A stretch of DNA of 64,000 nt. Origin: a virus. Its lineage: Duplodnaviria > Caudoviricetes. The stretch is from the IMG/VR virus record IMGVR_UViG_3300031992_000011. The stretch is one strand, 5' to 3'. Both the position numbers and the translations under genes were made by a program. This document shows positions 1-64,000 of this stretch, one piece after another. Each line of letters opens with the position of its first letter. Positions within the stretch are counted from its first letter, which is position 1. The notes beneath the pieces were generated by a model that had not been told where the DNA came from, did no database searches, and saw only the letters and a program-made list of their open reading frames with translations.

Positions 1-579
1 TATGTCATTGGCGCACGGTTCGAATTCACTTATGACACAAGTGGCGGGATCACCACAGGAGAACCAGATGGCGGATTATATTTCACTGAGTCTTATACAT
101 ACGAAGAAAACAGTGATATAGACATGATTGTCAATCAACAAGACGATTTTGATAAACTTATAAATGGGAATTATGTCAACCGATACATAGAAGATGAAAA
201 TCAAGATAAGACATATTACGCCAATGGATTGTGTTTCCCGTTCAAACTTTACGGAACGACAAATGACGTGGAGAGGGACATCGGCTGGCAAAAGGGCAAC
301 ACAACATATGTGATGTCCGAATACAGCACAAAAGTCAAACACACTTATGACACAATCAAGAATAGAACCGGATATGAGAAATACGAGACAAACGCCTTAT
401 ACAAGGACGACTCGTTGTCAAACCTGTTATATGCGCCGAACGTCAGCGGCGACATATTCATAAAACGCGGCAACAATTCCGCCTTCGACAGACACATAAG
501 GTTGTCCGAGATAAAGACATTGGACGATCTTGACACATATGAAAATGGCGCATATTACAAGATCGAGAACTTGAGTTGA
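1..579 (+). CDS. 5'-truncated hypothetical protein, probably virion-associated
   Basis: The frame is open from base 1 to TGA at 577-579 and lies directly upstream of the structural genes. Confidence 0.55.
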   Translation, partial: YVIGARFEFTYDTSGGITTGEPDGGLYFTESYTYEENSDIDMIVNQQDDFDKLINGNYVNRYIEDENQDKTYYANGLCFPFKLYGTTNDVERDIGWQKGNTTYVMSEYSTKVKHTYDTIKNRTGYEKYETNALYKDDSLSNLLYAPNVSGDIFIKRGNNSAFDRHIRLSEIKTLDDLDTYENGAYYKIENLS

Positions 580-619
580 AAAACATTTTTCCTTAAATTT
601 ATATAAAAAAGACCGCAGC

Positions 620-1531
620 ATGAATGCCATATACGGAATAGTCAAACCATCATTGATAGACGTCAACAAAGACGTTGACATCTACTACCACTACAGGAAG
701 TCAAGGACTTCCGACGACCCTTCTTTCCGGAAATTCAGGAAGATACAGGATCCGACAATAATGCTCAGTGGAACAGACATCGCCGATTCAGACATCGGCG
801 ACATGGTTGACAGCCAGCTTCCCGGAATGTTCAGGTTAAACCTACCGTTGAGCATATTCAGCAGGAAAGGCATATACACGATATACATCAAACCCAGGGA
901 ATACAAGACATTGATAGCGGACATAGGGGCCCTGCAGTCATATCCCGACATACGCGGTGTTGTGGTCAACGAAACGAATATGCCTTCAAACCTCAAGAGC
1001 GGCGCACCGGACAGCCTTGTTGGATACGCAATATCATATTTTAGCGACGGAAGCAGGGACGACGTCTACCGCATAGTGACCAGCAGCAACAGATGCAGCG
1101 TTTCGACAGAACAGCTGAACAATCCGTACCAGCAGGCGCCGGCATACCGTTACAACGACGGAGGAACTTTGTGGTTCCTCACGGTGACACCGTCATCACG
1201 GCCGGACTTCAAAACAAACGCACTGCCGTACATAGGAACTCCCGGACAGACAATCACACTGTCAAACACAAAGTTCGACCCGGTGATGGTAGAGGTGGAG
1301 ATTGTGGACCACGACATCGAGACCGTCAGTGTGATGCTTGAGGGCGAGCAGGTCAGGAATCTTGAGAATGGAAGGGTCACGCACTATAATTTTGACGGTG
1401 AGATATACAAACAGTTCGAGTTCTCGACGGTTAAGGACAACTACACCACGAGCAACGTTGCGGAGGTGAAACTCGACAAGTCCGGAAACATCGACACGAG
1501 TCTTGACATACAAGAACTTAGAGACGCATAA
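620..1531 (+). CDS. hypothetical phage structural protein
   Basis: 303-aa beta-rich ORF, translationally coupled (TAATG) to the baseplate-like gene. Confidence 0.55.
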   Translation: MNAIYGIVKPSLIDVNKDVDIYYHYRKSRTSDDPSFRKFRKIQDPTIMLSGTDIADSDIGDMVDSQLPGMFRLNLPLSIFSRKGIYTIYIKPREYKTLIADIGALQSYPDIRGVVVNETNMPSNLKSGAPDSLVGYAISYFSDGSRDDVYRIVTSSNRCSVSTEQLNNPYQQAPAYRYNDGGTLWFLTVTPSSRPDFKTNALPYIGTPGQTITLSNTKFDPVMVEVEIVDHDIETVSVMLEGEQVRNLENGRVTHYNFDGEIYKQFEFSTVKDNYTTSNVAEVKLDKSGNIDTSLDIQELRDA

Positions 1532-4155
1532 TGGGAAGGTACAGCAAATCATATAGCAACTATGTGCTGCGCAAGAAGCACATGGGTGTTGAAGGAGGAA
1601 CCATATTCGAGCGCGACTGGGTGACTATCGGCGAACGCCATAAACTCGAGCCCGGCAAACGTCCGACCTATGGAAGCGGAAACTTTGTCTTCACGGACAA
1701 CAGCCGAATCAACACGAAGAAGAGGCATAAGTACGGAACAGAGGTGTCGAGGTGGACATACGGCGATGTCGCCAACGCGCAGCCGGACACCAATATCGTA
1801 AAGGTGAACATGCGCAGCAACGACATGCGGGATTTCGCGTATTACGGATCGTGTGTCGAACTTGTCCGCACGGCGATAATCCACATCATCGAATGGTTCC
1901 CGGCATCGGTCACAGCAAGCCAAAACGTGCTGTACACCACAGAAGACGGAAAAAAGAGATACGGGATTTCAAACCCGCTTGGGATAGACTTTACACATTC
2001 CGTGTCACTTGCCGACATGGAAGGGATAAACCCGATGCGACTGCTCACGGTCACATGGCCTGAATACAGCGTGAACGGCAGTCTGATCACGTCATACCTT
2101 GTCAGCACAAACTTTCCGTACGAATGCGCCGAGGACAACGAAGGTCTTGTCGTCCAGACTGTGGAGATGGTGCTTGACAACGGCACTTCCACCGTGCTGT
2201 ACGGTTACTACAGTGACGGGGAGATAGTGTTCACGACACAGGATCCCAAGCTCGTAATCGAACCGAAATCGTTCCACTTGAAACTTTTCTTCGACTCACT
2301 GTCAGGTTTCGAGAAAATCCTGTTGGACAACACGACAAAACCATGCTACACGGCAAAACTGTTGACGCCGGTCGAATCTGACGGGGTGACCCGGTATGTG
2401 TACAGAAACTACACTTGGCCGTCTGACGGACGGTGCATAACGGCCGAAGGCGGCGCGTATGACATGTATGTCCAATCACTTTATGACATCGCCGAGAGGT
2501 TCGACTCGGAGTGGTGCGACAACCTGTACCGCAGGATGACACATGAGGCAATAAAGAACTTCGACTGGACATACACGAAGGACTACAATGACGGGGACGA
2601 ACTTTACAACATCGAGGGCGGAAACATCATGGCGAGCATGCTCAAGGTGATAGGCCGTCAGTTTGATGACCTCAAGCGCGGCATAGACGGGATAAGGATG
2701 ACCAACAACATCAGTTATGACGGATGCAACAATATCACGGACGCGGAACTCACTGACAGACTTGACATGCGCGGATGGGACACAGTGTCTGTGATACCGT
2801 CATTGACGGACGGAAACGGATATGCGGTGGCACAGTCGAGCACATCACTAAGACCTTCCGCCATATACAGATTCACAGCGAAGGGATCGTATGATGTGTT
2901 CGGCAGCAAGAGCGGTTTCTTCAAGAGCGTTACGTCCGGACACAGGATGTGGTATTCCGGCAAGGACCCGGTCACACTGACGGCGTCTGACGTGGACACG
3001 GATTTCATGCGCACACTTCTGCTGTTCACAAGGCATATTTGCAGGCACAAAGGCACCGTGCATTCGGTTGAGATGATGATGGCCATGTTCGGGCTTGGGC
3101 GTGATGTGGACTACGAGCTGCACGAAGGATATCATACAGTCGAGACAAAACCCATGTTCTATGCCGATGAGTGCACCGGTGAGGTTACAGACCTGACGTA
3201 TGAGATGAGGCGTTCGCTGAGCAATGTGAACAACTATGACACACAAGACAGTTTTTACGACAAAGGAACGGACGAATATGAGTTCACGTACAGGCGCATA
3301 CCGATGGGCGAGATGACGTACAAGAATCTGAATTACAGGATACCGTTGTATGAAAAGGACAAGGAGTATGACGGTTTCTTCACATTTCAGTCAGAGGGCG
3401 GATGGGCTAAAAAGAGCATAGACATGATGACCGGATATGACTACACCGAGACATTGTCGTACCTGAGGACTGTTGACAACATCGGCGAACTGCTTGACGT
3501 GAGTCCACACGCGGTTGTCATGGGTGATGTATATTATGTGTACAGCATAACAGACTATGCGGAATATTTCAATGACACAGAAGTGCCGGTGTCACATTTC
3601 TTTGTCGTCACAAATGAGTTTGACACGTCCACTATGTCCTCGTGGAGGAACATACAGATGGATCCGGATGACGAGTCGTTCGTCGACGACGAAGCGTACC
3701 GCAAGGCAATGTACATGGACAACATCATATCAGTCAACACCGGAAACAACCCGCACACCGGATACGGCATGTATGACATGGGCGGCAAGTACCTTGAGTA
3801 CATGAGGACGCCTTTCTCCTACGCTGCGTCGCATTACAGGATGGACAATGACATACTCGAATCAATGATGTCAGACGAATACACTTTCAACATCTCCAAC
3901 AACGGTTATCTAAGTCATATGTATGGTGACGGAGAGGACGCTGACGAGGGGAAGGTGCGGAATGCCGCCGAATGCGAGGACGGAAATGACGGAATACTTC
4001 ACAGGTACTTTTTGAACGACAAGACATTCGTGATAAAGAACATGCACGAAAAAGACACCTTGTTCACGCAGTATTTCATGAATGTCATCTTCCCGTTTGT
4101 CGCACAGATGATACCTGCGACAACAATTTTGGTATTGGAAGGTTTTAGTGATTGA
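1531..4155 (+). CDS. putative baseplate wedge/tail protein
   Basis: 874 aa; RHKGTVHSVEMMMAMFG resembles the KGT motif of P2 gpI/T4 gp7-like baseplate proteins. Confidence 0.5.
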   Translation: MGRYSKSYSNYVLRKKHMGVEGGTIFERDWVTIGERHKLEPGKRPTYGSGNFVFTDNSRINTKKRHKYGTEVSRWTYGDVANAQPDTNIVKVNMRSNDMRDFAYYGSCVELVRTAIIHIIEWFPASVTASQNVLYTTEDGKKRYGISNPLGIDFTHSVSLADMEGINPMRLLTVTWPEYSVNGSLITSYLVSTNFPYECAEDNEGLVVQTVEMVLDNGTSTVLYGYYSDGEIVFTTQDPKLVIEPKSFHLKLFFDSLSGFEKILLDNTTKPCYTAKLLTPVESDGVTRYVYRNYTWPSDGRCITAEGGAYDMYVQSLYDIAERFDSEWCDNLYRRMTHEAIKNFDWTYTKDYNDGDELYNIEGGNIMASMLKVIGRQFDDLKRGIDGIRMTNNISYDGCNNITDAELTDRLDMRGWDTVSVIPSLTDGNGYAVAQSSTSLRPSAIYRFTAKGSYDVFGSKSGFFKSVTSGHRMWYSGKDPVTLTASDVDTDFMRTLLLFTRHICRHKGTVHSVEMMMAMFGLGRDVDYELHEGYHTVETKPMFYADECTGEVTDLTYEMRRSLSNVNNYDTQDSFYDKGTDEYEFTYRRIPMGEMTYKNLNYRIPLYEKDKEYDGFFTFQSEGGWAKKSIDMMTGYDYTETLSYLRTVDNIGELLDVSPHAVVMGDVYYVYSITDYAEYFNDTEVPVSHFFVVTNEFDTSTMSSWRNIQMDPDDESFVDDEAYRKAMYMDNIISVNTGNNPHTGYGMYDMGGKYLEYMRTPFSYAASHYRMDNDILESMMSDEYTFNISNNGYLSHMYGDGEDADEGKVRNAAECEDGNDGILHRYFLNDKTFVIKNMHEKDTLFTQYFMNVIFPFVAQMIPATTILVLEGFSD

Positions 4156-4160
4156 ACGCA

Positions 4161-5459
4161 ATGTCAGACAACACAACATACAAAGTTATAACCGTGGAAC
4201 GCGAAGTTGGGGGCAAGTGGGAGACACTGCAGGACCAACAGGTGATAACTTATGACATGCGGCCACATGTCGTGAGGTTCAGGGTGTCTGTGGGCGGAAA
4301 AGCGACCGACCACTTCACGCTTATGGCGAACGGTGACATGAATTTCGACTACGACCTTGAAACAGGTGGGTATGTCATCGTGAGACTTCCTCGAAATTTG
4401 GATGACGATCATACGACAACGCTGATATTTGCTGATTTCACCGATTACTACAATCGGATGTCAGTAGTGCTGCGCCATCATGCGGAACCATACGAGATAA
4501 CCATAGATGAAGTGCGCGTCGACAATGACACTGTGACCGCAGACATTGACGTGGACGGGACAAAATGGATACACATACCTCCGTACGTGAATGAGGAGAA
4601 TGAGGACAACGGGAAGTACAGGCCTCAGCGGATAAGCGTGTCTGTGTCAATAAGCGGAGGCAGAAGAACACCGTACATACGGGTCGACAAATTGAGACTT
4701 ACGAATATGTACAGTGGCGACACAGATGACGGCGGCGCCATTGAAGAGTCATGGGAGAAGGTTTCCAACGACAGATCGGTCCGAATCGACGAGATTGGAA
4801 ACGGATACAGAGATGGCGAAGGGGACATGACACATTACAGCATCGCGTTGCTGGCTGACGGAAACTTCGATCCTCTGTTTCCGGACGTCAGATATGCTTA
4901 TGTTGTCCGTATACGACACGCCGGAAACCCGCGAGAAGTCTATGACGATCTGTGGATTGACTACAACGGAGGCGATGTGACTGACGGAACCACACCGGCA
5001 CAGAAGATGGCGACGTCGACACCGATAACGGCGATGCCGGCCGGTGCAGACTTGTCAAAACCGACAGTGTATAAGGAAGACGTCGTTAGTTATGAGGCCA
5101 GGCCTGCGGCACCGGAGATTGTTATACCGGACACAGTTGAGAGGATGACCGACGGCGAAGGTCCGGAACACAACACGTTCTTTGTGAGTAAAGGGGATGA
5201 AGGATACGTTGAGGTGTCCTACCGCATGTCTACCGCTTATGAGGACAACAGACTAAGCGTGAACACTCACAGTCTGAGGATATTGTGTGACGTCAACAAG
5301 ACTGACGAGGAATACATGTGGACTGTCCGTTTTTATGTGAACGAACGTTCAGTGTATGCATCCCCCGTCATCGCCAAGGTTTCAGTGTACCAGTCAATGC
5401 TGCCAAATGTCACGGACACCGTCTATGTCATATGGAATGAGGAAACTACAGGTTCATGA
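4161..5459 (+). CDS. hypothetical beta-rich (possibly Ig-like) virion protein
   Basis: Long acidic ORF in the same operon; the ATG at 4161 is preferred over the TTG at 4152. Confidence 0.5.
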   Translation: MSDNTTYKVITVEREVGGKWETLQDQQVITYDMRPHVVRFRVSVGGKATDHFTLMANGDMNFDYDLETGGYVIVRLPRNLDDDHTTTLIFADFTDYYNRMSVVLRHHAEPYEITIDEVRVDNDTVTADIDVDGTKWIHIPPYVNEENEDNGKYRPQRISVSVSISGGRRTPYIRVDKLRLTNMYSGDTDDGGAIEESWEKVSNDRSVRIDEIGNGYRDGEGDMTHYSIALLADGNFDPLFPDVRYAYVVRIRHAGNPREVYDDLWIDYNGGDVTDGTTPAQKMATSTPITAMPAGADLSKPTVYKEDVVSYEARPAAPEIVIPDTVERMTDGEGPEHNTFFVSKGDEGYVEVSYRMSTAYEDNRLSVNTHSLRILCDVNKTDEEYMWTVRFYVNERSVYASPVIAKVSVYQSMLPNVTDTVYVIWNEETTGS

Positions 5460-6276
5460 CTTGCTCACAGTCATTGGACACATCATCATATGAATCTATC
5501 GAGAATCTGATTGTGCGGTACTTGTTCGGAACTTCCTTGAGTTTATATTTCATTGTCGCGATGTCCCAAACGACAAAACCGTGCCCGCTGATGTTTTCAC
5601 CTGCGTCCCGCTGAAACACCGATCCTGCGTACACGAGAGGGACACCGCCTTTTTTTATCATCTGATGCTTGTGTATGTGCCCAGCCATTACGCAGTCAAG
5701 ACCTTCAAAATATGACGGGTCCACCCCAGAGTCAGACATCCGGCCGATGTCCGTGACAGCGCCTGCGTAGTCTCCGTGATACAGACCCACAAACTTGTGC
5801 TCAGGGTATTCATCCCTAAGACCGTCGATGTTCGGTTTTGCGAAACGGTCGAACATGGAGAACAGGACCCATACAACACCGTCATCCACGACATAACCGC
5901 TCTTGTAATCCAACGACTTGTCAATGAAGGTCACGTTCTCGTATGCTCCATTGATTTCGAAAGTTGGACTTATCGAGTCAGTCCTGTCCATATTGTTCTC
6001 AAGCATGTCATGGTTGCCGGCGACTATTATTGACGGACATATGGCGTCCATGAAATTCAGCATCTCATGGAACACTTGCCTCGCCTCATTCGTTGTCCGT
6101 ATTTTCTGATGAAACACGTCACCGACGACCACAATCCTCGCGTTTGACGGCGACGAGCACTTCTTCACCTCTTTCAGCACGGACGACATCAACACCTTAA
6201 CCATTTCCGAGTAAGGTCTGTCAGAGACGTCGTTCGGTATATGGATGTCGGCCATGTGTATAACTTTCTCAATCAT
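5446..6276 (-). CDS. SbcD/Mre11-like (gp47-like) metallophosphoesterase nuclease
   Basis: Motifs ADIH, GDVF, AGNHD, YHG, AGHIH and YAGS; an SbcC-like gene is nearby. Confidence 0.85.
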   Translation of the reverse strand: MIEKVIHMADIHIPNDVSDRPYSEMVKVLMSSVLKEVKKCSSPSNARIVVVGDVFHQKIRTTNEARQVFHEMLNFMDAICPSIIVAGNHDMLENNMDRTDSISPTFEINGAYENVTFIDKSLDYKSGYVVDDGVVWVLFSMFDRFAKPNIDGLRDEYPEHKFVGLYHGDYAGAVTDIGRMSDSGVDPSYFEGLDCVMAGHIHKHQMIKKGGVPLVYAGSVFQRDAGENISGHGFVVWDIATMKYKLKEVPNKYRTIRFSIDSYDDVSNDCEQVMNL

Positions 6277-6293
6277 ATGTACAATTTTTTACG

Positions 6294-6325
6294 CAAAGGT
6301 ACTACATTAAGTCCGTCTATGCAAA
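6294..6325 (-). promoter_or_regulatory. Bacteroidota-type -33/-7 promoter for the sbcD-like gene
   Basis: The minus strand reads TTTG-N20-TACCTTTG. Confidence 0.7.
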
Positions 6326-6413
6326 TTTTTAGAAAACTTTAACAATCGTGATTTTAATTTTTCTTCGCACGCGATATTGAAAGTTTAGAACTGTCAATTC
6401 CATATTAAAGACG

Positions 6414-7232
6414 ATGGAAGACAAGAGCAATAACGGTTTAAGGATGATCATGGGTCTTGACGTGTCAACAAGATGCGTCGGGATTACCGTGGCGTCTGTG
6501 TCGGACGAAGATTTCAAAGTTTTGGTGGTGACCCATCTGCGACCGAAGATACCGACCAAGATAAAGGGCACCGAGGCGTTATTCATGAAAAGCGCCGTGA
6601 TAGCGGACGAGCTTAAGAAATATGAAGCGTACGGGATAACGGACGTCGTGATAGAAGAGCCTCTGATAGGGAGCAACAACGCCAACACCGCGTCAACGCT
6701 GCTAAGGTTCAACGGGATGATTTCACAGTCGGTGTACGACACACTCCATGTGGTACCGGAATTCATATCTTCATATGACGCAAGAAAGTACGCATGCCCA
6801 CAGCTGATGACTGTGAGAAGGTTCAAGAAGAACGGAGATTTCGTGGGGAGGAAGAAAGTAACCCACGCGCTGAAACACGACGAGCTTGTCCTGTTCGGCG
6901 ACTTCAGTTTCGACTGCGCCAAGAAACTGATACTTTGGAACATCGTCTCAGAACGGTTCCCAGGTATACAGTGGCAGTACAAACCCAACGGGGACCTCAA
7001 GGACGAGAACTTTGACGCCAGCGACAGCCTGATATGTGTTCTCGGGCAATTGTCCAAGGAGAAGCACGAAGGTGAAGAACCGGCCGTAAAGGAATGGACC
7101 GACCACGGCGACCATGTGGAGTATAAGGTGGATTTCTGCGGGGAGACGATAGAGCACAGAATTGACATGGAAGAGGAAGAAGCGACACATGAGTTATCGC
7201 ACGACATGCGGGAATCGTACACAAATTGTTGA
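6414..7232 (+). CDS. RuvC-like Holliday junction resolvase
   Basis: RNase H-fold acidic motifs GLDVSTRCVG, VVIEEP and DASDS. Confidence 0.75.
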   Translation: MEDKSNNGLRMIMGLDVSTRCVGITVASVSDEDFKVLVVTHLRPKIPTKIKGTEALFMKSAVIADELKKYEAYGITDVVIEEPLIGSNNANTASTLLRFNGMISQSVYDTLHVVPEFISSYDARKYACPQLMTVRRFKKNGDFVGRKKVTHALKHDELVLFGDFSFDCAKKLILWNIVSERFPGIQWQYKPNGDLKDENFDASDSLICVLGQLSKEKHEGEEPAVKEWTDHGDHVEYKVDFCGETIEHRIDMEEEEATHELSHDMRESYTNC

Positions 7233-7298
7233 GAAAAATTTGCACATGTCATAGATTATGCCTATCTTTGCGGAAAATTTACTATAAGACACGAGGAT

Positions 7299-7574
7299 AT
7301 GGACAGAAAAACATTGACCGACGCGCTTTGTGAGATGGGGCATGATGATGCGATATTGTTCGACAACCCTTCTTTCGATGACGCGATAATAGGTGTGACT
7401 GACAACGGGCAAATATGCTACCAGTACGACAAGATGGTGGAGTGCCTGTCGAAGGAGGACGGGATGGACGAAGAGTCTGCCGCCGAATTCATTGACTACA
7501 ACACGGTAAGGGCGCTGCCTTATGTAAAACCCCAAGACAAACGACCGGTGATAATATACGGCATTTGGTATTAA
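7299..7574 (+). CDS. conserved phage hypothetical protein
   Basis: 91 aa (FDDAIIG...EFIDYN); TATCTTTG promoter at 7263-7270 and a terminator hairpin at about 7595-7627. Confidence 0.7.
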   Translation: MDRKTLTDALCEMGHDDAILFDNPSFDDAIIGVTDNGQICYQYDKMVECLSKEDGMDEESAAEFIDYNTVRALPYVKPQDKRPVIIYGIWY

Positions 7575-7659
7575 ATGCAGACAATTTTCAAAAAAAGACC
7601 CGTATTTTTTGCGGGTCTTGATTTTTTGTAGTATCTTTGTCGCGTGTTTCTTGTAGAAG

Positions 7660-8670
7660 ATGGAAGACGTGACCGACAAGATACTGACACTCTTGGAGTC
7701 ATTCCTCGGAGAATGGGGCAAGAGCAGCGGCGGGTGGCATTCGTTCAACTGCCCTTGTTGCGCTGAAGAGGACATGGTGGAACGCGACGGAAAGTACAAC
7801 TTGGAGGTGATGGTCGATCCGGAATCATCCGGCGGGGGCGGATATCATTGTTGGAAGTGCGGAGACTACAACGGGATGAAGGGCAGACTGATAAACCTGT
7901 TCAAGAAATATGCCCCTTACGAAACGACAGCAGAATTTGTGCGGACGGTCAGGGATTACCGTGATTCAAAGAAATACGAACTGAATTTCTCGACACCGGA
8001 TGACGAGATAGAAAGTGACGGGGAGATGACTTTGCCGGACGGTTTCCGGCCGGTAACGCCGGACGACAAGGACGCATACGGGTATCTGATTGGCAGAGGT
8101 CTGAACGACAGAATCATATCCAGACACCGTATAGGTTTTGTCGGCGCTGACACCAAAGACAGGAACATGGCGCACCGGATAGTTTTCCCGTCATACGACA
8201 TGTACGGAGCGCTCAACTATTGGACTGCGCGCGACTACACCGGCAAGAACAAGCAAAAGTCCAAGAATCCGAAACAGTCGAAACACGACATAGTCTTCAA
8301 CGAGTATCTGATCAACTGGTACGAGCCTGTGACACTTGTCGAAGGGCCGTTCGACCATGTGGTCACGCCAAACTCAATACCGCTTCTCGGCAAAGTGATG
8401 AAGAATGACAGCGCCGTCTACAAAGCGCTGACAGAGAGGTGCAGGTCAACCGTACGGATATTCCTTGACGACGACGCAAGACGCGACGCTGTCGCGATTT
8501 ACAAGATGCTTTCTTGCGGAGGAATGTCTGACCGATTGTATATTGTTGACACCGCATCGTGCGGCCACGACGCGTCGGACATATACAGGGATTCAGGACC
8601 ATACGGGATAATTTCCACCCTCTGTTCGGCGCACGAAATAAAGGAGTACGAACTTGCATTTGGAATATGA
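7660..8670 (+). CDS. DNA primase (zinc-binding + TOPRIM)
   Basis: CPCC and HCWKC zinc ligands, RIVFP, LVEGPFD, FLDDDA. Confidence 0.85.
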   Translation: MEDVTDKILTLLESFLGEWGKSSGGWHSFNCPCCAEEDMVERDGKYNLEVMVDPESSGGGGYHCWKCGDYNGMKGRLINLFKKYAPYETTAEFVRTVRDYRDSKKYELNFSTPDDEIESDGEMTLPDGFRPVTPDDKDAYGYLIGRGLNDRIISRHRIGFVGADTKDRNMAHRIVFPSYDMYGALNYWTARDYTGKNKQKSKNPKQSKHDIVFNEYLINWYEPVTLVEGPFDHVVTPNSIPLLGKVMKNDSAVYKALTERCRSTVRIFLDDDARRDAVAIYKMLSCGGMSDRLYIVDTASCGHDASDIYRDSGPYGIISTLCSAHEIKEYELAFGI

Positions 8671-9014
8671 CAGACTACTCGATACGCATAACATTCACGG
8701 ACAGAGAAATGAAGTCGTTGGAAAATTTCGTGTCCGCAAACGGCATAGATATCGCGGAATACGCGAAAGAGGCGGTCATGTCGAGGCTGAACGTGGACAG
8801 ATACGGCGACATGAACATGATGAAAAAACCGAAGACGACGCGCAAACGGACAACAAAGACAAAGACAGAAACTCCTCAGAACGAGAACGCAGACGCGGTA
8901 TCGCCACCGGAGGACGTAACTGTGCAACCAGAAACAGACACAACGCCACAGTCGACGGTTGAAACGGAGATTGAGGAGAAACCAAAGAAGCGTGTAATCA
9001 AGATAAAACGATGA
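8667..9014 (+). CDS. hypothetical protein with a low-complexity tail
   Basis: The ATG at 8667 overlaps the primase stop (ATGA); K/T/E-rich C-terminus. Confidence 0.6.
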   Translation: MTDYSIRITFTDREMKSLENFVSANGIDIAEYAKEAVMSRLNVDRYGDMNMMKKPKTTRKRTTKTKTETPQNENADAVSPPEDVTVQPETDTTPQSTVETEIEEKPKKRVIKIKR

Positions 9015-9017
9015 GAT

Positions 9018-11441
9018 ATGGCAAAACTGAATGTGAACAATACCGACAAACTGGTGTTCGACCTAAGAATGCACCAGATTGACTACAACAAACAGAAGGA
9101 GGAATCACTGCGTCATCAGATAGCGGAGAAGTATGGTGTGCCCGTCAAGAATGTCGAGGTCAATTTCATACCACTGACAACGAATGACGACGGCGAGAAA
9201 ATATCACTTGCGGCAGACGTGATCGAGAACATACAGGACCCTAAGTTTCAGTCACAACTGTTCAGGGAGTATGTCAAGGCGAAGGAGTTGGAAGATGTGG
9301 ACTTTGAAGGCATAGACGCCATAGACGCACAGGTCAACGCACTGGTGGATTTCGACGCGTATGCGACATACAAGACATACAAGTTCAAGTATGTAAAGTG
9401 GGACAACTACCTGTCGTACGGAAGCGGCAACATGTTCGATTTCACCAAACTGCACGGACTTGTTCTGCTCAACGGACAACCGGAGAACCAGTGCGGAAAG
9501 ACGACTTTCGCGATAGACCTTCTGCGGTTCGCACTGTTCGGCCGCGCACACAAGTCGCCGGACCTGTCCAGCGTGTTCAACATTTACAGACCGGAGGACA
9601 CGCAGGTGATGGTCGAGGCTTGCATCGAAATTGACGGGGTGGACTATGTGATAAGGCGAACCGTCACGCGGCCGCCGCTCGCGAAGAGGACGGAGAAGAG
9701 CAAGCCCAAGCAGAAGGTGGAATACTTCCGGCTCACGAACGGAAACTACGAGGAGATGGAGAATGCCGAGGGCGAGAGTGGACGTGAGACAAACAAGATA
9801 ATCAGCGATTCCGTCGGCACGCTTGAGGACTACAACCTTATCATATCTGCGACGGCAAAAACTTTGGGCGACCTGTTGGACATGGGGCAGACTGACAAAG
9901 GCCGACTGTTCTCGCGATGGCTCGGTCTTCTTTCGATAGAGCGCAAGGAAGAGATAGCGAAGGACATGTGGAAAAAGAACATCTATCCGAAACTACTCTC
10001 GAACACCTATAACAAGACATCTATAAACGGGGAGATAAACGACCTCAAGAACTGCATAGCGGACAACGACAAAGGAATCGCGCACGAAGAGGAACTTCTC
10101 GCCGAGTCCAACAACAGACTGGCAAGTTTGAACAACCGGAAGACCGAAGTTCTGAGCAGCATGAAGGACGTCAGCGACACACTGACAAAGGATGACGTCA
10201 CGACCCTCGAGAACCGCAAGGCGCAAACCGAGACAGACCTTGCCAGATTCAGGGCGGAACTGTCGTCACTCAAGGTCGCCTACATGGACGTGAAAGATGT
10301 GAAATTCGACCCGGCCGAACTTGACACTGCAAACGAGACCTATGACCGTCTGACAAAAGAGAAACATTCGATAGAACTCGCCAACGCGGAACTCAAGGCA
10401 AACATAAAGCTGAAACGCGACGAAGTCGCCAGAATAAACGCGCTTGTCGCCGAGGGGAAATGCCCTACATGCGGACAGGATATTGACACCGACAGACAGA
10501 ACGAGAACATCAGCAAGATACAGGCCGAGATAAACTCACTGATAACCCAAGGTGTCGCCAACAAGGGGAAAATTGACGGAATCGTCGCAAAAATGGCGGA
10601 AACGTCGGAGCAAATCAGACGTCTGACCGAGTCTCAGGGCAAGATGAACACCAAGAGTTCGCTCGAACTCAAGATGATAGCCGTCAAGTCAAAGATAGAC
10701 AAGGCAAAATTGGAAATCGCGGACTATGAAAGACGGCTTTCGGAAGTCGAGAAGAACAAGGAGAACATCCGCATCAACAACGAGATAACACTCACCATCA
10801 AGACAATCGACGAGTCGATAAGGGTGGAGACACAGACCAAAGAGTCGCACATAAGGGCGATAGAGGTTTACAAGGGAGAAAACAAGCAGCACGGGAAGTC
10901 CATAAGCGACCGCGAGACCATAATCAGACAATTGGACGAGGAAGAAAGGACTATCCGGAACTGGAACCTATACCAACAGATGGTCGGGAAGAACGGAATA
11001 GTGAAACTGGTGCTCAAGAAGGCACTGCCTGTGATAAACAACGAAGTATCCAGACTGCTGAACGGACTCTGTGACTTTAAAGTGGAGGTGTCTGTCGGCG
11101 ACGACAATTTTGTCCACATGGATCTCGTCAGGGGCGGGCAGCATCTGGACCTTGGACGCGGCGCTTCCGGGTTCGAGTCTGTGATGGCCTCAATAGCGCT
11201 CAGACACAGTCTCGCCGGTATCGCGACCATGCCGAAACCGAACTTTACGGTGCTTGACGAAGTTCTCGACGGGGTCGCCGTGTCAAACCACGAGAACGTC
11301 CACGAACTGTTCAAGAGAATATCGAAGTCATACGACTTCATCATACACATCACGCACAACGAGTTGCTGTCCGACTGGCACGACTGCAACATCTGCGTGA
11401 CCAAGGGCGACGACATGGTTTCGCACATATCGCTCAAATAA
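9018..11441 (+). CDS. SbcC/Rad50-like (gp46-like) ATPase
   Basis: Walker A-like NQCGKTT, coiled coils, CPTC zinc hook, ASGFE signature, LDEV Walker B, ITH. Confidence 0.9.
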   Translation: MAKLNVNNTDKLVFDLRMHQIDYNKQKEESLRHQIAEKYGVPVKNVEVNFIPLTTNDDGEKISLAADVIENIQDPKFQSQLFREYVKAKELEDVDFEGIDAIDAQVNALVDFDAYATYKTYKFKYVKWDNYLSYGSGNMFDFTKLHGLVLLNGQPENQCGKTTFAIDLLRFALFGRAHKSPDLSSVFNIYRPEDTQVMVEACIEIDGVDYVIRRTVTRPPLAKRTEKSKPKQKVEYFRLTNGNYEEMENAEGESGRETNKIISDSVGTLEDYNLIISATAKTLGDLLDMGQTDKGRLFSRWLGLLSIERKEEIAKDMWKKNIYPKLLSNTYNKTSINGEINDLKNCIADNDKGIAHEEELLAESNNRLASLNNRKTEVLSSMKDVSDTLTKDDVTTLENRKAQTETDLARFRAELSSLKVAYMDVKDVKFDPAELDTANETYDRLTKEKHSIELANAELKANIKLKRDEVARINALVAEGKCPTCGQDIDTDRQNENISKIQAEINSLITQGVANKGKIDGIVAKMAETSEQIRRLTESQGKMNTKSSLELKMIAVKSKIDKAKLEIADYERRLSEVEKNKENIRINNEITLTIKTIDESIRVETQTKESHIRAIEVYKGENKQHGKSISDRETIIRQLDEEERTIRNWNLYQQMVGKNGIVKLVLKKALPVINNEVSRLLNGLCDFKVEVSVGDDNFVHMDLVRGGQHLDLGRGASGFESVMASIALRHSLAGIATMPKPNFTVLDEVLDGVAVSNHENVHELFKRISKSYDFIIHITHNELLSDWHDCNICVTKGDDMVSHISLK

Positions 11442-11463
11442 ACAAACTAATGTCTAACATTTA

Positions 11464-12162
11464 ATGAAGGTAAACAACAATGAAAAGCTAGAGGAAATTG
11501 ACATATATCTCGAACAGATAAAGAGATACAAACTGCTGACAAGGGAGCGCGAATACGAACTGTCAGAGAGGATAAAGAAGGGTGACGAACAGGCTCTTGA
11601 CGAGCTTGTGAACGCCAACCTTCGTTTTGTTGTCTCAATAGCGAAGGCTTACAAAAAAAGCGGGATTCCGTTCCACGACCTAATTTCCGAGGGCAACATC
11701 GGTCTGGTGAAGGCGGCCCGCAAGTTCGACCACACGAAGGGCGTCAAGTTCATATCATATGCCGTATGGTGGGTGAAGAGCCAGATACAGGAAAGCATCA
11801 AGGAAAACGCCAAGAGCGACAATTTCCACGGTGACGACTACATGGAGATGATGATGCGCGATTCTGATTTTGAGTACAAGACAAATCTCATCAACGAAGA
11901 CTTCGAGAACGATGTCGTCACAATGTCTAGCCGTCAGACTGTCATCGACGAACTGACCAAGGTGCTTAATGAACGAGAGAAAAAGATACTTCTGATGTAC
12001 TATGGTGTCGGGAGGAAATCGGAATGCACTCTTGAGGAAATAGGAAGTGAACTAAACCTGACCAAGGAACGCGTCAGACAGATAAAGGACAAGGCACTGA
12101 CAAAAGTGAAGATAAATGCACTGATATCCGATGAGTTTGACAGTTTCAGCGAGTCAAGATAA
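11464..12162 (+). CDS. RNA polymerase sigma70-family factor (no region 1.1)
   Basis: NLRFVVSIAK, DLISEGNIGL, FISYAVWW and region-4 TLEEIG..LTKERVRQI. Confidence 0.92.
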   Translation: MKVNNNEKLEEIDIYLEQIKRYKLLTREREYELSERIKKGDEQALDELVNANLRFVVSIAKAYKKSGIPFHDLISEGNIGLVKAARKFDHTKGVKFISYAVWWVKSQIQESIKENAKSDNFHGDDYMEMMMRDSDFEYKTNLINEDFENDVVTMSSRQTVIDELTKVLNEREKKILLMYYGVGRKSECTLEEIGSELNLTKERVRQIKDKALTKVKINALISDEFDSFSESR

Positions 12163-12186
12163 CACTACGAAATATTTATTTTTGAT

Positions 12187-12615
12187 ATGGCAACAAACAA
12201 AAAGACAAACAAGAAGACCGCGAAGGCGAAGAAAGTCAACGCCGACACCGAGTTAGCGACATCGGCCACCGTCATGACGACAAAAGCGCCCGAAACCGAG
12301 GACATCGCGGCGCAAGTGACACAGGACGACGCAAAAGATGCGATACAGGACGTCACAAAAGATGCGATAGAGGACGCCACCGAAGAAACCCCATCTGTTG
12401 AAACAGCAACTGAGGTGAACGACGACAATACCGTCGAAACCGTTGCCGCGTCTGAGACAGAAGGCGAGTCCGACGGGCAAGAAACACCGAACGATGAGGC
12501 GGAAAGAAAACCCGAACCAAAACCGGTGATGAAGAAACCAAAGAAAAAAGCACAAATAAAACTGAACGACATCTTTCGAGGAAACTACATGTTCGGTCAG
12601 ATATTCGATTACTAA
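12187..12615 (+). CDS. hypothetical low-complexity protein
   Basis: Basic ends and an acidic core; TATTTAT motif just upstream. Confidence 0.6.
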   Translation: MATNKKTNKKTAKAKKVNADTELATSATVMTTKAPETEDIAAQVTQDDAKDAIQDVTKDAIEDATEETPSVETATEVNDDNTVETVAASETEGESDGQETPNDEAERKPEPKPVMKKPKKKAQIKLNDIFRGNYMFGQIFDY

Positions 12616-12620
12616 AAACA

Positions 12621-13100
12621 ATGGCATACAGCGATGACGTATACAGCACACTGAAGAAGTGGCGGAAAGTGCTGAACGAGAGCGACAGCAAGGAAACAAC
12701 AGATGGCGTCCCATACACCATGCAGGACGAACTCATGCAGTCAATCACACAGACGGCGAAATCACAGTTCGGCGCCGACTTCTCCCAACTTAAGACACCG
12801 ATGATATATCATCCTGCGGGTAACGGGGAAAGCGAGAATGTGATACTGAGCGGTGTGGTCGGGTCGATGAATGACATGAAGTTCCACTTCAAATGGAAGG
12901 ATGACGCCGGCGGATGCTACATATGGACCAATCCGCTTATACTCTCAGAAGATACTTTAAAAATATTATCAGTAATATATGGTGTCTACAAGAACTGGAA
13001 GGAGGAACTGTCAGCGACAGAGGACGTAAAACCGATGAGTTTGAAGAACAAAGAAGTGGACGACGGGACTGTGCCGTCGATACCGAGCGGGAATTTCTGA
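12621..13100 (+). CDS. hypothetical protein
   Basis: 159-aa ORF; N-terminal VLNES segment of the LxE type. Confidence 0.65.
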   Translation: MAYSDDVYSTLKKWRKVLNESDSKETTDGVPYTMQDELMQSITQTAKSQFGADFSQLKTPMIYHPAGNGESENVILSGVVGSMNDMKFHFKWKDDAGGCYIWTNPLILSEDTLKILSVIYGVYKNWKEELSATEDVKPMSLKNKEVDDGTVPSIPSGNF

Positions 13101-13195
13101 TATAGACACAAAAGAAAACCAAGGCGACGCAGTGTGAAGTATACCGCTTGCGTCGCCTGACTATTTATTGTGTAGGAAGAAACAACAGACAGCAG

Positions 13196-13408
13196 ATGAG
13201 AAGAAGACATTATGCGCGGACAAGAATGAACGAAGAACTGACACGCAGTGAAGTGCGCGGCATTGTTGACAGCTGTATAGACGACTTTCTGAAGGAGAAG
13301 GAATTCAAGAAGGCGGTCAACGAACTGGTTGCGGACTCGCTTGACACGTTCTTCCGCGAGATGTGGACCAAACGAAGCGTGTGGAAAAACGCGGTTAAGA
13401 ACAGATGA
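13196..13408 (+). CDS. small hypothetical protein
   Basis: ATG at 13196 (or 13226), downstream of TATTTAT at 13162. Confidence 0.55.
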   Translation: MRRRHYARTRMNEELTRSEVRGIVDSCIDDFLKEKEFKKAVNELVADSLDTFFREMWTKRSVWKNAVKNR

Positions 13409-13412
13409 CGGC

Positions 13413-14555
13413 ATGGACAAGGAGAGAAGGAAAATACTGCAGAATTTCGCCAACAAGAACCCGAAATTGTTCTTCGCGTTGAACAAGTGGGTGCAGGTGA
13501 AGAACAAAGACTTCGGCGTGTGGACAGCGCTGAATGTGCTTTATGACGCTTCCGGTGGCGCTGAGCAGAAACTGAAATCAATGATAGCACAACTCACGTC
13601 CGAAAACAAGGTGCGCGGGAGAAGTCAAGTTTATGCGGACAAAAACCCTGAGGGCATGGACATTGTCAACGACACCGGAACGCCGAGGGTTGTCGGATAT
13701 TCCGAGGATTTCGAGGCGAGTCCAAAGGGGCAGCCGCAGCGCAACCCGTCGATTTTCAAGAAAGGCGACCCGTCGATGCAGACAAAGGTTCAGTTCCGTA
13801 GGAAGACTGACGCAGTCGGCGACATCGGGAAGGCGGTGCGCGAACTATATCCGGAAGCAGACGCCGACACACTGTTCAGGATAATATCGGCAATCGAAAT
13901 ATACTGCAGAGACAAGAAAATGGGATACAAGCGGATATTGAAACGCCTGAAAAACGGCAAACTTGCGTTCAACGACTCAACCGGGTGCATAGAAACCAAA
14001 CTCGGGGAGTCCGTCGAAAAGCGAGTCATCATACTGTCAGAGTCAACGGCCGACGACTTGAGGATGAGCGAATACAAGTTTGTGGAAAACATGAAGGCGT
14101 TCATACGTCAACTCAAGGACGATCCGGTAAACACGCAGACGTCGCCAAGACTGAGCGCAAACGGGTTCGGACGCACCGAGGCGATAAGAAAATTAATCGA
14201 GTACGGGGTTTTGTACAAGAAAAACAGAATCTCCGACAAGGATGAAGACGGAAAGCCAAAGACGGCGACCATGAAAGTCCGTTTCGGTGTAACGGACGGC
14301 ATGACGGCAGAGAAACTGCGACGGACACTCAAGAAAATGTACATGAATGAGTTTGACGGAGCGTCAGACGAGGGAATAAACGAAGCTTGCGCAGCCGGCG
14401 GTGCGATGGGCGGACAGACAATCGGCGCCGGCGACTATCAGTTCACAGCACCGGCATTCCCGATGATGAGAAGAACGGGCGATCCTTCCCTTTCGAGAAA
14501 GTCCGGCGATATCGCCACCGGCGGAACGAAAAAGAAGAAACGTAAAAACAAGTGA
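13413..14555 (+). CDS. hypothetical protein, possible internal head protein
   Basis: The ATG at 13413 follows the previous stop; contains IILSES and GINEA segments. Confidence 0.6.
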   Translation: MDKERRKILQNFANKNPKLFFALNKWVQVKNKDFGVWTALNVLYDASGGAEQKLKSMIAQLTSENKVRGRSQVYADKNPEGMDIVNDTGTPRVVGYSEDFEASPKGQPQRNPSIFKKGDPSMQTKVQFRRKTDAVGDIGKAVRELYPEADADTLFRIISAIEIYCRDKKMGYKRILKRLKNGKLAFNDSTGCIETKLGESVEKRVIILSESTADDLRMSEYKFVENMKAFIRQLKDDPVNTQTSPRLSANGFGRTEAIRKLIEYGVLYKKNRISDKDEDGKPKTATMKVRFGVTDGMTAEKLRRTLKKMYMNEFDGASDEGINEACAAGGAMGGQTIGAGDYQFTAPAFPMMRRTGDPSLSRKSGDIATGGTKKKKRKNK

Positions 14556-14791
14556 TTTTTGTCAAACAACAGGATAAAAACTTGGGAAGATGGACGCTAT
14601 TTATGGATACAGCAGGGAATCTGTGGGCCGTACGCTTGAACGCATCGACGAATTGACAGAGATGATAAGCGAAACCGAAAGAAATGACGGTGACACGGAA
14701 CAGAGGATCAAACTGATACAAGAGAAGATGCTCCAAGTCATGAAGATACCACCTGGGGCACTGTGGAAATTAAGATAAAAACATACAAACA

Positions 14792-15625
14792 ATGATACAA
14801 GAAGGAAAATATACGCTGGGCGAAATCATGTCCTTGCTCGAGGAAAGCACCAAATACCCGGTAAAGGGGGATAAGGTGGACAGGGAGGACAAGGCGAACA
14901 ACGACAAGGCCGTAAGCGATATCACCAAATCCGTCGAGAAATATGACGGCGGGCCAAGGGAACACAAACGCCCTGACAGGCAAAGCTACAAATACGACCC
15001 GAACAAGACAACGCTCGATGTCAGGTTCGACTACGATCCGGGTGACGAATACAGAGAAAGGGTGCGCTTACAGGTTGGAGGATTCAATTCAAAGGCAGAA
15101 AAGGACAGAAAGGTCCAAGAAAACGAAGAAGAACCCGTTGACCGAACAGGGAACGAAGCGTGGCTTGACGATCAGGAGGAAAAGAGCAAGAAACTCAACA
15201 CACGCCACGTGGAAATAAAGCATTCGGGATTCCAGACAAATAATCTCCCGAAATCATACGTCGAGAATGAAACAATGTTCAAAGAATCAAAGGCAATGAA
15301 ACGACTCCATTTCAAAAACACAATATTCCTGAGCGAGGAACAGATGCTCAAGAGAGTACCGGACGCGTACAAGGTCGACGGCAACAAGTTCATAATGCGT
15401 GACGCCAGCGGGACAGACTATATGGTGGAATGTAAGGTCGACGAGGACTTCGGGTACAAGCAGTTGAATGTAATCAACAAGATAAACAAACAGAGCGTAA
15501 ACGAAGAACTCGGCAGGATGAGAGACCTTTACGGGTACCGAAGCGAAGATAACCGCCGCGGCACAGAAAGCGGTGACATGTCGGAACTTCTCGAAACCGT
15601 CAGAAGGGCGAACAAGGGAAAATAA
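14792..15625 (+). CDS. hypothetical charged protein, possible head core/scaffold protein
   Basis: 277 aa with several hydrophobic-x-E sites (LLEE, MFKE, FLSE, SVNEE). Confidence 0.6.
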   Translation: MIQEGKYTLGEIMSLLEESTKYPVKGDKVDREDKANNDKAVSDITKSVEKYDGGPREHKRPDRQSYKYDPNKTTLDVRFDYDPGDEYRERVRLQVGGFNSKAEKDRKVQENEEEPVDRTGNEAWLDDQEEKSKKLNTRHVEIKHSGFQTNNLPKSYVENETMFKESKAMKRLHFKNTIFLSEEQMLKRVPDAYKVDGNKFIMRDASGTDYMVECKVDEDFGYKQLNVINKINKQSVNEELGRMRDLYGYRSEDNRRGTESGDMSELLETVRRANKGK

Positions 15626-15643
15626 ACACAGAATGAGGGATAT

Positions 15644-16345
15644 GTGATGGAACCGGGAATCGGATGGTTGGAGCGAACCGTTAACATGATCAAAAAGTAC
15701 GGTATATGGAAGGTGATACAAGGTCTTGTGGTTGTATGCTCTTTCGTATACATAATCTACAACATAGCCAATCTTGACAAAATATTCAAGAGCGCGTTCA
15801 CTGAGAGGGCGACATTCGCCCAACAACAGCACGACAAGGCGGTCGAGTACAGGAACGAGATAAAACCGGAAATATCAAGGATACTCAAGAACGCGATTGT
15901 TCAGTCCGGTTCTGACCGCGCATTCATTGTCGAGATGCACAACGGTACGAACAACACCGCCGGATTACCGTTCATATACGGAGAGATGACGTATGAGGAG
16001 GTCAGGGAGGGATACTCACACGTGGGTGACGGTTACCTGTCAATGAACCTGTCCAGATATGATTTCCCATTATACATAGAAAAGAACAAGATGTGGTGCG
16101 GAACTTCGGAGGAACTCATCAAGGTCGACGACAAATTCGCGCACAGGGTAATGGCCGACGGGGTTACGTACATCGGCATGATAGCAATAAACGGGTATTA
16201 CAACGAACTAGGCCTTTTCGGACTGACGTATTGTGACGGACACGTCCCGCCGGAGGGTGTAGACCTTGAAAAACTGCTTATTTCTGATGTCCAGAAACTG
16301 TCGATGCTCCTTGATACGTACGATAAGGACGAAATCAAAAAGTAG
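15644..16345 (+). CDS. putative holin-like membrane protein
   Basis: One N-terminal TM helix followed by a GAF-like domain (AFIVEMHNG), the layout of T4 holin T. Confidence 0.45.
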   Translation: MMEPGIGWLERTVNMIKKYGIWKVIQGLVVVCSFVYIIYNIANLDKIFKSAFTERATFAQQQHDKAVEYRNEIKPEISRILKNAIVQSGSDRAFIVEMHNGTNNTAGLPFIYGEMTYEEVREGYSHVGDGYLSMNLSRYDFPLYIEKNKMWCGTSEELIKVDDKFAHRVMADGVTYIGMIAINGYYNELGLFGLTYCDGHVPPEGVDLEKLLISDVQKLSMLLDTYDKDEIKK

Positions 16346-16351
16346 AACGTT

Positions 16352-16993
16352 ATGGCACTGACGCGCAAACAAAAACTGTGGATAGATGTGGTGCAGTGGG
16401 CGCTTATTGCTGTGTTGTTGGGCATATGCTGTGTTGTTTTCATCGGAAACAAGAACCTCAAACATGAGCGGGACATTGCAAAAGAAGAGTTGTACATCAA
16501 AATCTACCAGTCGCAGACAATCGAGGAACTCAAGAAGAAGAACAAGGAACTCTACGACTCTGTGATGTCGATAAACAACGGGAAGGACGCTGAAAGCGCT
16601 TTGCAGATACGGTACAAATACAAGTACAAGACCGACACTATCACCAAGACAGAATTTGTGCTGTCAGAAGACTCAGTCTACCACTATGTAAGTGACAACG
16701 ACACGATAAAGACGGAGATCGACGTCAAGGCCAAGGATCTGGCGTGGGTAAAGTCAAACACTGAGATAAGGGACAAGTTCACAATCATCAACCGCACGGA
16801 CGGTAAAGGGAACAACGAGACAACGATAAACCATTCAGCGAACGTCGAGATTGAGAAAGTGGACGCTTGGCGGAGAAAAACATCATGGAAGGACAGAATC
16901 AGCGCAGGACCGAGCATCGGTGCCGGATACGGGGTGTTCAACAACAAGTTTGATGTGTTCATCGGTTTCAGTGTGTCATACAAAATTAACTAA
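16352..16993 (+). CDS. putative spanin-like envelope protein
   Basis: N-terminal TM, coiled coil and C-terminal amphipathic beta strands (ISAGPSIGAGYG...GFSVSYKIN). Confidence 0.45.
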   Translation: MALTRKQKLWIDVVQWALIAVLLGICCVVFIGNKNLKHERDIAKEELYIKIYQSQTIEELKKKNKELYDSVMSINNGKDAESALQIRYKYKYKTDTITKTEFVLSEDSVYHYVSDNDTIKTEIDVKAKDLAWVKSNTEIRDKFTIINRTDGKGNNETTINHSANVEIEKVDAWRRKTSWKDRISAGPSIGAGYGVFNNKFDVFIGFSVSYKIN

Positions 16994-17051
16994 AAGAACT
17001 ATTGAGTTTTTTCGGTGCACGCCTTATCTTAAATGAAAAGGCGTGTTTTTT

Positions 17052-17234
17052 ATGCTTACGAAAATCTTAGTGTTCATACTCGTCATGGCGATCATCAGGG
17101 TTGTCATGGAGACAGCAAGACTCGTGTATTGTTTTGTCGCGAGCAAGCGATTCACAAACACAAATACGGGCACAGCGCTGACGGTCTCTTCCGTGGCGTA
17201 TATCATAACGATACTATTATGCGGCGTCCAATGA
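17052..17234 (+). CDS. small two-TM membrane protein
   Basis: Two hydrophobic segments; the stop overlaps the next ATG. Confidence 0.5.
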   Translation: MLTKILVFILVMAIIRVVMETARLVYCFVASKRFTNTNTGTALTVSSVAYIITILLCGVQ

Positions 17235-17782
17235 ACTCTCTACAGGACAAACTCGTAGAACTTTCCGAATACGCGATCGGGTTCAACGTGTATGACGGAA
17301 ACTTCCTTGTGCATGTCACATATAATGAAGGGTGGGCGGTCATCGAACCGTCGGACAGCTCGATCACGTTCATGAGGGACAAGAAGGACGGGAACACATA
17401 TTACTACTCGGCGCCGTTGACGACTGACATGTCAAAGATATTCAGCGCGATAGAGGAGACAATCAGCTACAACAAAGAACTCGAGGAAAAAGTCGTGCTG
17501 TTCAAGGAGAAAGTGGAGGAGATGCAGGAACTGTTCTCGTGCAAGAGCATAAGCGAACTCAGGAAGATGAGGTTTGACATACCTTCAACCCAACGCACGG
17601 AGAAACCAAAAAAGAAAACCGCACAAAAAAGGAAACCAAAGGTGGACGCGGCCGCAGTAAATCCCACTGTCAACAACGAAGACGGAAATGTTCCGGAAGT
17701 TCAGACTACGGGCGAGGACATCGACTCGGTGATAATGAACGCCATCAAGGAAAAGGAGGTCAGCGAAAATGCTTCTGTTTAA
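17231..17782 (+). CDS. hypothetical protein
   Basis: ATG at 17231 (MNSLQDK...); coiled-coil segment. Confidence 0.6.
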   Translation: MNSLQDKLVELSEYAIGFNVYDGNFLVHVTYNEGWAVIEPSDSSITFMRDKKDGNTYYYSAPLTTDMSKIFSAIEETISYNKELEEKVVLFKEKVEEMQELFSCKSISELRKMRFDIPSTQRTEKPKKKTAQKRKPKVDAAAVNPTVNNEDGNVPEVQTTGEDIDSVIMNAIKEKEVSENASV

Positions 17783-18182
17783 ACTCACAGTCTACATACT
17801 GTTCGCATATGGTCTTGCCAACATGGTCGTATACGCGAACGGGCCGTTCGGCATATTCGAGAAGTGGCGAAACCTGTCCCACAGGATAAACGCCGGTTTC
17901 GGCGAACTGTTCACGTGCATGATATGCTTCTCGACATGGATAGGCATCGTGTTCAGCCTGCTGAACTCGTTCGTCGTCACAAGTGTCGCTTTCACGCCGT
18001 TCAGCGTGGTCTTCGGCGCCGGACACAATGACGTGGTGATAAAGACCTTCATGGACATGTGCGCCACAAGCGGCGCCGTGTGGCTGCTGCACAATTTTGA
18101 GGAGGCGTTCGAGAGGCACTGGGCGAACTTCAGTGAAGCCGAGGACGAAGGAGACATAAAGGCTGACATTATCGAATACTGA
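17769..18182 (+). CDS. DUF1360-like membrane protein
   Basis: GPFGIF..WR and ELFTCMICFSTW (CxxC) between TM helices. Confidence 0.55.
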   Translation: MLLFKLTVYILFAYGLANMVVYANGPFGIFEKWRNLSHRINAGFGELFTCMICFSTWIGIVFSLLNSFVVTSVAFTPFSVVFGAGHNDVVIKTFMDMCATSGAVWLLHNFEEAFERHWANFSEAEDEGDIKADIIEY

Positions 18183-18385
18183 TGGGTATTGACGCGGAAG
18201 TCGCAAAAGAAATGGAGAAGATGAAGGTCGAGAGGACAATGCTGATGGAGGAACTGGCGCGGCACAGGGACAGCATGGCGGGAACTTTGCCTTCTGAGAT
18301 TGGCAACGGAGGGACTTTGGTTGTCAAGAAGGGGTTGTGGACAAGAATAAGGCAGAAGATATCAGCTATGTTCTGTAATGAGTGA
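18182..18385 (+). CDS. hypothetical protein
   Basis: Coupled 67-aa ORF. Confidence 0.5.
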   Translation: MGIDAEVAKEMEKMKVERTMLMEELARHRDSMAGTLPSEIGNGGTLVVKKGLWTRIRQKISAMFCNE

Positions 18386-18617
18386 GGAAAAGAGCAACAG
18401 CGTGCTTGAACGCATCGTGAAGATAGTCGGCGCAATACGCGAGAACACCGAACAGAAGGAGACGTGCACACTCATTGTGACACTGCCAGACAAGTCGGCG
18501 CTTGCTGACATTGACCGTGAGCTCTATGTGGACTCGAACGGGACGGACGAAGGTTTCACCCCCGGCGACGAGGTGGACGTGACCATATCCGGTGTCATGA
18601 TAAAACTCAAAGTTTGA
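18378..18617 (+). CDS. hypothetical protein
   Basis: Coupled 79-aa ORF. Confidence 0.55.
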   Translation: MSEEKSNSVLERIVKIVGAIRENTEQKETCTLIVTLPDKSALADIDRELYVDSNGTDEGFTPGDEVDVTISGVMIKLKV

Positions 18618-19512
18618 ACTGCCGTTTGATGGCGGTGCGCGTCCATCCTGTTTTTGCCTCTATGAGGTTCATCACCCAAGTCACGATGTCTCCGCCGGCC
18701 TTTCCCTGAAAGAGAACGCCCGGTTCTTTGACCTCTTCCTCGAGTTTGTCGTATAGCGCCTCACATTGTCCGGATGTCTTGCATGACACAAAGTCTATGT
18801 CCATGTCATCCTTTATGACCACAAGTTTGTTCTTGTACATCATCACCCTCTTGGACGACTCCTCGGTGGCGGAACTGATAATGTTCTCCTTAATGAATGT
18901 ATAATCCTTGCGGTCAGTGGAAGGGTTGTAACCATACACGTTGAAAGTCTCTTCGACATACCACTCGTCGCGCTTCAGAATAAGGTAATCGGAGCGGTTC
19001 GCGAAGTAGTGCTCCACAAATCTTCCGTCATCGTCCCTGAAGGAGGCGATGTTGCTTGTCCCTGACTCCTCGTCAATTTTCCTGACAAGCAGTATCTCGT
19101 AGTTCACCTTGGCAGAACGCTCACCCTGTTTCTGCCGTTTCTCGGACGTCTCGGTTATCACCGCCGGGAACTTTACGGACTCGCGGTTCTCCTTGAGCGC
19201 TTCCTCATACCTCTCATATGAAACAGACGCCCACCATGAGTGGCCGAGGTTCTTTATCTTCTTGCGGTTCTTAGTGATGATCACCATGTGCCAACCCTTT
19301 TTGTCACCCATCAAACGATGACGCTCAAGTTCGGCCTGACGCCTTTTATGGTACACCTTGTTGTTGTACTTGCGCCTTTTGCGGGCGCGCTGTTTCTCCT
19401 TTATCTCCTTCTGCCGCTGCTTCTCACGCTCTTTCTTCTTCGCCTCACGCTCTTTTGCGCGCTGTATTTTCTCCTCGCGCTCTCGCAGCAATCTCTCAAG
19501 TAACTTGGACAT
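18607..19512 (-). CDS. hypothetical protein with a basic coiled-coil N-terminus
   Basis: 301-aa ORF; TATTTAT on the minus strand at 19538-19544. Confidence 0.65.
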   Translation of the reverse strand: MSKLLERLLREREEKIQRAKEREAKKKEREKQRQKEIKEKQRARKRRKYNNKVYHKRRQAELERHRLMGDKKGWHMVIITKNRKKIKNLGHSWWASVSYERYEEALKENRESVKFPAVITETSEKRQKQGERSAKVNYEILLVRKIDEESGTSNIASFRDDDGRFVEHYFANRSDYLILKRDEWYVEETFNVYGYNPSTDRKDYTFIKENIISSATEESSKRVMMYKNKLVVIKDDMDIDFVSCKTSGQCEALYDKLEEEVKEPGVLFQGKAGGDIVTWVMNLIEAKTGWTRTAIKRQFKL

Positions 19513-19629
19513 TATCAGTTAAAAAATGTTTATAGCAATAAATATATCTTATTGAATGTATACTATTAAACCATCATGTAGTATCTATGGGGAAAGAAAT
19601 CAAGTTAAACTTTTAACACATAATTTGAT

Positions 19630-20058
19630 ATGGCAAAATTTTTTGAACTGACCGACGAGAACATGGAGCTTGTCGAGGAATGCTTCCAAAAGACCGGACT
19701 CCACAACTACATTGAGATGAAAGCGTTCGGAGTGTCAAAGTCGAAGAAGATGATAGAGGTCGCCAAGAACGGGCCTGTCACCGAATATCTTGCGAATGTG
19801 CCCGGCAGCATCAGCGTCAAGATATACGAGGCGGCGTTTGACCGTCTTGACGCACAGACCAAGAAGATGCTTCTTGACGACGCGTTCAACGCTGTGGCGT
19901 ATGATGGCGAGAAGGACAAGATAATCATCGGAACGCCTCAGATCTGCGTCTCGGTCTCCGGACGCAGAACCTTTGGTGAGACGCTCATCAACGCTGCGGA
20001 GGCGGCCGTGATGGCTATAGAACAGATCGAAGAGGAAAAAAAGGCGGTGAAGGAATGA
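19630..20058 (+). CDS. hypothetical protein
   Basis: 142-aa ORF after an AT-rich divergent intergenic region. Confidence 0.65.
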   Translation: MAKFFELTDENMELVEECFQKTGLHNYIEMKAFGVSKSKKMIEVAKNGPVTEYLANVPGSISVKIYEAAFDRLDAQTKKMLLDDAFNAVAYDGEKDKIIIGTPQICVSVSGRRTFGETLINAAEAAVMAIEQIEEEKKAVKE

Positions 20059-20255
20059 GCGCGGAAAAGACTCGTGAGACCATAGAACGGATATATGAGT
20101 CCATGAGAAGAGGCGAGTCGATAGGGGATGACATGGCAAAGGTCATAGAGGAGGAAAAGAGAAGGATTGTCGATGAATACAGAAAACTTATGGAAAAACG
20201 GCAAGAAACCTCCGAAGATGCACCTGACAGCGCCAAACCTACAGTGAGAACATAG
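20055..20255 (+). CDS. hypothetical protein
   Basis: Coupled 66-aa ORF followed by a terminator. Confidence 0.5.
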   Translation: MSAEKTRETIERIYESMRRGESIGDDMAKVIEEEKRRIVDEYRKLMEKRQETSEDAPDSAKPTVRT

Positions 20256-20287
20256 GCCGCAACAGCGCCACACAAACAGAAAAAAAA

Positions 20288-20322
20288 CCCACCTATGATG
20301 ATGTTCATTGGGTGGTTTTTTT
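20288..20322 (+). terminator. intrinsic terminator
   Basis: CCACC-ATGA/TCAT-GGTGG hairpin flanked by A and T tracts. Confidence 0.65.
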
Positions 20323-20438
20323 GTCTCTTACAAAATGACATAAAACGGTAGGATTGGAACACTTGCACACATTATCTAACTATTTATAAGAAACTGTGTA
20401 AAACAGTATAACATAAAATTTACGAAAATCAATAAGGC

Positions 20439-21392
20439 ATGTATTACCCAAAAACCTACATCACCAAGACGTGGTATCAGTACAACCCGTCGGCAGAGGA
20501 AAAGGTTGTCATTGAAAAATACGGAACCGATCCAAATAGTTCCGTTCGGGCATCTGTATGCGCAGGATATGACAATGACGGAAAAATAATTGCCGACGAC
20601 GAGCTTGCAAAAATATTCCCACACATCAAGGTTGAATATTATATCAAGAGAAGGACGGCATGCACAGGAGATGAAGCAGAAGATGTGTGTGACGAGAACG
20701 GGTACAAGTTCCAATACAAGGCATCAGGCAATGACTGTTCATACTCGGACGATAAAACTGGTGCCGATAAGCGCACATCATACCTGTGGCTGGACATGAT
20801 GATCAACGACGGTGACGCTATATGCACGACAGCCGACGGTGACATTAACGGGAAAAACGTATGCTTTCAGTATAAGGGTCAAGGAGACGGTGAAATCCCT
20901 GCCGTGCCGAACAACTACTCGGACAGGTATTACATGGACATCAACGAGAAAATCATGGAAGGACTTGTCAACGGGGACACTGTCGATGACGTGCTCGCCA
21001 CACTTCCATGGTATATCCGTAGAGAAAAAGACCATGTGAAAGTCGGCGGAGAATGGAGGGAGATTATTTCTTCAGAAGTGAATAGTCCGTTGTGTAATGG
21101 TGGCGATCCGTATAGTGTAGATATATGTGATAAACTGTCGAACGTGGAACTCGCGGAGTCAGTATCTGCAGAACTAAACAGGATGGTGTATGAATACGCA
21201 AAAAATCTACACGAGACGGTCAGTCCACGAGCGGAATCGGAAGTAGCCACTACTTTTCCAATCACCGAAGAAGGGCACGTTCCTGTAACCTTTAAATGGA
21301 ACGGTACAGGTGACGTAAAAGCGTTCGAATCGACGCTGTCCCATGCGGAAGGGGAACATGGCGGAACAATAGAACAAGGCAACACACCATAA
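20439..21392 (+). CDS. Cys-rich hypothetical protein, paralog 1
   Basis: Shares the MYYPKxxITKTWYQYNP N-terminus, LWLD and LPWY blocks with the next gene. Confidence 0.7.
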   Translation: MYYPKTYITKTWYQYNPSAEEKVVIEKYGTDPNSSVRASVCAGYDNDGKIIADDELAKIFPHIKVEYYIKRRTACTGDEAEDVCDENGYKFQYKASGNDCSYSDDKTGADKRTSYLWLDMMINDGDAICTTADGDINGKNVCFQYKGQGDGEIPAVPNNYSDRYYMDINEKIMEGLVNGDTVDDVLATLPWYIRREKDHVKVGGEWREIISSEVNSPLCNGGDPYSVDICDKLSNVELAESVSAELNRMVYEYAKNLHETVSPRAESEVATTFPITEEGHVPVTFKWNGTGDVKAFESTLSHAEGEHGGTIEQGNTP

Positions 21393-21393
21393 A

Positions 21394-22896
21394 ATGTACT
21401 ATCCCAAGGAACACATAACAAAGACGTGGTATCAATATAACCCCGATGCGTCTCCAAAGGTCGTGCTCGAGAAATACGATTACGACCCCAGTAATTCCGT
21501 ACGAGAGTCAATATGCCCGGGTTTTGACAACAACGGACAAGAGAAAGATGAAGAGGCGCTGAAGGGTATATTCCCGTATTTGCTCGTGAAATATCACGTC
21601 GTGAAACGAGAAAGGTGCGCTGACAATGAAATTGACGGACCCGGTGTATGTGAGGAATGGGTGACAACAGAATCCGGGGGTGACGGCACTGACGACGGAG
21701 ATACATCTCAACCGTGTGTCGACAGGAAATGTTCCACATGCCGTGACGGATACAAGTACAAATTCACAAACGACACTACCGGGGAGACCGCATATGGCGT
21801 GTTCACTGACGACGGACTTATACACGTGCGAACAGACCAAGGTTTCACCGCTTCAGAAGTGTCTAAGATATTGTGGCTTGACGAAATGGTACAGGACGGA
21901 GACCTGTTGAGTTTCCATGACGATACCATAAGTTTTTGTTGCGAGGCGCAAAGTAATCCGGGGAGACAGAAGACTTATGGGGGAATATTCTCCCAGCAAT
22001 GGGCGGACGTGCTGTGCGAAAGGCTTCTAAACGGATTCAGTGTGGTGCAGGCATCACAGATACTCCCGTGGTATCTTCGTCCGGTCGGAAGTCTCGTTTA
22101 TGTCGACGGAGAGTACAGGGTGATATCAGACATAGTTGTAATGGAAAAGATTGACGGGGTGGATGCCATATCTTGGTATAGCACTCCATTAAACAACTTA
22201 TTCACTACAAAGTCCATCCGGGACCAACTGTCTACCGCGATAAACGCAAGAGTCACGGACTATACCAATCAGTTGTTGAGACGTATCAACAAGGAGATAA
22301 TCACATGCGTCGCCGACGAATGTGACTGTGAAGACGCGTCTGACGACCCGTGTTTCGGCGGGTACGCGTCATTGGGCATTCATTACGGAAAGTACACGTG
22401 CGACGAGCAACAACCGCCAAGTGGCGAGATATGCAACGCTGACCTCAGCGGGAACGGAGAAGTGGGTATTGAGGATGTAAACATCGTACTCGACATCGTA
22501 CTCGGAAAATTCATCAAGGATGACGCCACAGGATGTTATATACCCAACACTTCAAACGCCAATGCACCGTCAGCAGGCGGCACAAGAAGGATAACCGTCG
22601 AACTGGAAAGTCCGGTAAGCATCGGCAGCGGATACCAGGCCAATATGTACACGTTCGAGACAAGCTACGATGGCGAATCCGGCGAAGAAGCGGGGACAAC
22701 CACGCAGATCTCGTATATGAACAACGCCACCGGCAAGATGATGGACTACAACATCTCGCCAAACGGAACAGTTACCGTCGGAAAATTGTGGAAACTGACT
22801 GACGCGTCCGAATTCGTGATGCCGATGGAATCCGGAATGACACCGGAACAATGGGTGAACAACATGCAGTCGGCACAGGAGACAATAACACCTTAA
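21394..22896 (+). CDS. Cys-rich hypothetical protein, paralog 2, with a dockerin-like Ca-binding repeat
   Basis: Paralogous N-terminal domain plus ADLSGNGEVGIEDVNIVLDIVLG. Confidence 0.7.
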   Translation: MYYPKEHITKTWYQYNPDASPKVVLEKYDYDPSNSVRESICPGFDNNGQEKDEEALKGIFPYLLVKYHVVKRERCADNEIDGPGVCEEWVTTESGGDGTDDGDTSQPCVDRKCSTCRDGYKYKFTNDTTGETAYGVFTDDGLIHVRTDQGFTASEVSKILWLDEMVQDGDLLSFHDDTISFCCEAQSNPGRQKTYGGIFSQQWADVLCERLLNGFSVVQASQILPWYLRPVGSLVYVDGEYRVISDIVVMEKIDGVDAISWYSTPLNNLFTTKSIRDQLSTAINARVTDYTNQLLRRINKEIITCVADECDCEDASDDPCFGGYASLGIHYGKYTCDEQQPPSGEICNADLSGNGEVGIEDVNIVLDIVLGKFIKDDATGCYIPNTSNANAPSAGGTRRITVELESPVSIGSGYQANMYTFETSYDGESGEEAGTTTQISYMNNATGKMMDYNISPNGTVTVGKLWKLTDASEFVMPMESGMTPEQWVNNMQSAQETITP

Positions 22897-22913
22897 ATTT
22901 TGCGTAATTTAAA

Positions 22914-23216
22914 ATGGAAAGAAGAATCAATATCACAGAAACAGAACTCCGAAGGATAATAAGCGAAACAGTGCATCGTGCGTTGGCTGAATCCTTTGGT
23001 GGCGACGGATATGACGCGTATGTTGTGGTCGACGAGGCGTCAGGGGAGATAATCGGGAACTACGCCACGTCAGACCGGGAAGAGGCGATTTCTGACGCCG
23101 AGGATATGGCGAGGAGCGGCGGCAGATATATGGTCCTTGGATGTGTCGGGAATGAGTACAGTTTCGATGACGTGGTGTACGACACCGATCCGGACGGTCC
23201 GAGTTATAGGTTTTAG
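22914..23216 (+). CDS. small acidic protein with an ITETELRRIISETV leader
   Basis: The leader motif is shared with other dispersed ORFs. Confidence 0.65.
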   Translation: MERRINITETELRRIISETVHRALAESFGGDGYDAYVVVDEASGEIIGNYATSDREEAISDAEDMARSGGRYMVLGCVGNEYSFDDVVYDTDPDGPSYRF

Positions 23217-23238
23217 TTCCAAACCACAATAATGGAAT

Positions 23239-23275
23239 ATCCGTCAATGACTTTTTTCATTGACGGATTTTTTTT
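23239..23275. terminator. intrinsic terminator between convergent genes
   Basis: Perfect stem ATCCGTCAATGA/TCATTGACGGAT followed by a T tract. Confidence 0.8.
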
Positions 23276-23295
23276 GTTAACGAACATTATCAGTT

Positions 23296-25014
23296 TCAAA
23301 TCTTGCGTCCGTTCCTCTGAAGGCTGAATGACCTGACATCCGGATAAAGGAAAACATGTATTCCCAGAGCGGACGCCTTTTGACTTATGGTGTTGATGGT
23401 CGACTCCATGTCATCCGGGAATTCAGACATGCTATGGTCGGCATAAAGGTCGATTTGCTTTATGTACTTATTGGCGTCAGGTATATATTGCGCCTTTGTC
23501 GTCAGACGGTCTTCCGCCTGTGACATTGGGTGAGTGTACCTGTCGTCATACACAGTCCCGAATCCGTCCCATCCGAATGACGTTGTGCCATTGGTCTGCA
23601 TCATTTCCTCTTTGCCGTTATGAGCGAATATTCCGTGTGTATTGTCAGCAAACGCCATTGGGTCACCCTTTCCGTTACCGTAGTCGTAATATTCCCAGTC
23701 CATCGGTTTTACCCTAAGGTTGTGCCTCTTCCCGTTCTTTTCGTTAGGGACTTTGAAATTGTTGTATGTGTTCAACGCTCGACCGTCTATTGCAAGGCGC
23801 GCCACAATTCCATCATACCCGTTGGAACCATATTCACCGTAGGCAAGAACCGGATATCCTTCGTGGAAATTCTTGTTCCGCGTGAATGACATGAAATTCA
23901 TGTCTGGACCGTCAACATATTCCATGTCCCCGGTTTCTGTGTTCAGAAAAGTCTCAGGACCCTGCGGAAAAAATTTGTTGTGCGACAACAGTTTAATTAG
24001 GTTGTCGGCATTTGTGTAATGATAAAGCAAGGATGACGCAGATTCACGCAGAGCCGAACGGACGGCTTCATTGACCATGCCCGTGATTCTTCGTCTGATG
24101 AATGATTCGGTAAATAAAATTTGGAACTTGTTGCTGTATGATATGTTCCCGTTTGATTTAACAAGATACACGCATTCGTTCTTTTCATCAACGGCAAACG
24201 TCTTGTCATATTTCTTTATTGTCGGGTAGGTTTCTCCGCTTTTGCGGTCTTTCACGACACCTTCACGGTTCTCAGGCATCACATCGTCCAAAGTGAACAC
24301 CATTTCCTCCGCCTTGGGTTTTTCTTGCAATCCATTGAATTCCATGTTTATGTTTGAACCGTCCCCGTCAGAAACGACATCCCCCTCGAAACCCATGATA
24401 TTGTCGCATTCCATCTTGGTGACCGGTTTCCCGCTGAATATTCTATTGTAAAGCGCGACAACTTTGTCGTCATCACCTTTCGAGACACAGTACTCCCATA
24501 TCTCGACGCGTGAGTGTTTGTTCCCCGCGAACTTCCTCAGCAGTGTGCGGTTGTTGTCGAAAACAACTGATATTCCGAAGTCGTGATGTCCATTGCGCTC
24601 CCATTCGGACGGGTTCACCGTGTGGTTTGACAACCTGAAGTCGCCCTTCACTTCTACATGCGGACCGTCCTTTGTGGCGATGACCATCGTGAAGTTGTGT
24701 CCCATTATGTACTGGGACGCGCTCTTTATAAAGTTAAGACGTGCAGATTCAAGGTCGTCCGGCGTAGAGGCCGACATTATCTTCCGAACGTTGTCCCCGA
24801 TTTTCTTGAAATAAGCGAACTGTGCGGCGTAATCCCTTTTCAAAAGGCATTTCTTCACAAAACCGGTGTCGTCCGGATTTCTGAAATCCCCGACGGGACA
24901 TCTTGCGTGACCGCCGGTTGTCTCATCGAAGAATTCGTACATCATGCCTGTTCCATCTTTCTCGATCCAACTCTCCGAAAGCACAAGACGGGGTATATGT
25001 GTGGATAAAACCAT
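23296..25014 (-). CDS. hypothetical multidomain protein
   Basis: 572 aa; an internal FTESFIRRRITGMVNEAVRSALRE linker precedes a LYHYT domain. Confidence 0.7.
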   Translation of the reverse strand: MVLSTHIPRLVLSESWIEKDGTGMMYEFFDETTGGHARCPVGDFRNPDDTGFVKKCLLKRDYAAQFAYFKKIGDNVRKIMSASTPDDLESARLNFIKSASQYIMGHNFTMVIATKDGPHVEVKGDFRLSNHTVNPSEWERNGHHDFGISVVFDNNRTLLRKFAGNKHSRVEIWEYCVSKGDDDKVVALYNRIFSGKPVTKMECDNIMGFEGDVVSDGDGSNINMEFNGLQEKPKAEEMVFTLDDVMPENREGVVKDRKSGETYPTIKKYDKTFAVDEKNECVYLVKSNGNISYSNKFQILFTESFIRRRITGMVNEAVRSALRESASSLLYHYTNADNLIKLLSHNKFFPQGPETFLNTETGDMEYVDGPDMNFMSFTRNKNFHEGYPVLAYGEYGSNGYDGIVARLAIDGRALNTYNNFKVPNEKNGKRHNLRVKPMDWEYYDYGNGKGDPMAFADNTHGIFAHNGKEEMMQTNGTTSFGWDGFGTVYDDRYTHPMSQAEDRLTTKAQYIPDANKYIKQIDLYADHSMSEFPDDMESTINTISQKASALGIHVFLYPDVRSFSLQRNGRKI

Positions 25015-25079
25015 CTAATTAACTATTTTTAACATTAAATATTTTTATATTACATTAGTTTTTATGTACCTTCGCCGAT

Positions 25080-25622
25080 ATGGAAAACAGTAAAGAAAGA
25101 TTTCTGATCGGGATTGACGACACGCACGGCAATTACAAGGAACATGGCGCTGTCGTGGTCCGAACCGCGGGTTTGGACGAGTATATCGCGTCACGTCGCC
25201 GACTGATTGGTGACGGCATAATGGAGTTCCATTCAACCAAGAGCATAGAGAACATCGGCGGGTGCGAAAACACGCCATGTGTGCTCGTGTGCGCCGACAA
25301 TGGGACGAAGTCATGGTTCATTACTGAGGCGGGCAACCTCCCGACTGTCATCAATGACAAATTCAGCGGATGCTCCGTTGAATACAACACGTCAAACCCG
25401 TTGTTCGGATACAAGACGTGGAGAGTAAGCGGGACTGTAAGCGACACAGAAACCGCTATCACACACGTGGTGGAGCACATGCTTTCTGACGACTACAATC
25501 AGGCGGAGCACACGAGAGTCGTTGTCGTGGACAAGGAAGGGAGCGAGGTTTCATTGCTTACACTGTATCTGGTCAAGACCGCCGATTGTCTGAAAAACAG
25601 AAAAAATCCGCAAAATCCGTGA
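25080..25622 (+). CDS. hypothetical protein
   Basis: 180-aa ORF after a TACCTTCG promoter variant. Confidence 0.55.
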   Translation: MENSKERFLIGIDDTHGNYKEHGAVVVRTAGLDEYIASRRRLIGDGIMEFHSTKSIENIGGCENTPCVLVCADNGTKSWFITEAGNLPTVINDKFSGCSVEYNTSNPLFGYKTWRVSGTVSDTETAITHVVEHMLSDDYNQAEHTRVVVVDKEGSEVSLLTLYLVKTADCLKNRKNPQNP

Positions 25623-25705
25623 TATTGGCGAAAAAAATCCACACAAAAGAAATTTTTTTGTTGAATTTTCAAAAGTTACTGCTATTTATATTTCGTAAAA
25701 AAAAA

Positions 25706-25926
25706 TTCTGTAAACGATGCGAATATATTGCACATCCACAAACGGTAAAAACGAATGGTCTGCATATGACAGTAGACCACTCGAAAACCCATACTGTTTG
25801 TCGTGCATCGCATCACGGTAGTTTTATCAACCGTAGAATACTGATCAGAATTCCAATATATGAGGTCCGTGATGCATGTGGGAACACAAGCATTGCGGAC
25901 TCCCCCTTTTCTAAAGAGGTGCAGAA
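25706..25926 (+). ncRNA. candidate structured ncRNA, unclassified
   Basis: Terminal helix TTCTGTA/TGCAGAA and internal stems CGATGC/GCATCG, TGGTCT/AGACCA, ACGGT/ACCGT, GTCCGTGATGC/GCATTGCGGAC; TATTTATA upstream; no credible ORF. Confidence 0.45.
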
Positions 25927-25932
25927 AATTTG

Positions 25933-25987
25933 TTAACATTCTTTAACATATAAAATTTGCAGAAGTCAACTTTTTGTTGTACCTTTG
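25933..25987 (+). promoter_or_regulatory. promoter of the tRNA cluster with a tandem TTAACA box
   Basis: TTAACA at 25933 and 25943, TTTG at 25956, TACCTTTG at 25980. Confidence 0.75.
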
Positions 25988-26038
25988 CAGCGCAAAAGCA
26001 CTAAACATAGTTCCTTGACATGTTGAAGCAGACCAAAA

Positions 26039-26109
26039 GCGTCCATAGCACAGAGGCAGTGCACCGGCTTCCCAAGCCGGGGACGCCAGTTCGATTCTGG
26101 TTGGACGCT
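26039..26109 (+). tRNA. tRNA-Gly(CCC)
   Basis: Cloverleaf; anticodon arm CCGGC-TTCCCAA-GCCGG. Confidence 0.92.
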
Positions 26110-26116
26110 CAAGTAC

Positions 26117-26327
26117 TGCGAGTATAGACCACTTAGTAGTGACCGGTGTAAGCGCTTGGGTAGCTCGAGGCAATGTCCGAGCGTGCAGTCGTGGGGCAAC
26201 GTGCACCCTCAGACCGGTGAAACGTGTTGGTGCTTGTGAAGGCCCATACGAGGTGGCGCAACAGATACGGTTCCCGCGTGGGGAATATCCAAGCCCGTGA
26301 CAGCCGCCGCTCGTCAATTTACTCGCA
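26117..26327 (+). ncRNA. candidate 211-nt multibranch ncRNA, unclassified
   Basis: TGCGAGTA/TACTCGCA closing helix; GCTTGGGTA/TATCCAAGC; four internal hairpins; fills the spacer between two tRNAs. Confidence 0.65.
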
Positions 26328-26330
26328 TAT

Positions 26331-26405
26331 AGGGAAGTGGCTCAGTCCGGTTAGAGCGCTTGCTTTGGGAGCAAGAGGCCGCAGGTTCGAATCCTGTTTT
26401 CCCTA
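26331..26405 (+). tRNA. tRNA-Pro(TGG)
   Basis: Cloverleaf; CTTGC-TTTGGGA-GCAAG. Confidence 0.93.
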
Positions 26406-26419
26406 CAAAAAAAAATAAC

Positions 26420-26493
26420 ACTCCAGTGGCGCAATTGGTCAGCGTGTCTGTCTTATACACAGTAGGTTGTAGGTTCAAGTCCTACCTGGAGTA
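26420..26493 (+). tRNA. tRNA-Ile(TAT)
   Basis: Acceptor ACTCCAG/CTGGAGT; anticodon loop CTTATAC. Confidence 0.85.
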
Positions 26494-26517
26494 CATTTTT
26501 GAAAAACAATCAGCATT

Positions 26518-26736
26518 ATGCCGAAACTTAATCTAAATGAAGTACTGAATGATGACGATGTCATCAAGGCGTTGAACCCTAAAGAATGGGAGTTCAGGTG
26601 TGGCAGTTGTGACAACTTCTGTGACATCTTCGGGAGATATTCCGAGTTCAAAACCATTGAAAGATGCCCGTTCGAGGGGAAGGTGACGTGGGACACTGAT
26701 TGGAGAAAGATTGGCTGTAAGTGCTATTGGAACTAA
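26518..26736 (+). CDS. small Cys-rich protein within the tRNA cluster
   Basis: 72 aa; CGSCDNFC, CPF, C-terminal GCKCYW. Confidence 0.55.
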   Translation: MPKLNLNEVLNDDDVIKALNPKEWEFRCGSCDNFCDIFGRYSEFKTIERCPFEGKVTWDTDWRKIGCKCYWN

Positions 26737-26739
26737 AAT

Positions 26740-26813
26740 GGTCCTGTAACTCAGTTGGTCAGAGTGCCTGACTCATAATCAGGGAGTCGTAGGTTCAAGC
26801 CCTACCGGGACCA
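26740..26813 (+). tRNA. tRNA with a CAT anticodon (Ile2-like or elongator Met)
   Basis: CCTGA-CTCATAA-TCAGG; the GACTCATAATC context resembles tRNA-Ile2. Confidence 0.85.
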
Positions 26814-26822
26814 CAATGCAAT

Positions 26823-26896
26823 TGCGGGGTGGAGCAGATGGTCAGCTCGTTTGGCTCATAACCAAAAGGTCGCAGGTCCGAGTCCTGCCCCCGCAA
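26823..26896 (+). tRNA. tRNA-Met(CAT), initiator-like body
   Basis: GCGGGGTGGAGCAG...GCTCG as in fMet tRNAs; anticodon stem TTTGG/CCAAA. Confidence 0.85.
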
Positions 26897-26960
26897 CAAC
26901 ACAGTCTGCCGATAAGAGATGAACACCTATTTATGTCTATAGCAGATATAGCATTGAAAT

Positions 26961-27689
26961 ATGAATAGGATAAGGCAAATCATCAACGAGGCAGTCCGAG
27001 AGACCTTGTTGTTTGAAGCGATCAAGTCAAGTTGGTTGAAAAGGTTCTTCGCCGAGCATGGAGGTGTGGACAGCACTATGCACAACGACTACTTGGGCGA
27101 CGCACAGGATGAGGATATCGAGGACGTGAAGGTTTTTCCTTCAAAGAAGGAAGCGTTTGAAATGGCGTGGAAACTGAGACGTGAGCACATAACCGGTTTT
27201 CGTAAAGTATATGTCGCCAAGGACGGCACGGCAGTTCTTGTCGTGTACAAGGATTCTGTAAAATCAAACCCGACATGGGGCGGAGAAGCGTCCGCAAAGA
27301 CAGCCGACAGGTATTGGAGAAACGGTGAAAGGTTCACTTCGTACAATCCTGAAACCGGTCAGAGAGTACCCGGATACCGTGACGACAGGGGCACCTACAC
27401 ATACAGTGACGGAAAGTCAAGCGAAGGTGCCGCCAGATTCGGCATAAGGAATTCGGACGATTACCGTAGACATGTGGCGTTCGTCAGAGATCAGAGGGCG
27501 AAGGCAAAACAGAACGGAAAAGAGGATGATTTCAACCGTTGGCGTGATGCAGAAGCCAAGAGAGTCAAAGACTACGCTGAAGAAAAGAAGAAGGAACGTG
27601 ATTGGCAGAGGGAATATTTCGGGCTCAGTGACCGTGAGCGAGAACGCAGACTGTCAAGACCTGCCCCATTGGACAAGCGTTTCAAATAA
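26961..27689 (+). CDS. basic hypothetical protein with an RQIINEAV leader
   Basis: 242 aa inside the tRNA cluster; TATTTAT at 26928. Confidence 0.7.
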   Translation: MNRIRQIINEAVRETLLFEAIKSSWLKRFFAEHGGVDSTMHNDYLGDAQDEDIEDVKVFPSKKEAFEMAWKLRREHITGFRKVYVAKDGTAVLVVYKDSVKSNPTWGGEASAKTADRYWRNGERFTSYNPETGQRVPGYRDDRGTYTYSDGKSSEGAARFGIRNSDDYRRHVAFVRDQRAKAKQNGKEDDFNRWRDAEAKRVKDYAEEKKKERDWQREYFGLSDRERERRLSRPAPLDKRFK

Positions 27690-27738
27690 CACGAATGCGT
27701 TAAACGGCCGCGCCGACATGTCAGTGCGGTCATTTTAT

Positions 27739-27810
27739 GCCCCCTTAGCACAGCGGTAGTGCAGTTCACTTGTAATGAACAGGTCGTTGGTTCGAATCCG
27801 ACAGGGGGCT
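27739..27810 (+). tRNA. tRNA-Thr(TGT)
   Basis: Cloverleaf; GTTCA-CTTGTAA-TGAAC. Confidence 0.93.
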
Positions 27811-27817
27811 CAACATA

Positions 27818-27896
27818 GCAAGGTAACAACAAGGCGCGACTCCCCCAACCGCGCCGGTAACCCGCACGTAACAGCCGATAGGGGCGGCGACCTTGC
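27818..27896 (+). ncRNA. candidate small pseudoknotted RNA
   Basis: GCAAGGT/ACCTTGC closing stem and a GGCGCG/CGCGCC hairpin whose CCCC loop is complementary to the GGGG at 27881. Confidence 0.45.
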
Positions 27897-27902
27897 CGAT
27901 AC

Positions 27903-27974
27903 GCGGATGTAGCACAACGGTTCGTGCACCAGCCTTCCAAGCTGGGGATGACGGTTCGATTCCGTTCATCCGCT
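27903..27974 (+). tRNA. tRNA-Gly(TCC)
   Basis: Cloverleaf; CCAGC-CTTCCAA-GCTGG. Confidence 0.93.
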
Positions 27975-27982
27975 CAAAAAAT

Positions 27983-28096
27983 GGGCTGAAATTTGTGGGC
28001 ATAAAGTTAAAACCTCAAGACGTTGAAAGCAGCAGTATAGGGACTGCTATTGGCGGTCAGATTAACCGTAGCCACATCTTGCAAGAGTTTCGGCCT
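27983..28096 (+). ncRNA. candidate structured ncRNA
   Basis: 12-bp closing helix GGGCTGAAATTT/GAGTTTCGGCCT (with G-U pairs) and internal hairpins AGCAGT/ACTGCT and CGGT/ACCG. Confidence 0.5.
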
Positions 28097-28103
28097 TTAA
28101 TAT

Positions 28104-28181
28104 AGCGGAGTGGAGCAGAAGCAGCTCGTCAGGTTCATACCCTGAAGGTCGTCTCAAACGGTGCAAGTCCTACCTCCGCCA
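28104..28181 (+). tRNA. atypical initiator-like tRNA-Met(CAT) with a T-stem insertion
   Basis: A1:C72 mismatch; TCAGG-TTCATAC-CCTGA; extra bases in the 5' T-stem strand; TGCAAGT T-loop. Confidence 0.65.
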
Positions 28182-28189
28182 CTAAAATA

Positions 28190-28313
28190 TGGGATTCTAC
28201 ACAGAGTATTCTTTTAAGTAGATGCATATGCTTACTAGGATATTGGGTGGTATTAGATTTTGAAACTGCAGATAATCAAAATCTATTAGGAGGTTCGAGC
28301 CATCTGTTTCCCA
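28190..28313 (+). ncRNA. candidate T-loop-containing ncRNA or remodelled tRNA
   Basis: TGGGA/TCCCA ends, ACAGA/TCTGT, 10-bp hairpin TAGATTTTGA/TCAAAATCTA, GGTTCGAGCC. Confidence 0.45.
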
Positions 28314-28327
28314 CAAAATTCAAAAAT

Positions 28328-28401
28328 GGTGCGTTAGTTCAGTTGGTTAGAATGCCTGCCTGTCACGCAGGAGGTCACGGGTCCGAGTCCCGTACGCACC
28401 G
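28328..28401 (+). tRNA. tRNA-Asp(GTC)
   Basis: Cloverleaf; CCTGC-CTGTCAC-GCAGG. Confidence 0.93.
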
Positions 28402-28455
28402 CTTCTTGATTGTTTGAATGAGTGGTTTGGGTCGTGTGAGCGCCCAGACCTTTTT

Positions 28456-28529
28456 GCTCCCTTAGCTCAGTTGGATAGAGCGTGAGGTTCCTAACCCCAA
28501 GGTCATGTGTTCGAGCCACATAGGGAGTA
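28456..28529 (+). tRNA. tRNA-Arg(CCT)
   Basis: Cloverleaf; anticodon loop TTCCTAA. Confidence 0.9.
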
Positions 28530-28533
28530 CTAT

Positions 28534-28619
28534 GGATGGGTGGCAGAGTTGGTCGATTGCACCGGTCTTGAAAACCGGCGGCCCGCAAGGGTCCGGGGGT
28601 TCGAATCCCTCCTCATCCG
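28534..28619 (+). tRNA. tRNA-Ser(TGA)
   Basis: CCGGT-CTTGAAA-ACCGG with a long variable arm. Confidence 0.93.
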
Positions 28620-28626
28620 CATAACA

Positions 28627-28710
28627 GCGACAGTGGCGGAACTGGTAGACGCGCCACCTTGAGGGGGTGGTGGGCACACGCCCGTGAAGGTTCGAGTCCT
28701 TTCTGTCGCA
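28627..28710 (+). tRNA. tRNA-Leu(GAG)
   Basis: CCACC-TTGAGGG-GGTGG with a long variable arm. Confidence 0.92.
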
Positions 28711-28754
28711 CAGGCCGGCCGCGAGACGCGCAACGGTCCGTGGCATGGGCATTT

Positions 28755-28828
28755 GCTGCCATCGTCTAATTGGTTAGGACGTCGCCCTTTCACGGCGGAG
28801 ATTACGGGTTCGAGTCCCGTTGGCAGTA
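28755..28828 (+). tRNA. tRNA-Glu(TTC)
   Basis: Cloverleaf; anticodon loop CTTTCAC. Confidence 0.93.
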
Positions 28829-28832
28829 CAAC

Positions 28833-28904
28833 GACTCCGTAACTCAGTGGTAGAGTATCGCACTTTTAATGCGAGAGTCGTGGGTTCAAGTCCCACCGGG
28901 GTCA
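28833..28904 (+). tRNA. tRNA-Lys(TTT)
   Basis: TCGCA-CTTTTAA-TGCGA. Confidence 0.93.
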
Positions 28905-28918
28905 CGAACGCGACAAGA

Positions 28919-28991
28919 GGGCCGCTAGCTCAGATGGTAGAGCGCTACATTCGCATTGTAGAGGTCACCGGTTCGAATCCGGTGCGGTCCA
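28919..28991 (+). tRNA. tRNA-Ala(CGC)
   Basis: CTACA-TTCGCAT-TGTAG; G3:U70 pair present. Confidence 0.92.
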
Positions 28992-28998
28992 CAGACAG

Positions 28999-29127
28999 AG
29001 CGTGTCGCGAACACGCACGCCATCGCACGAGAGGATTGGGGATGGTAACCCCGGATTGTGGAGGTCGTCTAACCAACGATAGAAGTGGCCGTCCGGTACA
29101 TAATCAACGGACAAACATCGTGACGCT
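28999..29127 (+). ncRNA. candidate structured ncRNA
   Basis: Closing helix AGCGT(GT)CGCGA/TCGTGACGCT; GCCATC/GATGGT and GTCCG/CGGAC stems. Confidence 0.4.
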
Positions 29128-29138
29128 TGGCATGTCAT

Positions 29139-29210
29139 GGGGTGATAGCTCAACGGTAGAGCAATTGGCTGTTAACCAATAGGCTGCAGGTTCGAATCCT
29201 GCTCACCCCG
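29139..29210 (+). tRNA. tRNA-Asn(GTT)
   Basis: ATTGG-CTGTTAA-CCAAT. Confidence 0.92.
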
Positions 29211-29284
29211 CAACTCAGAAGAACGGGCGAATCGCCCTGACAATGGGGATTGAACGGCACCGCCAAAAGTGGTGCCTTTTGCCG

Positions 29285-29368
29285 GGGAGCGTAACCGGTA
29301 ATTGGTAGCCGCACGGACTGTAAATCCGTTCCTTAATTGGACTGGTCGTTCGAGTCGACCCGCTCCCA
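29285..29368 (+). tRNA. tRNA-Tyr(GTA)
   Basis: ACGGA-CTGTAAA-TCCGT, variable arm, somewhat unusual D arm. Confidence 0.88.
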
Positions 29369-29379
29369 CAATGACTGTT

Positions 29380-29453
29380 CTTCCTGTAGCTCAACTGAAT
29401 AGAGCAATGCACTTCTAATGCATAGGTTCTGGGTTTGAGTCCCAGCGGGAAGA
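29380..29453 (+). tRNA. tRNA-Arg(TCT)
   Basis: ATGCA-CTTCTAA-TGCAT. Confidence 0.9.
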
Positions 29454-29462
29454 CTAATAACA

Positions 29463-29535
29463 AGGCGGTTAGCTCAGTTGGTAGAGTGGCGGTCTCCAAA
29501 ACCGCAGGTCGCACGTTCGAGCCGTGCACCGCCTG
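29463..29535 (+). tRNA. tRNA-Trp(CCA)
   Basis: GCGGT-CTCCAAA-ACCGC. Confidence 0.93.
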
Positions 29536-29543
29536 CAAAAAAA

Positions 29544-29633
29544 GGAAGCATACCCAAGTTGGTGAAGGGGGCGGCTTGCTAAGCCGCTAGGCCTCGGCGA
29601 CGGGGCGCGGAGGTTCGAGTCCTCCTGCTTCCG
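29544..29633 (+). tRNA. tRNA-Ser(GCT)
   Basis: GCGGC-TTGCTAA-GCCGC with a long variable arm. Confidence 0.93.
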
Positions 29634-29640
29634 CACAAAC

Positions 29641-29713
29641 AGGGTAGTAGCGCAGTTGGTAGCGCGCTACGTTCGGGACGTAGAGGTCGCAGGTTCGAAT
29701 CCTGTCTACCCTA
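29641..29713 (+). tRNA. tRNA-Pro(CGG)
   Basis: CTACG-TTCGGGA-CGTAG. Confidence 0.93.
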
Positions 29714-29721
29714 CTTGAATG

Positions 29722-29776
29722 TTAACAATTATTAACATGAAAAATTTGCAAGGTATATTTTTTTGTCGTACCTTTG
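29722..29776 (+). promoter_or_regulatory. promoter of the four-unit ncRNA array
   Basis: TTAACA at 29722 and 29732, TTTG at 29745, TACCTTTG at 29769; same geometry as the promoter at 25933-25987. Confidence 0.75.
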
Positions 29777-29782
29777 CACTTG

Positions 29783-29870
29783 AAAACAATGGTGAGTGAC
29801 AGGGTTACTTCGCATACAAACTGTTACAAGATTAAAAAGCAACGAACCCTTCGCATATCTTCCTTGTTTT
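29783..29870 (+). ncRNA. Y-RNA-like scaffold unit 1 (no tRNA cargo)
   Basis: AAAACAA/TTGTTTT, AGTGAC, AGGGTT/AACCCT, TTACTTCG. Confidence 0.55.
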
Positions 29871-29890
29871 TGTTCTTTGACATTCTTAAA

Positions 29891-30025
29891 ATGTGTGCAG
29901 TGACTGTGGCGGTTACTTCGTTGATTAGCTCATTTGGTAGAGCATAAGTTTATGGTACTTAGGGTAGATGGTTCGATTCCATCATCACAAAAGATTGTTT
30001 GCCGCCGCAAAATTTTCTCACACAT
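29891..30025 (+). ncRNA. Y-RNA-like scaffold unit 2 with an embedded tRNA mimic (loop TTATGGT)
   Basis: ATGTGTG(C)AG/CTCACACAT, TGAC, TGTGGCGG/CCGCCGCA, TTACTTCG; D, anticodon and T arms at 29922-29987 with only a 4-bp acceptor. Confidence 0.7.
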
Positions 30026-30033
30026 AACTCATA

Positions 30034-30166
30034 TTCCGCATAGTGACGGGCGGTGTTACTTCGAATTATTTAGCGCAGTGGTTAGCGCATCACACTTTTA
30101 ATGCGAGAGTCGCCGGTTCGATTCCGGCAATGATTCTTTAAAAGCACCCCCATTTTTCTTGCGGAA
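30034..30166 (+). ncRNA. Y-RNA-like scaffold unit 3 with an embedded tRNA-Lys(TTT) mimic
   Basis: TTCCGCA(T)AG/CTTGCGGAA, TGAC, GGTG/CACC, TTACTTCG; cloverleaf at 30063-30136. Confidence 0.7.
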
Positions 30167-30173
30167 AAGCACA

Positions 30174-30298
30174 ACCGGTTGTGACGTATCTCGGTTACTT
30201 CGATACGTTGGTTCGAGTCCAACTTTGTCCGCCATACAATTGGACGAATAGTCAAGTGGTTAAGACAGAATTCTTTACCGAGGCGAGTTTCCACCGGT
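30174..30298 (+). ncRNA. Y-RNA-like scaffold unit 4 with a circularly permuted tRNA module (YrlA-like)
   Basis: ACCGGT/ACCGGT, GTGAC, CTCGGT/ACCGAG, TTACTTCG; T arm 30207-30223, looped acceptor TTTGTCC-GCCA...GGACGAA, D arm 30251-30266. Confidence 0.75.
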
Positions 30299-30349
30299 AC
30301 AAAAAACGGTCTGCTTCAATGTAGATGGATTTTGTAGATGGTTTAACGT

Positions 30350-30382
30350 GCGGTGCGCTGTATATCAGTGTGCCGCTTTTTT
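30350..30382 (+). terminator. intrinsic terminator closing the ncRNA array
   Basis: GCGGTGCGCTG-TATAT-CAGTGTGCCGC-TTTTTT. Confidence 0.8.
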
Positions 30383-30415
30383 GTTTGAGTATAAAAAGAC
30401 AACACAAAAAAAATA

Positions 30416-30724
30416 ATGAACGACATTGACAAATGGATGTGGAAGCCATGCACATTCACAGTATTCAACAACGCCGTGGACAACGGATGGGCAATAGACA
30501 TGCGGAACAGCACAGGACAAGACGTGGACATATCGGATTGCGAATTCCATAAAGTTGATATGGGTGACAGCGTGCGAGACGGAATAAAGAGCGGGAACAA
30601 GACATTGGTGAACGCAGAACAAGAGAAGATAGACACATTCAACAAGGAGAACTATCCGGGTATGGCCATGTTCCTGATACAGGACATAGGTTTGCTCTAT
30701 GTCATAAGGCAACGAAATGATTAA
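30416..30724 (+). CDS. hypothetical protein
   Basis: 102-aa ORF followed by a terminator at about 30834-30873. Confidence 0.55.
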   Translation: MNDIDKWMWKPCTFTVFNNAVDNGWAIDMRNSTGQDVDISDCEFHKVDMGDSVRDGIKSGNKTLVNAEQEKIDTFNKENYPGMAMFLIQDIGLLYVIRQRND

Positions 30725-31021
30725 CAGGCCACTACACGTTTCGGCGCACTTACCGCGTGAGGGCGTTCGCTGCTTTTGACATTTGACATTCTGCGTGTCG
30801 CTTTAATTGGATAAGTGAACATGATACAGAAAGAAAATCCACCGGTGGTTTGGACTATCGGTGGATTTTTTTTGCGAACAAGTTTTAACTACCTTTGGTT
30901 TGGTGGTGACACTTCCGAGAGGTACCGGAGTCAAAAACATTCAAGTTTTAAAGAAAATTAACTTGTTATATTTGACATCCTAAGTCATTTTTTGTACCTT
31001 TGTGCCAAAATATAATCACTC

Positions 31022-33130
31022 ATGCTATACGACGAAGATATAAAGGCGAAGGAACAAATAGTTGAAGATGCCAAGTTGGTGTTGAAACGCGAGTTTGTCG
31101 GTATTGACGACATCATTGACGGTGTAATGGAGAATGTGCGAACATGGTACATGTTTCCGAACCTGTACAACCGCCCGCTCATCATCAACCTGTTCGGAAT
31201 GACAGGTGTCGGCAAGACAAGTCTTGTGCAGCGCATATCCCAGCTGCTTGATTTGGAAAAGGACTACTATTATTTCAACTTTGGTGAGATAAGCGAATGT
31301 ACTGCGTGGGATATTGAAGAGAGAATAAATGACGAGATCAGCGACGAGAAATCGAACCGTGTTTTCGTGTATGATGAATTTCAGTACGCGTCTACCATTG
31401 CCGAAGATGGAACTGAGAGAGAAAAGAGAAGCGGACTTAAACCGTTCTGGGAACTTATGGACGCAGGAAAGATGCACAAGCGGGACTCGGTTTACCTGTA
31501 CAGTTCGTTATTCAGCACCGCCAATTATCTTATACGCATAAATAACGTGTGCAGAATACAACTTGAGAACGGCGCTTGGGTTAACCGCGACGAATGCCTC
31601 TCACATTTCGGCGAATACGAGATTTCCAGATTCAGCACAGTCCTCAACACAAGAGGCGCGAGCGGAGCCCCAACTGAACGACCGAATGCCATTGGAAAAA
31701 TTGAAGCCGATGGAATGGGCAGTAATCTCCCAAACAACATGCCGAGCAAGGGAAGCATGCAATCATTCATATTGACAGCGGACACATTCTCCACAATCGT
31801 AAGGCGGTCTCGCAGGAGCAGAAGGGACACTGACAGTTACATAGAACTCTTCAACGAGTTTTGCACATACGATATAGACCAACTGATCGCCCGGATTGTC
31901 GACGTGTACAACATGGCGTGCAAGGGATTTGATCTGGATTTTCACAATTCTCTCATCTTTGTCTTGGCGAACCTTGACGAGGCGTACAACATGACGTTCA
32001 ACCTGAACCCGGACATGTCGGCCGACACTTTCCATAAGATGACGAAAAATATCTCCATCGTCAACATCAAGAAGGCGCTGCAGAAAAGGTTCAGAAACGA
32101 GCAGATTGCGCGTTTGGGCAACATACATTTCATATACCCTTCATTGTCAAGCAAGACTTACCGCGAGATAATACGCCGAAACCTTGACAAGTTCACGGTT
32201 GAATTCCGTACAATGACCGGAATAGAGGCTTCTTATGACAAGAAGATTGTTGACCTTATATACAAAGACAGTGTGTTCCCGACGCAGGGGACGCGTCCGG
32301 TATTCTCGACAATATATGATTTCGTGAACTCGAAGGTGTCAAACATCATCATAGACATATATGACACGGGTATAACAGCGCAGTCAGTACACTTTACCGC
32401 AAGCGGAAGGATGACAAAGGTTGTCGTCACAAGCGGTGACTGTCAAGGAAAAAAAGTGTTCAAGTACAAGAACGTAATCCGTGTCGACTCATTGAGGGAC
32501 ACGAAGAAGGACACACAACAGGCGATAGTGGCACTTCATGAGAGTGGACACTTTGTCACCTATCTCCTCACCTTCGGCAAGACGCCGGAAAAACTTGTGT
32601 CGCGCACAGCGAATGACGGCGACGGAGGGTTCATGCAGCATTTCGCCGATGACGATGTATCGTCATTCACCAAGATAGGTCTTAAAAGACATCTGATCGT
32701 TCTGCTCGGAGGATATGCCGCAGAGAAGATGTTTTTCGGCGATGACCACATGACGGGCGGCGCCTGCTCGGATCTGGAATCTGCGACAAAACTGGCCGTC
32801 AGGATGGTCCGTGAATACGGGATGGGGTCGTTCAAGTTCACATCAACGACAATGTCTTCACCGATGCATGAGAGGATGATACTTCTTGACCATGACAGGA
32901 AGAAGCACGTCGATGACGAGGTCAACAGGTTAATAGAAGGCGCGTACAGTGAGGCGTGCGAATATCTCGACAAGTGGCGGAGCATATTAAAGGAATCTGC
33001 CGAGTATCTGTGCACACATTCATCCATGCCAAAGGAGATAATGGAAAAATTGTTCAAGAAAATACCGGCAGAAGCGATAGGGGAGAATTTTGACAGGCAG
33101 TTTTATATGGATATGATACATAAAATCTGA
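31022..33130 (+). CDS. AAA+ ATPase fused to a peptidase M41 (FtsH-type zinc protease) domain
   Basis: GMTGVGKT, VYDE, IARLG, QGTRP; HESGH, LLGGYAAE, GACSDL; no TM segment; promoter TACCTTTG at 30995. Confidence 0.85.
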   Translation: MLYDEDIKAKEQIVEDAKLVLKREFVGIDDIIDGVMENVRTWYMFPNLYNRPLIINLFGMTGVGKTSLVQRISQLLDLEKDYYYFNFGEISECTAWDIEERINDEISDEKSNRVFVYDEFQYASTIAEDGTEREKRSGLKPFWELMDAGKMHKRDSVYLYSSLFSTANYLIRINNVCRIQLENGAWVNRDECLSHFGEYEISRFSTVLNTRGASGAPTERPNAIGKIEADGMGSNLPNNMPSKGSMQSFILTADTFSTIVRRSRRSRRDTDSYIELFNEFCTYDIDQLIARIVDVYNMACKGFDLDFHNSLIFVLANLDEAYNMTFNLNPDMSADTFHKMTKNISIVNIKKALQKRFRNEQIARLGNIHFIYPSLSSKTYREIIRRNLDKFTVEFRTMTGIEASYDKKIVDLIYKDSVFPTQGTRPVFSTIYDFVNSKVSNIIIDIYDTGITAQSVHFTASGRMTKVVVTSGDCQGKKVFKYKNVIRVDSLRDTKKDTQQAIVALHESGHFVTYLLTFGKTPEKLVSRTANDGDGGFMQHFADDDVSSFTKIGLKRHLIVLLGGYAAEKMFFGDDHMTGGACSDLESATKLAVRMVREYGMGSFKFTSTTMSSPMHERMILLDHDRKKHVDDEVNRLIEGAYSEACEYLDKWRSILKESAEYLCTHSSMPKEIMEKLFKKIPAEAIGENFDRQFYMDMIHKI

Positions 33131-33256
33131 CATATTGTCATTTTTTTGCCGTGGTATTGACTTTGCTATATCATATAATGGATTTTTAAATAAAGTACTA
33201 CAATGTAAAGCACTTTGTTTATCAGTCAAAAAGACGACACAAAAATTTTAAGGATT

Positions 33257-33703
33257 ATGATATTTGATTTTAGCAAAACACCAATTTTCAGTTTATTTGA
33301 CCCGTTTGAGACTTTTGAAGAAATCTTTTCGGATGTACTGAAGGAAAAGAATGGAAAGTTCGACAGCGAAAGAAGTGAGAAGACTTCCATATACAAGGAC
33401 AACGATCTTGTATACGAGAGAGAAAAAGAATGGAAGAACGATGAGTTGGTGAAGGACGAAGAGAAAGGACGTGACACACTGAAGTCGCTGACCGGACGCA
33501 ATGACAAGCGTTCATGTGAAAAAAAGTCGGAAACTTCGGAAGATACCAAGAGTACAGGCATCATGCTTGCAAAGAAGGACAAGTACATAAACACTCTTAT
33601 CGAGAAGAACAGAAAACTCAAGGCGCTGAACGATCATCTCTCCGAAGAAAACGAAAGACTGCGCAACAAAATAAAACAAGCACACGACAGTCTCAGACCA
33701 TAA
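33257..33703 (+). CDS. hypothetical coiled-coil protein
   Basis: ATG at 33257; highly charged. Confidence 0.55.
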   Translation: MIFDFSKTPIFSLFDPFETFEEIFSDVLKEKNGKFDSERSEKTSIYKDNDLVYEREKEWKNDELVKDEEKGRDTLKSLTGRNDKRSCEKKSETSEDTKSTGIMLAKKDKYINTLIEKNRKLKALNDHLSEENERLRNKIKQAHDSLRP

Positions 33704-33842
33704 AGGGATTTTTTCTGCATAGTATGTTCAGGTGCGTTTGACAATTTTGGCATTCGCACTTGTTTTTTAACAATTTTACACACAAAAAATTTTGAAAAAG
33801 GCAAAGTTCAATGTAACTTTGCGGTGTCTTATAAATGGTAAA

Positions 33843-34937
33843 ATGTCAAACAAGGATTATTACAACATACTTGGTGTCGGAAGGGACGCGACGGATGAAG
33901 ACATAAAAAAAGCGTACAAGAAACTTGTGCTGCAATATCATCCTGACCGTCAACAAGGTAAGACTGACAAGGAGAAGGAGATTGCAGACGCCAAATTTAA
34001 GGAAATAAACGAGGCATACCATATATTGACAGACAGCACCAAGCGGAAACTTTACGACACATACGGAACAGTCGATGAACAGGTGGATGAAGGCATGGGA
34101 CACATGTCAGATTTCATGCGCGAATTCATGAGACGGAACGGTTTCACCGAAAATGGATTCCAAAACAAGTCAATGGGCAGCAATATTGAAGTACACGTCA
34201 ATCTGACTGTCGCGGAGATTCTTGGCGGAAAGAAGAAGGAAGTGACGTTCAAACGTGCACGGAAATGTGTACATTGCAACGGGACCGGGTCAGCTGACGG
34301 GAGAGAATCGAAATGCCCAAATTGTGGAGGTACCGGATTTGTCACAAGGTTCCACAGGAGTGGATTCGGCGCGGTACAACAGACGATGACGTGCCCTTCC
34401 TGTGGGGGAAGCGGAAAGGTGGTCACATCACCGTGTCATCATTGCGGGGGAAGTGGGCTCGAAGACAAGGAAGACAAAATCTCATTCAACATACCTATAG
34501 GTGTTTGTGACGGAGCATATACTGTGTTCTCTGGATATGGGGATGAATCTCCCGACGGCGGACCGGCAGGTGATGCGATACTCATATTCCACATCGACAT
34601 GCCTGACGGTTTCTCCGTAGGGAAAGCGGCAATGCAATACGGAATACCGACGTCTGACATATACAGTATCGTCGGTGAGATCAACGTGCCTATATTAGAC
34701 TGCATAACGGGCGGGGATGTAAAATTCGTACATCCCGACGGAAAGAAGATAAAGTTCAAGATAGGCAAATGCACTGAGGACGGAACAAGCGTCAGGATGG
34801 CAGGAAAGGGACTTCCTCGGAAAAATGGAACCATGGGGGACTTATATATGGTGATACATGCCAAGATGCCGAAAACGCTCAATTTCGACGACATAAAGAA
34901 AATAAACGAACTTAAAAAAAGTAATTCGTTCAAGTGA
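33843..34937 (+). CDS. dnaJ: chaperone DnaJ
   Basis: J domain with HPD, four CxxCxGxG repeats and the C-terminal domain. Confidence 0.93.
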   Translation: MSNKDYYNILGVGRDATDEDIKKAYKKLVLQYHPDRQQGKTDKEKEIADAKFKEINEAYHILTDSTKRKLYDTYGTVDEQVDEGMGHMSDFMREFMRRNGFTENGFQNKSMGSNIEVHVNLTVAEILGGKKKEVTFKRARKCVHCNGTGSADGRESKCPNCGGTGFVTRFHRSGFGAVQQTMTCPSCGGSGKVVTSPCHHCGGSGLEDKEDKISFNIPIGVCDGAYTVFSGYGDESPDGGPAGDAILIFHIDMPDGFSVGKAAMQYGIPTSDIYSIVGEINVPILDCITGGDVKFVHPDGKKIKFKIGKCTEDGTSVRMAGKGLPRKNGTMGDLYMVIHAKMPKTLNFDDIKKINELKKSNSFK

Positions 34938-34938
34938 T

Positions 34939-35385
34939 ATGATACACTCATGCGGAATCATACCGTTCAGGGTCAACGATGACGGAAAAATGGAATTTTT
35001 CGTCGGACATCCGGGTGGATGGAACAGGGATTACTGGGCAATGCTGAAAGGGCAGATGGAGGACGGCGAGAACGCGTCCGAGTCCGCAGTAAGGGAATTT
35101 ACCGAAGAGAGCGGTGTGGACCTGTCGTCTTGCCGCAGTCAGATGCTGATACCGTTGGGCTCGGTGATGCAGAACCCCAAGAAAATGGTGACGGCATTCG
35201 GTTTGCATTTTCCGGAAATAGACCCGGAAAAGTGCCATTCCAACATGGCAGACAATGGTCTGAATCCGGAGATAGACAGTTACCGGTGGATGACAATGGA
35301 CGAACTTGCACATAAGACCCATGCCACACATATTGTCTTTTACGAGAAGTTGTTGTCGATGGCAGAAAACGAAGAAAAGATATGA
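34939..35385 (+). CDS. NUDIX hydrolase
   Basis: Nudix box GQMEDGENASESAVREFTEESG; HPGG and PEID motifs. Confidence 0.88.
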   Translation: MIHSCGIIPFRVNDDGKMEFFVGHPGGWNRDYWAMLKGQMEDGENASESAVREFTEESGVDLSSCRSQMLIPLGSVMQNPKKMVTAFGLHFPEIDPEKCHSNMADNGLNPEIDSYRWMTMDELAHKTHATHIVFYEKLLSMAENEEKI

Positions 35386-35963
35386 GGATAATTACCGGAA
35401 AAGACGCGATATTCTATACCGACAGTTATGACGTGGTGCTGGTTGGGACAAGCGTGTACAATATGCTGACAAACGGTTTCCAATCCAAGATACGGTTCAA
35501 GTATCCGAATGTGCGGGACGCAAACGACAGGACGGGATACGGCGATCTCAGGAAACTCGGCACACGTCTCACAGTTGACTGTGGAAGCACGCAAGTCTCA
35601 TTAATGTATGTGTCGAAATTTCCGAACAGCCGGCGTGTTTTCGTGGACTACGACGCGCTGAGGAACGCGCTTCTTACTGCACGGAAAGAATTTAACGGGA
35701 AACGGATAATGACAACCGTTGTGGGTTCTACACCTTTCGACGGAAACGGAGACAAGGAGACATGCCTGTCGATAATTTCTGACTGCATGAACGGGGTCGA
35801 TATTGATGTCTACGACTACGAACAAGTCCCGAGACTCGTCGAACTTGAACATTACAGGAAAATGTTAAGCGGAAAGAGGCAGACAGAACCCGAAAAATAC
35901 GACAGGATGAGATCCGAATGGGACAAATTGATGGCACGCATATACCTTCAGTCACAGAAATGA
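35382..35963 (+). CDS. divergent macro-domain-like protein
   Basis: The pattern GKDAI..DVVLVG..MLTNGFQSKIRFKYP..KLGT..DYDAL..DGNGD resembles Poa1p/DarG-type macro domains. Confidence 0.55.
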   Translation: MRIITGKDAIFYTDSYDVVLVGTSVYNMLTNGFQSKIRFKYPNVRDANDRTGYGDLRKLGTRLTVDCGSTQVSLMYVSKFPNSRRVFVDYDALRNALLTARKEFNGKRIMTTVVGSTPFDGNGDKETCLSIISDCMNGVDIDVYDYEQVPRLVELEHYRKMLSGKRQTEPEKYDRMRSEWDKLMARIYLQSQK

Positions 35964-35966
35964 CAT

Positions 35967-36518
35967 ATGGCTAAGAAGAATACATACAAGAAAAAACCGC
36001 TATTCGACGAACCGAGGATAAACGGAGAAATCACATGTAAAGGTTCTGTGAGAGTCGTGTTCAAGAGCAGAGAGAATGAACAAGAGTCTTTCAATCAGGT
36101 GATGAGTATCGACGCCGCAAGGTCTGAGGCGGCATCTAGGTCGCTCGACCTAATTGAAATCAACCCTTCAACGACACCTCCCATATTGCGTATAGACAAT
36201 TACTCTAAGTATCTGTTCGAGCAGAAAAAGAGAGTGAAGGAGAACAAGAAACCGTCGCAGCAAGTCAAAGAGATACAATTGTCGACCAACATATCCGAGC
36301 ACGACATGGAGACAAAGGCCAAGATGGCCGAACGCTTCCTGTCCGAAGGGGACAAGGTCAAGGTTGTACTGAAAATGCGCGGGCGCGAACTTGGGCGACG
36401 CGAACAGTCCAAAAAATCCATACTCTTATTCATGGACCGACTTGCCGATGTCTCGCTGCCGGAGAGCATGCCGCGTGACGAGGGCAACAAGTGCATCGTC
36501 ATACTCAAGAAAAAATGA
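35967..36518 (+). CDS. infC: translation initiation factor IF-3
   Basis: RINGEI, LDLIEI..PP, KEIQL, HDMETK, GDKVKV..RGRE. Confidence 0.92.
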   Translation: MAKKNTYKKKPLFDEPRINGEITCKGSVRVVFKSRENEQESFNQVMSIDAARSEAASRSLDLIEINPSTTPPILRIDNYSKYLFEQKKRVKENKKPSQQVKEIQLSTNISEHDMETKAKMAERFLSEGDKVKVVLKMRGRELGRREQSKKSILLFMDRLADVSLPESMPRDEGNKCIVILKKK

Positions 36519-37357
36519 CAAGGAGACTGAACACACGGACCACAGACAAGCCGATACCGCGTATGACTGACGCCCTGTCGGCCTACTATGCGGACATACG
36601 CAAATACCCGCGTCTGAACAAAGACGAGACGTGCCGTCTGTTCAGTGAGATGCGTCTCGGCGGCGAGGCTGCTGACAAGGCACGCGAGAGCGTCATATAC
36701 AGACTTCAGAGATTTGTAGTTTCTGTCGCCAGATGCTACAGCAAGTACGGGGAGATGAGCGACTTGATAAGTGAAGGCAACTTGGGCCTGATGCGCGCCG
36801 TTGAACTGTACAATCCGGAATCAGGGAACGAGATCACATCATACGCCGTGTTCTGGATAAGGAAATACATCATCCAATACATCACCGACCAAGTCCCTCA
36901 GGTGCGTCAGAAGAACACCACAAGGAGGGTGACGTATTCAACAAAGGCAAACAGCCTGTTCTTCACCGAGCACGGGCGCTTCCCGACAGAGACCGAATTG
37001 GCCGATTTCATAGAGGAGAGATATGGGGAGAAGATAAGGGATGCTTCAGACCTCACGCAATTGTCATTCATCTCTTCTGACACTGAGTATGGAGAGGGCA
37101 TTTTCGGCAGTGTCACCCAAGACATCGGAAAAAAGATGAACGAAGAAAAGAACCGGCATGACGTGGAAGTGATGATGTCTTCCCTGAACGACAGAGAGCG
37201 TGACATCATAATGTCATACTACGGGATAGGGGGACAGAACGAGGAAAGCGCACTCGAGATAGGCGCACGCCTTTCACTCAGCGAGGAACGTGTCAGACAG
37301 ATACACAGGGACGCAATCAAAAAACTCAACAAGAAATATGGCAAAAATCAAAATTAA
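36515..37357 (+). CDS. second sigma70-family factor
   Basis: RFVVSVAR, DLISEGNLGL, SYAVFWIR, region 3 (PTETELA) and region 4 (LSEERVRQI). Confidence 0.9.
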   Translation: MTRRLNTRTTDKPIPRMTDALSAYYADIRKYPRLNKDETCRLFSEMRLGGEAADKARESVIYRLQRFVVSVARCYSKYGEMSDLISEGNLGLMRAVELYNPESGNEITSYAVFWIRKYIIQYITDQVPQVRQKNTTRRVTYSTKANSLFFTEHGRFPTETELADFIEERYGEKIRDASDLTQLSFISSDTEYGEGIFGSVTQDIGKKMNEEKNRHDVEVMMSSLNDRERDIIMSYYGIGGQNEESALEIGARLSLSEERVRQIHRDAIKKLNKKYGKNQN

Positions 37358-37850
37358 ACTCAGTCAACTGCAGTTGTCGGCAATTGCAGGTATCTACGTC
37401 AAAAAAATGGACCTTGACATCAAGGGGGCGTATGTGGACAGGAATGTCAGAGCGATAAAGGCGTTACTCAAGAACGTGACGATGGACGAATACACCGAAG
37501 TCAAGGTGAAAGACAATCTTGCGTCCATACAAGAGGCGGCGGAACATGACACCCAAACAATGAACAGTCTCGACGCAGTTGTGTGCATGAACGGCAAAGA
37601 CTTATTCGGCGGAACAGACCCGATAGTCGCACTTCTGCTTGCGAGCGGTGATTTCGAGAAATACGGTATTGACGGCGCAACGATTCCGGCGGACGTCAGG
37701 GACAAGTACGTTGAGGCGATGGATTACATCTCCGACAATCTACCGCATATCGAGGAAATAATCCACCAGTTCTGCACAAAGGGAGGAATCAAGGCGGACA
37801 CAGAATATTGGTGTCTTGACCACGAGCACATTTGGCATGAGGGGAATTAG
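37338..37850 (+). CDS. hypothetical protein
   Basis: ATG at 37338. Confidence 0.6.
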   Translation: MAKIKIKLSQLQLSAIAGIYVKKMDLDIKGAYVDRNVRAIKALLKNVTMDEYTEVKVKDNLASIQEAAEHDTQTMNSLDAVVCMNGKDLFGGTDPIVALLLASGDFEKYGIDGATIPADVRDKYVEAMDYISDNLPHIEEIIHQFCTKGGIKADTEYWCLDHEHIWHEGN

Positions 37851-38251
37851 AAACTGTTGTAGGTTCGGAGTATCTTGTAGACCTCGCGCAGACATTTAGC
37901 GTTCGGCCACGGCCTTTTACCCGCAAGTATCTTTGAACCCCAGCTGCGCGCAGTGTCCGAATCGCAGCCGAGGACTTCCTCCCATATCGGGGCCATGTCA
38001 ATCTTCTTGTCCTTAAGCATCCCGACGACCGCTTTTTCGAGGTCTGACTGGTTTTTATACCCAAACCAATCCTTATCCGACGCGTTACTGTCGTCAGAAT
38101 CGGTGTCGTCGTCTTTCTCCTCGTTCAACGATTGGACATGTGAGTATACCGACTCGGAAACAATACCGCGGACTCTACGGCGTAATATTTCATCCTCAAC
38201 CGCCTCACGGATGATGTTTTGAAGTGCGCTGCTGTTTATGACCATTTTCAT
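37847..38251 (-). CDS. protein with an INSSALQNIIREAV leader and a possible HTH C-terminus
   Basis: Lone minus-strand gene; TATTTATA upstream at 38289-38296. Confidence 0.65.
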   Translation of the reverse strand: MKMVINSSALQNIIREAVEDEILRRRVRGIVSESVYSHVQSLNEEKDDDTDSDDSNASDKDWFGYKNQSDLEKAVVGMLKDKKIDMAPIWEEVLGCDSDTARSWGSKILAGKRPWPNAKCLREVYKILRTYNSF

Positions 38252-38412
38252 TATGACATTCTGTTTTTGTGAATGTGCTGTATGCGATTATAAATATGTT
38301 TCAACACGTTAAAAAATATTAAGATAACCGGTAATGTTGACAAAATTCGGCACATCGGAGTATCTTTAATGTGAATAATAAATTCTAGTTTTTTAATTAA
38401 TCTAAGTAGTTT

Positions 38413-39450
38413 ATGAAGAAAACAATTCTGTTTGTCATGGCGGCACTGTTTGCCGTGACAATGAACGCGCAAAGCGTCAATGATGACCTCTATGTAGGAC
38501 TCAAGGGTGGAGCAAGCGGTCTTGTGCATCCCGGTTGCAACGGGTACGAGAACTTCGGGCACACAATCGAGGGTCTTGCCACACTCGAGTTTGGCAAATG
38601 GATCACGCCAAGCGTTGCGTTTGGCATCGAATCCACCGCCGGTTTTGAGAACGGGAGCAAGTTCGGTAGATTCCAGGGGAAGAACTGGCTTAACTACGTC
38701 GACGTCCTTGCCGTGACGAAACTGAATCTGAACAATGTGTTCCGCGGATACCGCGGATATGCGGACAAGGTTGAGTTCGTTCCTTCGGTCGGTATCGGTT
38801 GGGTGCACGGATTCACATATGGGGCAACGGAGAAGACAAACCACACTAATGACATCATGACAAAGTTCGCCTTCGATGTTGCGTACAATGTAGGCAAGCA
38901 TGTGCAGTTGAATTTCACCCCATTCCTTTCGTACAATCTGACAGGCGGATATCAGGGACAGAACAACCCCCGTTTTGACAGCCGTAACGCTTGGTGGGGT
39001 GTCGAGGCCGGTGTCGCATACAAGTTCGGCAAAGGACTCCGCACTTGTGGAAAGTACACACAGGATGACATTGACGCCCTCAACGCGAAGATCGACGAAT
39101 TGAGAAACAGGCCGGCAGAGGTTCAGTATGTTGACCGCGAGAAGATCGTCGAAAAAGAGAAGGTTGTCGAGAAACCAGTCTATAAGGACATCGTGATAGA
39201 CTTCCGTAACAATTCGTGGGAACTCGAGTCCTACCAGCAGGCGATTCTCAGGACAATCCCCGCAGGTTTCAAGGTGTCTATCGTGGGCAGCGCGACAAAG
39301 TTCGGCAACATCTGGCGCAACGACGAGCTGGCAAAGAACCGCGCAAAGGTCGTGGCCGACTATCTGAAGGCGCGTGGAGTTGAGGTTGTCGACTGCAAGG
39401 GTGTCGGAACCGACCTCAACGGCCGAGTGGCAATCGTGAAAATCCAATAA
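38413..39450 (+). CDS. OmpA-family outer membrane protein
   Basis: Sec signal peptide, beta-barrel strands ending GVAYKF, coiled-coil linker, OmpA-C motif NDELAKNRAKVVADYL. Confidence 0.88.
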   Translation: MKKTILFVMAALFAVTMNAQSVNDDLYVGLKGGASGLVHPGCNGYENFGHTIEGLATLEFGKWITPSVAFGIESTAGFENGSKFGRFQGKNWLNYVDVLAVTKLNLNNVFRGYRGYADKVEFVPSVGIGWVHGFTYGATEKTNHTNDIMTKFAFDVAYNVGKHVQLNFTPFLSYNLTGGYQGQNNPRFDSRNAWWGVEAGVAYKFGKGLRTCGKYTQDDIDALNAKIDELRNRPAEVQYVDREKIVEKEKVVEKPVYKDIVIDFRNNSWELESYQQAILRTIPAGFKVSIVGSATKFGNIWRNDELAKNRAKVVADYLKARGVEVVDCKGVGTDLNGRVAIVKIQ

Positions 39451-39476
39451 GAGTTTTATTCATTGGTTAGTTGTTT

Positions 39477-39510
39477 GGGCTGATTTGGGTGTAACCCGGT
39501 CAGCCCTTTT
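39477..39510 (+). terminator. intrinsic terminator
   Basis: GGGCTGA..GGGT-GTA-ACCC..TCAGCCC-TTTT. Confidence 0.7.
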
Positions 39511-39522
39511 GCAATAAGACAG

Positions 39523-39921
39523 ATGGCACAAATAATAAGATATTGCAAGACAGAGGAGGAACATCACGAGGAGAACGCATTTGACTGCTCAAGACCCGGA
39601 ATATTCGGAAATCCATACACCCATATCAAAGGCAAGAAGACACTTGCGAGCGTTGTCGTCAAGGATAGGGAAGAGGCCATCAGGATGTTCGACCCGTATT
39701 TTGACGCCGTGATGAGCGGAGACGACTCGTTTTCTACGGCATTTCGGGAAGCGTTCGAAGAAATGTACAGGATGTACAAGAAGCATGGTGTCGTTTATCT
39801 CGGATGCTACTGCAAAAGAAACGAGACATGCCACTGTGACGTCATACGCAAGAAACTGATGGAAAGGTCGCTTAGGGACAGGATAGACGAGATAAGGCGC
39901 ATCAGAGACGAACGTCAATGA
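39523..39921 (+). CDS. DUF4326-family protein
   Basis: RPGIFGNPY, LGCYC, CHCDVI. Confidence 0.75.
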   Translation: MAQIIRYCKTEEEHHEENAFDCSRPGIFGNPYTHIKGKKTLASVVVKDREEAIRMFDPYFDAVMSGDDSFSTAFREAFEEMYRMYKKHGVVYLGCYCKRNETCHCDVIRKKLMERSLRDRIDEIRRIRDERQ

Positions 39922-40244
39922 ATGTCCCTCATGAAGAACGGATTCTCCTTGAGGGACTCAATGATTCGCTCAACCTCGGCACAATGTTCCGAGAAGTGCA
40001 GCACGTCATCATCAGACAGCGCGAACCATTCATTCAACTCATTCTGCGAATAGAAACGGTTGTGAAGCATTTTCTCAACTCTGAATGGATAGTCTGAGAC
40101 GTGCAGATGCACAAAGAATAATTCAGTTCCGTTGCCGGTCTGAAGTTTCTTGAGTCTCTTGGACGGGGAACCAGTCGTCACGCCTATTTTGTACAGAGAA
40201 CTCACAGGGTCACATATCAGATATACAGTTCCTTGCTTTGCCAT
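39915..40244 (-). CDS. GIY-YIG-like (T5orf172/MUG113) protein
   Basis: VYLI, YKIGVT, RLKKLQTGN, EKMLH, EWF. Confidence 0.85.
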   Translation of the reverse strand: MAKQGTVYLICDPVSSLYKIGVTTGSPSKRLKKLQTGNGTELFFVHLHVSDYPFRVEKMLHNRFYSQNELNEWFALSDDDVLHFSEHCAEVERIIESLKENPFFMRDIH

Positions 40245-40255
40245 ACAAATAAAAT

Positions 40256-40657
40256 ATGAGCAACATTAAGAAGTTTTTCAACGTCTCGATGGACACCGTC
40301 AGGGAAGTGTTCACAGGAACCACGCATCGCAGACGATTATTCGCGCTCTCGTTCTCGATGGAGGTGGTGGCGCTTTTGACGTCATCATATCTGTTCGGGA
40401 CGCTTCTGGCACTGGCAGCATGCCCGGTTGGTGAGTTCATACACGTGAACTGTCCAAGAAAGTACACCAAGATATTTTGGTGGGAGATTGACGTTCCTGA
40501 CCTGTCAGGTTTTATGGAGAGGTTAAAAGACGACATCGTGCACGGACAAGTAAGCAAAACGGACGAATCCAACATCAGATTCGGCGTCGCAGGAGTCATC
40601 GTGGGCATCATTTTCTATATTTTGATACGCATAGTGCTTCATTTTTGCTTTAATTAA
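40256..40657 (+). CDS. hypothetical membrane protein
   Basis: Two to three hydrophobic segments. Confidence 0.55.
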   Translation: MSNIKKFFNVSMDTVREVFTGTTHRRRLFALSFSMEVVALLTSSYLFGTLLALAACPVGEFIHVNCPRKYTKIFWWEIDVPDLSGFMERLKDDIVHGQVSKTDESNIRFGVAGVIVGIIFYILIRIVLHFCFN

Positions 40658-40724
40658 CATTTTTATTGCGGTAAATAATATTTTTTTTATTACCTTTGCG
40701 AGCAAAACATAACGAATAAACACT

Positions 40725-40901
40725 ATGGCAAACGACACGAAGAAGCTCGAGCAAGAAATATCGACACTTTCCAAGGAAGTAGGAAAGATGTCCGACACAA
40801 TGAAGGAAAGCAACCGGGTGCTGCAGCAATTGGTGAGGCAGATGGAAAAAATCACCGAGCGCATGACGCAGCAGAACGAACTGTTACGCAACGGAAAATG
40901 A
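40725..40901 (+). CDS. 58-aa coiled-coil protein (not in the supplied ORF track)
   Basis: MANDTKKLEQEISTLSKEV...; promoter TACCTTTG at 40691; the stop overlaps the next ATG. Confidence 0.6.
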   Translation: MANDTKKLEQEISTLSKEVGKMSDTMKESNRVLQQLVRQMEKITERMTQQNELLRNGK

Positions 40902-42250
40902 TCGGATTTGACGACATAAGGAAAGAAGGACTTCTGCTCTATGAGTATGTAAGAGGCAGTCACGCATACGGACTTCAGAAACCGGACGGAAGCAGCGACA
41001 TTGACACCGGCGGTGTATTCATTGAACCATACGAGTGGATAGCCGGTCTCGGGCATGACGCAGTCGAACAGGTGGCGGATGCACGCGGTGACACTGTGTG
41101 GTATGCACTCAAGAAATACCTCAGGCTCCTCATTGTCGCAAATCCGACTATGTTGGAGAGTCTGTTCGTGCCGGAACGTTGTGTCCTGTATGAACATCCT
41201 TTGTTCGGGACAATCAAGGCGAACCGAGACATCTTCGTCACCAAAGAATGTTTCAAGTCATTCCTTGGATATGCGGTGAATCAGATAAAGAAGTGCCGCG
41301 GACTGCACAAAATGATAGTACAAGAGGATTTCGAGCGGAAACAGCCGCTTGATTTCTGCTATACGTTCTATGGGCAAGGAAGCAGCAAGATAACCAACTG
41401 GCTTGAGTACAGAGGTCTCAAGCAGGAGTATTGCGGACTGGTGAATATTCCGAATATGCGAGACATCTACGGATGCTACTATGACTGGCACAGACATTTT
41501 ACCGAGTGCGGAATCACATATGAAGAATTAATTGAGACATTTCTCAATGGCCGTCCGGACACAAATCTGTCTGTCGTCATTGACCGGATCAAGACATGCT
41601 CCGACAATGCCGAGAAAGAACACCTTGAACGGATGCGTGAACTCGCGGTGAAATGGAACATGGTAGATTTCATAACGAGGGAAGTCCTCGGTATGAATGA
41701 GATTTATGACGAACACGCCGCCTGCGCTGTGATAGCAGAATGGATGAACAGACTTCAAGACAATCACTACAGTGGAATTGTCGGTCCTGACGGTCAGTCA
41801 AACGAAATTCGACTCTCGTCCATACCAAAAGGTGAGATGCCGATATGCAACATATCGTACAACAAGGACGGATACACCAAGCACTGCGTCGAATACAAGA
41901 ACCTTCAGAGATGGAAAAGGGAGAGAAACCCCGAACGCTACAAAGAAAATGTCGGCAAGAACTTTGACCGAAAGAATGTCGCCCACGCCGTGCGATTGAT
42001 GCACATGGGGATAGAGATCGCCAGAACCGGAAAGGTCAATGTAGACAGGACTGACATCGACCGCGACTTTATAATGGGGATACGAATGGGTGACACGTCA
42101 TATGACGAGATAATGTCATATCTTGAGTCAAAAAAGTCCGAGCTTGAAGACGCCATGATGACGTCGACGATACCGGATAGCGTTGACATGGACAAAGTAA
42201 GTGAATTGCTTGTGGCAATGAGAGAACAATTCAATAATGTCAAAAACTGA
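40898..42250 (+). CDS. Pol-beta-superfamily nucleotidyltransferase
   Basis: RGSHAYGL...SDIDTGGVF, NPTMLE, KNVAHAVRL. Confidence 0.85.
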   Translation: MIGFDDIRKEGLLLYEYVRGSHAYGLQKPDGSSDIDTGGVFIEPYEWIAGLGHDAVEQVADARGDTVWYALKKYLRLLIVANPTMLESLFVPERCVLYEHPLFGTIKANRDIFVTKECFKSFLGYAVNQIKKCRGLHKMIVQEDFERKQPLDFCYTFYGQGSSKITNWLEYRGLKQEYCGLVNIPNMRDIYGCYYDWHRHFTECGITYEELIETFLNGRPDTNLSVVIDRIKTCSDNAEKEHLERMRELAVKWNMVDFITREVLGMNEIYDEHAACAVIAEWMNRLQDNHYSGIVGPDGQSNEIRLSSIPKGEMPICNISYNKDGYTKHCVEYKNLQRWKRERNPERYKENVGKNFDRKNVAHAVRLMHMGIEIARTGKVNVDRTDIDRDFIMGIRMGDTSYDEIMSYLESKKSELEDAMMTSTIPDSVDMDKVSELLVAMREQFNNVKN

Positions 42251-42261
42251 ACGAAAGTAAT

Positions 42262-42459
42262 ATGCAATATCCGTATCTTGGAAGGAAATACTTGGACGGC
42301 AAACCGTTTGTCGTCATGTTCTTTGAGGAAGAAAGGGGCATCGTTGTCATGAACGAAACCGGACACGATGAACTCAACATTGGGCAAGTGAAGGATTTTG
42401 ACGAGGATTCTTTTGAATACCTCCCGAATGACGTTGATGTGAGACTTAACAATGATTGA
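42262..42459 (+). CDS. small hypothetical protein
   Basis: 65-aa ORF within the operon. Confidence 0.55.
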   Translation: MQYPYLGRKYLDGKPFVVMFFEEERGIVVMNETGHDELNIGQVKDFDEDSFEYLPNDVDVRLNND

Positions 42460-43477
42460 TATGTTTTTTATAGGCAAAAATAAATTACCGGACAATTTCT
42501 ACGGCTTTGGTGAACTGGCAAAGACGTTCATAAAAGACAACAACCTCAACTTCACATATGTGAATCCGAAGCAGTTCATGTACAGTCTCAAGATGAGGGA
42601 CAGTGACGAATATATGGTTGAGAAATGGGAGTCCACACTCAGGCTTATTCTCGACACATTCAACGGGAATGTGTGGAAGTACTATGCATACAGGGAACAT
42701 GTCATGAGGGATGCCATTCAGCAAATCACTTCTACGGATGCATACCAACAGTTTATCAACGGAGACATGTCCAAATATCAAACTGTGGATGCGGAAAAAG
42801 CGAGATACAAGACCCATTACAACGAGGAATGTCTGAAAAAAGTCAAATATTTTTTCTCTGTTGACATGAATAACGCGAACTTTCAATCTATGAGTCATGT
42901 CGACAGTGCGATGTTTATGGGTGACATGACTTATTCGGCGTTCATCAGCCGATTCACCACAGTGCCAGACATTGTAATGAGCAAGCATTTCCGCAGTGTG
43001 CTTTTCGGCAAACTTTGTCCAAAACGCACGGTTCAAGTGACGAGACATTTAATGAGTGGTGTCGAGGACACTGTCAGAAGGGCGCTCAAGGCGAAATACA
43101 AACATTTCGTGCTGGTGTGCAGGAACACGGACGAGGTGATATATGAGACCGACCGGATGGTTTCTCCGTATGACGCGATGTACATCCGCATGATGGTTGG
43201 ACAAGACAACAAAATCAGCGTGAAGACACGATGCTTCACCATGGACGGGTACAAACTCATGTGTGACAAAAACATACCGGTCGACACGTTCTACATGTCG
43301 CATGACATCGTGACCGGACATGACAAGACACATTCAATGAATGCGAGATATGCGAACATATGCCATAAACTGCTCGAAGGGAAAAAGGTCAGAAGAATGG
43401 ATCGTCTGACCTGTATAGAAAATGTCGAGATGGAGATGAAGGGAAATTTTAAAATTGAAAAAATCAAGAAGGGATGA
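42452..43477 (+). CDS. hypothetical protein with possible polymerase palm-like motifs
   Basis: SVDMNNANF and NTDEVIY. Confidence 0.55.
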   Translation: MIDMFFIGKNKLPDNFYGFGELAKTFIKDNNLNFTYVNPKQFMYSLKMRDSDEYMVEKWESTLRLILDTFNGNVWKYYAYREHVMRDAIQQITSTDAYQQFINGDMSKYQTVDAEKARYKTHYNEECLKKVKYFFSVDMNNANFQSMSHVDSAMFMGDMTYSAFISRFTTVPDIVMSKHFRSVLFGKLCPKRTVQVTRHLMSGVEDTVRRALKAKYKHFVLVCRNTDEVIYETDRMVSPYDAMYIRMMVGQDNKISVKTRCFTMDGYKLMCDKNIPVDTFYMSHDIVTGHDKTHSMNARYANICHKLLEGKKVRRMDRLTCIENVEMEMKGNFKIEKIKKG

Positions 43478-43860
43478 AAAGTTTATTTGTAAAAATTTTC
43501 GTGACGTCAGTTATAGCGCTAACCAGCATATTCGCTTTCCCGTCGCATGTGGTGAGGGCGACAAAGTACTACGCAGGACACAATTGCGGTTTCGTCACCG
43601 CTGACGGAAGCCGAATAAATGTGGGCAAGGTTCACAATGGGCAGCACAGATGGGTTGCGTTGAGTCATGACATGTTCAGAAAAGGATATCGGCTCGGTGA
43701 CAAAATAATGGTCACGTCGTCGAACAGCCGGCTGAATGGAGTTTGGGTCGTGAAGGATAAAATGGGACCGAGGAAGCGGAACTCCATTGACTTCCTTATG
43801 ACTCGCGGAAACAGCAAATGGTTCACGTCACCGTGCAAGGTGACAATAAGGAAGGTGTGA
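43474..43860 (+). CDS. secreted 3D/RlpA-like (double-psi barrel) cell-wall protein
   Basis: Signal peptide, TADGS, WVALSHD, VKDKM, IDFL. Confidence 0.7.
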   Translation: MKSLFVKIFVTSVIALTSIFAFPSHVVRATKYYAGHNCGFVTADGSRINVGKVHNGQHRWVALSHDMFRKGYRLGDKIMVTSSNSRLNGVWVVKDKMGPRKRNSIDFLMTRGNSKWFTSPCKVTIRKV

Positions 43861-43861
43861 T

Positions 43862-44110
43862 ATGTTGAGCGGAAACAAGGAACACGACCGGTTGAGGCAG
43901 GAATATAACCGCCGCATCATCAGAATGATTTCCGACAAGGTTGAAAATCATCCATACCTCAGGTTTGGACAGATACTTGTGAGTTGTGGCGTGATAGAAG
44001 ACGGTAAGGACCCGTTCTATGACGAGCCTTGGGAAATTTATTATCGCATGAAAAGATATGCTTCAAAAGAAGAAACCGAATATGGAAACCAACAGGATAA
44101 CAATAAGTGA
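43862..44110 (+). CDS. hypothetical phage protein
   Basis: HPYLRFGQIL..DPFYDE motif. Confidence 0.6.
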   Translation: MLSGNKEHDRLRQEYNRRIIRMISDKVENHPYLRFGQILVSCGVIEDGKDPFYDEPWEIYYRMKRYASKEETEYGNQQDNNK

Positions 44111-44834
44111 GGCCAGTCCTGTCGACAAACTCAATGGAAAGGTCGTGGACAAGATGATCATCACAAAGCCTTGCGACACATGCGGGAGTATGATGGTGAT
44201 GACATTCATGGACGGAACTTATTTTGCCATAACAGTCAACATGGATTCACTGAGCGGGAACTGTGAGTTTAAGAACATGCAACTTATGTCGCCGGTAGCG
44301 TATCTCAAGGGAAAAATCATATTCGACGGAGAATCTGTCCATGTTGACGACAGTGTCAGAAAAATGCAAGAGGTTGGTGTCATAGGTCTCACGGATGAAC
44401 ATGTACAGAACGAGACCGAGCGTGTTGTGGTTGACGCAGAGATGAAACTGATGGAGGAATACAATTCCTTCAGGTACAAATACGCGAACGGATATCGCGG
44501 GGCAACGCCTGTGGTGAAACTGTGGCAGATGTCAAAAGACGGCAGAATCCCCAAAGACGTGATAGAACGCGTCAAGGGTGTGATGTCAAAAACAGAGCAG
44601 AGATATTGGGATGTTTTTGAAGGCGCATATGGCAATCTGATAATTCAACTTAAAAGCATGCGAACACTTCTGCTCGTCATCGTATCCGAAAACTCCGTGT
44701 CATACATCCTCGATAAAGGGGATGACGCCCAACGGAGGACATACAAGGGGAAGTTCAACGGACGGGACGAGGATTCATTGTCGATTCTGTTAAACAATCT
44801 AAAAGATTCACAGTTCCCGATGTGGTTTGGCTGA
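44082..44834 (+). CDS. hypothetical protein
   Basis: Long ORF; start uncertain (44058 or 44082). Confidence 0.55.
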   Translation: METNRITISEASPVDKLNGKVVDKMIITKPCDTCGSMMVMTFMDGTYFAITVNMDSLSGNCEFKNMQLMSPVAYLKGKIIFDGESVHVDDSVRKMQEVGVIGLTDEHVQNETERVVVDAEMKLMEEYNSFRYKYANGYRGATPVVKLWQMSKDGRIPKDVIERVKGVMSKTEQRYWDVFEGAYGNLIIQLKSMRTLLLVIVSENSVSYILDKGDDAQRRTYKGKFNGRDEDSLSILLNNLKDSQFPMWFG

Positions 44835-44873
44835 AAATTATTAACTTTGCGGTACAAAAAATAGAAACACAAT

Positions 44874-45659
44874 ATGCCATCTTTCAATGAGACAATAAAA
44901 AGTGTGTCATACAGTCAGCATGAGATATTGTACAACATCATGCAGATGCACAACGAAGGAAAACCATTCGACTGTGACATGACCTATTCAAAGGGAGCGT
45001 TCTACGGTGATTTCACCATACAGCGCGACAACGGGGAAAAGTTCAGTTTCTCCGTGCCAAGACCGGAGCACACGTTCGACGTCGCGCCTCAGGACGACCT
45101 CACCGTGAAGATAGACCCTCTCGGTCCGCTTCCGCTGAACGACGCTTCAATAGACTCGATAGTCTGCGACTTACCGTTCGTCATATCGTGCGGACCTTCG
45201 ATGGACGGACCTGACTACGACGAGGACGGAAAACGGGTGAAGAACAACATCATATCACGAAGGTTCGCATCGTACTATCCTGTTGCGCAACTGACCGAGT
45301 CATATTACCATTGGATGGAGGAGATGCATCGTGTGCTAAGGCCGGACGGCATCGCCATCGTGAAGTGCCAGAAGACGATAACGGGCAGCAAGGCGCTGAA
45401 CACGCCGGAGTTCGTGTGGATGGCCGCAGAGAGTCTCGGAATGGACATGATGGACTCGTTCATGCTCGTGGCGAAGGCAAGACTCATATCAGGAAAGGTC
45501 AAACAGCAGCAGCACAGCAGAAGATTCGAGAGTGAATTCCTCGTGATACGGAACAACATGAAGAAAAAAATCAAGTACCTTGACTTCTGCAGCGAGGAAA
45601 CAGCAAGGAAGATAGTGGACGGACTGTTCATCAACAACATCGCCAAACGGCGGAAATAA
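44874..45659 (+). CDS. putative DNA amino-methyltransferase
   Basis: DMTYSKG (SAM-binding-like), SIVCDLPF (DPPF variant), RVLRPDG..IVKCQ; promoter TAACTTTG at 44842. Confidence 0.65.
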   Translation: MPSFNETIKSVSYSQHEILYNIMQMHNEGKPFDCDMTYSKGAFYGDFTIQRDNGEKFSFSVPRPEHTFDVAPQDDLTVKIDPLGPLPLNDASIDSIVCDLPFVISCGPSMDGPDYDEDGKRVKNNIISRRFASYYPVAQLTESYYHWMEEMHRVLRPDGIAIVKCQKTITGSKALNTPEFVWMAAESLGMDMMDSFMLVAKARLISGKVKQQQHSRRFESEFLVIRNNMKKKIKYLDFCSEETARKIVDGLFINNIAKRRK

Positions 45660-45679
45660 TACGGAAAATATGCAAACGA

Positions 45680-46462
45680 TTGTCACACCACATCATTCAG
45701 TTCAACCGGGAATCTTGCATACAGGCAAGATCCATATTAGGGAAGGACAAAACCGCAAGTGTAACATGGCGGTTCAATTTTGCGCCCAGCAACCGAATCG
45801 GAAACTGCACGAACCTTTACCGAAAGATCAGGCCAAAGAATGTCGAGGAGTTTTTTGACAAGTACGTCGGGTTCGCGGAGGAGCACCTGTCACTGCCGAT
45901 AAGGGACAGAGGTTTAACCGAGCACGAAATACTTCAGGTTGCGCGTGACTACAAGATGATGAGCGAGAACGGCACTGACAAGAACATCGAAGTGTCGACG
46001 TATCTGTACGACGCATTGTGCCACATCATAGTGGAAACATGGGACGGACAGAGAAACGAGCGCGAATTCGCTGATTTTTTACGGTCGCTCGGATATCGTT
46101 GTGAGAACTTCGACGGAAGCATAGACGCAAAATACGGTCTCGACATCAAGGTCACGCGGGCAGACGGGAGAGTTTCCGCCATCCAAATAAAGCCTGTCTC
46201 GTTTTTCCTGTCAAACCGTCCCGATGTGCAGATGGACCGCATCAACCTCTGCAAAAAGTATGAGGACGCGCTCGAACAACTTGGGGTCAAAACATATTAC
46301 GCAATATACAGGACCGACAAGGAAAGCGGAGACACCCTATGGTCAAAGAACGGGCAAGGGTTCAGATATCGCATCAATGAACTGTTCTCATATCAGAAGG
46401 GGGATATCGAAGGAACTTTCGCAAGAATGCCCCACACATACAATTTCCAACCGTTGCCATAA
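45680..46462 (+). CDS. putative PD-(D/E)XK restriction endonuclease (MjaI-like)
   Basis: IDAKYGLDI...AIQIKP; directly follows the methyltransferase; TTG start. Confidence 0.55.
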   Translation: MSHHIIQFNRESCIQARSILGKDKTASVTWRFNFAPSNRIGNCTNLYRKIRPKNVEEFFDKYVGFAEEHLSLPIRDRGLTEHEILQVARDYKMMSENGTDKNIEVSTYLYDALCHIIVETWDGQRNEREFADFLRSLGYRCENFDGSIDAKYGLDIKVTRADGRVSAIQIKPVSFFLSNRPDVQMDRINLCKKYEDALEQLGVKTYYAIYRTDKESGDTLWSKNGQGFRYRINELFSYQKGDIEGTFARMPHTYNFQPLP

Positions 46463-46624
46463 TGACGGACAAAGATGGATAAATGACATGGTTTCTATTG
46501 TTAACATTTATTAACAAAAAAGATTTTGTCATTCCATTTTTTTTACATACCTTTCGGTTGTTCCGTTTGAATGAGGCGGAACAATATACAAAGTACAACC
46601 ATTTTATAAAACATTAAAGTTAAC

Positions 46625-46846
46625 ATGAAAATTTCAATCAGCAAGACGAAAGCTACTATCATCGAGAAAATCAACGAGAAAATGCAAAACGACCCGGACT
46701 TCATGAAGACGTTCGTGCAGAACACAGATACTGTACCCGCAGAAGGCACTGATGCGTACAACTTTGTGACAGACCTCTTCGGAGAGTGGACGCTTGCCGG
46801 CATGGTGCAGATCCGTTCATGCATCGCAGGGTTGCTTTGCCGCTAA
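46625..46846 (+). CDS. hypothetical early protein
   Basis: Follows the TTAACA-box promoter at 46501-46556. Confidence 0.6.
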   Translation: MKISISKTKATIIEKINEKMQNDPDFMKTFVQNTDTVPAEGTDAYNFVTDLFGEWTLAGMVQIRSCIAGLLCR

Positions 46847-46866
46847 TCCAAAATAACACAACGGTC

Positions 46867-47571
46867 ATGAAAACAATGAAATTAAGTATTGAGCGCCTAA
46901 TGGTCGGGGACTATGTCTACTACGACGGCAATGTATTCATCGAGGACGAATACGAACCTGCTGTCGAGTTGGAAATCGTTAAGATTCTCAATGGGGACGA
47001 CATAGACCTTGCCTACGAGGAATGTTTCTATGGCATTCCGTTGTCTGATGATTCGTTGACCCGATTTGGGTTCAAAAAAGCGACCGAGAAATGTGAAGAC
47101 CCGTTCAACGAAGGAACCGAGTTGACGATGCACGTTGCCGAGTTCAAGGAACAATTGTCAGGTGACGGTGTTGCCACGAACCGAGTTGTTGTCTACCCTG
47201 GCGGGTCTGTCAGCATTGATTCGGCAACGTGCCACATTACGGTACACTGTGAGTACATCCACGAGATTCAGCACGCCATGCGGGTGGCCGGAATGAAGAA
47301 GGATTTGGTATTGACAGAAGACAAACCATTGGCAATGACAGAAGACGAACCGGCGAATCAGTGGCACGACAACGAAAAAGAGGACATTTGGGACTCGTTC
47401 GATGACTGGGAATTTCACCATTTCATCTGTATGATGAAGGACGGCAATGTTGTCACATTTAGAGGCATTTGTGACGAGACTGCGGACGGTGAAATACACA
47501 AGCACATAGACTGCACGGACGCTGACTATAACACGGACGACATCCGTTGTTGGGTTGAAACGCCACGATAG
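46867..47571 (+). CDS. hypothetical protein
   Basis: LMVGDYV..GIPL..FGF..EYIHEIQHA pattern typical of Bacteroidota phage hypotheticals. Confidence 0.6.
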   Translation: MKTMKLSIERLMVGDYVYYDGNVFIEDEYEPAVELEIVKILNGDDIDLAYEECFYGIPLSDDSLTRFGFKKATEKCEDPFNEGTELTMHVAEFKEQLSGDGVATNRVVVYPGGSVSIDSATCHITVHCEYIHEIQHAMRVAGMKKDLVLTEDKPLAMTEDEPANQWHDNEKEDIWDSFDDWEFHHFICMMKDGNVVTFRGICDETADGEIHKHIDCTDADYNTDDIRCWVETPR

Positions 47572-47590
47572 ACCTGTTAACTACTCACGA

Positions 47591-48049
47591 ATGAAAAATA
47601 TGATTGACACAAGAGAACTACGAGAGAAGATAAAGGAAAACGCCATCCGTTTGAACGACATGGGGCGTGAAGTCGAAACCAAAAAGAGGGAAATCAATCA
47701 TCAGGCACTGGAACTCATTTCAAAACTGAAAGAAATCCCCAATTGGGAGGAGTTGGTGCGTGAGACATCTAGATGGGTGTTACAGGTCCCTGGTTTCACT
47801 AAAAGATGCTATGCTGACTGCGACACGTTGGATAATACAATAAGCATGTATTACACCACGCATGACGTTTTTGACATCGAACTTTTACTTTTTGAGATAC
47901 CTCTCGATGTCGAACTCGACGAGCTCGTCAAGGACGCAGTCAGAAAAAGCGATGAGTTGAAGAAGATACAGGAAAAGAAAAAGATGGAGAAAGAACTAGC
48001 TGAACTCAAAAGACTGCAGGAGAAATACAAAGACTACGAAAAGCAATAA
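47591..48049 (+). CDS. hypothetical coiled-coil protein
   Basis: In a run of short co-oriented ORFs. Confidence 0.55.
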   Translation: MKNMIDTRELREKIKENAIRLNDMGREVETKKREINHQALELISKLKEIPNWEELVRETSRWVLQVPGFTKRCYADCDTLDNTISMYYTTHDVFDIELLLFEIPLDVELDELVKDAVRKSDELKKIQEKKKMEKELAELKRLQEKYKDYEKQ

Positions 48050-48055
48050 AACAAT

Positions 48056-48274
48056 ATGGAAAGTCAGGAGGCGAAACTGTATAGCGGGAAGAGACTGGTA
48101 CATCAGTTGTACCTGCTTGGGTGTAACGACGACATTGACGAAATAACAATCGGAAAAGACGGCAATATGGTTGTTTCGACAATAGAGACGGTTCAGAAGG
48201 GCGAAGGAGACCATGTCGAATTCGTATCCGAGGAGAGAGAATATACAGGTATCACAAGAATCAGTTTCAAATAA
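48056..48274 (+). CDS. hypothetical protein
   Basis: 72-aa ORF. Confidence 0.55.
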   Translation: MESQEAKLYSGKRLVHQLYLLGCNDDIDEITIGKDGNMVVSTIETVQKGEGDHVEFVSEEREYTGITRISFK

Positions 48275-48278
48275 AGTC

Positions 48279-48527
48279 ATGGATAAGGAAAAACTAGAAA
48301 GACTGTTGAATGTCGCCATCAAGGTACTGCTTGGAGACGAGCATGAGGAGAACGGAACGTATTCCCTTTATTTCGACAGGGAGCTGTACATTGACACCAA
48401 CGGTGACAAAAGAAAGATTGCAGAATTGTTCAACGAAGGAAAACTTGACATTGTTGAGATGCCAGAATACCCATATGACAACCACTGCGGTCTAAAGTTA
48501 AAGTACAAGGACGAGAAGGAGGACTGA
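48279..48527 (+). CDS. hypothetical protein
   Basis: ATG at 48279 (MDKEKLE...). Confidence 0.5.
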   Translation: MDKEKLERLLNVAIKVLLGDEHEENGTYSLYFDRELYIDTNGDKRKIAELFNEGKLDIVEMPEYPYDNHCGLKLKYKDEKED

Positions 48528-48529
48528 CC

Positions 48530-48946
48530 ATGGACGATAACTTCAATTCTATTGATTATGCTGACCTTTATGACGTAAAACCTGGCGAGAAAGATTTCGG
48601 CGGCGCAATTGAAAGGGCAATTGAAGAAGGACCGAAACATGTCGGCGAAGACTTCCTCGACGCAAACGCCGAAATGCGTGAAATGAGAAGGGAGGAAGTC
48701 ATAAACAGTCTGCAATACAACGCGGCAAAGGAAGCGCTGCGTAGAAACGCAAACTCTGCCGATGATTTCGAGGATGGCGCAGAATACGGATACCAGTTTG
48801 CAATTGACAAGGTATGCAGATGGCTTGAGACGAACTGGGAAGATTTGGGTTACGCCTGGTTAAGAGGATACTCTGGCAAGGACGTTGCCGACTTTTTAAA
48901 AGAAGAAATTGAGAATGGAGAAACGGGACAAGGAAATACTGATTAG
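48530..48946 (+). CDS. hypothetical acidic protein
   Basis: 138-aa ORF. Confidence 0.55.
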   Translation: MDDNFNSIDYADLYDVKPGEKDFGGAIERAIEEGPKHVGEDFLDANAEMREMRREEVINSLQYNAAKEALRRNANSADDFEDGAEYGYQFAIDKVCRWLETNWEDLGYAWLRGYSGKDVADFLKEEIENGETGQGNTD

Positions 48947-49310
48947 GTTCATGTGCGAATGTCAGCCATACGGAATGAAGTGTGACGTACACGGACGCGT
49001 GCGTGAACTAAGATATGTCGACACCAAGAAAGGAACGGCTTGCTTCGAGTCTGAACTTGGAAACGGCTATGTTCCACAGGAGTATCCGATTGAGGAGGCA
49101 AAACCATATGTAAGGCCATTAAAAAACCTTACAGAGGAGGAGTTTTCCGAAATCAAACCGACGCTGCTTTCGACCCCATCAAACATTGAGGAGTCACTCG
49201 CCATAATAGACAAGTGGGGCTTTTTCGTGAGAAGAAAACATATTGACTATTTGGGACTGCTCGAAAATGGGCTAGGCGTCTCAACAGAAACGTTTAACCC
49301 GTACGAATAA
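48915..49310 (+). CDS. hypothetical protein
   Basis: KPYVRPL..LTEEE..HIDYLGLLENGL. Confidence 0.6.
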   Translation: MEKRDKEILIRFMCECQPYGMKCDVHGRVRELRYVDTKKGTACFESELGNGYVPQEYPIEEAKPYVRPLKNLTEEEFSEIKPTLLSTPSNIEESLAIIDKWGFFVRRKHIDYLGLLENGLGVSTETFNPYE

Positions 49311-49323
49311 AAACTATAAAGAT

Positions 49324-49680
49324 ATGGAAACATTCAATGTATTGTTATGGGACTTCAACAGAGATGAGCTTGAGTACTATGATGTGCTCCCTTATCTCAG
49401 GGACAGGTATGATGAGAGAAAGAAACGTTCCAAAAAGGTTGGAAAGGACAAGGAAGTCTCAAAGTTTTGGAAGGTCCCGGAGACGCTTGACGAGTTCAAG
49501 GAGTTCATCAAGGAAGAGTCCATGCACCAGTTCTGGGCGAGATGCGAATACGAGATGATTTGCCACGGATGGCCGGTGAGGAAGAACGACCATAAACTTG
49601 ACGTCCATGAGCAGATAATGATGAACCTCGACGTAATCGCGAGGATTATGCACGATGAATTGGGCAAGAAGGCTAAGTGA
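49324..49680 (+). CDS. hypothetical protein
   Basis: FWARCEYE..KLDVHEQI; terminator at about 49731-49769. Confidence 0.65.
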   Translation: METFNVLLWDFNRDELEYYDVLPYLRDRYDERKKRSKKVGKDKEVSKFWKVPETLDEFKEFIKEESMHQFWARCEYEMICHGWPVRKNDHKLDVHEQIMMNLDVIARIMHDELGKKAK

Positions 49681-49925
49681 CCGCCCCAACGGATTCATTC
49701 GTTGGTTTTCCCGCAGGCATGTTATGACACAAATCCTCCGAAAGGTGAAAAACCTGCCGGAGGATTTTCATGTTTAGTTTCTGTAAGTATATTAATTCGT
49801 GTGAACAACAGTCATATGCTTCTCTAAAAAGTTCCGTCAATTTTAACAATTTTTTTGAAAAAACTTTTGCGTATGAGAAATATTTTCACTACCTTTGCCA
49901 CATAAAGAAAAAAAAATAGTGAAAT

Positions 49926-50453
49926 ATGTCAAAAACAGTGAAGATGAAACAGATTGATGAGATGCAAATTTATGTCGTCAAGTCTGTCACCGGGCAATAT
50001 GAAGACAAGACGTTTCACGTCGAGCGTGCATTCACGACTGTCGAGTCGGCGAAGGCATATGCGAGGGCGATGAACAGTGACCTCAAAAAATACGAGGACG
50101 CCTATTCTCTATGTGATGATTACGAGAAGAAGCGTGACGGTGTATACCGAGAATACCTGAGAAGCGTCGACGCAGGACTTCTTGATAGATGTGAGCGACT
50201 GTTCGGTGGCGAAGAACCGACAGATGGAATTCTCACCGACGAACAGGAAGCGGATATCAACCGCTATGAAGAAATGTTCGCCGTTCTCATGAGAAACTGC
50301 GAATCAGATGAATTCACCAAAGCGGCCGTGTCTTATGGTCTTAGTGACGCGGAGATTGAAGAATTGCGCAACGCAGTGACATACGAGGAGAAATCGTATG
50401 AGATTCCTTATTATTATGTGCAGCACGAACCTGTGACGCTTAAACTGTTCTGA
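49926..50453 (+). CDS. hypothetical protein
   Basis: Promoter TACCTTTG at 49890. Confidence 0.6.
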   Translation: MSKTVKMKQIDEMQIYVVKSVTGQYEDKTFHVERAFTTVESAKAYARAMNSDLKKYEDAYSLCDDYEKKRDGVYREYLRSVDAGLLDRCERLFGGEEPTDGILTDEQEADINRYEEMFAVLMRNCESDEFTKAAVSYGLSDAEIEELRNAVTYEEKSYEIPYYYVQHEPVTLKLF

Positions 50454-50455
50454 GT

Positions 50456-51226
50456 ATGCGATATCTTGGTAGCAAAAGAAGGTTTGTGAAGTCAATGATG
50501 CCGGTGCTTCTGTCGGGAACAAACACCGACACAGTGTTTGTCGACGCGTTCTGCGGAGGATGCAATGTTGTGTCTGCCATCCCCCTCAAAAACAAGTTCG
50601 CCATAGACACCAACAAGTACATGATAGCCTTTTGGAAAGAAGCGGTGGACGAATACATGAACGGGGACGGTTTCACGTGCATGCTGCCGTCATACACCGA
50701 GGACACATACCGTGACGTGATGAGGTCTTACCGAGACAATGACGGCCGGTACAAGGACTCGTTCATCGGATATGTCGGTTCCGCCGGTTCTTGGGGTGGA
50801 GGATGGTTCAAGGGTTACCCGCACTACAATCCGAACAAGGACGAGGACCATCTTAAAGAGGCGTTCAACGGTGTCATCAAGCAGCTGTCGAATTGGAAGA
50901 GTCTTTCGAGCACTGTGTTCATCAACGCTTCATATGATGAGTTCGACTATCCGGCGGGATGTGTGATATACTGCGACCCGCCATACAGAGGGACTGTCGG
51001 ATACGAGAAGGAAAAGCAGTTTGACCATGCCGCATTCTGGGATTGGGTCAGAAAGATGAGTCGAAAAGGGCATAAGGTGTATGTCTCAGAATATGCCGCA
51101 CCTGACGATTTCAGATGCGTATGGTCCGCCGAGAAACCTGACGGTTTGGGCACATGCCGAACCGGATACAAACAGAACAGGAAAGTTGAACGCCTTTTCG
51201 TTTACGGAAATGAGGATCAAGATTGA
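50456..51226 (+). CDS. DNA adenine methyltransferase (D12/Dam-like)
   Basis: YLGSK, DAFCGG, YCDPPY, VYVSEY. Confidence 0.9.
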   Translation: MRYLGSKRRFVKSMMPVLLSGTNTDTVFVDAFCGGCNVVSAIPLKNKFAIDTNKYMIAFWKEAVDEYMNGDGFTCMLPSYTEDTYRDVMRSYRDNDGRYKDSFIGYVGSAGSWGGGWFKGYPHYNPNKDEDHLKEAFNGVIKQLSNWKSLSSTVFINASYDEFDYPAGCVIYCDPPYRGTVGYEKEKQFDHAAFWDWVRKMSRKGHKVYVSEYAAPDDFRCVWSAEKPDGLGTCRTGYKQNRKVERLFVYGNEDQD

Positions 51227-51791
51227 TTTGGACGGTGTGATAAGGGACATCGTGACGCCAATGTGCCATGTGTACAACCGTGACGTCCCACACGGCACCA
51301 AAGTAAGACCCGGTGACATTGTCCACTACGATGTCGGGGTGATGTTTCCGCAAATCGCTGAATGTGAAAAGTATGACGGACTTTGTGTGCGCGACATATT
51401 CTTCACCGGTGAAAATGCGCGTACAGTGTTTCTCGACAGAGCGCTTATCATTCCGGGCAGCGTCGAGGCCATCAGACGGATGATGGACGCCGGACACACA
51501 GTGTCCATCGTGACGTGGCAGATGAACGAGGACAACATACGTTACGCCATTGAGTTCCTGTCAAGGCACAAGGTGCCCTACGACGAGATAATGTTCACTC
51601 ACGCAAAGGAGATGGTGATAACCGACTTTGCCGTCGACGACAACCCGGAGTTCCTTGAGCCCGAAGGCCGGGAAGTGGGAAAGATATTGATAGACGCACC
51701 ATACAACAAGTGGTATGACCGTGCAGTCCGCAAGAATAGTCTGGCTGACGCCGCTGAATATATACTGACATTTAAACAAGAGACGACATGA
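51210..51791 (+). CDS. 5'(3')-deoxyribonucleotidase-like HAD phosphatase
   Basis: IDLDGVIRD, IVT, K, VDDNP, APYN. Confidence 0.8.
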   Translation: MRIKIDLDGVIRDIVTPMCHVYNRDVPHGTKVRPGDIVHYDVGVMFPQIAECEKYDGLCVRDIFFTGENARTVFLDRALIIPGSVEAIRRMMDAGHTVSIVTWQMNEDNIRYAIEFLSRHKVPYDEIMFTHAKEMVITDFAVDDNPEFLEPEGREVGKILIDAPYNKWYDRAVRKNSLADAAEYILTFKQETT

Positions 51792-53179
51792 CAAGTTTTT
51801 TCGGAGAATTGATAGACAGAGAGACGTTCGACGTCAGATGGGACGACGTGATGCAGATACCGGAGTTCAGCGTATTGTCTGAGACAAAACAGACGCCTGT
51901 TTGGCACAGGGAGGGTGACGCGATGGCACACACCCGTCTTGTGGTCGAGTCCATGCAGCGCAGAATAAACGGTGACACATCATTGAGTGATGACGACAAA
52001 CTCATACTTGTCGCCGCGGCGTTGTGCCATGACATAGGGAAGGGAACCACCACATCGTATGACGAGAGCAAAGGGGATTACGTGTCGCACAACCATTCGG
52101 TCGAAGGAGAAAGGATTGTCCGCGAGTTGTTCTTCGACGAGGACTTCGTCATCCGTGAGAGGGTGTGCAACCTTGTCAGACATCACATGACCTTCCATCA
52201 CATATTCGAGAAGGGAAAGGACAAGCAGTACCGTGACATCGAGCGGCTGATGCAGTCATGGAATCCGCTGACCATGCACCTTATGCTATGGGAATCGGAC
52301 TGTGAAGGTTCAATAAACGACATGAACACTACGGAAGAAACGGAGGCTGAACGTGAGGCGATCCTTGCGATGTCGCGCAAAGCGAGGATTGAGTCAGACC
52401 CCATGAAGAGGTTTGTCAGATATTTTGGACCGAAGTCAGAATCCTATCCGAAAAAAATTGACGCGGAATCCGGTTGCGACGAAGGAATCGCGCCGAGGAT
52501 GTTGGTTATGATAGGACTGCCCGGCAGCGGAAAGAACTTTTATATCGACAATCTGAGCGAGGACATGGAGGCGTTCGTGCTGTCACGCGACGACATCAGG
52601 ACAGAGATGGGACTTTCGGGTGAGAAACCGCAAGGAAACGCCGAAGAGGAGAACCGTGTGACCGAGATATTCAACGGCCGTCTGGAAGACGGAATCAGGG
52701 AAAGGATGAACATCGTGATAAACAATGTGAATCTCAGAAAACGCTACCGCGAGTATGTGGTCGGAATGGCAAGGCGCAACGGATACCGTGTGGAATATGT
52801 GATTGTCGACACGCCGCTTACACTGTGCCGCCACCGTCGTTACGGCATGATGCCCGAAAGCGTCATCACGCGTATGCTTCGTTCTGCCGACTTTCCTGAA
52901 CCGTACGAGTGCGACAAGATGACAGTCATCGAGACTCGGATGCACAAGTTCGACGCGGATGGATCCCATGTCGACAAACAATGGCTTGACGAGGTTGTGC
53001 GGCGTTTGGAGTCTGCCGGGGAGAAGGTTGACGACGAGAAAGTGAACATCATCGAGGAAAACCTGCTTCACGGGACAACCTACCCGTGCCTCACGACAGG
53101 GTACAACATCACAGAGAAAGGGAAGGATGTGTTTTTGGTGTACACTTTTGACCTTGAAGACGAAAGGAGGGACGTGTGA
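51788..53179 (+). CDS. HD phosphohydrolase fused to a polynucleotide-kinase-like P-loop domain
   Basis: WHREG..HT, LCHDIGK, HHM; GLPGSGK, SRDDIR. Confidence 0.85.
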   Translation: MTSFFGELIDRETFDVRWDDVMQIPEFSVLSETKQTPVWHREGDAMAHTRLVVESMQRRINGDTSLSDDDKLILVAAALCHDIGKGTTTSYDESKGDYVSHNHSVEGERIVRELFFDEDFVIRERVCNLVRHHMTFHHIFEKGKDKQYRDIERLMQSWNPLTMHLMLWESDCEGSINDMNTTEETEAEREAILAMSRKARIESDPMKRFVRYFGPKSESYPKKIDAESGCDEGIAPRMLVMIGLPGSGKNFYIDNLSEDMEAFVLSRDDIRTEMGLSGEKPQGNAEEENRVTEIFNGRLEDGIRERMNIVINNVNLRKRYREYVVGMARRNGYRVEYVIVDTPLTLCRHRRYGMMPESVITRMLRSADFPEPYECDKMTVIETRMHKFDADGSHVDKQWLDEVVRRLESAGEKVDDEKVNIIEENLLHGTTYPCLTTGYNITEKGKDVFLVYTFDLEDERRDV

Positions 53180-53394
53180 CATGACACTGGACAAAGCCGT
53201 TGATATTATTTACTACCCGTCTGACTTGTTTGGGAACAAACCGTCAGAAGACGACGTCAAGAAGGCACGTTCTGTCATCGACGAATATCTTAAGAAAAAA
53301 CGGGAAAAGAAAAAAGTTAAGAAAAATTAACAATTATTGTGTTGTATATCGTGGTATGAGACACTCATTTTAAAGGTATAAAGCATACCATACG

Positions 53395-53628
53395 ATGAGC
53401 AAGACAATATTTGATGTGAGCGGCAAGGCAAATGACCTGCTGTCCGTCAGCAATGACGGTTCGATGAAGATGACGAGACTTTTTGTGCTTGGCGATGGAC
53501 TTGATGTGGAAAACGACGAGGTTGTTGACTTATGTGTCACATCAACGAATCCGAACCTGTCACATCCGCTCTTTGACCAACTCATAGGCAACGAGATACG
53601 AATTACTGTAAGCGTAGAAGATAAATGA
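53395..53628 (+). CDS. hypothetical protein
   Basis: 77-aa ORF coupled to the next gene. Confidence 0.5.
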   Translation: MSKTIFDVSGKANDLLSVSNDGSMKMTRLFVLGDGLDVENDEVVDLCVTSTNPNLSHPLFDQLIGNEIRITVSVEDK

Positions 53629-54434
53629 TATACAAAAGTTCGCACGGCACTGTATACGCCACCGGTGACATACATGGAAACTTCACGGGTCTCGTAAAGT
53701 TCGTGGTTGAAAACCTCGAAAACTGCGACGTCATAGTCTGCGGCGACATAGGCGTTGGTTTCGAGAAATGCGCACATTATGAGAACATGTTCGCCAAACT
53801 GGACGCGAAACTTGCCTCGCGGGACGTGAAACTGTACATGTTCAGAGGAAACCATGACGATCCGGCATATTTCAACGGCGACAATGGAATGAAGGGGTTT
53901 GATAACATAATATTGGTCCCGGACTATTCGGTTCTGTTGTCTGCCGACGGATACACCATACTGATGATAGGCGGCGCGGTCTCAATAGACAGGAAGTACA
54001 GGATAGTAGGCGACACCGGCAGACGGAACATGTTCCTCCGTTACCATAACAGCGCTGAAGGATTCATCCCTACATTCTGGCCGAACGAGGAACCGTTCAT
54101 GTCGGTGGAAGATTTGCGGAGTATCGAGGACGAAGGCATTAGGGTCAACTGCATATGCACGCACACGTGCCCGTCAGACTGCCGGCCGCCATCAAGCGAA
54201 CTTCTTGAGAATGCGTTTGCCGCTGACCCGTCGTTAAGGGAGGACTTGGATGCCGAGGGCGGGACGATGGACACCATCAGGTCATGGATGAAGACGCACG
54301 GACACCCTCTGACGAGGTGGGTGTTCGGACATTACCACCAACACTACGACAATGAAATAGAAGGTATAAGGTACACTGCGCTTGACATGTACAGAGAGAG
54401 AAGGCAGAAACCTGACATCATAGAGATTTTGTAG
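53625..54434 (+). CDS. calcineurin-like metallophosphoesterase
   Basis: GDIHG, GDIG, RGNHD, THT, FGHYH. Confidence 0.88.
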   Translation: MIYKSSHGTVYATGDIHGNFTGLVKFVVENLENCDVIVCGDIGVGFEKCAHYENMFAKLDAKLASRDVKLYMFRGNHDDPAYFNGDNGMKGFDNIILVPDYSVLLSADGYTILMIGGAVSIDRKYRIVGDTGRRNMFLRYHNSAEGFIPTFWPNEEPFMSVEDLRSIEDEGIRVNCICTHTCPSDCRPPSSELLENAFAADPSLREDLDAEGGTMDTIRSWMKTHGHPLTRWVFGHYHQHYDNEIEGIRYTALDMYRERRQKPDIIEIL

Positions 54435-54453
54435 AACTTCAAATTGAAACGCG

Positions 54454-55959
54454 ATGGAGAAAAATGTGTTTTCACTTTCAGCAGACGCTCGCAAAGAGTA
54501 CTGCGCCTCAGTGGTTAGAATTGGGGAGTTGTTCCCTATTGAGGGTTCGGATTTCCTTGCGAGGACAGTCGTCGACGGTTTCGACGTCGTCGTCCGCAAG
54601 GACGAGGTGAGCACCGGCGACGTCATGGTGTACGCAGAGAACGAAACGATGCTGCACAAGGGATTCCTCGGGGCGAACAATCTGTTCGAACTGAGCGAGC
54701 GTTCCATGAACTCGAACGCCGAAGAAGTGGAGCGACTCATATCTGAAGGCAAGACTGATGAGGCGAAACGAAAGGTCGGGTTCTTCAACAAGCACGGACG
54801 GGTCAAGATGATACGTCTGCGCGGATGCCCGTCGATAGGATTCCTGTTCAACAAGGAGTCACTTGTCAAATGGGACAAGCGGTTCGGCAACGTGAACCTT
54901 GAGGACTACGTCGGAACAGAGTTCGACACCGTGTTCGGAGAACTGTTCATCAAGGTCTACATGCCACCTGTGCGAGAGACCAACAACACAGGCGGAGGGA
55001 AGAGCGCGAAACGCAACAAGTCACTGAAGAGGTTCGACCGGATCATCCCCGGCATGTTCTCGTTCCATTATGACACGGACCAGCTGAACAAGAACGTCTG
55101 GAAGATAAATCCTGACGACAAGATATGCGTGTCGGTGAAGTTGCACGGAACCAGTGGCATTTTCGGAAACGTGAAGATACGAAAACCGATCGTGCTCAAC
55201 GCCGCACAGAAGGTACTCAACCGCTCACTGCGCAAGACGGCGAAACGACGCGGCGACACGAGGTTCCTCAGACATCAGGCGAAGGACTTTATCGTCGGTT
55301 ATGGCAACGTATACTCTTCGCGCACGACCATAAAGAACAAGTACATCAACAAAGACGTAAAAGACGGTTTCTACGGCACTGATGTGTGGGCGGAGATAAA
55401 TGATATCATCCGGCCGCATTTGAGCGCAGGAATGACCGTTTACGGCGAAATAGTGGGATATGTCGGCGGTACGTCCAAGATGATACAGAAACAATATGAC
55501 TACGGGTGTGAAAGCGGTGTAAACAAAATCATGCCGTACCGCATCACTGTAGACAGCGAGGACGGAGGCAAGGCCGAATGGAACGTGACGGATGTCGCGA
55601 AATGGACCGCCGCCACCGCCAAGAAGGACAAGACGTTCGCGGAACGCTCGTTGGTCATACCGGTTCTGTACCACGGCAAGGCGAAGGACATGTATCCTGA
55701 CATACCGGTCGACAAGGATTGGCACGAACGGTTCCTCGCCGCAATGAAAACCGACAGCGAGAGACTGCTGATGGAGAGAAACGAACCGATGTGCAAAAAC
55801 AAGGTGCCAAGAGAGGGCGTGTGTGTGCGTATTGACAATGACAAGGTGGCTGAATGCTTCAAACTCAAGTGCGACGCGTTCAGGATGAAGGAGCAGAAAG
55901 ACATCGACGCAGGCATTGTGGACATCGAAACCGAGCAGTCATACGGAGAGGGGAAATGA
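54454..55959 (+). CDS. ATP-dependent RNA ligase with an N-terminal OB-like domain (DRB0094/Rnl-type)
   Basis: Motif I KLHGTS, YGEI, REGVC, FKLK; N-terminal PIEGSD..RLRG..SIG. Confidence 0.8.
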   Translation: MEKNVFSLSADARKEYCASVVRIGELFPIEGSDFLARTVVDGFDVVVRKDEVSTGDVMVYAENETMLHKGFLGANNLFELSERSMNSNAEEVERLISEGKTDEAKRKVGFFNKHGRVKMIRLRGCPSIGFLFNKESLVKWDKRFGNVNLEDYVGTEFDTVFGELFIKVYMPPVRETNNTGGGKSAKRNKSLKRFDRIIPGMFSFHYDTDQLNKNVWKINPDDKICVSVKLHGTSGIFGNVKIRKPIVLNAAQKVLNRSLRKTAKRRGDTRFLRHQAKDFIVGYGNVYSSRTTIKNKYINKDVKDGFYGTDVWAEINDIIRPHLSAGMTVYGEIVGYVGGTSKMIQKQYDYGCESGVNKIMPYRITVDSEDGGKAEWNVTDVAKWTAATAKKDKTFAERSLVIPVLYHGKAKDMYPDIPVDKDWHERFLAAMKTDSERLLMERNEPMCKNKVPREGVCVRIDNDKVAECFKLKCDAFRMKEQKDIDAGIVDIETEQSYGEGK

Positions 55960-56717
55960 AGATACTTGTGATACCTGACGTACACGGAAGGACATTCTGG
56001 CGCGAAACCGTCAAACGTGACGATGTCGGACGGGTCGTGTTCCTTGGCGACTACCACGACCCGTATCGCTTTGACGGGATCAAGACCTCGGACTCCGTGA
56101 CCAATTTCAGCGACATACTGTCATACGCTGACCGTTCCAGTGACAGGGTCGTTATGCTCTTGGGCAACCACGACCTACCGTATTTCAGCAAGCATTACCT
56201 CAGCCTGTCCCGCTATCACAGCCGATATGACCGTGAGAACCATGAGAGGATGGAGGAAATGTTTGAAAGTCACAAGGACCGTTTCCGGATAGCATACTGT
56301 GAGGGTGGCGTATTGTTCACACACGCCGGTGTGATACCGGAATGGTTCAGAAAGGCAACAGGCGCAGAGTTCAGTGAAGGCACAGACCTTTACGAGGCCG
56401 CCGGTCTGCTCAACACACTGTTGGACACAGACCGTGGGATTGAGAGTCTTTTCAGTGTGGGCGAATGGAGAGGCGGTGACGACGCTTTCTCGTCGTGTGT
56501 ATGGGCGGACATTCACGAGACGGTGATGGAATATGACGACAAGGACAATCCGGCATACGGTGTCAAGCAAGTGTTCGGCCACACCATTCAGGGGTATTAC
56601 GGCGAGGACGGACAAGTGCGGTACGGAAAACCGTTTGAGTTCGCCAATCTCAAGATGCTCGACACCGCCTGCGCGTACATACTTGACACGGATAATTTCA
56701 CAATCGAGAAAACATGA
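55956..56717 (+). CDS. metallophosphoesterase
   Basis: PDVHG, LGDY, LGNHD, THAG, FGHT. Confidence 0.88.
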   Translation: MKILVIPDVHGRTFWRETVKRDDVGRVVFLGDYHDPYRFDGIKTSDSVTNFSDILSYADRSSDRVVMLLGNHDLPYFSKHYLSLSRYHSRYDRENHERMEEMFESHKDRFRIAYCEGGVLFTHAGVIPEWFRKATGAEFSEGTDLYEAAGLLNTLLDTDRGIESLFSVGEWRGGDDAFSSCVWADIHETVMEYDDKDNPAYGVKQVFGHTIQGYYGEDGQVRYGKPFEFANLKMLDTACAYILDTDNFTIEKT

Positions 56718-57202
56718 GGATACAACTAAGAAGAAGCGACAGTGACAGCGGACTCCCGTTGCGATTCCTTGCCGCAATAGGATACGAGAAGATACCGGTT
56801 TCCGACGGAGACACATTCATATACGCCGACACGACCGACAGGACATACTTCTGCACAGAAGTGAGGACAGACGGTCCGGTCACCATCGACTGCTCGACCA
56901 ACTATGGCCTTTTCTGCGCTTTGTGCGTGCAGAGCGGAGAGACGGACATGTACAATCTGTTCGTCACTGATGCGGACTGTCACTGGTACACACTCGGGAC
57001 TTATATGTGTAAGGGTGACTTTACCGTTTCGTTGGTCGACAAGCAACCGTATGATCCGTTCTCAAGCACACTGCAACCGCAGCATAAGGCGACAACAGAT
57101 GAAATAATCAAATATTTCTCCGAGAAAAAATGGGACTGGACGTTGGACAGTATCATCGCACACTGTTCCGAACGAAAAAATGACGACGGTTCTGAAAAAT
57201 AG
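56714..57202 (+). CDS. hypothetical protein
   Basis: Coupled ORF followed by a terminator at 57209-57235. Confidence 0.55.
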   Translation: MRIQLRRSDSDSGLPLRFLAAIGYEKIPVSDGDTFIYADTTDRTYFCTEVRTDGPVTIDCSTNYGLFCALCVQSGETDMYNLFVTDADCHWYTLGTYMCKGDFTVSLVDKQPYDPFSSTLQPQHKATTDEIIKYFSEKKWDWTLDSIIAHCSERKNDDGSEK

Positions 57203-57337
57203 GTGAACAATCCGGCGGAAACGCCGGATTTTTTTGTTAAACCTTGTTAATATATTTGCCCAAACGGAAGTAAACGATTATTTTTGCCGTGAAAAAATGA
57301 ATCACGACGGAAAGGATATATTAGTTACATTCATTCG

Positions 57338-58213
57338 ATGATAAATCTATATGACATAAAGAAAAGATACCGGGACAACCCTGAGCCAAAGGAGATAGGC
57401 GAAGTGCGCAGACTCATCATCGATGCGTTCAAAGCACTTACGTTCGTCGAGGACGTGCACAAGTACTACATACCCGACGGGAATGGCGGCACAATTGAAC
57501 TGCCGTCCGTATCGTCCGTCGTCCACTCGTTCGAGCCTTATGTTGACTGGGACGAGAAATGCGCAATCAAGGCGGAGAAACTTGGGATAACCAAGGAGGA
57601 GCTTTCGAAACAGTGGCACGAGAACAACATACGCGCGACACACTGCGGCAGCAAGACGCACTTCTTCGGCGAGAACATGATGAACATGTTCATCGGCAAG
57701 GAGGAAACGGCGAGGAAGTCGCTCGTCTTTCAGTACACAGATGACGGATATCTTATCCCTTATTGCCCGAAGGAGGAGGCGGTGTCCAAGTATTATGAGG
57801 ACATACTCGCCAACGGTGACGTGTACCCTGTGATGCCGGAGGCGATGATATACACCGGAATAAACGACAAGATAAATCTCCGCACCAACTATGCCGGCAC
57901 GTTTGACATACTGTTGGCGTACAGGTACAGGGGCGGCATATCATATGCGATCAACGACTTCAAGACAAACGCGGACATATACAAGTCATTCTCAAGGTCG
58001 CACGACGTGATGATGAACGAACCGTTTGGATCCATGGGATACTACTCCGAGCCATACAGTTGCTACACCATACAGCTTTCACTGTATCAGATAGGGCTGA
58101 TGCAACTTGGACTTGACATAGTTGACCGGAAACTGATATGGTTGAAGGACGACGCGACTTACGAGAAGGTAAAGACGGACGACATTACTGAGACATTACT
58201 CGGCATCATATGA
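57338..58213 (+). CDS. PD-(D/E)XK (RecB/Cas4-like) exonuclease
   Basis: LPSVS, GSKTH, AGTFD, NDFKT, QLSLY. Confidence 0.8.
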   Translation: MINLYDIKKRYRDNPEPKEIGEVRRLIIDAFKALTFVEDVHKYYIPDGNGGTIELPSVSSVVHSFEPYVDWDEKCAIKAEKLGITKEELSKQWHENNIRATHCGSKTHFFGENMMNMFIGKEETARKSLVFQYTDDGYLIPYCPKEEAVSKYYEDILANGDVYPVMPEAMIYTGINDKINLRTNYAGTFDILLAYRYRGGISYAINDFKTNADIYKSFSRSHDVMMNEPFGSMGYYSEPYSCYTIQLSLYQIGLMQLGLDIVDRKLIWLKDDATYEKVKTDDITETLLGII

Positions 58214-58482
58214 TAGAGACGAAATTCCAAGTCGGCGAGGCGGTCATTTTCCGTTGTCCTGACAGATGTGACACGTGGCAGTTGGGAACAGTCATCATGA
58301 TTGCGCCAGGCACGGTCATAATTGAACCTCACGAGGATCAGTGCTACACATATCACAAAAACAAAGTGTACATGTTCACTGATGACGATTACCGTCTGTC
58401 AATATTGGCGTGGACATACACAAGGCATGTAAAATTGATCGGAAAAGACACAATGTACAAAGATGAAAAAGAAAGAACGTGA
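58210..58482 (+). CDS. hypothetical protein
   Basis: Coupled 90-aa ORF. Confidence 0.5.
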   Translation: MIETKFQVGEAVIFRCPDRCDTWQLGTVIMIAPGTVIIEPHEDQCYTYHKNKVYMFTDDDYRLSILAWTYTRHVKLIGKDTMYKDEKERT

Positions 58483-60094
58483 AATAATATCTGACGCTTT
58501 AGTTGAAACATATGCTGCAGTACAGAATGCGGGTTCAATGGAAAACGCCGTCAATAATGCGAGAGAGCATATAATGGAGATAAGGAGGAACATCGATAAA
58601 GATGACATTACAGACGAAGAGATTGTTTTGTTGTCCGTCATCGGTGCCGGACACAACACGATACAAAGCATAAGAAACTATCTCGGAAGTTCAAATTTCT
58701 TCAAGTTTCCGGAACTTAATGGCATTGTCAATGACTTGAAACTTAAATGGATGGTTTTCTTTTGGTCAGAGGGAAAAATATCCATCACCAGTTGTTTCAA
58801 TCAATGGTTTGTCGACGAAACTTGCAGCACACTGTCGCCGAAATTGTCAAAAGTCACCACGTTGCGCAGACTGTTTGACATGTTTTACAAGCAAATGGAC
58901 ATTTTCCATGAGGAAGAAGCATTCGATTCCATGTGTACGCATATGATAATGGGATATGAGTGTGACGGTGAACTAAAGACTTTTATAAATCACTGTGTTC
59001 AGGACGAAGACCACATAAATGTGCGAACGTTGCTTTATCTGACATACACGGCTTTTCGACCGGGCAATCAGACATATGAGGTCAATGTCGTTGAGACTAT
59101 ACGTCAAGCGAAAGACATACTCCTTGAACCGGGTATTACCGACAGCAAAGTGTTCAACGAGTGGTTCATACCAAAATGCGAGAACGGGATGGCGAGCAGC
59201 GACACGTACGAACCATCACGGGCGTTCTATAAAGCATTCCCTTCTCTAAATTGCCAACAGACAGACGTAGATCTGGCCAGAAGCAACGTAATGGCAGCAA
59301 AGAGCATACCGCAGGTGGAATTATATTTTGACGACGAGACACAGTCACAATACGACAGGATATCATTCATACTGTCCGACGAAGGTTATTCAAAGATAAC
59401 GACGCGACTGTCCTCAAAAAACATGTCAACCGGAATAACGATGCTGTTTTATGGTCCGCCGGGGACTGGGAAGACTGAAAGCGCCAAACAGATGGCGAGA
59501 GCGAGCGGAAGGGACCTGATCATTCTCGACCTGTCATCATTGAGGGACAAATATGTGGGGGAAACCGAGAAGAATGCCGCAGCAGCGTTTCAAGAATACA
59601 GGGAACTGTGTATAACATCCGCGAAGAAACCCATACTTCTTCTCAACGAGGCCGACGCAGTACTTGGCAGAAGAAACGGACAATCAGAGACCTCTGTAGA
59701 CAAAATGGAGACCGCGATGACAAACATATTCCTGAACGAGCTAGAAAACTTCAGCGGCATAATGGTCGCAACGACCAACCTGACCAGTTTGTTTGACACC
59801 GCATTTGAAAGGCGTTTCCTTTTCAAGATGAAATTCAACAGACCGACAGACACGGCGAGACTCAAGATGTGGATGTCAAAAATAGAGTCCGTCTCGCCCG
59901 AAGAACTGGGCGGCATATCCAAAAAATACGACTTCACCGGCGCGGAGATAGACAACGTCTGCAAGAAGGTGCTCATAGAGTCATTGTTCAGCGACAACCC
60001 GCAAATCACCGTGGAAGAACTCGACAAAATCTGTTCGATGGAGAGAATACACGACGGGAACGAACGTAAGAAGGTATGTGGCTTTTCGAATTAA
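58463..60094 (+). CDS. AAA+ ATPase (classical clade)
   Basis: GPPGTGKT, KYVGETEKN, LLNEAD (Walker B variant), ATTN, AFERRF. Confidence 0.88.
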   Translation: MKKKEREIISDALVETYAAVQNAGSMENAVNNAREHIMEIRRNIDKDDITDEEIVLLSVIGAGHNTIQSIRNYLGSSNFFKFPELNGIVNDLKLKWMVFFWSEGKISITSCFNQWFVDETCSTLSPKLSKVTTLRRLFDMFYKQMDIFHEEEAFDSMCTHMIMGYECDGELKTFINHCVQDEDHINVRTLLYLTYTAFRPGNQTYEVNVVETIRQAKDILLEPGITDSKVFNEWFIPKCENGMASSDTYEPSRAFYKAFPSLNCQQTDVDLARSNVMAAKSIPQVELYFDDETQSQYDRISFILSDEGYSKITTRLSSKNMSTGITMLFYGPPGTGKTESAKQMARASGRDLIILDLSSLRDKYVGETEKNAAAAFQEYRELCITSAKKPILLLNEADAVLGRRNGQSETSVDKMETAMTNIFLNELENFSGIMVATTNLTSLFDTAFERRFLFKMKFNRPTDTARLKMWMSKIESVSPEELGGISKKYDFTGAEIDNVCKKVLIESLFSDNPQITVEELDKICSMERIHDGNERKKVCGFSN

Positions 60095-60161
60095 CATTTT
60101 TTAATTTTGTTGTTAGAAAAATGTTCACTAACTTTGCGGTGTTCAAAAATAATGAACATAT

Positions 60162-61160
60162 ATGGAAAACAAAGGATTTACACTGAAGGATCGTATGTCC
60201 GCTATGGCAAGGCACTATGACATAAGGCTTGACAAGGATGGATATGTGCTTGTCATGGTGGACGGCAAGAACTTCTCCACAATGATAAAGAACAGGTATG
60301 ACAAACCTTTCAGTGACGAGTTCATCGGACTGATGGACTCAACCGCCAGGTATGTGTGCGAGAATGTGGACGGATGCAAGTTTGCCTACGTGCAGAGCGA
60401 CGAGATAACGTTCGTCATCACATCATTCGACAAGAAGGAGAACATGCCGTATTTTGACAACAGACTGCTTAAGTTATGTTCGATTATACCATCGTTGGCG
60501 ACCGCCAAGTTCAACAGTATGCGGGAAAAATCTGAGAAGCTATGCGTGTTTGACGCCAAGGTGTTCCCGTGCCGTTCATTCACGGACGCGTATTCGTTTC
60601 TTCTTTGGAGGCAGAACGACTGTGTGAGGAACTCAAAACAGCAGGCGGCACAAACATACCTGGACAAACGCTCCCTGCTCAACAAAAACACGGACGAACA
60701 AATCCGTTTACTTCGTGACACAACCGGAATAGAGTGGGACGGATATGATGACGGAAAGAAATACGGGCGATTCATATACAAAGTCAACGAGACACACATC
60801 AACCCGGACGGTGAAGAGTACACAAGAGGCAGATGGAAGGTAAACGACGCATTCCTTCTCGGTGGGGACGGACGCGAGAAACTGAAGTCACTCGGGGCGA
60901 TACCTGTCCGTGAGCCAGCGAATGCGAACCGTCGGTTCGAACCGTGCGAATTTTGGAGATGCCCCAAATGTGGGGGCAATCTGATTTGGGAGAATGACTA
61001 TGACTGTTCGGACGTGTTTGGTGACGAATGGGGATACAGAGACGTTGACGGAAGCATAATAACGCAGTTCAGATGCGCCGACTGTGGGCGGTCTGTCGAA
61101 GTGACCGACCCGACTCCCGACATGAAGGAGGAACAATACAGTGACTATTGGTTCAATTAA
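60162..61160 (+). CDS. Thg1-like 3'-5' RNA polymerase/tRNA guanylyltransferase with a C-terminal Zn-ribbon
   Basis: VDGKNFS, YVQSDEI, FDAK, WRQNDCVRNS; CPKC and CADC. Confidence 0.88.
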   Translation: MENKGFTLKDRMSAMARHYDIRLDKDGYVLVMVDGKNFSTMIKNRYDKPFSDEFIGLMDSTARYVCENVDGCKFAYVQSDEITFVITSFDKKENMPYFDNRLLKLCSIIPSLATAKFNSMREKSEKLCVFDAKVFPCRSFTDAYSFLLWRQNDCVRNSKQQAAQTYLDKRSLLNKNTDEQIRLLRDTTGIEWDGYDDGKKYGRFIYKVNETHINPDGEEYTRGRWKVNDAFLLGGDGREKLKSLGAIPVREPANANRRFEPCEFWRCPKCGGNLIWENDYDCSDVFGDEWGYRDVDGSIITQFRCADCGRSVEVTDPTPDMKEEQYSDYWFN

Positions 61161-61193
61161 TGATAATGTAGAACAATTTAATAAACAAGAAAG

Positions 61194-61664
61194 ATGAGAA
61201 ACATTTCATTGATCGGCCGTGTCGTGGCCGACGCAGAAATCAAACAGACAAAGAACGGGGCGAACTACCTTGAGTTCAGATTCGCCAACAACGAGTACGG
61301 GGATCCGGAGGGGACGACGTATTGGTTCCGTGTTTCAAGTTTCCAACCGAATGCCATCAGCATCAAAAAGTACATCACCAAGGGCAAACCGCTGTTCGTG
61401 GAGGGTAGATACCATGACCGTGTGTACACCACACAGTCAGGCGCCACAGAGATCGGCCGCGACATCACCGCCTACAACATCGAGTTCATCAGCACGGGCG
61501 AGAGGAACGGAGAGCAGCAGCAGCCCGCACAGACAGCGTCAAAACCGGCACAGCCGATAGCAAACCCGACGGTAATGCCGACAGCGGCGGCATCGGCGCC
61601 GGCAGCGAAGACCGTCGCCCCACCACAACCGGTGTCACAAGAAGAAGACGATCTGCCGTTTTAA
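61194..61664 (+). CDS. ssb: single-stranded DNA-binding protein
   Basis: OB fold (LIGR...KG..FVEGR) and an acidic DDLPF tail. Confidence 0.9.
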   Translation: MRNISLIGRVVADAEIKQTKNGANYLEFRFANNEYGDPEGTTYWFRVSSFQPNAISIKKYITKGKPLFVEGRYHDRVYTTQSGATEIGRDITAYNIEFISTGERNGEQQQPAQTASKPAQPIANPTVMPTAAASAPAAKTVAPPQPVSQEEDDLPF

Positions 61665-61679
61665 CGAGTTCGTGGGACA

Positions 61680-61994
61680 ATGAAACCGAAAATAATACCG
61701 TACTCCCTGCCTGAGCACGACCGCATCGGCATACGCAAGATGTCCATCACATATGTTCAAATGGACGACACCAACCATAAAAGTGACGAATATGACGAAC
61801 AGAGCATAACCATAGAGACAGAGGACACCATATGCAGTGAGAAAGAGGCCATTGACGGTGAGGGGTATTATCTTGTGTTAAAGTCAGACAGATGGGCATT
61901 CACCGATCCGGAAGAAATCATGGAGCTCACCAATGACTTCATCAAAAGGCTCATGATAACTTCTAACTTCGTCAAAGAAGAACCAGAAGGTTAG
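61680..61994 (+). CDS. hypothetical protein
   Basis: 104-aa ORF followed by a terminator. Confidence 0.6.
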   Translation: MKPKIIPYSLPEHDRIGIRKMSITYVQMDDTNHKSDEYDEQSITIETEDTICSEKEAIDGEGYYLVLKSDRWAFTDPEEIMELTNDFIKRLMITSNFVKEEPEG

Positions 61995-62015
61995 TTAGAC
62001 TTGCGTTTTAGTTGT

Positions 62016-62056
62016 GACGCCACCGCCCGTTACTTCCGGATGGTGGCGTCTTTTTT
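62016..62056. terminator. intrinsic terminator between convergent units
   Basis: GACGCCACC/GGTGGCGTC followed by T6. Confidence 0.7.
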
Positions 62057-62059
62057 ACA

Positions 62060-62185
62060 TCAACGCGCCGGTCTCCTTATGATTCTTCTGCTCGACGATG
62101 GTGCCGGTTTGTGTGCTCTCGAAGGATTCTTAGAAATGCTCTTCGGTTGTGTTATCTGCTTCTTTTTTGTGCAACTGCAGGCCAT
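62060..62185 (-). CDS. 41-aa basic peptide MACSCTKKK...RRIIRRPAR (not in the ORF track)
   Basis: Complete ORF downstream of 62230-62505 on the same strand. Confidence 0.5.
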   Translation of the reverse strand: MACSCTKKKQITQPKSISKNPSRAHKPAPSSSRRIIRRPAR

Positions 62186-62229
62186 GTCTTAGTTATTTTT
62201 TGTGGTGATTTGAAACTGTGTAAGGCAAG

Positions 62230-62505
62230 TTAATATCCGAAGTGATATGGTTCTCCTTCGTATGGACCGTAAGCATATGACTTCTTTATTTTCGTAGATA
62301 CGGCACTAAGTTTTCTGTAAAGGTCATCCAGTTCTTCTTGGGTTATGACATCCCCAAATTGTGACTCCGTAAACCCTGCCATAACTCCCATCAAGTTGTC
62401 TACGGCATCCTCCAATTCGCGTTTTGGACCATTATTCCATGCACCTTTGACAGCTTCCTGTATTATTCTGCGGAGTTTTGATTCTGTTATTCTGTACTTC
62501 CTCAT
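62230..62505 (-). CDS. small protein with an ITESKLRRIIQEAV leader
   Basis: TATTTAT on the minus strand at 62533-62539. Confidence 0.7.
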   Translation of the reverse strand: MRKYRITESKLRRIIQEAVKGAWNNGPKRELEDAVDNLMGVMAGFTESQFGDVITQEELDDLYRKLSAVSTKIKKSYAYGPYEGEPYHFGY

Positions 62506-62654
62506 AATAATCTAAAGTTTGTTATGCTGTCAATAAATAGCGACATTTGGGTGAAACGGAATGATGGATTACAACAGTGACAATGTTTAACCTTTTTTAA
62601 CTTGCATATGTGGATATAAAGTTTTATCTTTGCGGCGTAAAATTGATTTAATCT

Positions 62655-63302
62655 ATGGATTATGAACAAATGTCAAAAGTGTGGTTTACGGCCGACACAC
62701 ACTTCATGCACAAGAATATTCTGAAACACTGTCCGTCACGCTCAGAGCATGGCGGTTTTGAGGTAGATGATGTCGACGCGCATGACCGATGGGTCATCGA
62801 CGCGTGGAACAGAAAGGTGGCAAAAAAAGACACGGTGTACATTGTCGGGGACTTCGCATTCGGCTCGGCCGACAAGGTGAAGAAGTTTATCGGCAAATTG
62901 AACGGCAACAAGTTCCTTGTGTTGGGCAACCATGACGGGTCGTCAGACCATCTTGTCGGATATTTCAAACAGATAGTACAACTCAAGGACATCGTCTTTA
63001 AGAAAAAGAACTATGATTTCCTTGAAGAGGACTTCCATGTGTTCCTTTGTCATTATCCTATGGTCACATGGCCGGCCAAGCATTATGGAAGCGTGAATGT
63101 CCATGGACACTGCCATGGCAGGCTTGACAAATACAACGAGGAGTCAACAGACTTGAGGGTGGACGTCGGCATTGACGGAAAACTGTCGGGGTTTGAGCCT
63201 GTCGGACTCCCGGAACTATATGCGTATTTCAAGGAGAAGGCGTCAGGAATGATGTTCCGTGAATACGCAGAAAAAATGCGCGAACAGAATATGGTAGTAT
63301 AA
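62655..63302 (+). CDS. metallophosphoesterase
   Basis: ADTHF, GDF, LGNHD, CHYP, HGHCH; promoter TATCTTTG at 62625. Confidence 0.88.
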   Translation: MDYEQMSKVWFTADTHFMHKNILKHCPSRSEHGGFEVDDVDAHDRWVIDAWNRKVAKKDTVYIVGDFAFGSADKVKKFIGKLNGNKFLVLGNHDGSSDHLVGYFKQIVQLKDIVFKKKNYDFLEEDFHVFLCHYPMVTWPAKHYGSVNVHGHCHGRLDKYNEESTDLRVDVGIDGKLSGFEPVGLPELYAYFKEKASGMMFREYAEKMREQNMVV

Positions 63303-63317
63303 AAAACAGATACAAAT

Positions 63318-63938
63318 ATGTCAAAATTCAGAAAAGGACAGAGGGTCACCGTGGATGGCGGGTTGCTCTCGAAACAGAAGAACGCCGTCGTTCATGACAT
63401 ACGGTACATCAAAAAAGGGGACAAGAAAGTCAACAAACGTTATGTCATCGAATTCACCGACGCGGAATGGAACCTTACAGGCAAATTCAAGACGGTTGAC
63501 AAGTCGGCAATGTCAAAGGTTGATACAAACCCGGTCAAACAAGAGAAACAGAAAAAGTTCTCGCCGAAACTTTATTACAGTTCAGTCGCCACAGAAGACG
63601 GAAACAGAATTGTCACCGTGTGCGGCATGGTGTTCACCACCCGTGCAGTGGAAACCGAGGCCGCTCCGAACCAGAGTCTCATGCTCATGCCGAAACTGCG
63701 GAAACACTTGTGTGTCGGTTTCGCTATCAAGCATCCAGAAGACACGCCACGCCAAAGCGTGGCAAAGAGCGTCGCGGCAAAAAGGGCACGATGGAATCCA
63801 CTAAGCACCTACATGAGCGACAACCCCAACGAATTCCGTGAAGACATGGTAATGGCGGTATTGTCCGTCAAGGCGAAGTACATCGCAGAGAACATCGGAG
63901 ATTTTGTGATAAACGGCGGCACACATGAGACAGATTAA
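63318..63938 (+). CDS. hypothetical protein
   Basis: 206-aa basic ORF. Confidence 0.6.
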   Translation: MSKFRKGQRVTVDGGLLSKQKNAVVHDIRYIKKGDKKVNKRYVIEFTDAEWNLTGKFKTVDKSAMSKVDTNPVKQEKQKKFSPKLYYSSVATEDGNRIVTVCGMVFTTRAVETEAAPNQSLMLMPKLRKHLCVGFAIKHPEDTPRQSVAKSVAAKRARWNPLSTYMSDNPNEFREDMVMAVLSVKAKYIAENIGDFVINGGTHETD

Positions 63939-64000
63939 GATACTGCTCGCGGCGACAAGAGGGGACGCGGATCCTGACAACGCTGTCATGAAGTTCGCCA
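63925..64000 (+). CDS. 3'-truncated ORF
   Basis: ATG at 63925; the frame is open to the end of the window. Confidence 0.4.
   Translation, partial: MRQIKILLAATRGDADPDNAVMKFA

Follow-up and report, generated by a model that had tools for sequence, protein, structure and literature searches.

Genomic context of the 211-nt RNA

The DNA analyzed here (the window) is a 64,000-nt stretch of the Caudoviricetes record IMGVR_UViG_3300031992_000011 and contains 21 tRNA genes at positions 26039 to 30137. On the plus strand, the genes for tRNA-Gly(CCC) (26039 to 26110) and tRNA-Pro(UGG) (26331 to 26406) flank a noncoding element of the same orientation at 26117 to 26327, exactly where the original prediction had placed a 211-nt RNA. 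Upstream of the tRNA operon, positions 25956 to 25987 (plus strand; TTTG, 20 nt, TAnnTTTG) fit what we take to be the Bacteroidota promoter consensus, suggesting a promoter of that type. The cluster is followed by genes for an FtsH-like protein, DnaJ, IF3, and a sigma factor and, further on, by RNA repair or tRNA maturation genes (40898 to 61160) that encode an RlaP-type nucleotidyltransferase, an HD plus kinase (Pnkp-like) protein, an RNA-ligase-like protein, and Thg1. The FtsH-like protein is encoded on a 330-kb contig and its relatives on contigs of up to ~370 kb, and we infer that the window belongs to a Bacteroidota jumbo phage. Sheep-gut metatranscriptomes are among the sequencing runs that contain its DNA.

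The tRNA region holds other candidate RNAs. Two tRNA-like genes (28104 to 28181 and 29922 to 29987) match Rfam without being called by ARAGORN, and a further tRNA-like unit (30200 to 30290) looks, by eye, reversed, with a T-arm first and then an acceptor-like stem and D-arm; similar units, YrlA-like or permuted tRNAs, occur in L252 and L258. The leader GTTACTTC is found four times (29804, 29912, 30055, and 30194), each time directly 5' of a tRNA or tRNA-like gene, and L252, L257, and L258 also carry it ahead of tRNA-like units. Between tRNA-Thr and tRNA-Gly lies a second conserved RNA of ~75 nt (window, 27818 to 27895; L243, 6450 to 6515; L245, 2258 to 2322) with a covarying closing helix and the invariant core words CGUAAC, GCCGAU, and GCGGCGACC; it is probably pseudoknotted and has no match in an Rfam search, and its conservation and size would be in keeping with a small ribozyme or an aptamer. 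The tRNA spacers of relatives share a structured RNA of ~230 nt (L243, 939 to 1257; L245, 481 to 785) that likewise lacks an Rfam match and is unrelated to the 211-nt RNA. GC-rich, ORF-less stretches with hairpins at 28994 to 29138 and 25683 to 25930 have no homologue in the related loci compared.

Homologues and phyletic distribution

Alignment of the FtsH-like protein yielded ten related phage records. In one of these, G001, two colinear matches join into a full-length homologue of the element (E = 1.5e-11), and a motif common to the window and G001 led to a further member, L289. Matching with L289 placed the RNA in 15 of 15 Lak megaphage records; in Lak-A1, it exactly fills the spacer between tRNA-Leu and tRNA-Ile. 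A search with model R1, built from 6 sequences, recovered six unseen members (G009, G005, G008, L260, L433, and L434; E values of 1e-9 to 1e-57). Together with the window, the 11 homologues make up a set of 12 sequences of 196 to 294 nt that are 44 to 98% identical and occur as one copy per genome in Bacteroidota-type jumbo phages of 330 to 370 kb and in Lak megaphages. Within the family of records sharing the FtsH-like protein, the RNA is present in 4 of 10, and in only 1 of the 3 that are near complete, indicating that it is either dispensable or too diverged in the others.

Elsewhere, a strictly filtered R1 search of 151 Prevotella-family genomes, run with no positive control, gave no match, and an R1 search of four environmental huge phages was likewise negative. 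One pattern scan of GTDB gave 0 matches and another at least 120 that were nonhomologous, scans with guessed motifs gave chance matches only, and the family is under-sampled; a blastn search of phages with the window copy was negative. Rfam models, run at both gathering and E-value (E ≤ 10) thresholds, did not match the element or its homologues.

Every member lies in or near a tRNA cluster, five of them no more than 5 nt from the next tRNA. The identities of the flanking tRNAs vary and no neighboring protein gene is shared, which marks the RNA as an independent module. Release by tRNA processing, as originally proposed, is plausible at the window locus but is not obligatory across the family, since one homologue has its nearest tRNA 1.3 kb away and a T-run behind it. 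These data identify the element as a real, new RNA family shared by giant phages of the gut, among them the Lak megaphages, and bear out the prediction of a genuine structured noncoding RNA in a phage tRNA cluster that falls outside every Rfam family. We found no published description of it in a literature search that covered few subscription papers and did not extend to the candidates of Fremin et al. 2023 (PMC10690425), which may include the motif.

Comparative structure

Taken alone, the window sequence is unremarkable: its minimum free energy (MFE) is -79.7 kcal/mol (z = -1.06) and 27 of 200 shuffled sequences fold equally well, so its stability is not above chance. With this fold and no Rfam match, the case rests on the homologues. 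Across these, 93.4% of the cells in the proposed helices pair, versus 33 to 46% in slid controls, two-sided changes occur in 33 of 42 pairs, and the covariation value is 0.67, versus 0.09 to 0.16 with the partners slid; 27 of the 42 pairs are "strong" under a strict test, versus 1.2% of other column pairs, although such pair counts are inflated, most of the helices being already part of the model that guided alignments A5 and A6. Two helices, P3 and P7, were absent from that model and emerged from the data, and an alignment made with MAFFT only already showed P1, P4, P8, and P9.

The helices, as located by column-pair searches and pair counts and defined by covariation, form one four-way junction (P2, P3, P7, and P9) and one three-way junction (P4, P5, and P6). 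P1 (26117 to 26124 with 26320 to 26327) closes the molecule. Inside it, positions 26128 to 26132, which are 100% paired, supply the 5' strands of P2 (26128 and 26129 with 26313 and 26314) and P3 (26130 to 26132 with 26224 to 26226); both show compensatory changes in L289 and Lak. Between P3 and P4, a conserved AGUA strand (26135 to 26138) faces GAA (26219 to 26221) in what we take to be a loop-E/bulged-G motif. P4 (26142 to 26147 with 26213 to 26218), with covariation in all five counted pairs, closes the three-way junction, which includes a conserved GUAA (26148 to 26151), the hairpin P5 (26152 to 26184; stem 26152 to 26159 with 26177 to 26184, two-sided changes in 7 of 8 pairs), and the variable hairpin P6.

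On the other side of the four-way junction, P7 (26228 to 26230 with 26244 to 26246) carries the P8 hairpin (26232 to 26243; 26232 to 26235 with 26240 to 26243), which probably has a GNRA loop. P9 (26253 to 26258 with 26305 to 26310) leads through a probable C-loop into a variable distal domain, the whole spanning 26253 to 26310. In the window, CAA (26259 to 26261) lies opposite C26304 and is closed by C26262-G26303; across the family, CAA faces C or UC beside P9, consistent with the asymmetric features of C-loops (PMC9516175). No C-loop is present in L260, the most divergent member. The long forms (Lak, L289, G009, and L434) are extended by a hairpin of 35 to 40 nt inserted in P7, and their distal domain is larger. 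The GUAA of the three-way junction and a UA-G linker before P9 are conserved without matching a recognized module.

This architecture departs from the one first drawn. All eight of the complementary pairs claimed there exist in the sequence, and several also appear in the MFE fold, yet comparison with 10 nonself homologues retains only the outer helix (96% paired cells) and part of the next one: GAC/GTC pairs in 73% of cells, with its inner two pairs alone reaching 100%. The remaining inner helices range from 38 to 68%, versus 82 to 100% for the comparative helices, and are not supported: CGGTG/CGCCG (60%), GCTTGGGTA/TATCCAAGC (44%), and the arms GCTCG/CGAGC (38%), GTGCA/TGCAC (44%), CCTC/GAGG (68%), and TTCCC/GGGAA (40%). 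Structure conserved in related phages, the absence of which had been named beforehand as evidence against the RNA, is therefore present, though largely as a different fold.

The comparative fold of the window sequence (-68.8 kcal/mol) lies 11 kcal/mol above the MFE, implying that it needs tertiary or protein stabilization. A weak hint of a stable transcript comes from Logan contigs, which cannot show RNA ends, strand, or level: in one sheep-gut metatranscriptome (X1), a contig covering 26006 to 26332 has a depth of 23.9, versus 2.8 to 8.7 for the operon's other unique contigs. In a run from a related strain (X4; library type not recorded), the same stretch is unenriched (5.9 versus 4 to 15), and in X2, from the same sample as X1, no contig covers the element.

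A palindromic loop and a predicted dimer

The loop of P5 contains the palindrome CUCGAG (26164 to 26169, plus strand), which we propose as an intermolecular kissing site. Palindromes of 6 to 10 nt occur in this loop in 11 of the 12 sequences, the exception being L260, and their centers coincide to within about one alignment column. Five hexamers are represented, namely, CUCGAG (window), GCUAGC, ACUAGU, CACGUG, and UCCGGA, and three members extend the symmetry to 8 to 10 nt. When the loops were shuffled, the probability was 4.8e-4 for palindromes of five independent types at any place in the loop and 5e-5 for 8 of 9 lineages, falling to 1.5e-5 once position was taken into account. These values are somewhat optimistic, since the feature had been noticed before it was tested. 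Both members found after the idea had arisen carried a palindrome, one of them a new hexamer, and a control loop was palindromic only in the window and its strain.

A palindrome without a spacer cannot pair with itself within one chain. Switching between palindromes is also what supports the intermolecular bridges seen by cryo-EM in OLE (L9.3) and GOLLD (L21a) (Kretsch et al., PMC12286853), and the covarying palindrome in a hairpin loop that characterizes self-assembling noncoding RNAs is present in 11 of the 12 members. The conserved self-complementarity thus makes it probable that two copies of the RNA pair through the P5 loop as a kissing dimer.

Proposed role and alternative explanations

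The best explanation, to which we assign a probability of roughly 0.6, is a stable trans-acting RNA, usually cut out of a tRNA transcript, that homodimerizes and acts as a scaffold or decoy. Under this proposal, Bacteroidota jumbo phages and megaphages carry a free-standing gene whose structured RNA would be cotranscribed with the tRNA operon, starting at a promoter of the host type. Maturation of the tRNAs on either side, by enzymes of the host or the phage, would set the RNA free, and its paired ends would protect it. The compact two-junction core, presumably stiffened by recurrent modules, would present the P5-loop palindromes so that two copies join into a symmetric kissing dimer or a higher oligomer. 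During infection, the dimer may then bind a host RNA-binding or RNA-cutting protein, beside the phage's own tRNA supply and RNA repair genes. That last step, the use of the dimer as a scaffold or decoy toward such a protein, is the weakest, and we advance it tentatively. Somewhat more speculative still is the idea that giant Bacteroidota phages have their own class of compact (~210 nt) self-assembling RNA and that its dimer does an undescribed biochemical job, either catalysis or the sequestration of a host anti-phage ribonuclease; if true, this would constitute a new RNA-based arm of megaphage counterdefense.

The palindrome could instead be a protein-binding site or a DNA-level signal in an RNA that functions as a monomer. 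L260 manages without it, and six-base palindromes are typical of DNA recognition sites; however, a protein site should keep its letters, whereas here five hexamers occur with only symmetry and loop position constant, and we regard this explanation as unlikely. Still less probable is a new ribozyme, self-cleaving or tRNA processing, that helps to cut the phage tRNA transcript. Its appeal lies in the position within tRNA clusters, often ≤5 nt before the next tRNA, in several invariant or nearly invariant unpaired residues, and in an AGUC beside P9 that resembles the cleavage site of the hairpin ribozyme. Much of the conserved unpaired sequence is, however, accounted for by structural modules, neither the window nor Lak-A has the U of AGUC, and equivalents of the hairpin ribozyme's G8 (loop A, opposite N-GUC) and A38 (loop B) were not seen, the opposite strand reading CAAC, with no G. 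Moreover, the closed ends leave no conserved scissile junction, and some members lie far from tRNAs.

An oligomerizing RNA of the virion or packaging motor, like the phi29 pRNA, would suit the phage-only distribution, the intermolecular loop signature, and the similar size, but is improbable for an RNA that is patchy among close relatives, common to two phage groups of different size, and located among tRNAs behind a host-type promoter; pRNA, besides, pairs two different complementary loops and not one palindrome. We give very little credence to a degenerate or permuted RNase P RNA. Look-alike words exist (AAAGUC near the 3' end and GCAAG...AAUAG in the long variants), and the original prediction had noted another, which proves to begin at the end of the palindrome and reach into the 3' strand of P5 and, being unconserved in the homologues, is a coincidence. 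Four carrier genomes gave nothing with RF00010 at E ≤ 10, whereas 11 of 14 controls matched, and a Prevotella RNase P RNA was not recognized by R1. All 12 members differ from the CR-I and CR-V words by 3 to 5 letters, and their fold is nested and lacks the P4 pseudoknot. Circular permutations of raiA or RNase P RNA, suggested by short sequence words, were rejected after covariation assigned those positions other partners. A cis-acting switch or stabilizer for the downstream tRNAs has an equally slim chance: the RNA stands at the head of the operon at the window locus, but its position and neighbors vary elsewhere and a conserved terminator or expression platform was not seen.

Comparison with known RNAs

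Few structured noncoding RNA classes of this complexity are known from bacteria and phages, and natural RNA-only oligomers have been described only recently. The family adds one with an architecture of its own, present in every Lak megaphage record checked (from human and baboon gut) and in rumen jumbo phages. Its size permits cheap synthesis, probing, and cryo-EM, and swap experiments could draw directly on the short and long forms and the five palindrome alleles that nature provides.

No tRNA or YrlA match, as a tRNA-like domain with T-arm and D-arm might give, was found over the element. Bacterial RNase P RNA (RF00010) shares with it the tRNA context and a few short words, but has the P4 pseudoknot, CR-I, and CR-V, all three of which the family lacks, and its model gives no match. 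The raiA motif (RF03072) is similar in being ~160 to 250 nt long with a bulged terminal helix, four-way and three-way junctions, optional peripheral stems, and an unknown function (PMC12968392); the phage family differs in its palindromic loop and in being phage borne, not chromosomal. With RF03072, four carrier genomes were negative at E ≤ 10, as no control genome passed the cutoff either, and covarying counterparts of the raiA pseudoknots PK1 and PK2 were not seen among the 12 sequences, a set of limited power. The retroviral dimer initiation loop is comparable in mechanism only: there, too, purines flank a hexamer palindrome in a hairpin loop, and the symmetry persists while the letters vary, but that loop is a genome signal of unrelated origin, whereas the phage RNA is a stand-alone noncoding RNA.

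OLE is a chromosomal RNA of Gram-positive bacteria, and ARRPOF is plasmid borne. Both form RNA-only homodimers via kissing loops, and ARRPOF (255 nt) is similar in size to the phage RNA (PMC12990946), which nevertheless has a different fold and no Rfam match. The Rfam models of GOLLD, ROOL, OLE, and ARRPOF gave no match at E ≤ 10 to the window, L280, L289, Lak-A, or Lak-B. The original likening to GOLLD and ROOL was the right kind of analogy, as these are also phage borne, lie near tRNA islands, and have no known function, and L21a of GOLLD forms symmetric kissing loops with palindrome covariation (PMC12286853), as we propose for the P5 loop. They differ in scale, with ~550 to 830 nt and 7 to 18 bridges, versus 200 to 290 nt and one evident bridge for the RNA of the Bacteroidota phages. 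This is a new family of a known kind, which most likely works like the self-assembling noncoding RNAs of phage tRNA islands and provides a tractable model for what GOLLD- and ROOL-type RNAs do there.

What the first reader, a model, noticed from the sequence alone, without database searches (positions are those of the whole stretch)
29722..30382. Own-promoter array of four Y-RNA-like RNAs with one scaffold and swappable tRNA-mimic cargos
Seen: four tandem units (29783-29870, 29891-30025, 30034-30166, 30174-30298) lie between a Bacteroidota promoter (29745/29769) and a strong terminator (30350-30382). Each has a terminal helix with a bulged pyrimidine on the 5' strand, then (A/T)GTGAC facing a pyrimidine-rich internal loop, a second helix and an invariant TTACTTCG. 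The helix sequences differ between units yet still pair, a covariation-like pattern. The cargo differs: none, a tRNA mimic with a 4-bp acceptor, a tRNA-Lys mimic, and a permuted tRNA. Known: bacterial Y RNAs use a bulged terminal stem to bind Ro60/Rsr, and YrlA carries a tRNA-like domain. Inference: this is a modular phage ncRNA family in which a protein-docking stem displays different tRNA shapes, for example as decoys for anticodon nucleases or as adaptors for RNA repair or decay. No Ro60/TROVE gene is in this window, and the stem motif differs from the GNCGAAN(0-1)G Y-RNA consensus, so the partner protein is unknown.
Basis: partly seen in the sequence, partly recalled or inferred. Interest (0 to 1): 0.93.

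Follow-up and report, generated by a model that had tools for sequence, protein, structure and literature searches.

The report
Phage Y-RNA operon displaying tRNA shapes
Four small RNA genes at the end of a giant phage's tRNA cluster are partner RNAs ("Y RNAs") of the ring-shaped RNA-surveillance protein Ro60, a known kind of RNA; what is unusual is that two of them hold an ordinary-looking tRNA by its acceptor end, a form no paper I could find describes.

Summary
Four tandem units (29781-29872, 29890-30026, 30033-30167, 30173-30299, + strand) share (A/U)GUGAC...GUUACUUCG, two closing helices and a U-rich 3' loop. They lie between a Bacteroidota-type promoter and a strong terminator.

They are Y RNAs, the partners of Ro60/TROVE:
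- The same handle lies upstream of phage TROVE genes: TACTTCG occurs 144 times on the gene strand and 3 times on the other, in 63 of 80 loci.
- Covariance models built only from other phages' RNAs find all four units: unit 4 at 65 bits (E 1e-14), units 2 and 3 at 110 and 103 bits (E 1e-24, 1e-23), unit 1 at 24-37 bits.
- Unit 4 is YrlA-type (permuted tRNA), unit 1 is YrlB-type, and units 2 and 3 hold normal-topology tRNAs.

The acceptor-tethered form is in at least 118 IMG/VR loci. I found no paper on it in the held library.

No TROVE gene lies in this window. Eight of eight near-complete phage genomes with the handle encode one, up to 76-125 kb away. An unchecked scan note places one 101 kb upstream in this genome.

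Function is inferred: Ro60 docking, with tRNA-shaped modules acting alongside the neighbouring RNA-repair genes.

The scan has noted similar arrays before on other DNA. Verdict: a new variant of a known kind.

The parts
29745..29776 (+). Candidate Bacteroidota-type promoter: -33 TTTG at 29745-29748 and -7 TACCTTTG at 29769-29776
   Evidence: Read directly from the sequence. The consensus is recalled from memory and expression was not tested. A sigma-70-like alternative lies at 29732-29759.
29781..29872 (+). Unit 1: cargo-less Y RNA (YrlB-like hairpin) with GUGAGUGAC, UUACUUCG, AAAAAGCAAC and a U-rich 3' loop
   Evidence: Model R1, built from 35 TROVE-adjacent cargo-less units, scores it 24.2 bits, E 0.003, over the whole window. 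R3 scores it 36.7 bits over its full length. Closure is -18.3 kcal/mol.
29890..30026 (+). Unit 2: Y scaffold holding a normal-topology tRNA-like domain (29922-29987) with a 4-bp acceptor and anticodon loop UUAUGGU
   Evidence: R3 scores it 109.7 bits, E 7e-25, full length. R1 scores it 29.5 bits, E 1.4e-4. Rfam tRNA scores 44.9 bits over model positions 4-67.
30033..30167 (+). Unit 3: Y scaffold holding a complete tRNA-Lys(UUU) (30063-30137). The acceptor helix starts at the G of UACUUCG.
   Evidence: R3 scores it 102.9 bits, E 4e-23, full length. ARAGORN and Rfam tRNA (63.9 bits) call the tRNA. Nineteen bases of the anticodon arm and variable loop are identical to the array's own tRNA-Lys at 28833-28905.
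30173..30299 (+). Unit 4: YrlA-type Y RNA with a permuted tRNA. Order: T arm, acceptor 3' strand 30224-30230, G-CCA 30231-30234, loop, acceptor 5' strand 30242-30248, D arm.
   Evidence: R2, built from 24 YrlA-like units of other phages, scores it 65.2 bits, E 1.2e-14, full length. Rfam RF02553 scores it 17.9 bits, E 0.13, full length in a 141-nt search.
30350..30386 (+). Intrinsic terminator that closes the operon
   Evidence: An 11-bp stem with 7 G-C pairs, a 5-nt loop and a T run.

Best explanation
The locus is a promoter-to-terminator operon of four phage Y RNAs, the RNA partners of a Ro60/Rsr (TROVE) ring protein. All four share one handle. Its parts, 5' to 3', are a terminal helix, an internal loop (5' Y-RGUGA facing 3' AUUUUCYC), a second helix, the junction YUACUUCG and, before the returning strand, an A-rich AAAAA(N)CAC element. 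The handle is the likely Ro60 docking site. The apical position carries a different module in each unit: nothing in unit 1 (YrlB-like), a tRNA body held by its acceptor end in units 2 and 3, and a circularly permuted tRNA held by its anticodon end in unit 4 (YrlA-like, with a 7-bp acceptor and an encoded CCA). The Ro60 gene lies elsewhere in this large phage genome. Inferred mechanism: Ro60 binds the handle, and the tRNA-shaped module recruits a tRNA-binding partner or is itself presented to one. Candidates are host PNPase, as in the Ro60-Y RNA-PNPase machine, or the phage's own RNA-repair enzymes encoded 10-30 kb downstream. This would give a set of specialised particles for surveillance, repair or decay of tRNAs during infection. 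What is shown: homology to TROVE-adjacent RNAs, covariation in all helices, and co-occurrence with TROVE. What is inferred: Ro60 binding, the effector and the biological role.
For: The handle was first found in an IMG/VR phage, where three units lie directly upstream of a TROVE gene. It recurs upstream of TROVE in L122, L123, a 635-kb megaphage and csAssE-Sib. Across 80 phage TROVE loci, TACTTCG occurs 144 times on the gene strand and 3 times on the other strand in 188 kb of upstream DNA. It is present in 63 of 80 loci, with the last copy a median 294 nt before the gene. Three alignments that contain no window sequence show covariation: 79%, 85% and 92% of cells paired against 58-64% in shuffles, with 0 of 500 shuffles reaching the observed value and slid controls far lower. 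Models built from those alignments find the window's units and essentially nothing else full-length: R2 scores unit 4 at 65.2 bits, R3 scores units 2 and 3 at 109.7 and 102.9 bits while plain tRNAs of the array match only the inner tRNA part at 55 bits or less, and R1 scores units 2 and 1. Rfam YrlA aligns over its full length to unit 4 (17.9 bits) and to the TROVE-adjacent relatives (28-44 bits). In complete genomes the handle can be far from TROVE: 76 kb in G001, where it sits inside a tRNA array, and 125 kb along the linear record in G005. Every genome at least 90% complete that carries the handle encodes TROVE, 8 of 8. The window encodes RlaP, an HD-kinase fusion, an RNA ligase, phosphoesterases and a Thg1-like enzyme. 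Published work shows that YrlA is a tRNA mimic bound by Rsr (PMC4201824) and that a phage Ro60 binds phage Yrl RNAs and host PNPase (PMC12135203).
Against: There is no TROVE gene in the 64-kb window, and I could not obtain the rest of the genome. The only indication of a TROVE gene in this genome is an unchecked first-reader note. The literal GNCGAAN0-1G motif is absent, and unit 4 scores far below Rfam's curated threshold (17.9 against 69 bits). No expression, binding or processing data exist. Which part of the handle contacts Ro60 is not known. The proximity of the repair genes (10-30 kb) is weak evidence for a shared pathway.
Confidence: 0.78

Rival explanations
1. Units 2 and 3, or at least unit 3, are pre-tRNAs. 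The handle is a paired leader and trailer. RNase P cuts between C and G of UACUUC|G, and 3' processing releases a working tRNA-Lys(UUU). Ro60 would act as a chaperone or gate for this maturation, or the remaining two-piece handle would be the Y RNA.
For: The unit 3 cargo is a high-scoring complete tRNA (63.9 bits) with a 7-8-bp acceptor that begins at the G of UACUUCG. In other phages the embedded tRNAs have the usual phage anticodon spectrum, with U34 in 42 of 58. In one 136-kb phage (G008) the two scaffolded tRNAs are the only tRNA-like genes. M. smegmatis YrlA is cut by RNase P and receives CCA while staying bound to Rsr (PMC4201824).
Against: Unit 2 and most members of this class have only 3-4 conserved acceptor pairs, which is unlikely to support RNase P cleavage or charging. 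The window already has a canonical tRNA-Lys(UUU) at 28833-28905. The unit 3 copy has an A-C mismatch in its anticodon stem, and its acceptor helix is followed by C or U rather than the A found in the array copy. Unit 1 has no tRNA at all yet keeps the handle.
Confidence: 0.2
2. The RNAs act as free tRNA decoys or sponges for host anticodon nucleases or other tRNA-binding defence proteins, independently of Ro60. On this view the shared handle only stabilises them.
For: Acceptor-tethered cargos expose an intact anticodon loop. Lys(UUU) recurs (window unit 3, csAssE-Sib and 18 of 58 IMG/VR units); from memory, not tested here, tRNA-Lys(UUU) is the classic PrrC target. A tRNA-repair toolkit lies nearby.
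Against: The handle co-occurs with TROVE in every near-complete genome tested and usually abuts the gene, which argues for a Ro60-dependent role. Many of the Lys(UUU) units are near-identical orthologues of one clade. My idea that cargos carry uncleavable A34 anticodons failed: 2 of 58.
Confidence: 0.1
3. The array is a decaying, non-functional copy of a Y-RNA cluster that was separated from its Ro60 gene by rearrangement.
For: It lies far from any TROVE gene. Unit 4 lacks the V arm found in most YrlA-like relatives.
Against: All four handles keep intact helices and every invariant element. The array has its own promoter-like site and a strong terminator. Complete genomes G001 and G005 also place intact units far from TROVE.
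Confidence: 0.03

Closest known systems
YrlA (Rfam RF02553; Chen et al. 2014, PMC4201824; structure preprint 10.1101/312249)
   Same: Unit 4 has the same order of parts: terminal stem, 5' purine motif, second helix, YUAY, T arm, closed acceptor-like stem, D arm, returning strand, U-rich loop. RF02553 aligns to it over the full length. The partner family is TROVE/Ro60.
   Different: The 5' motif is (A/U)GUGAC rather than GNCGAAN0-1G. The score is 17.9 bits against a curated cut-off of 69. UACUUCG is invariant. There is no V arm. The acceptor has 7 bp and an encoded G-CCA. The gene is not within 4 kb of a Ro60 gene.
YrlB / Yrn2-type Y RNAs (PMC4201824)
   Same: [quoted passage not shown] It is encoded in tandem with a YrlA-type RNA.
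   Different: It shares a precise handle (RGUGA, UACUUCG, AAAAA-CAC, AUUUUCYC) with its neighbours, whereas the published YrlB RNAs are poorly conserved.
M. smegmatis YrlA, cut by RNase P and CCA-tailed (PMC4201824)
   Same: [quoted passage not shown]
   Different: Here the CCA is encoded in the loop rather than added. Cleavage has not been tested.
Thermus phage phiLo Ro60 with Yrl1 and Yrl2 (PMC12135203)
   Same: A phage encodes its own Ro60 and several Y-like RNAs with a stem-bulge-stem layout. That work showed binding and a ternary complex with host PNPase.
   Different: Those RNAs lie next to the gene, carry a CGAA bulge motif and are not reported to hold tRNA modules.
Ordinary phage tRNA genes (Rfam RF00005)
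   Same: The unit 3 cargo is a complete cloverleaf with anticodon UUU. csAssE-Sib's scaffolded units are annotated simply as tRNA-Tyr and tRNA-Lys.
   Different: The tRNA is enclosed by about 25 nt of conserved handle on each side, which adds about 50 bits over plain tRNAs in model R3. Most class members have a shortened acceptor.

Membership tests
YrlA (Rfam RF02553 / Chen 2014) | Score at or above Rfam's gathering threshold of 69 bits | tested here: not met
   Unit 4 scores 17.9 bits, E 0.13, in a 141-nt search and was not reported in the 721-nt search. TROVE-adjacent phage relatives also fall below the threshold, at 28-44 bits.
YrlA (Rfam RF02553 / Chen 2014) | tRNA-like domain in the order T arm, acceptor-like stem-loop, D arm, joined to the stem through the anticodon-stem position | tested here: met
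   Met by unit 4 only. It aligns over the full length to RF02553 and to R2 at 65.2 bits. Units 1-3 do not have this order.
YrlA (Rfam RF02553 / Chen 2014) | GNCGAAN0-1G motif near the 5' end | tested here: not met
   The window has (A/U)GUGAC at that position. TROVE-adjacent relatives show a series, GGCGAUG, AGCGAUAG, GUAGUGA and AGUGAC, that links the two forms.
YrlA (Rfam RF02553 / Chen 2014) | Conserved YUAY after the second helix | tested here: met
   UUAC is present in all four units as part of the invariant UUACUUCG.
YrlA (Rfam RF02553 / Chen 2014) | Encoded within about 4 kb of a Ro60/TROVE gene on the same strand | tested here: not met
   There is no TROVE gene in the 64-kb window. Complete genomes G001 and G005 show that this rule is not absolute for the phage branch.
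Y RNA in the functional sense | Bound by Ro60/Rsr in vivo | not testable with these tools
   This needs immunoprecipitation or gel-shift assays with the phage Ro60.
Phage UACUUCG-handle Y RNAs (family delimited here from TROVE-adjacent RNAs) | Full-length, significant match to covariance models built without the window's sequences | tested here: met
   Unit 1: R1 24.2 bits (E 0.003) and R3 36.7 bits. Unit 2: R3 109.7 bits. Unit 3: R3 102.9 bits. Unit 4: R2 65.2 bits.
Phage UACUUCG-handle Y RNAs (family delimited here from TROVE-adjacent RNAs) | A TROVE gene in the same genome | not testable with these tools
   The genome beyond the window was not available. An unchecked scan note (e1-5674829) reports a TROVE+vWA gene 101 kb before the window. 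Eight of 8 near-complete handle-bearing phage genomes have one.
tRNA (RF00005) | Complete cloverleaf above the gathering score, with a 7-bp acceptor | tested here: met
   The unit 3 cargo scores 63.9 bits over model positions 1-71. The unit 2 cargo scores 44.9 bits over positions 4-67 only, with a 4-bp acceptor, so it does not meet the full test.

The most novel reading that the evidence does not exclude
The Y-RNA handle is a general adaptor that lets a phage Ro60 hold whole tRNAs by their acceptor ends, with anticodon loops exposed. The phage would use a panel of such particles (Lys-UUU and others, exchangeable within one scaffold lineage) as bait for host tRNA-cleaving defences. Cut or damaged cargo would pass directly to Ro60-associated nucleases or to the phage's kinase, ligase and Thg1-like repair enzymes. 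The acceptor-tethered units may also be the evolutionary link between pre-tRNA leader-trailer duplexes and permuted YrlA-type Y RNAs.
Probability: 0.15. Interest if true: 0.85.

Novelty: new variant of a known kind. Interest (0 to 1): 0.6.

Why it matters
What the tRNA-like module of bacterial Y RNAs is for has been an open question since 2014. This locus, and the large family it belongs to, offers natural variation on exactly that module. One handle carries no cargo, a tRNA held by its anticodon end, or a tRNA held by its acceptor end, and the tRNA identity changes within a single scaffold lineage. That makes the question testable by asking which partners are lost or gained with each cargo. 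It also has practical consequences for annotation. Some "tRNA genes" annotated in gut-phage genomes, such as csAssE-Sib's tRNA-Tyr and tRNA-Lys, are embedded in Y-RNA handles. Rfam's YrlA model misses this whole phage branch at its curated threshold. And Y RNAs need not lie beside the Ro60 gene.

Tried and rejected
1. Finding the rest of the genome failed. No whole genome is held. The FtsH-like and the 874-aa proteins have no close relatives in IMG/VR or INPHARED.
2. blastn of the locus against known phages returned only tRNA similarity.
3. The 14-base pattern scan of IMG/VR returned mostly chance hits. L041 is a coding tandem repeat and L073 a GC-rich coding region. L066 is a false positive at E 0.05 in a TROVE-less genome.
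4. The first helix-finding script was too permissive. Duplex energy compared with chance pattern matches separated real units poorly because GC content differs. It was replaced by partner-swap controls.
5. RNAalifold on the MAFFT alignment gave no structure because the helices were out of register. The structures were set from column-pair frequencies instead.
6. I tested the idea that cargo anticodons favour A34 as uncleavable decoys, prompted by unit 2 (AUG), L212 (AUU), L044-B (ACU) and L182 (AAG). The larger set rejects it: A34 in 2 of 58.
7. Model R1 alone did not place unit 4 correctly (10.4 bits, misaligned).

Full report
**What is there.** The stretch follows a cluster of 20 tRNA genes (26039-29714). 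The pattern GTGAC-N3-20-TTACTTCG occurs four times in the window, all in this stretch, against 0.06 expected. Pairing each 5' scaffold half with downstream sequence gives these units:

| Unit | Coordinates | Closure energy (kcal/mol) |
|---|---|---|
| 1 | 29781-29872 | -18.3 |
| 2 | 29890-30026 | -25.0 |
| 3 | 30033-30167 | -23.6 |
| 4 | 30173-30299 | -23.3 |

Each unit reads, 5' to 3':
- a terminal helix;
- a pyrimidine, then (A/G)GUGAC;
- a second helix;
- UUACUUCG;
- the cargo;
- the returning strand of the second helix;
- a U-rich loop;
- the returning strand of the terminal helix.

As an unbiased control I compared each cognate pairing with the best pairing of the same 5' half anywhere in 172 nt downstream of units from other loci. 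Units 2-4 rank first of 19 and unit 1 ranks third.

- Unit 1 has none.
- Unit 2 has a tRNA-like domain with a 4-bp acceptor (Rfam tRNA 44.9 bits, model positions 4-67).
- Unit 3 has a complete tRNA-Lys(UUU) (63.9 bits).
- Unit 4 has a permuted tRNA with a 7-bp acceptor and an encoded G-CCA.

A strong terminator follows at 30350-30376. TTTG at 29745 and TACCTTTG at 29769 fit the Bacteroidota promoter consensus. This is read from the sequence, the consensus is from memory, and expression was not tested.

**What it is.** A pattern scan of IMG/VR gave mostly chance hits. One locus, L044, has three units with the same GGUGACC...GGUUACUUCG handle immediately upstream of a gene that Pfam calls TROVE, the Ro60 domain. 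The same (N)UACUUCG handle then turned up upstream of TROVE genes in several other places:
- L122 and L123;
- a 635-kb megaphage;
- csAssE-Sib, where two units are annotated simply as tRNA-Tyr and tRNA-Lys in front of a "Ro sixty-related protein".

I then fetched 80 phage TROVE loci with a three-protein alignment. In 188 kb of upstream DNA, TACTTCG occurs 144 times on the gene strand and 3 times on the other strand. Sixty-three of 80 loci have at least one copy, usually two or three, and the last copy lies a median 294 nt before the gene. The handle is therefore the signature of the RNAs that accompany this clade of phage Ro60 genes.

**Relation to the published Y RNAs.** Chen et al. 2014 (PMC4201824) define YrlA by four things:
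- a 5' GNCGAAN0-1G motif;
- a conserved YUAY;
- a tRNA-like domain in the order T arm, acceptor-like stem-loop, D arm;
- a position near the Ro60 gene.

Rfam holds this family as RF02553. It aligns over its full length to the permuted units next to TROVE: 44.5 bits in L123, 41.4 in L044, 28.5 in csAssE-Sib, and 44.1 in a Gordonia phage. It aligns to window unit 4 at 17.9 bits (E 0.13 in a 141-nt search). All of these fall below the curated 69 bits.

The handle's UUAC is the YUAY element. The 5' motif varies in a graded way among TROVE-adjacent units (GGCGAUG, AGCGAUAG, GUAGUGA), and one TROVE locus has the window's AGUGAC. The window's RNAs are therefore a divergent phage branch of the YrlA/YrlB family, not a new family.

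**Independent statistical tests.** I built three alignments that contain no window sequence and set their structures from column-pair frequencies.

| Alignment | Units | Cells paired | Paired in shuffles | Shuffles reaching observed |
|---|---|---|---|---|
| A2, cargo-less | 35 | 79% | 58.5% | 0 of 500 |
| A3, permuted tRNA | 24 | 84.7% | 59.7% | 0 of 500 |
| A4, normal-topology tRNA | 17 | 92% | 64.3% | 0 of 500 |

In A4 all seven terminal-helix pairs show changes on both sides. Controls with the 3' partner slid by one to three columns are far lower in all three alignments.

The models built from these alignments find the window's units:
- R1 (from A2) finds only units 2 and 1 in the whole window (29.5 and 24.2 bits; E 1.4e-4 and 0.003). 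With filters off it also finds unit 3 (17.2 bits).
- R2 (from A3) scores unit 4 at 65.2 bits, E 1.2e-14, full length.
- R3 (from A4) scores units 2 and 3 at 109.7 and 102.9 bits (E 7e-25 and 4e-23), full length. The plain tRNAs of the array match only the inner tRNA part at 55 bits or less.

Calibration of these models was shortened, so the E-values are rough. The bit scores are not affected.

**The acceptor-tethered form is widespread.** My own estimate of the chance expectation is about four. The hits break down as follows:
- 60 unique sequences;
- of these, 35 have a well-closed handle and a tRNA called by ARAGORN;
- those 35 fall into 14 scaffold lineages;
- 25 of the 35 have a TROVE gene within the few kb fetched.

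The cargo identities are Lys(UUU), Lys(CUU), Glu, Gln, Pro, Cys, Leu, Ser, Val and UCA. Within one scaffold lineage the cargo can differ, for example Lys(UUU) against Glu(UUC), or Gln against Lys(CUU). This supports "swappable cargo".

Most members keep only 3-4 conserved acceptor pairs, like unit 2. Unit 3, with 7-8 pairs beginning at the G of UACUUCG, is at the tRNA-like extreme. Its anticodon arm and variable loop share 19 identical bases with the array's own tRNA-Lys, apart from one change that creates an A-C mismatch.

**The missing Ro60 gene.** The window has no TROVE gene, and I could not reach the rest of the genome. The absence counts for little, for three reasons:
- In the complete 299-kb phage G001, two units lie in a tRNA array 76 kb from the TROVE gene.
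- In G005, a lone unit lies 125 kb from it along the linear record.
- All eight handle-bearing genomes that are at least 90% complete encode TROVE. The only two contigs without it are 11-17% complete fragments.

An unchecked first-reader note of this scan (e1-5674829) reports a TROVE+vWA gene 101 kb before this window.

**How it probably works.** Known biology comes from PMC4201824, PMC12135203 and the bioRxiv preprint 10.1101/312249. Ro60 binds the Y-RNA stem, and the tRNA-like module engages a partner such as PNPase. One phage Ro60 has been shown to bind its own Yrl RNAs and host PNPase.

From this I infer that the handle docks the phage Ro60 and that the four apical modules give four different particles. 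The window also encodes RlaP, an HD-kinase fusion, an RNA ligase, three phosphoesterases and a Thg1-like enzyme. A role in tRNA surveillance or repair during infection is therefore the most economical reading, but it rests on neighbourhood alone.

The main rival is that unit 3 is matured into a working tRNA-Lys, with Ro60 gating the process. I put that at about 0.2.

**Novelty.** Phage Ro60 with Y-like RNAs is known. In the held library I found no paper describing Y-RNA handles that carry normal-topology tRNAs, or Y-RNA operons placed in tRNA arrays. Many subscription journals are not held. The scan itself has noted similar handle-plus-cargo arrays on other genomes. I class the locus as a new variant of a known kind.

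Noticed in passing
window 40898-63302: An RNA-repair toolkit: RlaP-family nucleotidyltransferase (40898-42250), HD phosphohydrolase fused to a P-loop kinase (51788-53179), RNA ligase (54454-55959, 34-36% identical to Lak megaphage proteins), three metallophosphoesterases (53625-54434, 55854-56717, 62655-63302) and a Thg1-like enzyme (60162-61160).
   Followed up: partly
window 31022-37357: Host-like housekeeping genes just downstream of the array: FtsH-like AAA+/M41 protease (31022-33130), DnaJ (33792-34937), NUDIX (34939-35385), translation initiation factor IF3 (35967-36518) and a sigma-70-family factor (36491-37357). These point to a very large phage.
   Followed up: partly
window 28104-28181: A weak Rfam tRNA match (31.5 bits) inside the tRNA array that ARAGORN does not call.
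   Followed up: no
window 26301-26435: Model R3 gives a full-length but weak match (45.9 bits) around tRNA-Pro at 26331-26406, so the flanks of this tRNA may pair. An earlier scan note describes a 211-nt structured RNA at 26117-26327.
   Followed up: no
window 29720-29737: A 6-bp inverted repeat, TGTTAA-N6-TTAACA, lies between the last tRNA and the array's promoter and overlaps the sigma-70-like -35 hexamer. It could be an operator.
   Followed up: no
L123 1724-3970: The TROVE reading frame stops near 2270 and resumes near 2930, with a separate small ORF in between. The gene may be interrupted by an inserted element.
   Followed up: no
L214 contig (G008, 136 kb) 56787-57007: The only two tRNA-like genes in this 90%-complete phage genome lie close together here. 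They probably correspond to the handle-embedded units next to TROVE, by analogy with csAssE-Sib; I did not map the coordinates.
   Followed up: partly
L257, L261, L262, L271: A recurrent ...AATATTTAC(G/A)ATACTTCG leader directly before tRNA-Met, without the closing helices of the handle. TACTTCG before a tRNA may also occur outside Y scaffolds.
   Followed up: no
A3 alignment (L136, L182, L208) and window 30231-30234: Several YrlA-like units, like unit 4, encode CCA immediately after the 3' acceptor strand, inside the closing loop. This suggests that RNase P cleavage could expose a ready-made CCA end.
   Followed up: no
L041 6540-7100: 120-nt tandem repeats inside a coding region happen to contain the search pattern. 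They are unrelated to the Y RNAs.
   Followed up: yes

What the first reader, a model, noticed from the sequence alone, without database searches (positions are those of the whole stretch)
30034..30166. Scaffold-embedded copy of the phage's own tRNA-Lys(UUU) anticodon arm: candidate nuclease decoy
Seen: ATCACACTTTTAATGCGAGAGTCG in unit 3 differs at one base from ATCGCACTTTTAATGCGAGAGTCG in tRNA-Lys at 28833-28904. That change breaks one anticodon-stem pair, and the AU-rich acceptor is buried inside the scaffold. Known: tRNA-Lys(UUU) is the target of the anti-phage nucleases PrrC and PARIS AriB. Inference: a non-translating decoy or inhibitor, or a protected tRNA precursor.
Basis: partly seen in the sequence, partly recalled or inferred. 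Interest (0 to 1): 0.75.

Follow-up and report, generated by a model that had tools for sequence, protein, structure and literature searches.

The report
Phage Y-like RNA carrying tRNA-Lys shape
This 133-base stretch of a rumen jumbo phage is one of four small RNA genes built on a shared "handle" that, across many phages and bacteria, sits beside the RNA-binding ring protein Ro60, so it is most likely a Ro60 partner RNA displaying a non-working tRNA-Lys shape; a role as bait for one particular nuclease is possible but unsupported.

Summary
Observation confirmed: 30089-30112 differs from the phage's tRNA-Lys at one base (A29-C41 mismatch). The insert is a whole cloverleaf, not just an arm. It is unit 3 of four RNAs with their own promoter and terminator, all closed by one covarying handle (stem, DRGUGA, stem, GUUACUUCG). 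The handle is widespread and tracks Ro60/TROVE: 21 of 34 pattern-found loci hold it on the same strand, against 1 of 117 background loci. Permuted sister units match Rfam YrlA end to end but below its cut-off. No TROVE gene lies in this window; an unchecked scan note places one 101 kb upstream. Decoy reading: UUU is not conserved family-wide (6 of 51 clusters); anticodons change at about the synonymous rate; the site UAAUG|C resembles a poorly cut AriB substrate. For it: four of five related jumbo-phage lineages carry some UUU unit. A protected tRNA precursor is unlikely (no G-C acceptor pair, C73, acceptor-less orthologs). Verdict: new wiring of a known kind (Y RNA with Ro60). The scan has reported such arrays on other DNA many times, and a decoy role for YrlA is already in print.

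The parts
29745..29776 (+). Bacteroidota-type promoter (TTTG, 20 nt, TAnnTTTG) directly upstream of the four-unit array
   Evidence: Motif scan; the same motif precedes other transcription units of the window (25956, 30971). Promoter function is inferred from the known Bacteroidota consensus.
29783..29871 (+). Unit 1: handle RNA with a short AU-rich insert, no tRNA domain (YrlB-like)
   Evidence: Motif at 29796; handle duplex -18.0 kcal/mol; insert varies strongly among strains
29891..30025 (+). Unit 2: handle RNA with D-anticodon-T arms, weak acceptor; loop UUAUGGU here, UUUUGGU or UUUGGGU in strains
   Evidence: Rfam tRNA 44.9 bits; fold; variants at 29952-29953
30034..30166 (+). Unit 3 (the finding): handle RNA enclosing a whole tRNA-Lys(UUU)-like cloverleaf
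   Evidence: Fold z -3.55; cognate handle duplex -24.9 against mean -11.0 with other units' 3' strands
30035..30062 (+). Unit 3 handle, 5' strand: outer stem, UAGUGA motif, inner stem, unpaired UACUUC
30063..30137 (+). Unit 3 tRNA-like domain: A-U/U-G acceptor, G(-1)-C73, D arm, anticodon arm, T arm
   Evidence: ARAGORN, Rfam 63.9 bits; unchanged in strains L374 and L369
30090..30106 (+). Anticodon arm shared with the phage's tRNA-Lys (16/17); anticodon UUU at 30097-30099; A29-C41 mismatch at 30092/30104
30144..30165 (+). Unit 3 handle, 3' strand (inner stem partner, pyrimidine tract, outer stem partner)
30174..30297 (+). Unit 4: handle RNA with permuted tRNA domain (T arm, closed acceptor, D arm): the YrlA wiring
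   Evidence: Sequence, fold; compensatory T30228C with A30244G in strain L374
30350..30386 (+). Intrinsic terminator-like hairpin and T run closing the array
28833..28905 (+). Ordinary phage tRNA-Lys(UUU), GC-rich acceptor, A73; likely donor of the anticodon arm
   Evidence: (73.1 bits)

Best explanation
Unit 3 is a Y-RNA-like (Yrl-type) partner RNA of a Ro60/TROVE protein. The four units are transcribed together from their own promoter and cut into single RNAs (inferred). Each folds a handle of two stems around a DRGUGA internal loop, followed by unpaired UACUUC (shown by folding and covariation). Ro60 docks on the handle (inferred from gene linkage and from likeness to the YrlA GNCGAA and YUAY motifs). 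The insert shows an L-shaped tRNA body that is not charged and does not decode. It serves as a general tRNA-shaped gate, tether or bait for tRNA-handling proteins in the RNA repair and counter-defence work of this phage (inferred). The match to the phage's own tRNA-Lys arm comes from a recent local copy or gene conversion from the tRNA-Lys gene 1.2 kb upstream; in the family the anticodon itself is mostly free to change.
For: Four motif copies against 0.02 expected, all in 29796-30202. Helices covary in 27 units: 94.3% paired, 19 of 20 pairs with two-sided changes, slid controls 34-45%. The cognate 3' strand is the best partner in 26 of 33 handles. TROVE lies on the same strand in 21 of the 34 loci found by DNA pattern (counted), mostly within 1 kb, against 1 of 117 background loci. 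5/5 and 3/5 tested records hold TROVE. In the ten related jumbo-phage records, all 4 with TROVE have handle arrays and both complete genomes without TROVE have none. Permuted sisters match Rfam YrlA over positions 1-114 at 31-41 bits. Anticodon sites differ 11/60 among orthologs, the rest 68/2200; four-fold synonymous divergence of such pairs is 0.01-0.43, and ordinary tRNA anticodons differ 0/126. The 75-nt tRNA domain of unit 3 is unchanged in strain L374, where synonymous sites differ by 0.089. The window encodes an RNA ligase, HD-kinase, phosphoesterase, RlaP and Thg1.
Against: No TROVE gene in this window, although relatives G012 and G014 carry it in the syntenic slot. Its presence 101 kb upstream rests on an unchecked note (e1-5674829) that I could not verify. 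No unit of the window reaches the YrlA model even at E 10, and the motif is DRGUGA, not GNCGAA. Binding and expression were not tested. The function of the tRNA domain of Y RNAs is unsettled even in model bacteria.
Confidence: 0.7

Rival explanations
1. Lys(UUU)-specific decoy or inhibitor: the RNA (probably still Ro60-bound) is kept because its UUU loop binds a host anticodon nuclease such as PrrC, RloC or AriB and spares real tRNA-Lys.
For: Handle units with a UUU loop occur in 4 of 5 related lineages, on different stems and wirings: this phage, G012, G014, G016; not G020. G016 has the same order just upstream of the FtsH-like gene: short unit, xxG-loop unit, Lys unit. UUU is the second commonest anticodon in the census. 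One crAss-like ortholog group has four alleles GAU, UCU, GGU, UUU on a near-identical body, one pair at 0.011 synonymous divergence, a hint of an arms race. YrlA was proposed as a competitive inhibitor of an anticodon nuclease (PMC7790460); viral tRNAs were suggested to inhibit AriB (PMC12409363); a Ro60-like protein of phage Bas63 counters the ppl defence (bioRxiv 2024.10.10.617714).
Against: UUU in only 6 of 51 clusters; orthologs switch UUU to UGU, UUC, UCU, GAU. The anticodon change rate is about neutral overall. The five clade lineages are related, so not independent. Unit 3 reads U36AAUG|C41, matching the barely cut Thr(CGU); A41C strongly inhibits AriB cleavage (PMC12409363 section 3d). 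No other unit copies its phage's own arm. The host and its defence systems are unknown.
Confidence: 0.17
2. Protected precursor of a working tRNA-Lys: RNase P and 3' nucleases excise the cloverleaf from the handle, CCA is added, and it decodes AAA as a spare tRNA.
For: Full cloverleaf, 63.9 bits, with a complete 7-8 bp acceptor and unpaired flanks. M. smegmatis YrlA with a 7-bp acceptor is cut by RNase P and gains CCA (PMC4201824). Lack of encoded CCA does not count against it, since none of the 20 ordinary tRNA genes here encodes CCA.
Against: Acceptor without a G-C pair, whereas the ordinary tRNA genes have 4-7 G or C in the 5' strand. C73 with G(-1) is a histidine-type end, and A73 is a lysine determinant (PMC9976931). 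A29-C41 mismatch. The clade's other Lys(UUU) handle units have no acceptor stem. Anticodons in handle units change freely.
Confidence: 0.05
3. Ordinary second tRNA-Lys gene or decayed duplicate with chance flanks; the scaffold has no function.
For: ARAGORN and Rfam call it a tRNA; it lies at the end of a tRNA cluster.
Against: Four handles at 0.02 expected; covariation; structure-keeping changes in strains; own promoter and terminator; tight link to TROVE; zero changes in 75 nt where about 6.7 would be neutral.
Confidence: 0.03

Closest known systems
YrlA/YrlB Y RNAs with Rsr (Ro60) in bacteria and phages (Rfam RF02553; Chen et al. 2014, PMC4201824; structure in bioRxiv 10.1101/312249)
   Same: About 90-135 nt, ends paired into a stem-bulge-stem handle, several RNAs in one transcript, tRNA-like module, conserved YUAY (here UUAC), gene link to TROVE; unit 4 has the YrlA wiring and unit 1 is YrlB-like.
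   Different: Motif DRGUGA instead of GNCGAA; below the Rfam cut-off; units 2 and 3 are wired through the acceptor end and keep a true anticodon loop, which YrlA lacks; the array is not next to TROVE in this phage.
Deinococcus radiodurans Yrn1 (PMC4201824)
   Same: D, 'anticodon' and T arms in normal tRNA order inside a Ro60-binding stem.
   Different: Yrn1 has a metazoan-type handle, a 6-nt loop and a doubtful D arm; unit 3 has a canonical 7-nt Lys loop and a full acceptor.
Thermus phage phiLo Ro60 with Yrl1/Yrl2 (PMC12135203)
   Same: Phage-encoded Ro60 with several handle RNAs; proposed counter-defence role.
   Different: CGAA motif, hairpin inserts; the paper mentions no anticodon or tRNA-like domain; the effector shown is host PNPase.
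Phage tRNAs that evade anticodon nucleases (T5 tRNA-Lys against PARIS AriB; T4 Pnk/Rnl1 against PrrC) (PMC12409363)
   Same: Lys(UUU) loop, C41 as in the resistant T5 tRNA, RNA repair enzymes in the same genome.
   Different: Those are working tRNAs that replace cut ones; unit 3 is handle-bound and probably uncharged.

Membership tests
Bacterial/phage Y RNA (Yrl type) | 5' and 3' ends pair into a long stem with an internal bulge | tested here: met
   Fold z -3.55; cognate pairing ranks first; inner handle helix covaries
Bacterial/phage Y RNA (Yrl type) | Encoded near a Ro60/TROVE gene on the same strand (most within 4 kb) | tested here: inconclusive
   Met for the family (21/34 loci against 1/117). 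Not met in this window. An unchecked note places a TROVE gene 101 kb upstream in the same genome.
Bacterial/phage Y RNA (Yrl type) | Bound by Ro60/Rsr | not testable with these tools
   Needs pull-down or gel shift
YrlA (RF02553) | GNCGAAN0-1G motif in the 5' strand | tested here: not met
   Window units have UGGUGA, CAGUGA, UAGUGA, UUGUGA; some distant sisters have UGCGAAG
YrlA (RF02553) | Permuted module: T arm, closed acceptor, D arm; no anticodon loop | tested here: not met
   Unit 3 is D, anticodon, T with an open acceptor; unit 4 has the YrlA order
YrlA (RF02553) | Score at or above the Rfam gathering cut-off of 69 bits | tested here: not met
   No YrlA hit on units 1-4 at E up to 10; permuted sisters in other phages 31-41 bits full length
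YrlA (RF02553) | Conserved YUAY after the handle | tested here: met
   UUAC within GUUACUUC in all four units
Functional tRNA-Lys(UUU) | Cloverleaf with conserved D and T loops and UUU anticodon | tested here: met
Functional tRNA-Lys(UUU) | Discriminator A73 and a stable acceptor stem | tested here: not met
   C73 paired with G(-1); no G-C pair in positions 1-7 (PMC9976931)
Functional tRNA-Lys(UUU) | Matured, CCA-tailed and aminoacylated | not testable with these tools
   Only assembled contigs of RNA runs were on offer
AriB substrate | U36AAU followed by C|A41 at the cut site | tested here: not met
   UAAU present, but G40|C41, as in the barely cut Thr(CGU) (PMC12409363; E. coli enzyme only)
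PrrC substrate | Lys(UUU) loop carrying t6A37 | not testable with these tools
   The loop sequence is the Lys type; its modification state is unknown

The most novel reading that the evidence does not exclude
Ro60-bound handle RNAs are a swappable panel of tRNA baits: the phage loads anticodon arms, here freshly copied from its own tRNA-Lys, onto a nuclease-resistant Ro60 platform, and changes the anticodon as host anticodon nucleases change; unit 3 titrates a Lys(UUU)-cutting defence of its Bacteroidota host.
Probability: 0.15. Interest if true: 0.8.

Novelty: new variant of a known kind. Interest (0 to 1): 0.42.

Why it matters
What the tRNA-like domain of bacterial Y RNAs is for is an open question (PMC4201824, PMC7790460). 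These units keep a real anticodon loop, and natural variants differ only there, so they give ready-made matched pairs to ask whether the loop, or only the L shape, matters for binding nucleases or repair enzymes. In practice, tRNA finders call such units real tRNAs (ARAGORN and Rfam did here), which inflates phage tRNA counts and codon-compensation analyses. The class itself is not new to this scan, and I found no paper describing the anticodon-bearing wiring with this handle; two reviews by Sim and Wolin (2018, 2020) could not be read and may cover it.

Tried and rejected
No whole genome was held, so the TROVE gene outside the window could not be read. Loose DNA patterns gave mostly chance hits; only loci with a handle and a T arm were used. 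Single-protein searches of viral contigs with window proteins found no relatives; an alignment did. The 500-aa (21394-22896) and 572-aa (23296-25014) ORFs in the slot where relatives keep TROVE are not TROVE by Pfam, own HMM, PHROGs or Atlas. Attempts to reach this phage's TROVE through the protein collection failed: none of the listed hits lay on a 330,287-nt contig, and the 545-aa candidate P0267 came from another sample. RNA run X11 has contigs over 29757-30200 and 30171-30302, but contigs show neither strand, ends nor level, so this is no evidence of expression. Apparent conservation of loop positions 32-33 and of the anticodon stem is biased by my filter and is not used. The 11 anticodon differences count at least two events twice (9 by hand parsimony). 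Cultured-phage records gave only generic tRNA matches. PMC6047535, PMC10870794 and PMC5062991 were not held. No complex prediction was run: the tool does not score RNA partners.

Full report
Setting. The window belongs to a jumbo phage of about 330 kb (longest contig carrying its proteins 330,287 nt) found in sheep and cattle gut metagenomes. Promoters of the form TTTG, 15-23 nt, TAnnTTTG point to a Bacteroidota host (inference from the known consensus). A cluster of 20 ordinary tRNA genes runs from 26039 to 29714. After it come a promoter (29745-29776), four RNA units and a terminator (30350-30386).

The observation. It holds exactly. The 24-mer at 30089-30112 differs from 28857-28880 at one base and has no other match within 7 mismatches on the + strand. 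The change makes A29-C41 in the anticodon stem. The acceptor has no G-C pair among positions 1-7 and is enclosed by a handle. The insert is a whole cloverleaf (ARAGORN; Rfam 63.9 bits), but only the anticodon arm and variable loop are shared with the phage's own tRNA-Lys. A29 is also the base found in tRNA-Lys of relatives G012 and L370 (there paired with U41), so the mismatch may be a new change or a left-over older state.

The scaffold. The motif GTGAC, 3-12 nt, GTTACTTCG occurs four times in the window against 0.02 expected, all in the array. Each unit closes with an outer stem, an internal loop holding DRGUGA opposite a pyrimidine tract, an inner stem ending in GUU, and unpaired UACUUC. 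Unit 1 has a short insert; unit 2 has D, anticodon and T arms; unit 3 a full cloverleaf; unit 4 a T arm, closed acceptor and D arm, the order described for YrlA (PMC4201824). In 27 units of the unit 2/3 type, 94.3% of cells pair and 19 of 20 pairs show two-sided changes; slid controls pair 34-45% (the structure was derived from this alignment, so the margin is inflated). As a separate test, each 5' handle strand paired best with its own 3' strand in 26 of 33 cases (unit 1 failed there only because I cut its 3' end wrongly). Strain L374 (96.5% identical) shows structure-keeping changes in units 2 and 4.

The partner. The handle tracks Ro60/TROVE. Of 34 loci found by DNA pattern alone, 21 hold a TROVE gene in the fetched DNA, always on the same strand and mostly within 1 kb; 1 of 117 background loci does. 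Whole-record searches found TROVE in 5 of 5 and 3 of 5 records (the two negatives carry a different wrap around a CCA-ended tRNA) and in two Bacteroidota genome bins. Among ten related jumbo-phage records, the four with TROVE all have arrays, and the two complete genomes without it have none. G012 and G014 are syntenic with this window and keep TROVE just before the tRNA cluster. This window has no TROVE. A first-reader note on the same genome reports a full TROVE+vWA gene 101 kb upstream that lacks a nearby Y RNA (e1-5674829); I could not check it. In G020 the gene already lies about 20 kb from the array, so separation happens in this clade. Permuted sister units match Rfam YrlA from end to end at 31-41 bits, under the cut-off of 69. 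So the family works like YrlA but unit 3 is not a YrlA member.

Testing the decoy idea. A census gave 51 clusters of units with an anticodon arm: UUG in 9, UUU in 6, and 23 other triplets; two more UUU units were seen outside the census. Among close orthologs, anticodon sites differed at 11 of 60, the rest of the unit at 68 of 2200. Synonymous sites of neighbouring genes differed by 0.01-0.43 in such pairs, and ordinary tRNA anticodons by 0 of 126. The simplest reading is that the body is under selection and the anticodon drifts, as expected for an RNA that does not decode. Unit 2 of this phage shows it: AUG here, UUG and UGG in strains. Unit 3's 75-nt domain is unchanged in L374 where about 6.7 changes would be neutral, so it is selected, but three unchanged anticodon bases say little at that distance. 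Unit 3 is the only one of 45 arms that copies its own phage's tRNA, so copying the own arm is not how the family works. For E. coli AriB, the cut site is U36AAUC|A41; A41C strongly inhibits cleavage, and Thr(CGU) with UAAUG|C is barely cut (PMC12409363). Unit 3 and the phage's own tRNA-Lys both read UAAUG|C. Against this, four of five clade lineages carry some UUU unit on unrelated stems, G016 in the same position and order, and one crAss-like group has four anticodon alleles on one body. These hints keep a specific decoy alive at about 0.15-0.2. The idea is not new: it was proposed for YrlA (PMC7790460), and a Ro60-like phage protein is shown to counter the ppl defence (bioRxiv 2024.10.10.617714).

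Testing the precursor idea. A 7-8 bp acceptor with open flanks could be cut by RNase P, as for M. smegmatis YrlA (PMC4201824), and no tRNA gene here encodes CCA. But the product would have C73 and G(-1), a histidine-type end, without the lysine determinant A73 (PMC9976931), an acceptor without G-C pairs and a broken anticodon stem. The Lys(UUU) handle units of G014 and G016 have no acceptor at all. Unlikely.

Mechanism, step by step. Shown: the sequence match, the four-unit array, the covarying handle and arms, the family link to TROVE, free anticodon change, selection on unit 3's body, and an RNA repair gene set in the window (ligase, HD-kinase, phosphoesterase, RlaP, Thg1). Inferred: transcription and processing, Ro60 binding, lack of charging, origin of the arm by local copying, and a role as gate, tether or general tRNA-shaped bait. 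Not shown: any nuclease interaction.

Verdict. Real and structured; a new wiring of a known kind. The scan has reported Ro60-linked handle arrays with tRNA cargo on other DNA many times, and three other first-reader notes cover this same array. What this check adds is the neutral-rate behaviour of the anticodon, the uniqueness of the own-tRNA copy, and the clade-level recurrence of UUU. Interest 0.42.

Noticed in passing
window 40898-61160: RNA repair gene set: RlaP (40898-42250), HD plus kinase-type AAA_33 (51788-53179), RNA ligase (54454-55959), metallophosphoesterase (55854-56717), Thg1 (60162-61160).
   Followed up: partly
window 23296-25014 (-): 572-aa ORF without Pfam or PHROG hit; its C-terminal half gives weak Atlas leads to ADP-ribosyltransferase-like folds (DarT, PARP, DUF2971; TM by target about 0.5-0.56, low-confidence model).
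   Followed up: partly
window 28190-28315: tRNA-like element missed by ARAGORN and Rfam: paired ends, a T-loop-like arm, and a perfect 10-bp stem (28254-28263 with 28276-28285) around a CUGCAGA Cys-type loop.
   Followed up: no
window 28104-28181: Divergent tRNA-like gene (Rfam 31.5 bits, not called by ARAGORN) with a Met-type CAU loop and an odd, lengthened T-arm region.
   Followed up: no
window 26039-29714: None of the 20 ordinary tRNA genes encodes CCA; uncommon anticodons include Ile(UAU) at 26420, Ala(CGC) and Leu(GAG).
   Followed up: no
L455:5911-6040, L464:1458-1587, L335:8917-9046, L458:8660-8790: One handle unit of crAss-like gut phages has four anticodon alleles (GAU, UCU, GGU, UUU) on a near-identical body; best candidate for diversifying selection.
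   Followed up: partly
L026, L152, L221, L282, L283, L227 (units upstream of TROVE): In permuted YrlA-like sisters, the UUCG end of the handle often forms a 5-bp stem with a 7-nt anticodon-type loop (His, Thr, Asn, Pro, Lys); the 'V arm' of YrlA may be an anticodon arm in these.
   Followed up: partly
L241:7950-8090, L275:10415-10555: A different GUUACUUC-containing wrap around complete CCA-ended tRNA genes (Phe, Met-type) in gut phages where no TROVE was found (records 77-82% complete).
   Followed up: partly
L374:271-945 and 2542-3561: The closest strain carries two extra ORFs (224 aa inside the tRNA cluster, 339 aa after the 102-aa gene) that are absent from the window; possibly mobile.
   Followed up: no
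window 30416-30724: 102-aa ORF right after the array's terminator with no homolog outside this phage species at similar length.
   Followed up: partly

What the first reader, a model, noticed from the sequence alone, without database searches (positions are those of the whole stretch)
30174..30298. Circularly permuted tRNA module with an internal NCCA
Seen: the order is T arm (GTTGG-TTCGAGT-CCAAC), 3' acceptor strand TTTGTCC plus GCCA, a 7-nt linker, 5' acceptor strand GGACGAA, TA, then D arm (GTC-AAGTGGTTAA-GAC). The scaffold replaces the anticodon arm, and the TTC of TTACTTCG can pair with the GAA after the D arm. This is the only tRNA-like element here with an encoded NCCA; the 21 tRNA genes lack it. 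Known: YrlA has this permuted topology. Inference: cutting the linker could expose a CCA end and give a two-piece, possibly chargeable RNA with no anticodon.
Basis: partly seen in the sequence, partly recalled or inferred. Interest (0 to 1): 0.82.

Follow-up and report, generated by a model that had tools for sequence, protein, structure and literature searches.

The report
Phage Y-RNA-like tRNA mimic with CCA
This stretch of a giant gut or rumen phage encodes a small RNA built like a tRNA turned inside out on a stem 'handle'; the same handle sits directly upstream of Ro60 protein genes in many other viruses, so it is a variant of the known Y RNAs, notable because it carries a built-in CCA tail.

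Summary

It is not a decoding tRNA, a tmRNA or a relic. It is the last of three or four tandem units that share one scaffold, between one promoter and one terminator.

The scaffold's motif UUACUUC lies upstream of 41 of 43 permuted tRNA-like modules found next to TROVE/Ro60 genes in other viral contigs (background 5%). So the element belongs to a Ro60-associated, YrlA-type Y RNA family. It fails Rfam's YrlA model and lacks the exact published Rsr motif, which makes it a variant rather than a member.

The encoded CCA is not chance. In an unbiased census, 8 of 20 long-loop modules carry CCA at the tRNA position (P about 1e-7; 5e-5 after collapsing relatives). It is not universal: close relatives have CUA, CCU or tetraloops.

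Cutting at the linker has a published precedent. M. smegmatis YrlA is cleaved by RNase P and ends in CCA. Cleavage here is plausible (about 0.4); charging is speculative (about 0.1).

No Ro60 gene lies in this window. Earlier runs of this scan noted the same class on other DNA.

The parts
29745..29776 (+). Bacteroidota-type promoter (TTTG, 20 nt, TAnnTTTG) that heads the whole array
   Evidence: Read from the sequence. The consensus is recalled from knowledge of Bacteroides promoters. The function is inferred.
29889..30027 (+). Scaffold unit 2: outer helix, GUGAC loop, inner helix, UUACUUCG, a native-order tRNA-like cargo, an A-rich stretch, then the return strands
   Evidence: The MFE fold recovers both helices and a cloverleaf, z = -3.0. 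Rfam tRNA gives 44.9 bits at 29922-29987.
30033..30167 (+). Scaffold unit 3: the same scaffold around a tRNA-Lys(UUU)-like cargo
   Evidence: The MFE fold recovers both helices and a cloverleaf, z = -4.0. ARAGORN calls a tRNA at 30063-30137.
30174..30179 (+). Outer helix of unit 4, 5' strand; pairs with 30293-30298
   Evidence: Six Watson-Crick pairs, present in the MFE.
30180..30189 (+). 5' internal loop holding GUGAC, shared by units 1-4 and by Ro60-adjacent RNAs elsewhere
   Evidence: Repeat family D1. Upstream contexts of Ro60-adjacent modules.
30190..30195 (+). Inner helix of unit 4, 5' strand; pairs with 30277-30282
   Evidence: Six pairs in the MFE. The equivalent helix covaries in relatives.
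30195..30202 (+). Handle motif UUACUUCG
   Evidence: Exact 10-mer GGTTACTTCG occurs at 29803, 29911 and 30193, with one mismatch at 30054, and nowhere else in the 64 kb. UUACUUC-type motif lies upstream of 41/43 Ro60-adjacent modules against 4.7% background.
30207..30223 (+). T arm (5 bp, 7-nt loop)
30224..30248 (+). Acceptor hairpin. The 3' strand (30224-30) pairs with the 5' strand (30242-48). The loop is G (30231), CCA (30232-34) and a linker (30235-41).
   Evidence: 7/7 pairs. All seven pairs show double changes across 18 homologues (these rows were chosen for pairing). CCA enrichment.
30249..30266 (+). UA (positions 8-9) and the D arm (3 bp, 10-nt loop with GG)
30267..30276 (+). Short joiner where relatives carry a full anticodon-like arm; that arm is absent here
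   Evidence: Comparison with L028, L035, L024, L052 and L075 and with Ro60-adjacent modules.
30283..30292 (+). Pyrimidine-rich 3' internal loop facing the GUGAC loop
   Evidence: Similar U-rich loops occur in units 2 and 3 and in L251.
30350..30383 (+). Intrinsic terminator that closes the array
   Evidence: G+C-rich hairpin followed by a T run.

Best explanation
The element is the fourth unit of a phage operon of Y-RNA-like small RNAs. Each unit is a two-helix handle with a GUGAC internal loop and a UUACUUCG motif, and each carries a tRNA-shaped cargo. In unit 4 the cargo is a YrlA-type, circularly permuted tRNA elbow: T arm, sealed 7-bp acceptor stem, D arm, no anticodon arm.

Shown by comparison: this handle and this kind of module sit just upstream of TROVE/Ro60 genes, on the same strand, in dozens of other viral contigs.

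Inferred: the handle docks a Ro60-type ring protein. That protein would be the phage's own (reported elsewhere in this genome, not checked by me) or the host's. The tRNA-like elbow would present a tRNA look-alike to a second factor, as Y RNAs tether Ro60 to effectors, probably in RNA surveillance, repair or counter-defence during infection.

Further inferred, at about 0.4: unit 4 belongs to a recurrent subclass with CCA encoded in a long acceptor loop. RNase P would cut before G30242 and the 3' side would be trimmed to CCA30234. The result would be two RNAs of about 60 nt held together by the acceptor stem and the handle, as documented for M. smegmatis YrlA.
For: - Anatomy confirmed.
- The topology equals the Rfam YrlA consensus.
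- Units 2-4 share the scaffold, with different helix sequences but the same loops.
- Model R1, built on the core, finds one strong hit in the window (72.4 bits; the window's own sequence is in the model). The other hits are tRNA-tRNA junctions of 32 bits or less.
- In 84 loci centred on TROVE genes, R1 gives 71 hits, nearly all within about 800 nt upstream of the gene on its strand.
- 41 of 43 well-paired modules there have the UUACUUC-type motif within 60 nt upstream, against 4.7% background.
- L233 has three handle units ending about 50 nt before a TROVE ORF (56.5 bits). L307, L308 and L309 show the same arrangement.
- G002 has two tandem modules 1.6 kb upstream of a TROVE ORF. One scores 33.8 bits against YrlA and carries the same 9-mer.
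- CCA sits at the tRNA position in 8 of 20 long-loop modules, P = 8e-8, or 5e-5 with clades collapsed.
- Arrays typically mix one or two CCA-type modules with sealed ones (L307, L389, L387).
- RNase P cleavage and a CCA end are published for a YrlA with a 7-bp stem (PMC4201824).
- RNA-repair genes lie in the window: RlaP, an HD-kinase and an RNA ligase.
Against: - No TROVE gene lies in the 64-kb window, and the rest of the genome could not be read.
- The Rfam YrlA model does not match at E <= 10.
- The published Rsr motif GNCGAAN0-1G is not present as such.
- No transcript, binding or processing data exist for this RNA.
- CCA is not conserved in the nearest scaffold homologue (L251, GCUA) or in L118, G004 and L351. 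It may therefore be dispensable.
- A U just before the 5' acceptor strand, seen in my first set, does not hold in the Ro60-adjacent set.
Confidence: 0.72

Rival explanations
1. It is a chargeable two-piece tRNA mimic. After cleavage, an aminoacyl-tRNA synthetase loads the CCA end (serine-type acceptor: G1-C72, G2-C71, A3-U70, G73), and the RNA acts in translation or in amino-acid transfer.
For: Encoded GCCA, a 7-bp stem and an intact elbow. CCA is enriched in the subclass. Chen et al. raise possible aminoacylation of cleaved M. smegmatis YrlA.
Against: There is no anticodon arm, no long variable arm and no G3-U70. The acceptor sequence is not conserved among CCA-type relatives. CCA is lost in close relatives. 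No charging has been reported for any Y RNA.
Confidence: 0.1
2. It is a true circularly permuted tRNA gene, as in Cyanidioschyzon merolae, matured by end-joining into a decoding tRNA.
For: The order is 3' half, spacer, 5' half with complementary acceptor strands. Some relatives (L028, L052, L075) do carry an anticodon-type arm.
Against: This copy has only 10 nt where the anticodon arm should be. The ends form a long handle shared with native-order cargos rather than a bulge-helix-bulge. Anticodon-like loops differ among near-identical relatives. The family is tied to Ro60 genes.
Confidence: 0.03
3. It is a decaying remnant of a tandem tRNA duplication, with no function of its own.
For: Tandem paralogous tRNA-Ser genes do give complementary junctions (L153, L156, L126). 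The phage has many tRNA genes.
Against: No tRNA halves flank it. It has its own handle inside a promoter-to-terminator unit. The architecture recurs with compensatory changes in many unrelated contigs.
Confidence: 0.05
4. It is a two-piece (permuted) tmRNA, or a conventional-order tRNA-Sec-like RNA at 30161-30232.
For: Weak Rfam tRNA-Sec hit of 19.8 bits. Permuted tmRNA genes have the same T arm, CCA, spacer and 5' strand order. A distant relative carries a standard tmRNA (L005).
Against: ARAGORN and Rfam report no tmRNA here. There is no G3-U70, no tag frame and no pseudoknots. The upstream strand used by the tRNA-Sec fold is the outer helix of unit 3. That alternative pairing is absent in relatives.
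Confidence: 0.02

Closest known systems
YrlA, the tRNA-like Y RNA of bacteria and some phages (Rfam RF02553; Chen et al. 2014, PMC4201824; structure in Wang et al. 2018, 10.1101/312249)
   Same: The order of parts is the same: paired 5'/3' ends, T arm, loop-closed acceptor stem, UA, D arm, no anticodon loop. The tRNA elbow nucleotides are kept. The RNA family is linked to TROVE/Ro60 genes. Tandem Y RNAs in one transcript are also known.
   Different: No match to the Rfam model (gathering score 69 bits; nothing at E <= 10). The handle motif is GUGAC ... UUACUUCG rather than GNCGAAN0-1G. A complete NCCA is encoded in an 11-nt acceptor loop. The gene lies in a tRNA cluster, with no Ro60 gene within at least 30 kb.
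Mycobacterium smegmatis YrlA
   Same: [quoted passage not shown] It is cut by RNase P in vivo and by M1 RNA in vitro. The 5' half ends in CCA, and both halves stay with Rsr.
   Different: In M. smegmatis, CA is added after cleavage. Here the whole CCA is in the gene. Nothing has been measured for the phage RNA.
Yrl1 and Yrl2 of Thermus phage phiLo with phage Ro60 (PMC12135203)
   Same: Phage-encoded Y-like RNAs in tandem. In phiLo they bind a phage Ro60 and assemble with host PNPase.
   Different: The phiLo RNAs were identified through a CGAA motif next to the Ro60 gene. No tRNA-like domain or CCA is mentioned in that paper.
Circularly permuted tRNA genes (Cyanidioschyzon merolae) and two-piece tmRNA
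   Same: In the gene, the 3' acceptor strand comes before the 5' acceptor strand, and the sequence between them is removed.
   Different: Those RNAs mature into a decoding tRNA or an alanine-charged tmRNA. This element has neither an anticodon arm nor alanine identity nor a tag frame.

Membership tests
YrlA (Rfam RF02553) | Covariance-model score at or above the gathering score (69 bits) | tested here: not met
   No YrlA match at E <= 10 over 29700-30450. Relatives reach only 33.8 bits at best.
YrlA (Rfam RF02553) | Topology: terminal stem(s), T arm, loop-closed acceptor stem, UA, D arm | tested here: met
   Sequence compared with the Rfam consensus structure. Constrained fold lies within 2.3 kcal/mol of the MFE.
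YrlA (Rfam RF02553) | Rsr-binding motif GNCGAAN0-1G on the 5' strand (PMC4201824) | tested here: not met
   Unit 4 reads CUCGGUUACUU and unit 2 reads GGCGGUUACUU at that place. These are similar in position and partly in letters to GGCGAAUGCUU of the Rfam consensus, but they are not the motif.
YrlA (Rfam RF02553) | Encoded next to an rsr/TROVE gene | tested here: not met
No TROVE in the window by Pfam on large ORFs or by tblastn.
YrlA (Rfam RF02553) | Bound by Ro60/Rsr | not testable with these tools
   Needs immunoprecipitation or a gel-shift assay.
Ro60-adjacent 'UUACUUC-handle' tRNA-mimic RNAs (not in Rfam) | Handle motif within 60 nt upstream of a permuted T arm / closed acceptor / D arm module | tested here: met
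   The motif is at 30195-30202, 5 nt before the T arm. The same arrangement holds in 41/43 modules beside TROVE genes.
Circularly permuted tRNA genes | The two halves rebuild a full cloverleaf with a 7-nt anticodon loop | tested here: not met
   Only 10 nt lie between the D arm and the handle.
Two-piece tmRNA | G3-U70 pair, tag reading frame, pseudoknots | tested here: not met
   The third pair is A3-U70. ARAGORN and Rfam (tmRNA, tmRNA_permuted and the alpha, beta and cyano models) give nothing here.

The most novel reading that the evidence does not exclude
A recurrent subclass of Ro60-linked Y RNAs in phages and bacteria is made to be cut by RNase P into two pieces with a genuine, gene-encoded CCA-3' end. 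That end would be used: charged with an amino acid, or read by factors that inspect tRNA 3' ends, such as synthetases, EF-Tu, the CCA-adding enzyme or host tRNA-cutting defence nucleases. Ro60 would then carry an anticodon-less, tRNA-ended bait or adaptor.
Probability: 0.12. Interest if true: 0.85.

Novelty: new variant of a known kind. Interest (0 to 1): 0.55.

Why it matters
Y RNAs with tRNA-like domains have been known since 2014, but what the tRNA-like part is for remains open.

This element adds three things:
- A handle sequence that tracks Ro60 genes across many viral contigs, yet is missed by the Rfam model. Many such RNAs are therefore probably hidden among phage 'tRNA clusters'.
- Evidence that an encoded CCA in a long acceptor loop is a selected, recurrent feature of one module type within mixed arrays. 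That turns the single M. smegmatis observation of a cleaved, CCA-ended Y RNA into a testable general class.
- A giant-phage setting with a tRNA array and an RNA-repair gene set.

A Ro60-like phage protein has been reported to counter a bacterial defence system (Bas63 gp130 against Ppl; 10.1101/2024.10.10.617714). These RNAs are candidates for its missing RNA partners.

Tried and rejected
blastn against phage records gave only tRNA-level hits. A protein-guided scan and an exact-pattern scan of viral contigs gave nothing. Contigs carrying the identical neighbouring protein had no DNA on hand. The window's genome is not held.
- Relatives found through the FtsH-like gene (45-47% identity) do not keep the element next to it.
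It was not among the 120 listed.
- The 9-mer GTTACTTCG is not enriched genome-wide in G001-G005; one G002 copy is just a hairpin stem.
- The handle pattern scan gave mostly chance or coding hits, for example the L230 protein repeat.
- 'U at -1 before the 5' strand in all CCA-type members' held in the first set but not in the Ro60-adjacent set, so I dropped it.
- The 3-bp UUC/GAA 'anticodon stem' gives no energy gain. In most relatives the UUCG is the 5' strand of a local hairpin.
- The conventional tRNA-Sec-like fold was rejected.
- Readings as tmRNA, GOLLD/ROOL or a group I intron: no Rfam support.
- The two large neighbouring proteins without a Pfam hit (21394-22896 and 23296-25014) are not similar to a phage TROVE protein.

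Full report
**What is there**

The window is part of a phage contig of about 330 kb. It holds 21 tRNA genes, and FtsH-like, DnaJ and NUDIX genes just downstream.

In order they are:
- a T arm (30207-23);
- a 7-nt strand (30224-30);
- G, then CCA (30231-34);
- a 7-nt linker;
- the complementary 7-nt strand (30242-48);
- UA;
- a 3-bp D arm with a GG-containing loop (30251-66).

These are enclosed by two 6-bp helices (30190-95 with 30277-82, and 30174-79 with 30293-98).

Free folding keeps the helices and the T arm but mispairs the acceptor and D parts, as it often does with tRNAs. Enforcing the three tRNA helices costs only 2.3 kcal/mol.

None of the 21 tRNA genes encodes CCA.

**It is one unit of an array**

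The 10-mer GGTTACTTCG occurs exactly at 29803, 29911 and 30193. It occurs with one mismatch at 30054 and nowhere else in the 64 kb. Each copy is preceded by (A/T)GTGAC.

Units 2 (29889-30027) and 3 (30033-30167) fold as follows:
- an outer helix;
- a GUGAC loop;
- an inner helix;
- UUACUUC;
- a native-order cloverleaf;
- an A-rich stretch;
- the inner-helix return strand;
- a U-rich loop;
- the outer-helix return strand.

Their z-scores are -3.0 and -4.0.

Unit 4, the finding, has the same scaffold around a permuted, anticodon-less cargo. The helix sequences differ between units while the loops are kept.

A Bacteroidota-type promoter (29745-76) and a terminator (30350-83) bracket the set.

An earlier first-stage note on this window describes the same four units. 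I reached the same picture independently and then found that it agreed.

**Relatives**

A pattern scan for T loop, CCA and D loop in viral contigs returned 90 loci. Five distinct ones have complementary acceptor strands with entirely different sequences. Several come from phages of 246-430 kb.

Dropping the CCA requirement revealed many more. Most are sealed by tetraloops such as UUCG or GAAA.

An 18-sequence core alignment pairs in every cell, and 13 of 15 pairs show changes on both sides. The acceptor rows were chosen for pairing; the T and D rows were not.

A covariance model of this core (R1) finds a single strong hit in the window, and 1-2 in each of five other phage records.

**Link to Ro60**

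Rfam's YrlA consensus has exactly this order of parts.

G002 is a complete 430-kb phage. It has two tandem modules 1.6 kb upstream of a TROVE ORF. One scores 33.8 bits against YrlA and carries the same 9-mer GTTACTTCG.

Scanning for the handle pattern led to L233. There, three handle units (one permuted, one native-order, one empty) end about 50 nt before a TROVE ORF of 56.5 bits.

Three further TROVE loci taken from the protein search show the same handle and modules upstream.

I then fetched 80 viral loci by TROVE homology alone; with L312 and those three further loci that made 84 loci, and I searched them with R1.
- There were 71 hits, nearly all within about 800 nt upstream of the gene on its strand.
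- Of 43 distinct well-paired modules, 41 have a (U/A/C)UAC(U/C)UC motif within 60 nt upstream, against 4.7% of random windows.
- The contexts there are of the type RGURGYGA ... GG UUACUUCG. The window's unit 4 matches this.

This places the element in a Ro60-associated family.

The window itself has no TROVE gene. A 299-kb phage likewise carries handle-bearing modules (L251) and a TROVE gene (L385) on one contig but apart.

**The CCA**

In the unbiased Ro60-adjacent set, 20 modules have acceptor loops of 8 nt or more. Eight of these have CCA at the position it holds in tRNA.
- Binomial P is 8e-8.
- Collapsing related loops gives 5 of 14, P = 5e-5.

None of the short-loop modules can hold a CCA. 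Arrays often mix the two types (L307, L389, L387).

So the encoded CCA marks a recurrent module type. The phage's own tRNA genes lack CCA, so it is not simply inherited from them.

It is not indispensable, however:
- L251, the nearest scaffold homologue, has GCUA.
- L118 has GCUA where its near-identical relatives have GCCA.
- G004 has ACCU, and L351 has UCA.

Published work shows that M. smegmatis YrlA, the one studied YrlA with a 7-bp acceptor stem, is cut by RNase P and ends in CCA, with both halves still bound to Rsr (PMC4201824).

I rate cleavage at about 0.4 and charging at about 0.1.

**What it probably does**

By analogy with Y RNAs, the handle binds a Ro60 ring and the tRNA-like part recruits or baits a second factor. 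Relevant published context:
- Y RNAs tether Ro60 to PNPase.
- phiLo Yrl RNAs do so with a phage Ro60 (PMC12135203).
- Jumbo phages are noted to carry TROVE with RNA-repair genes (PMC7824862).

The window encodes RlaP, an HD-kinase and an RNA ligase.

A Ro60-like protein of phage Bas63 counters the Ppl defence system. Its authors guessed that some neighbouring 'tRNA genes' are Y RNAs.

All of this is inference. No expression or binding data exist for this RNA.

**Verdict**

The structure is real and non-random. The YrlA comparison is right in topology but fails the formal membership tests. It is a new variant of a known kind, and this scan has seen the class before on other DNA.

Noticed in passing
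L052:940-1101(-), L059:12766-12927, L118:881-1092(-): Three near-identical permuted modules differ at 4-5 of the 7 anticodon-like loop positions (CUCAUAA, CAGUAAA, AUGAAAA). The 250 nt around them differ at only 2-3 sites. This looks like targeted diversification of the loop.
   Followed up: partly
window 26039-29714: Most tRNA genes are followed by C and then usually A after the discriminator base (N73-C-A...), but never by a full CCA.
   Followed up: no
window 30320-30344: A 12-nt direct repeat (TGTAGATGGATT / TGTAGATGGTTT) lies between unit 4 and the terminator. Its purpose is unknown.
   Followed up: no
window 40898-42250, 51788-53179, 54454-55959: RNA-repair genes: an RlaP nucleotidyltransferase, an HD-phosphatase/P-loop kinase fusion, and an RNA ligase (PHROG 968).
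   Followed up: partly
L028:10224-10360(-) and 9542-10171(-): A tRNA-like gene has matching acceptor strands and a T arm, but about 75 nt are inserted where the D arm should be. Next to it is a GIY-YIG-like ORF, and the permuted module follows downstream.
   Followed up: no
L182:1440-1880 (G004) and L183 (G005): Tandem units have a different handle flavour: UCCCCCAG on the 5' side and ACUUGAAC on the 3' side. The latter recalls the CUUGAC strand of animal Y RNAs (a comparison from memory). No TROVE gene was found in these records.
   Followed up: partly
L005:5269-5670: A distant relative of this phage (FtsH-like protein 45% identical) carries a standard tmRNA gene with tag GETSYALAA inside its tRNA cluster. 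The window has none.
   Followed up: no
window 28104-28181: An Rfam tRNA hit of 31.5 bits that ARAGORN does not call.
   Followed up: no
L024:373-432: This CCA-type module has a G3-U70 pair in its acceptor stem, which is the alanine identity element. The window's copy does not.
   Followed up: no
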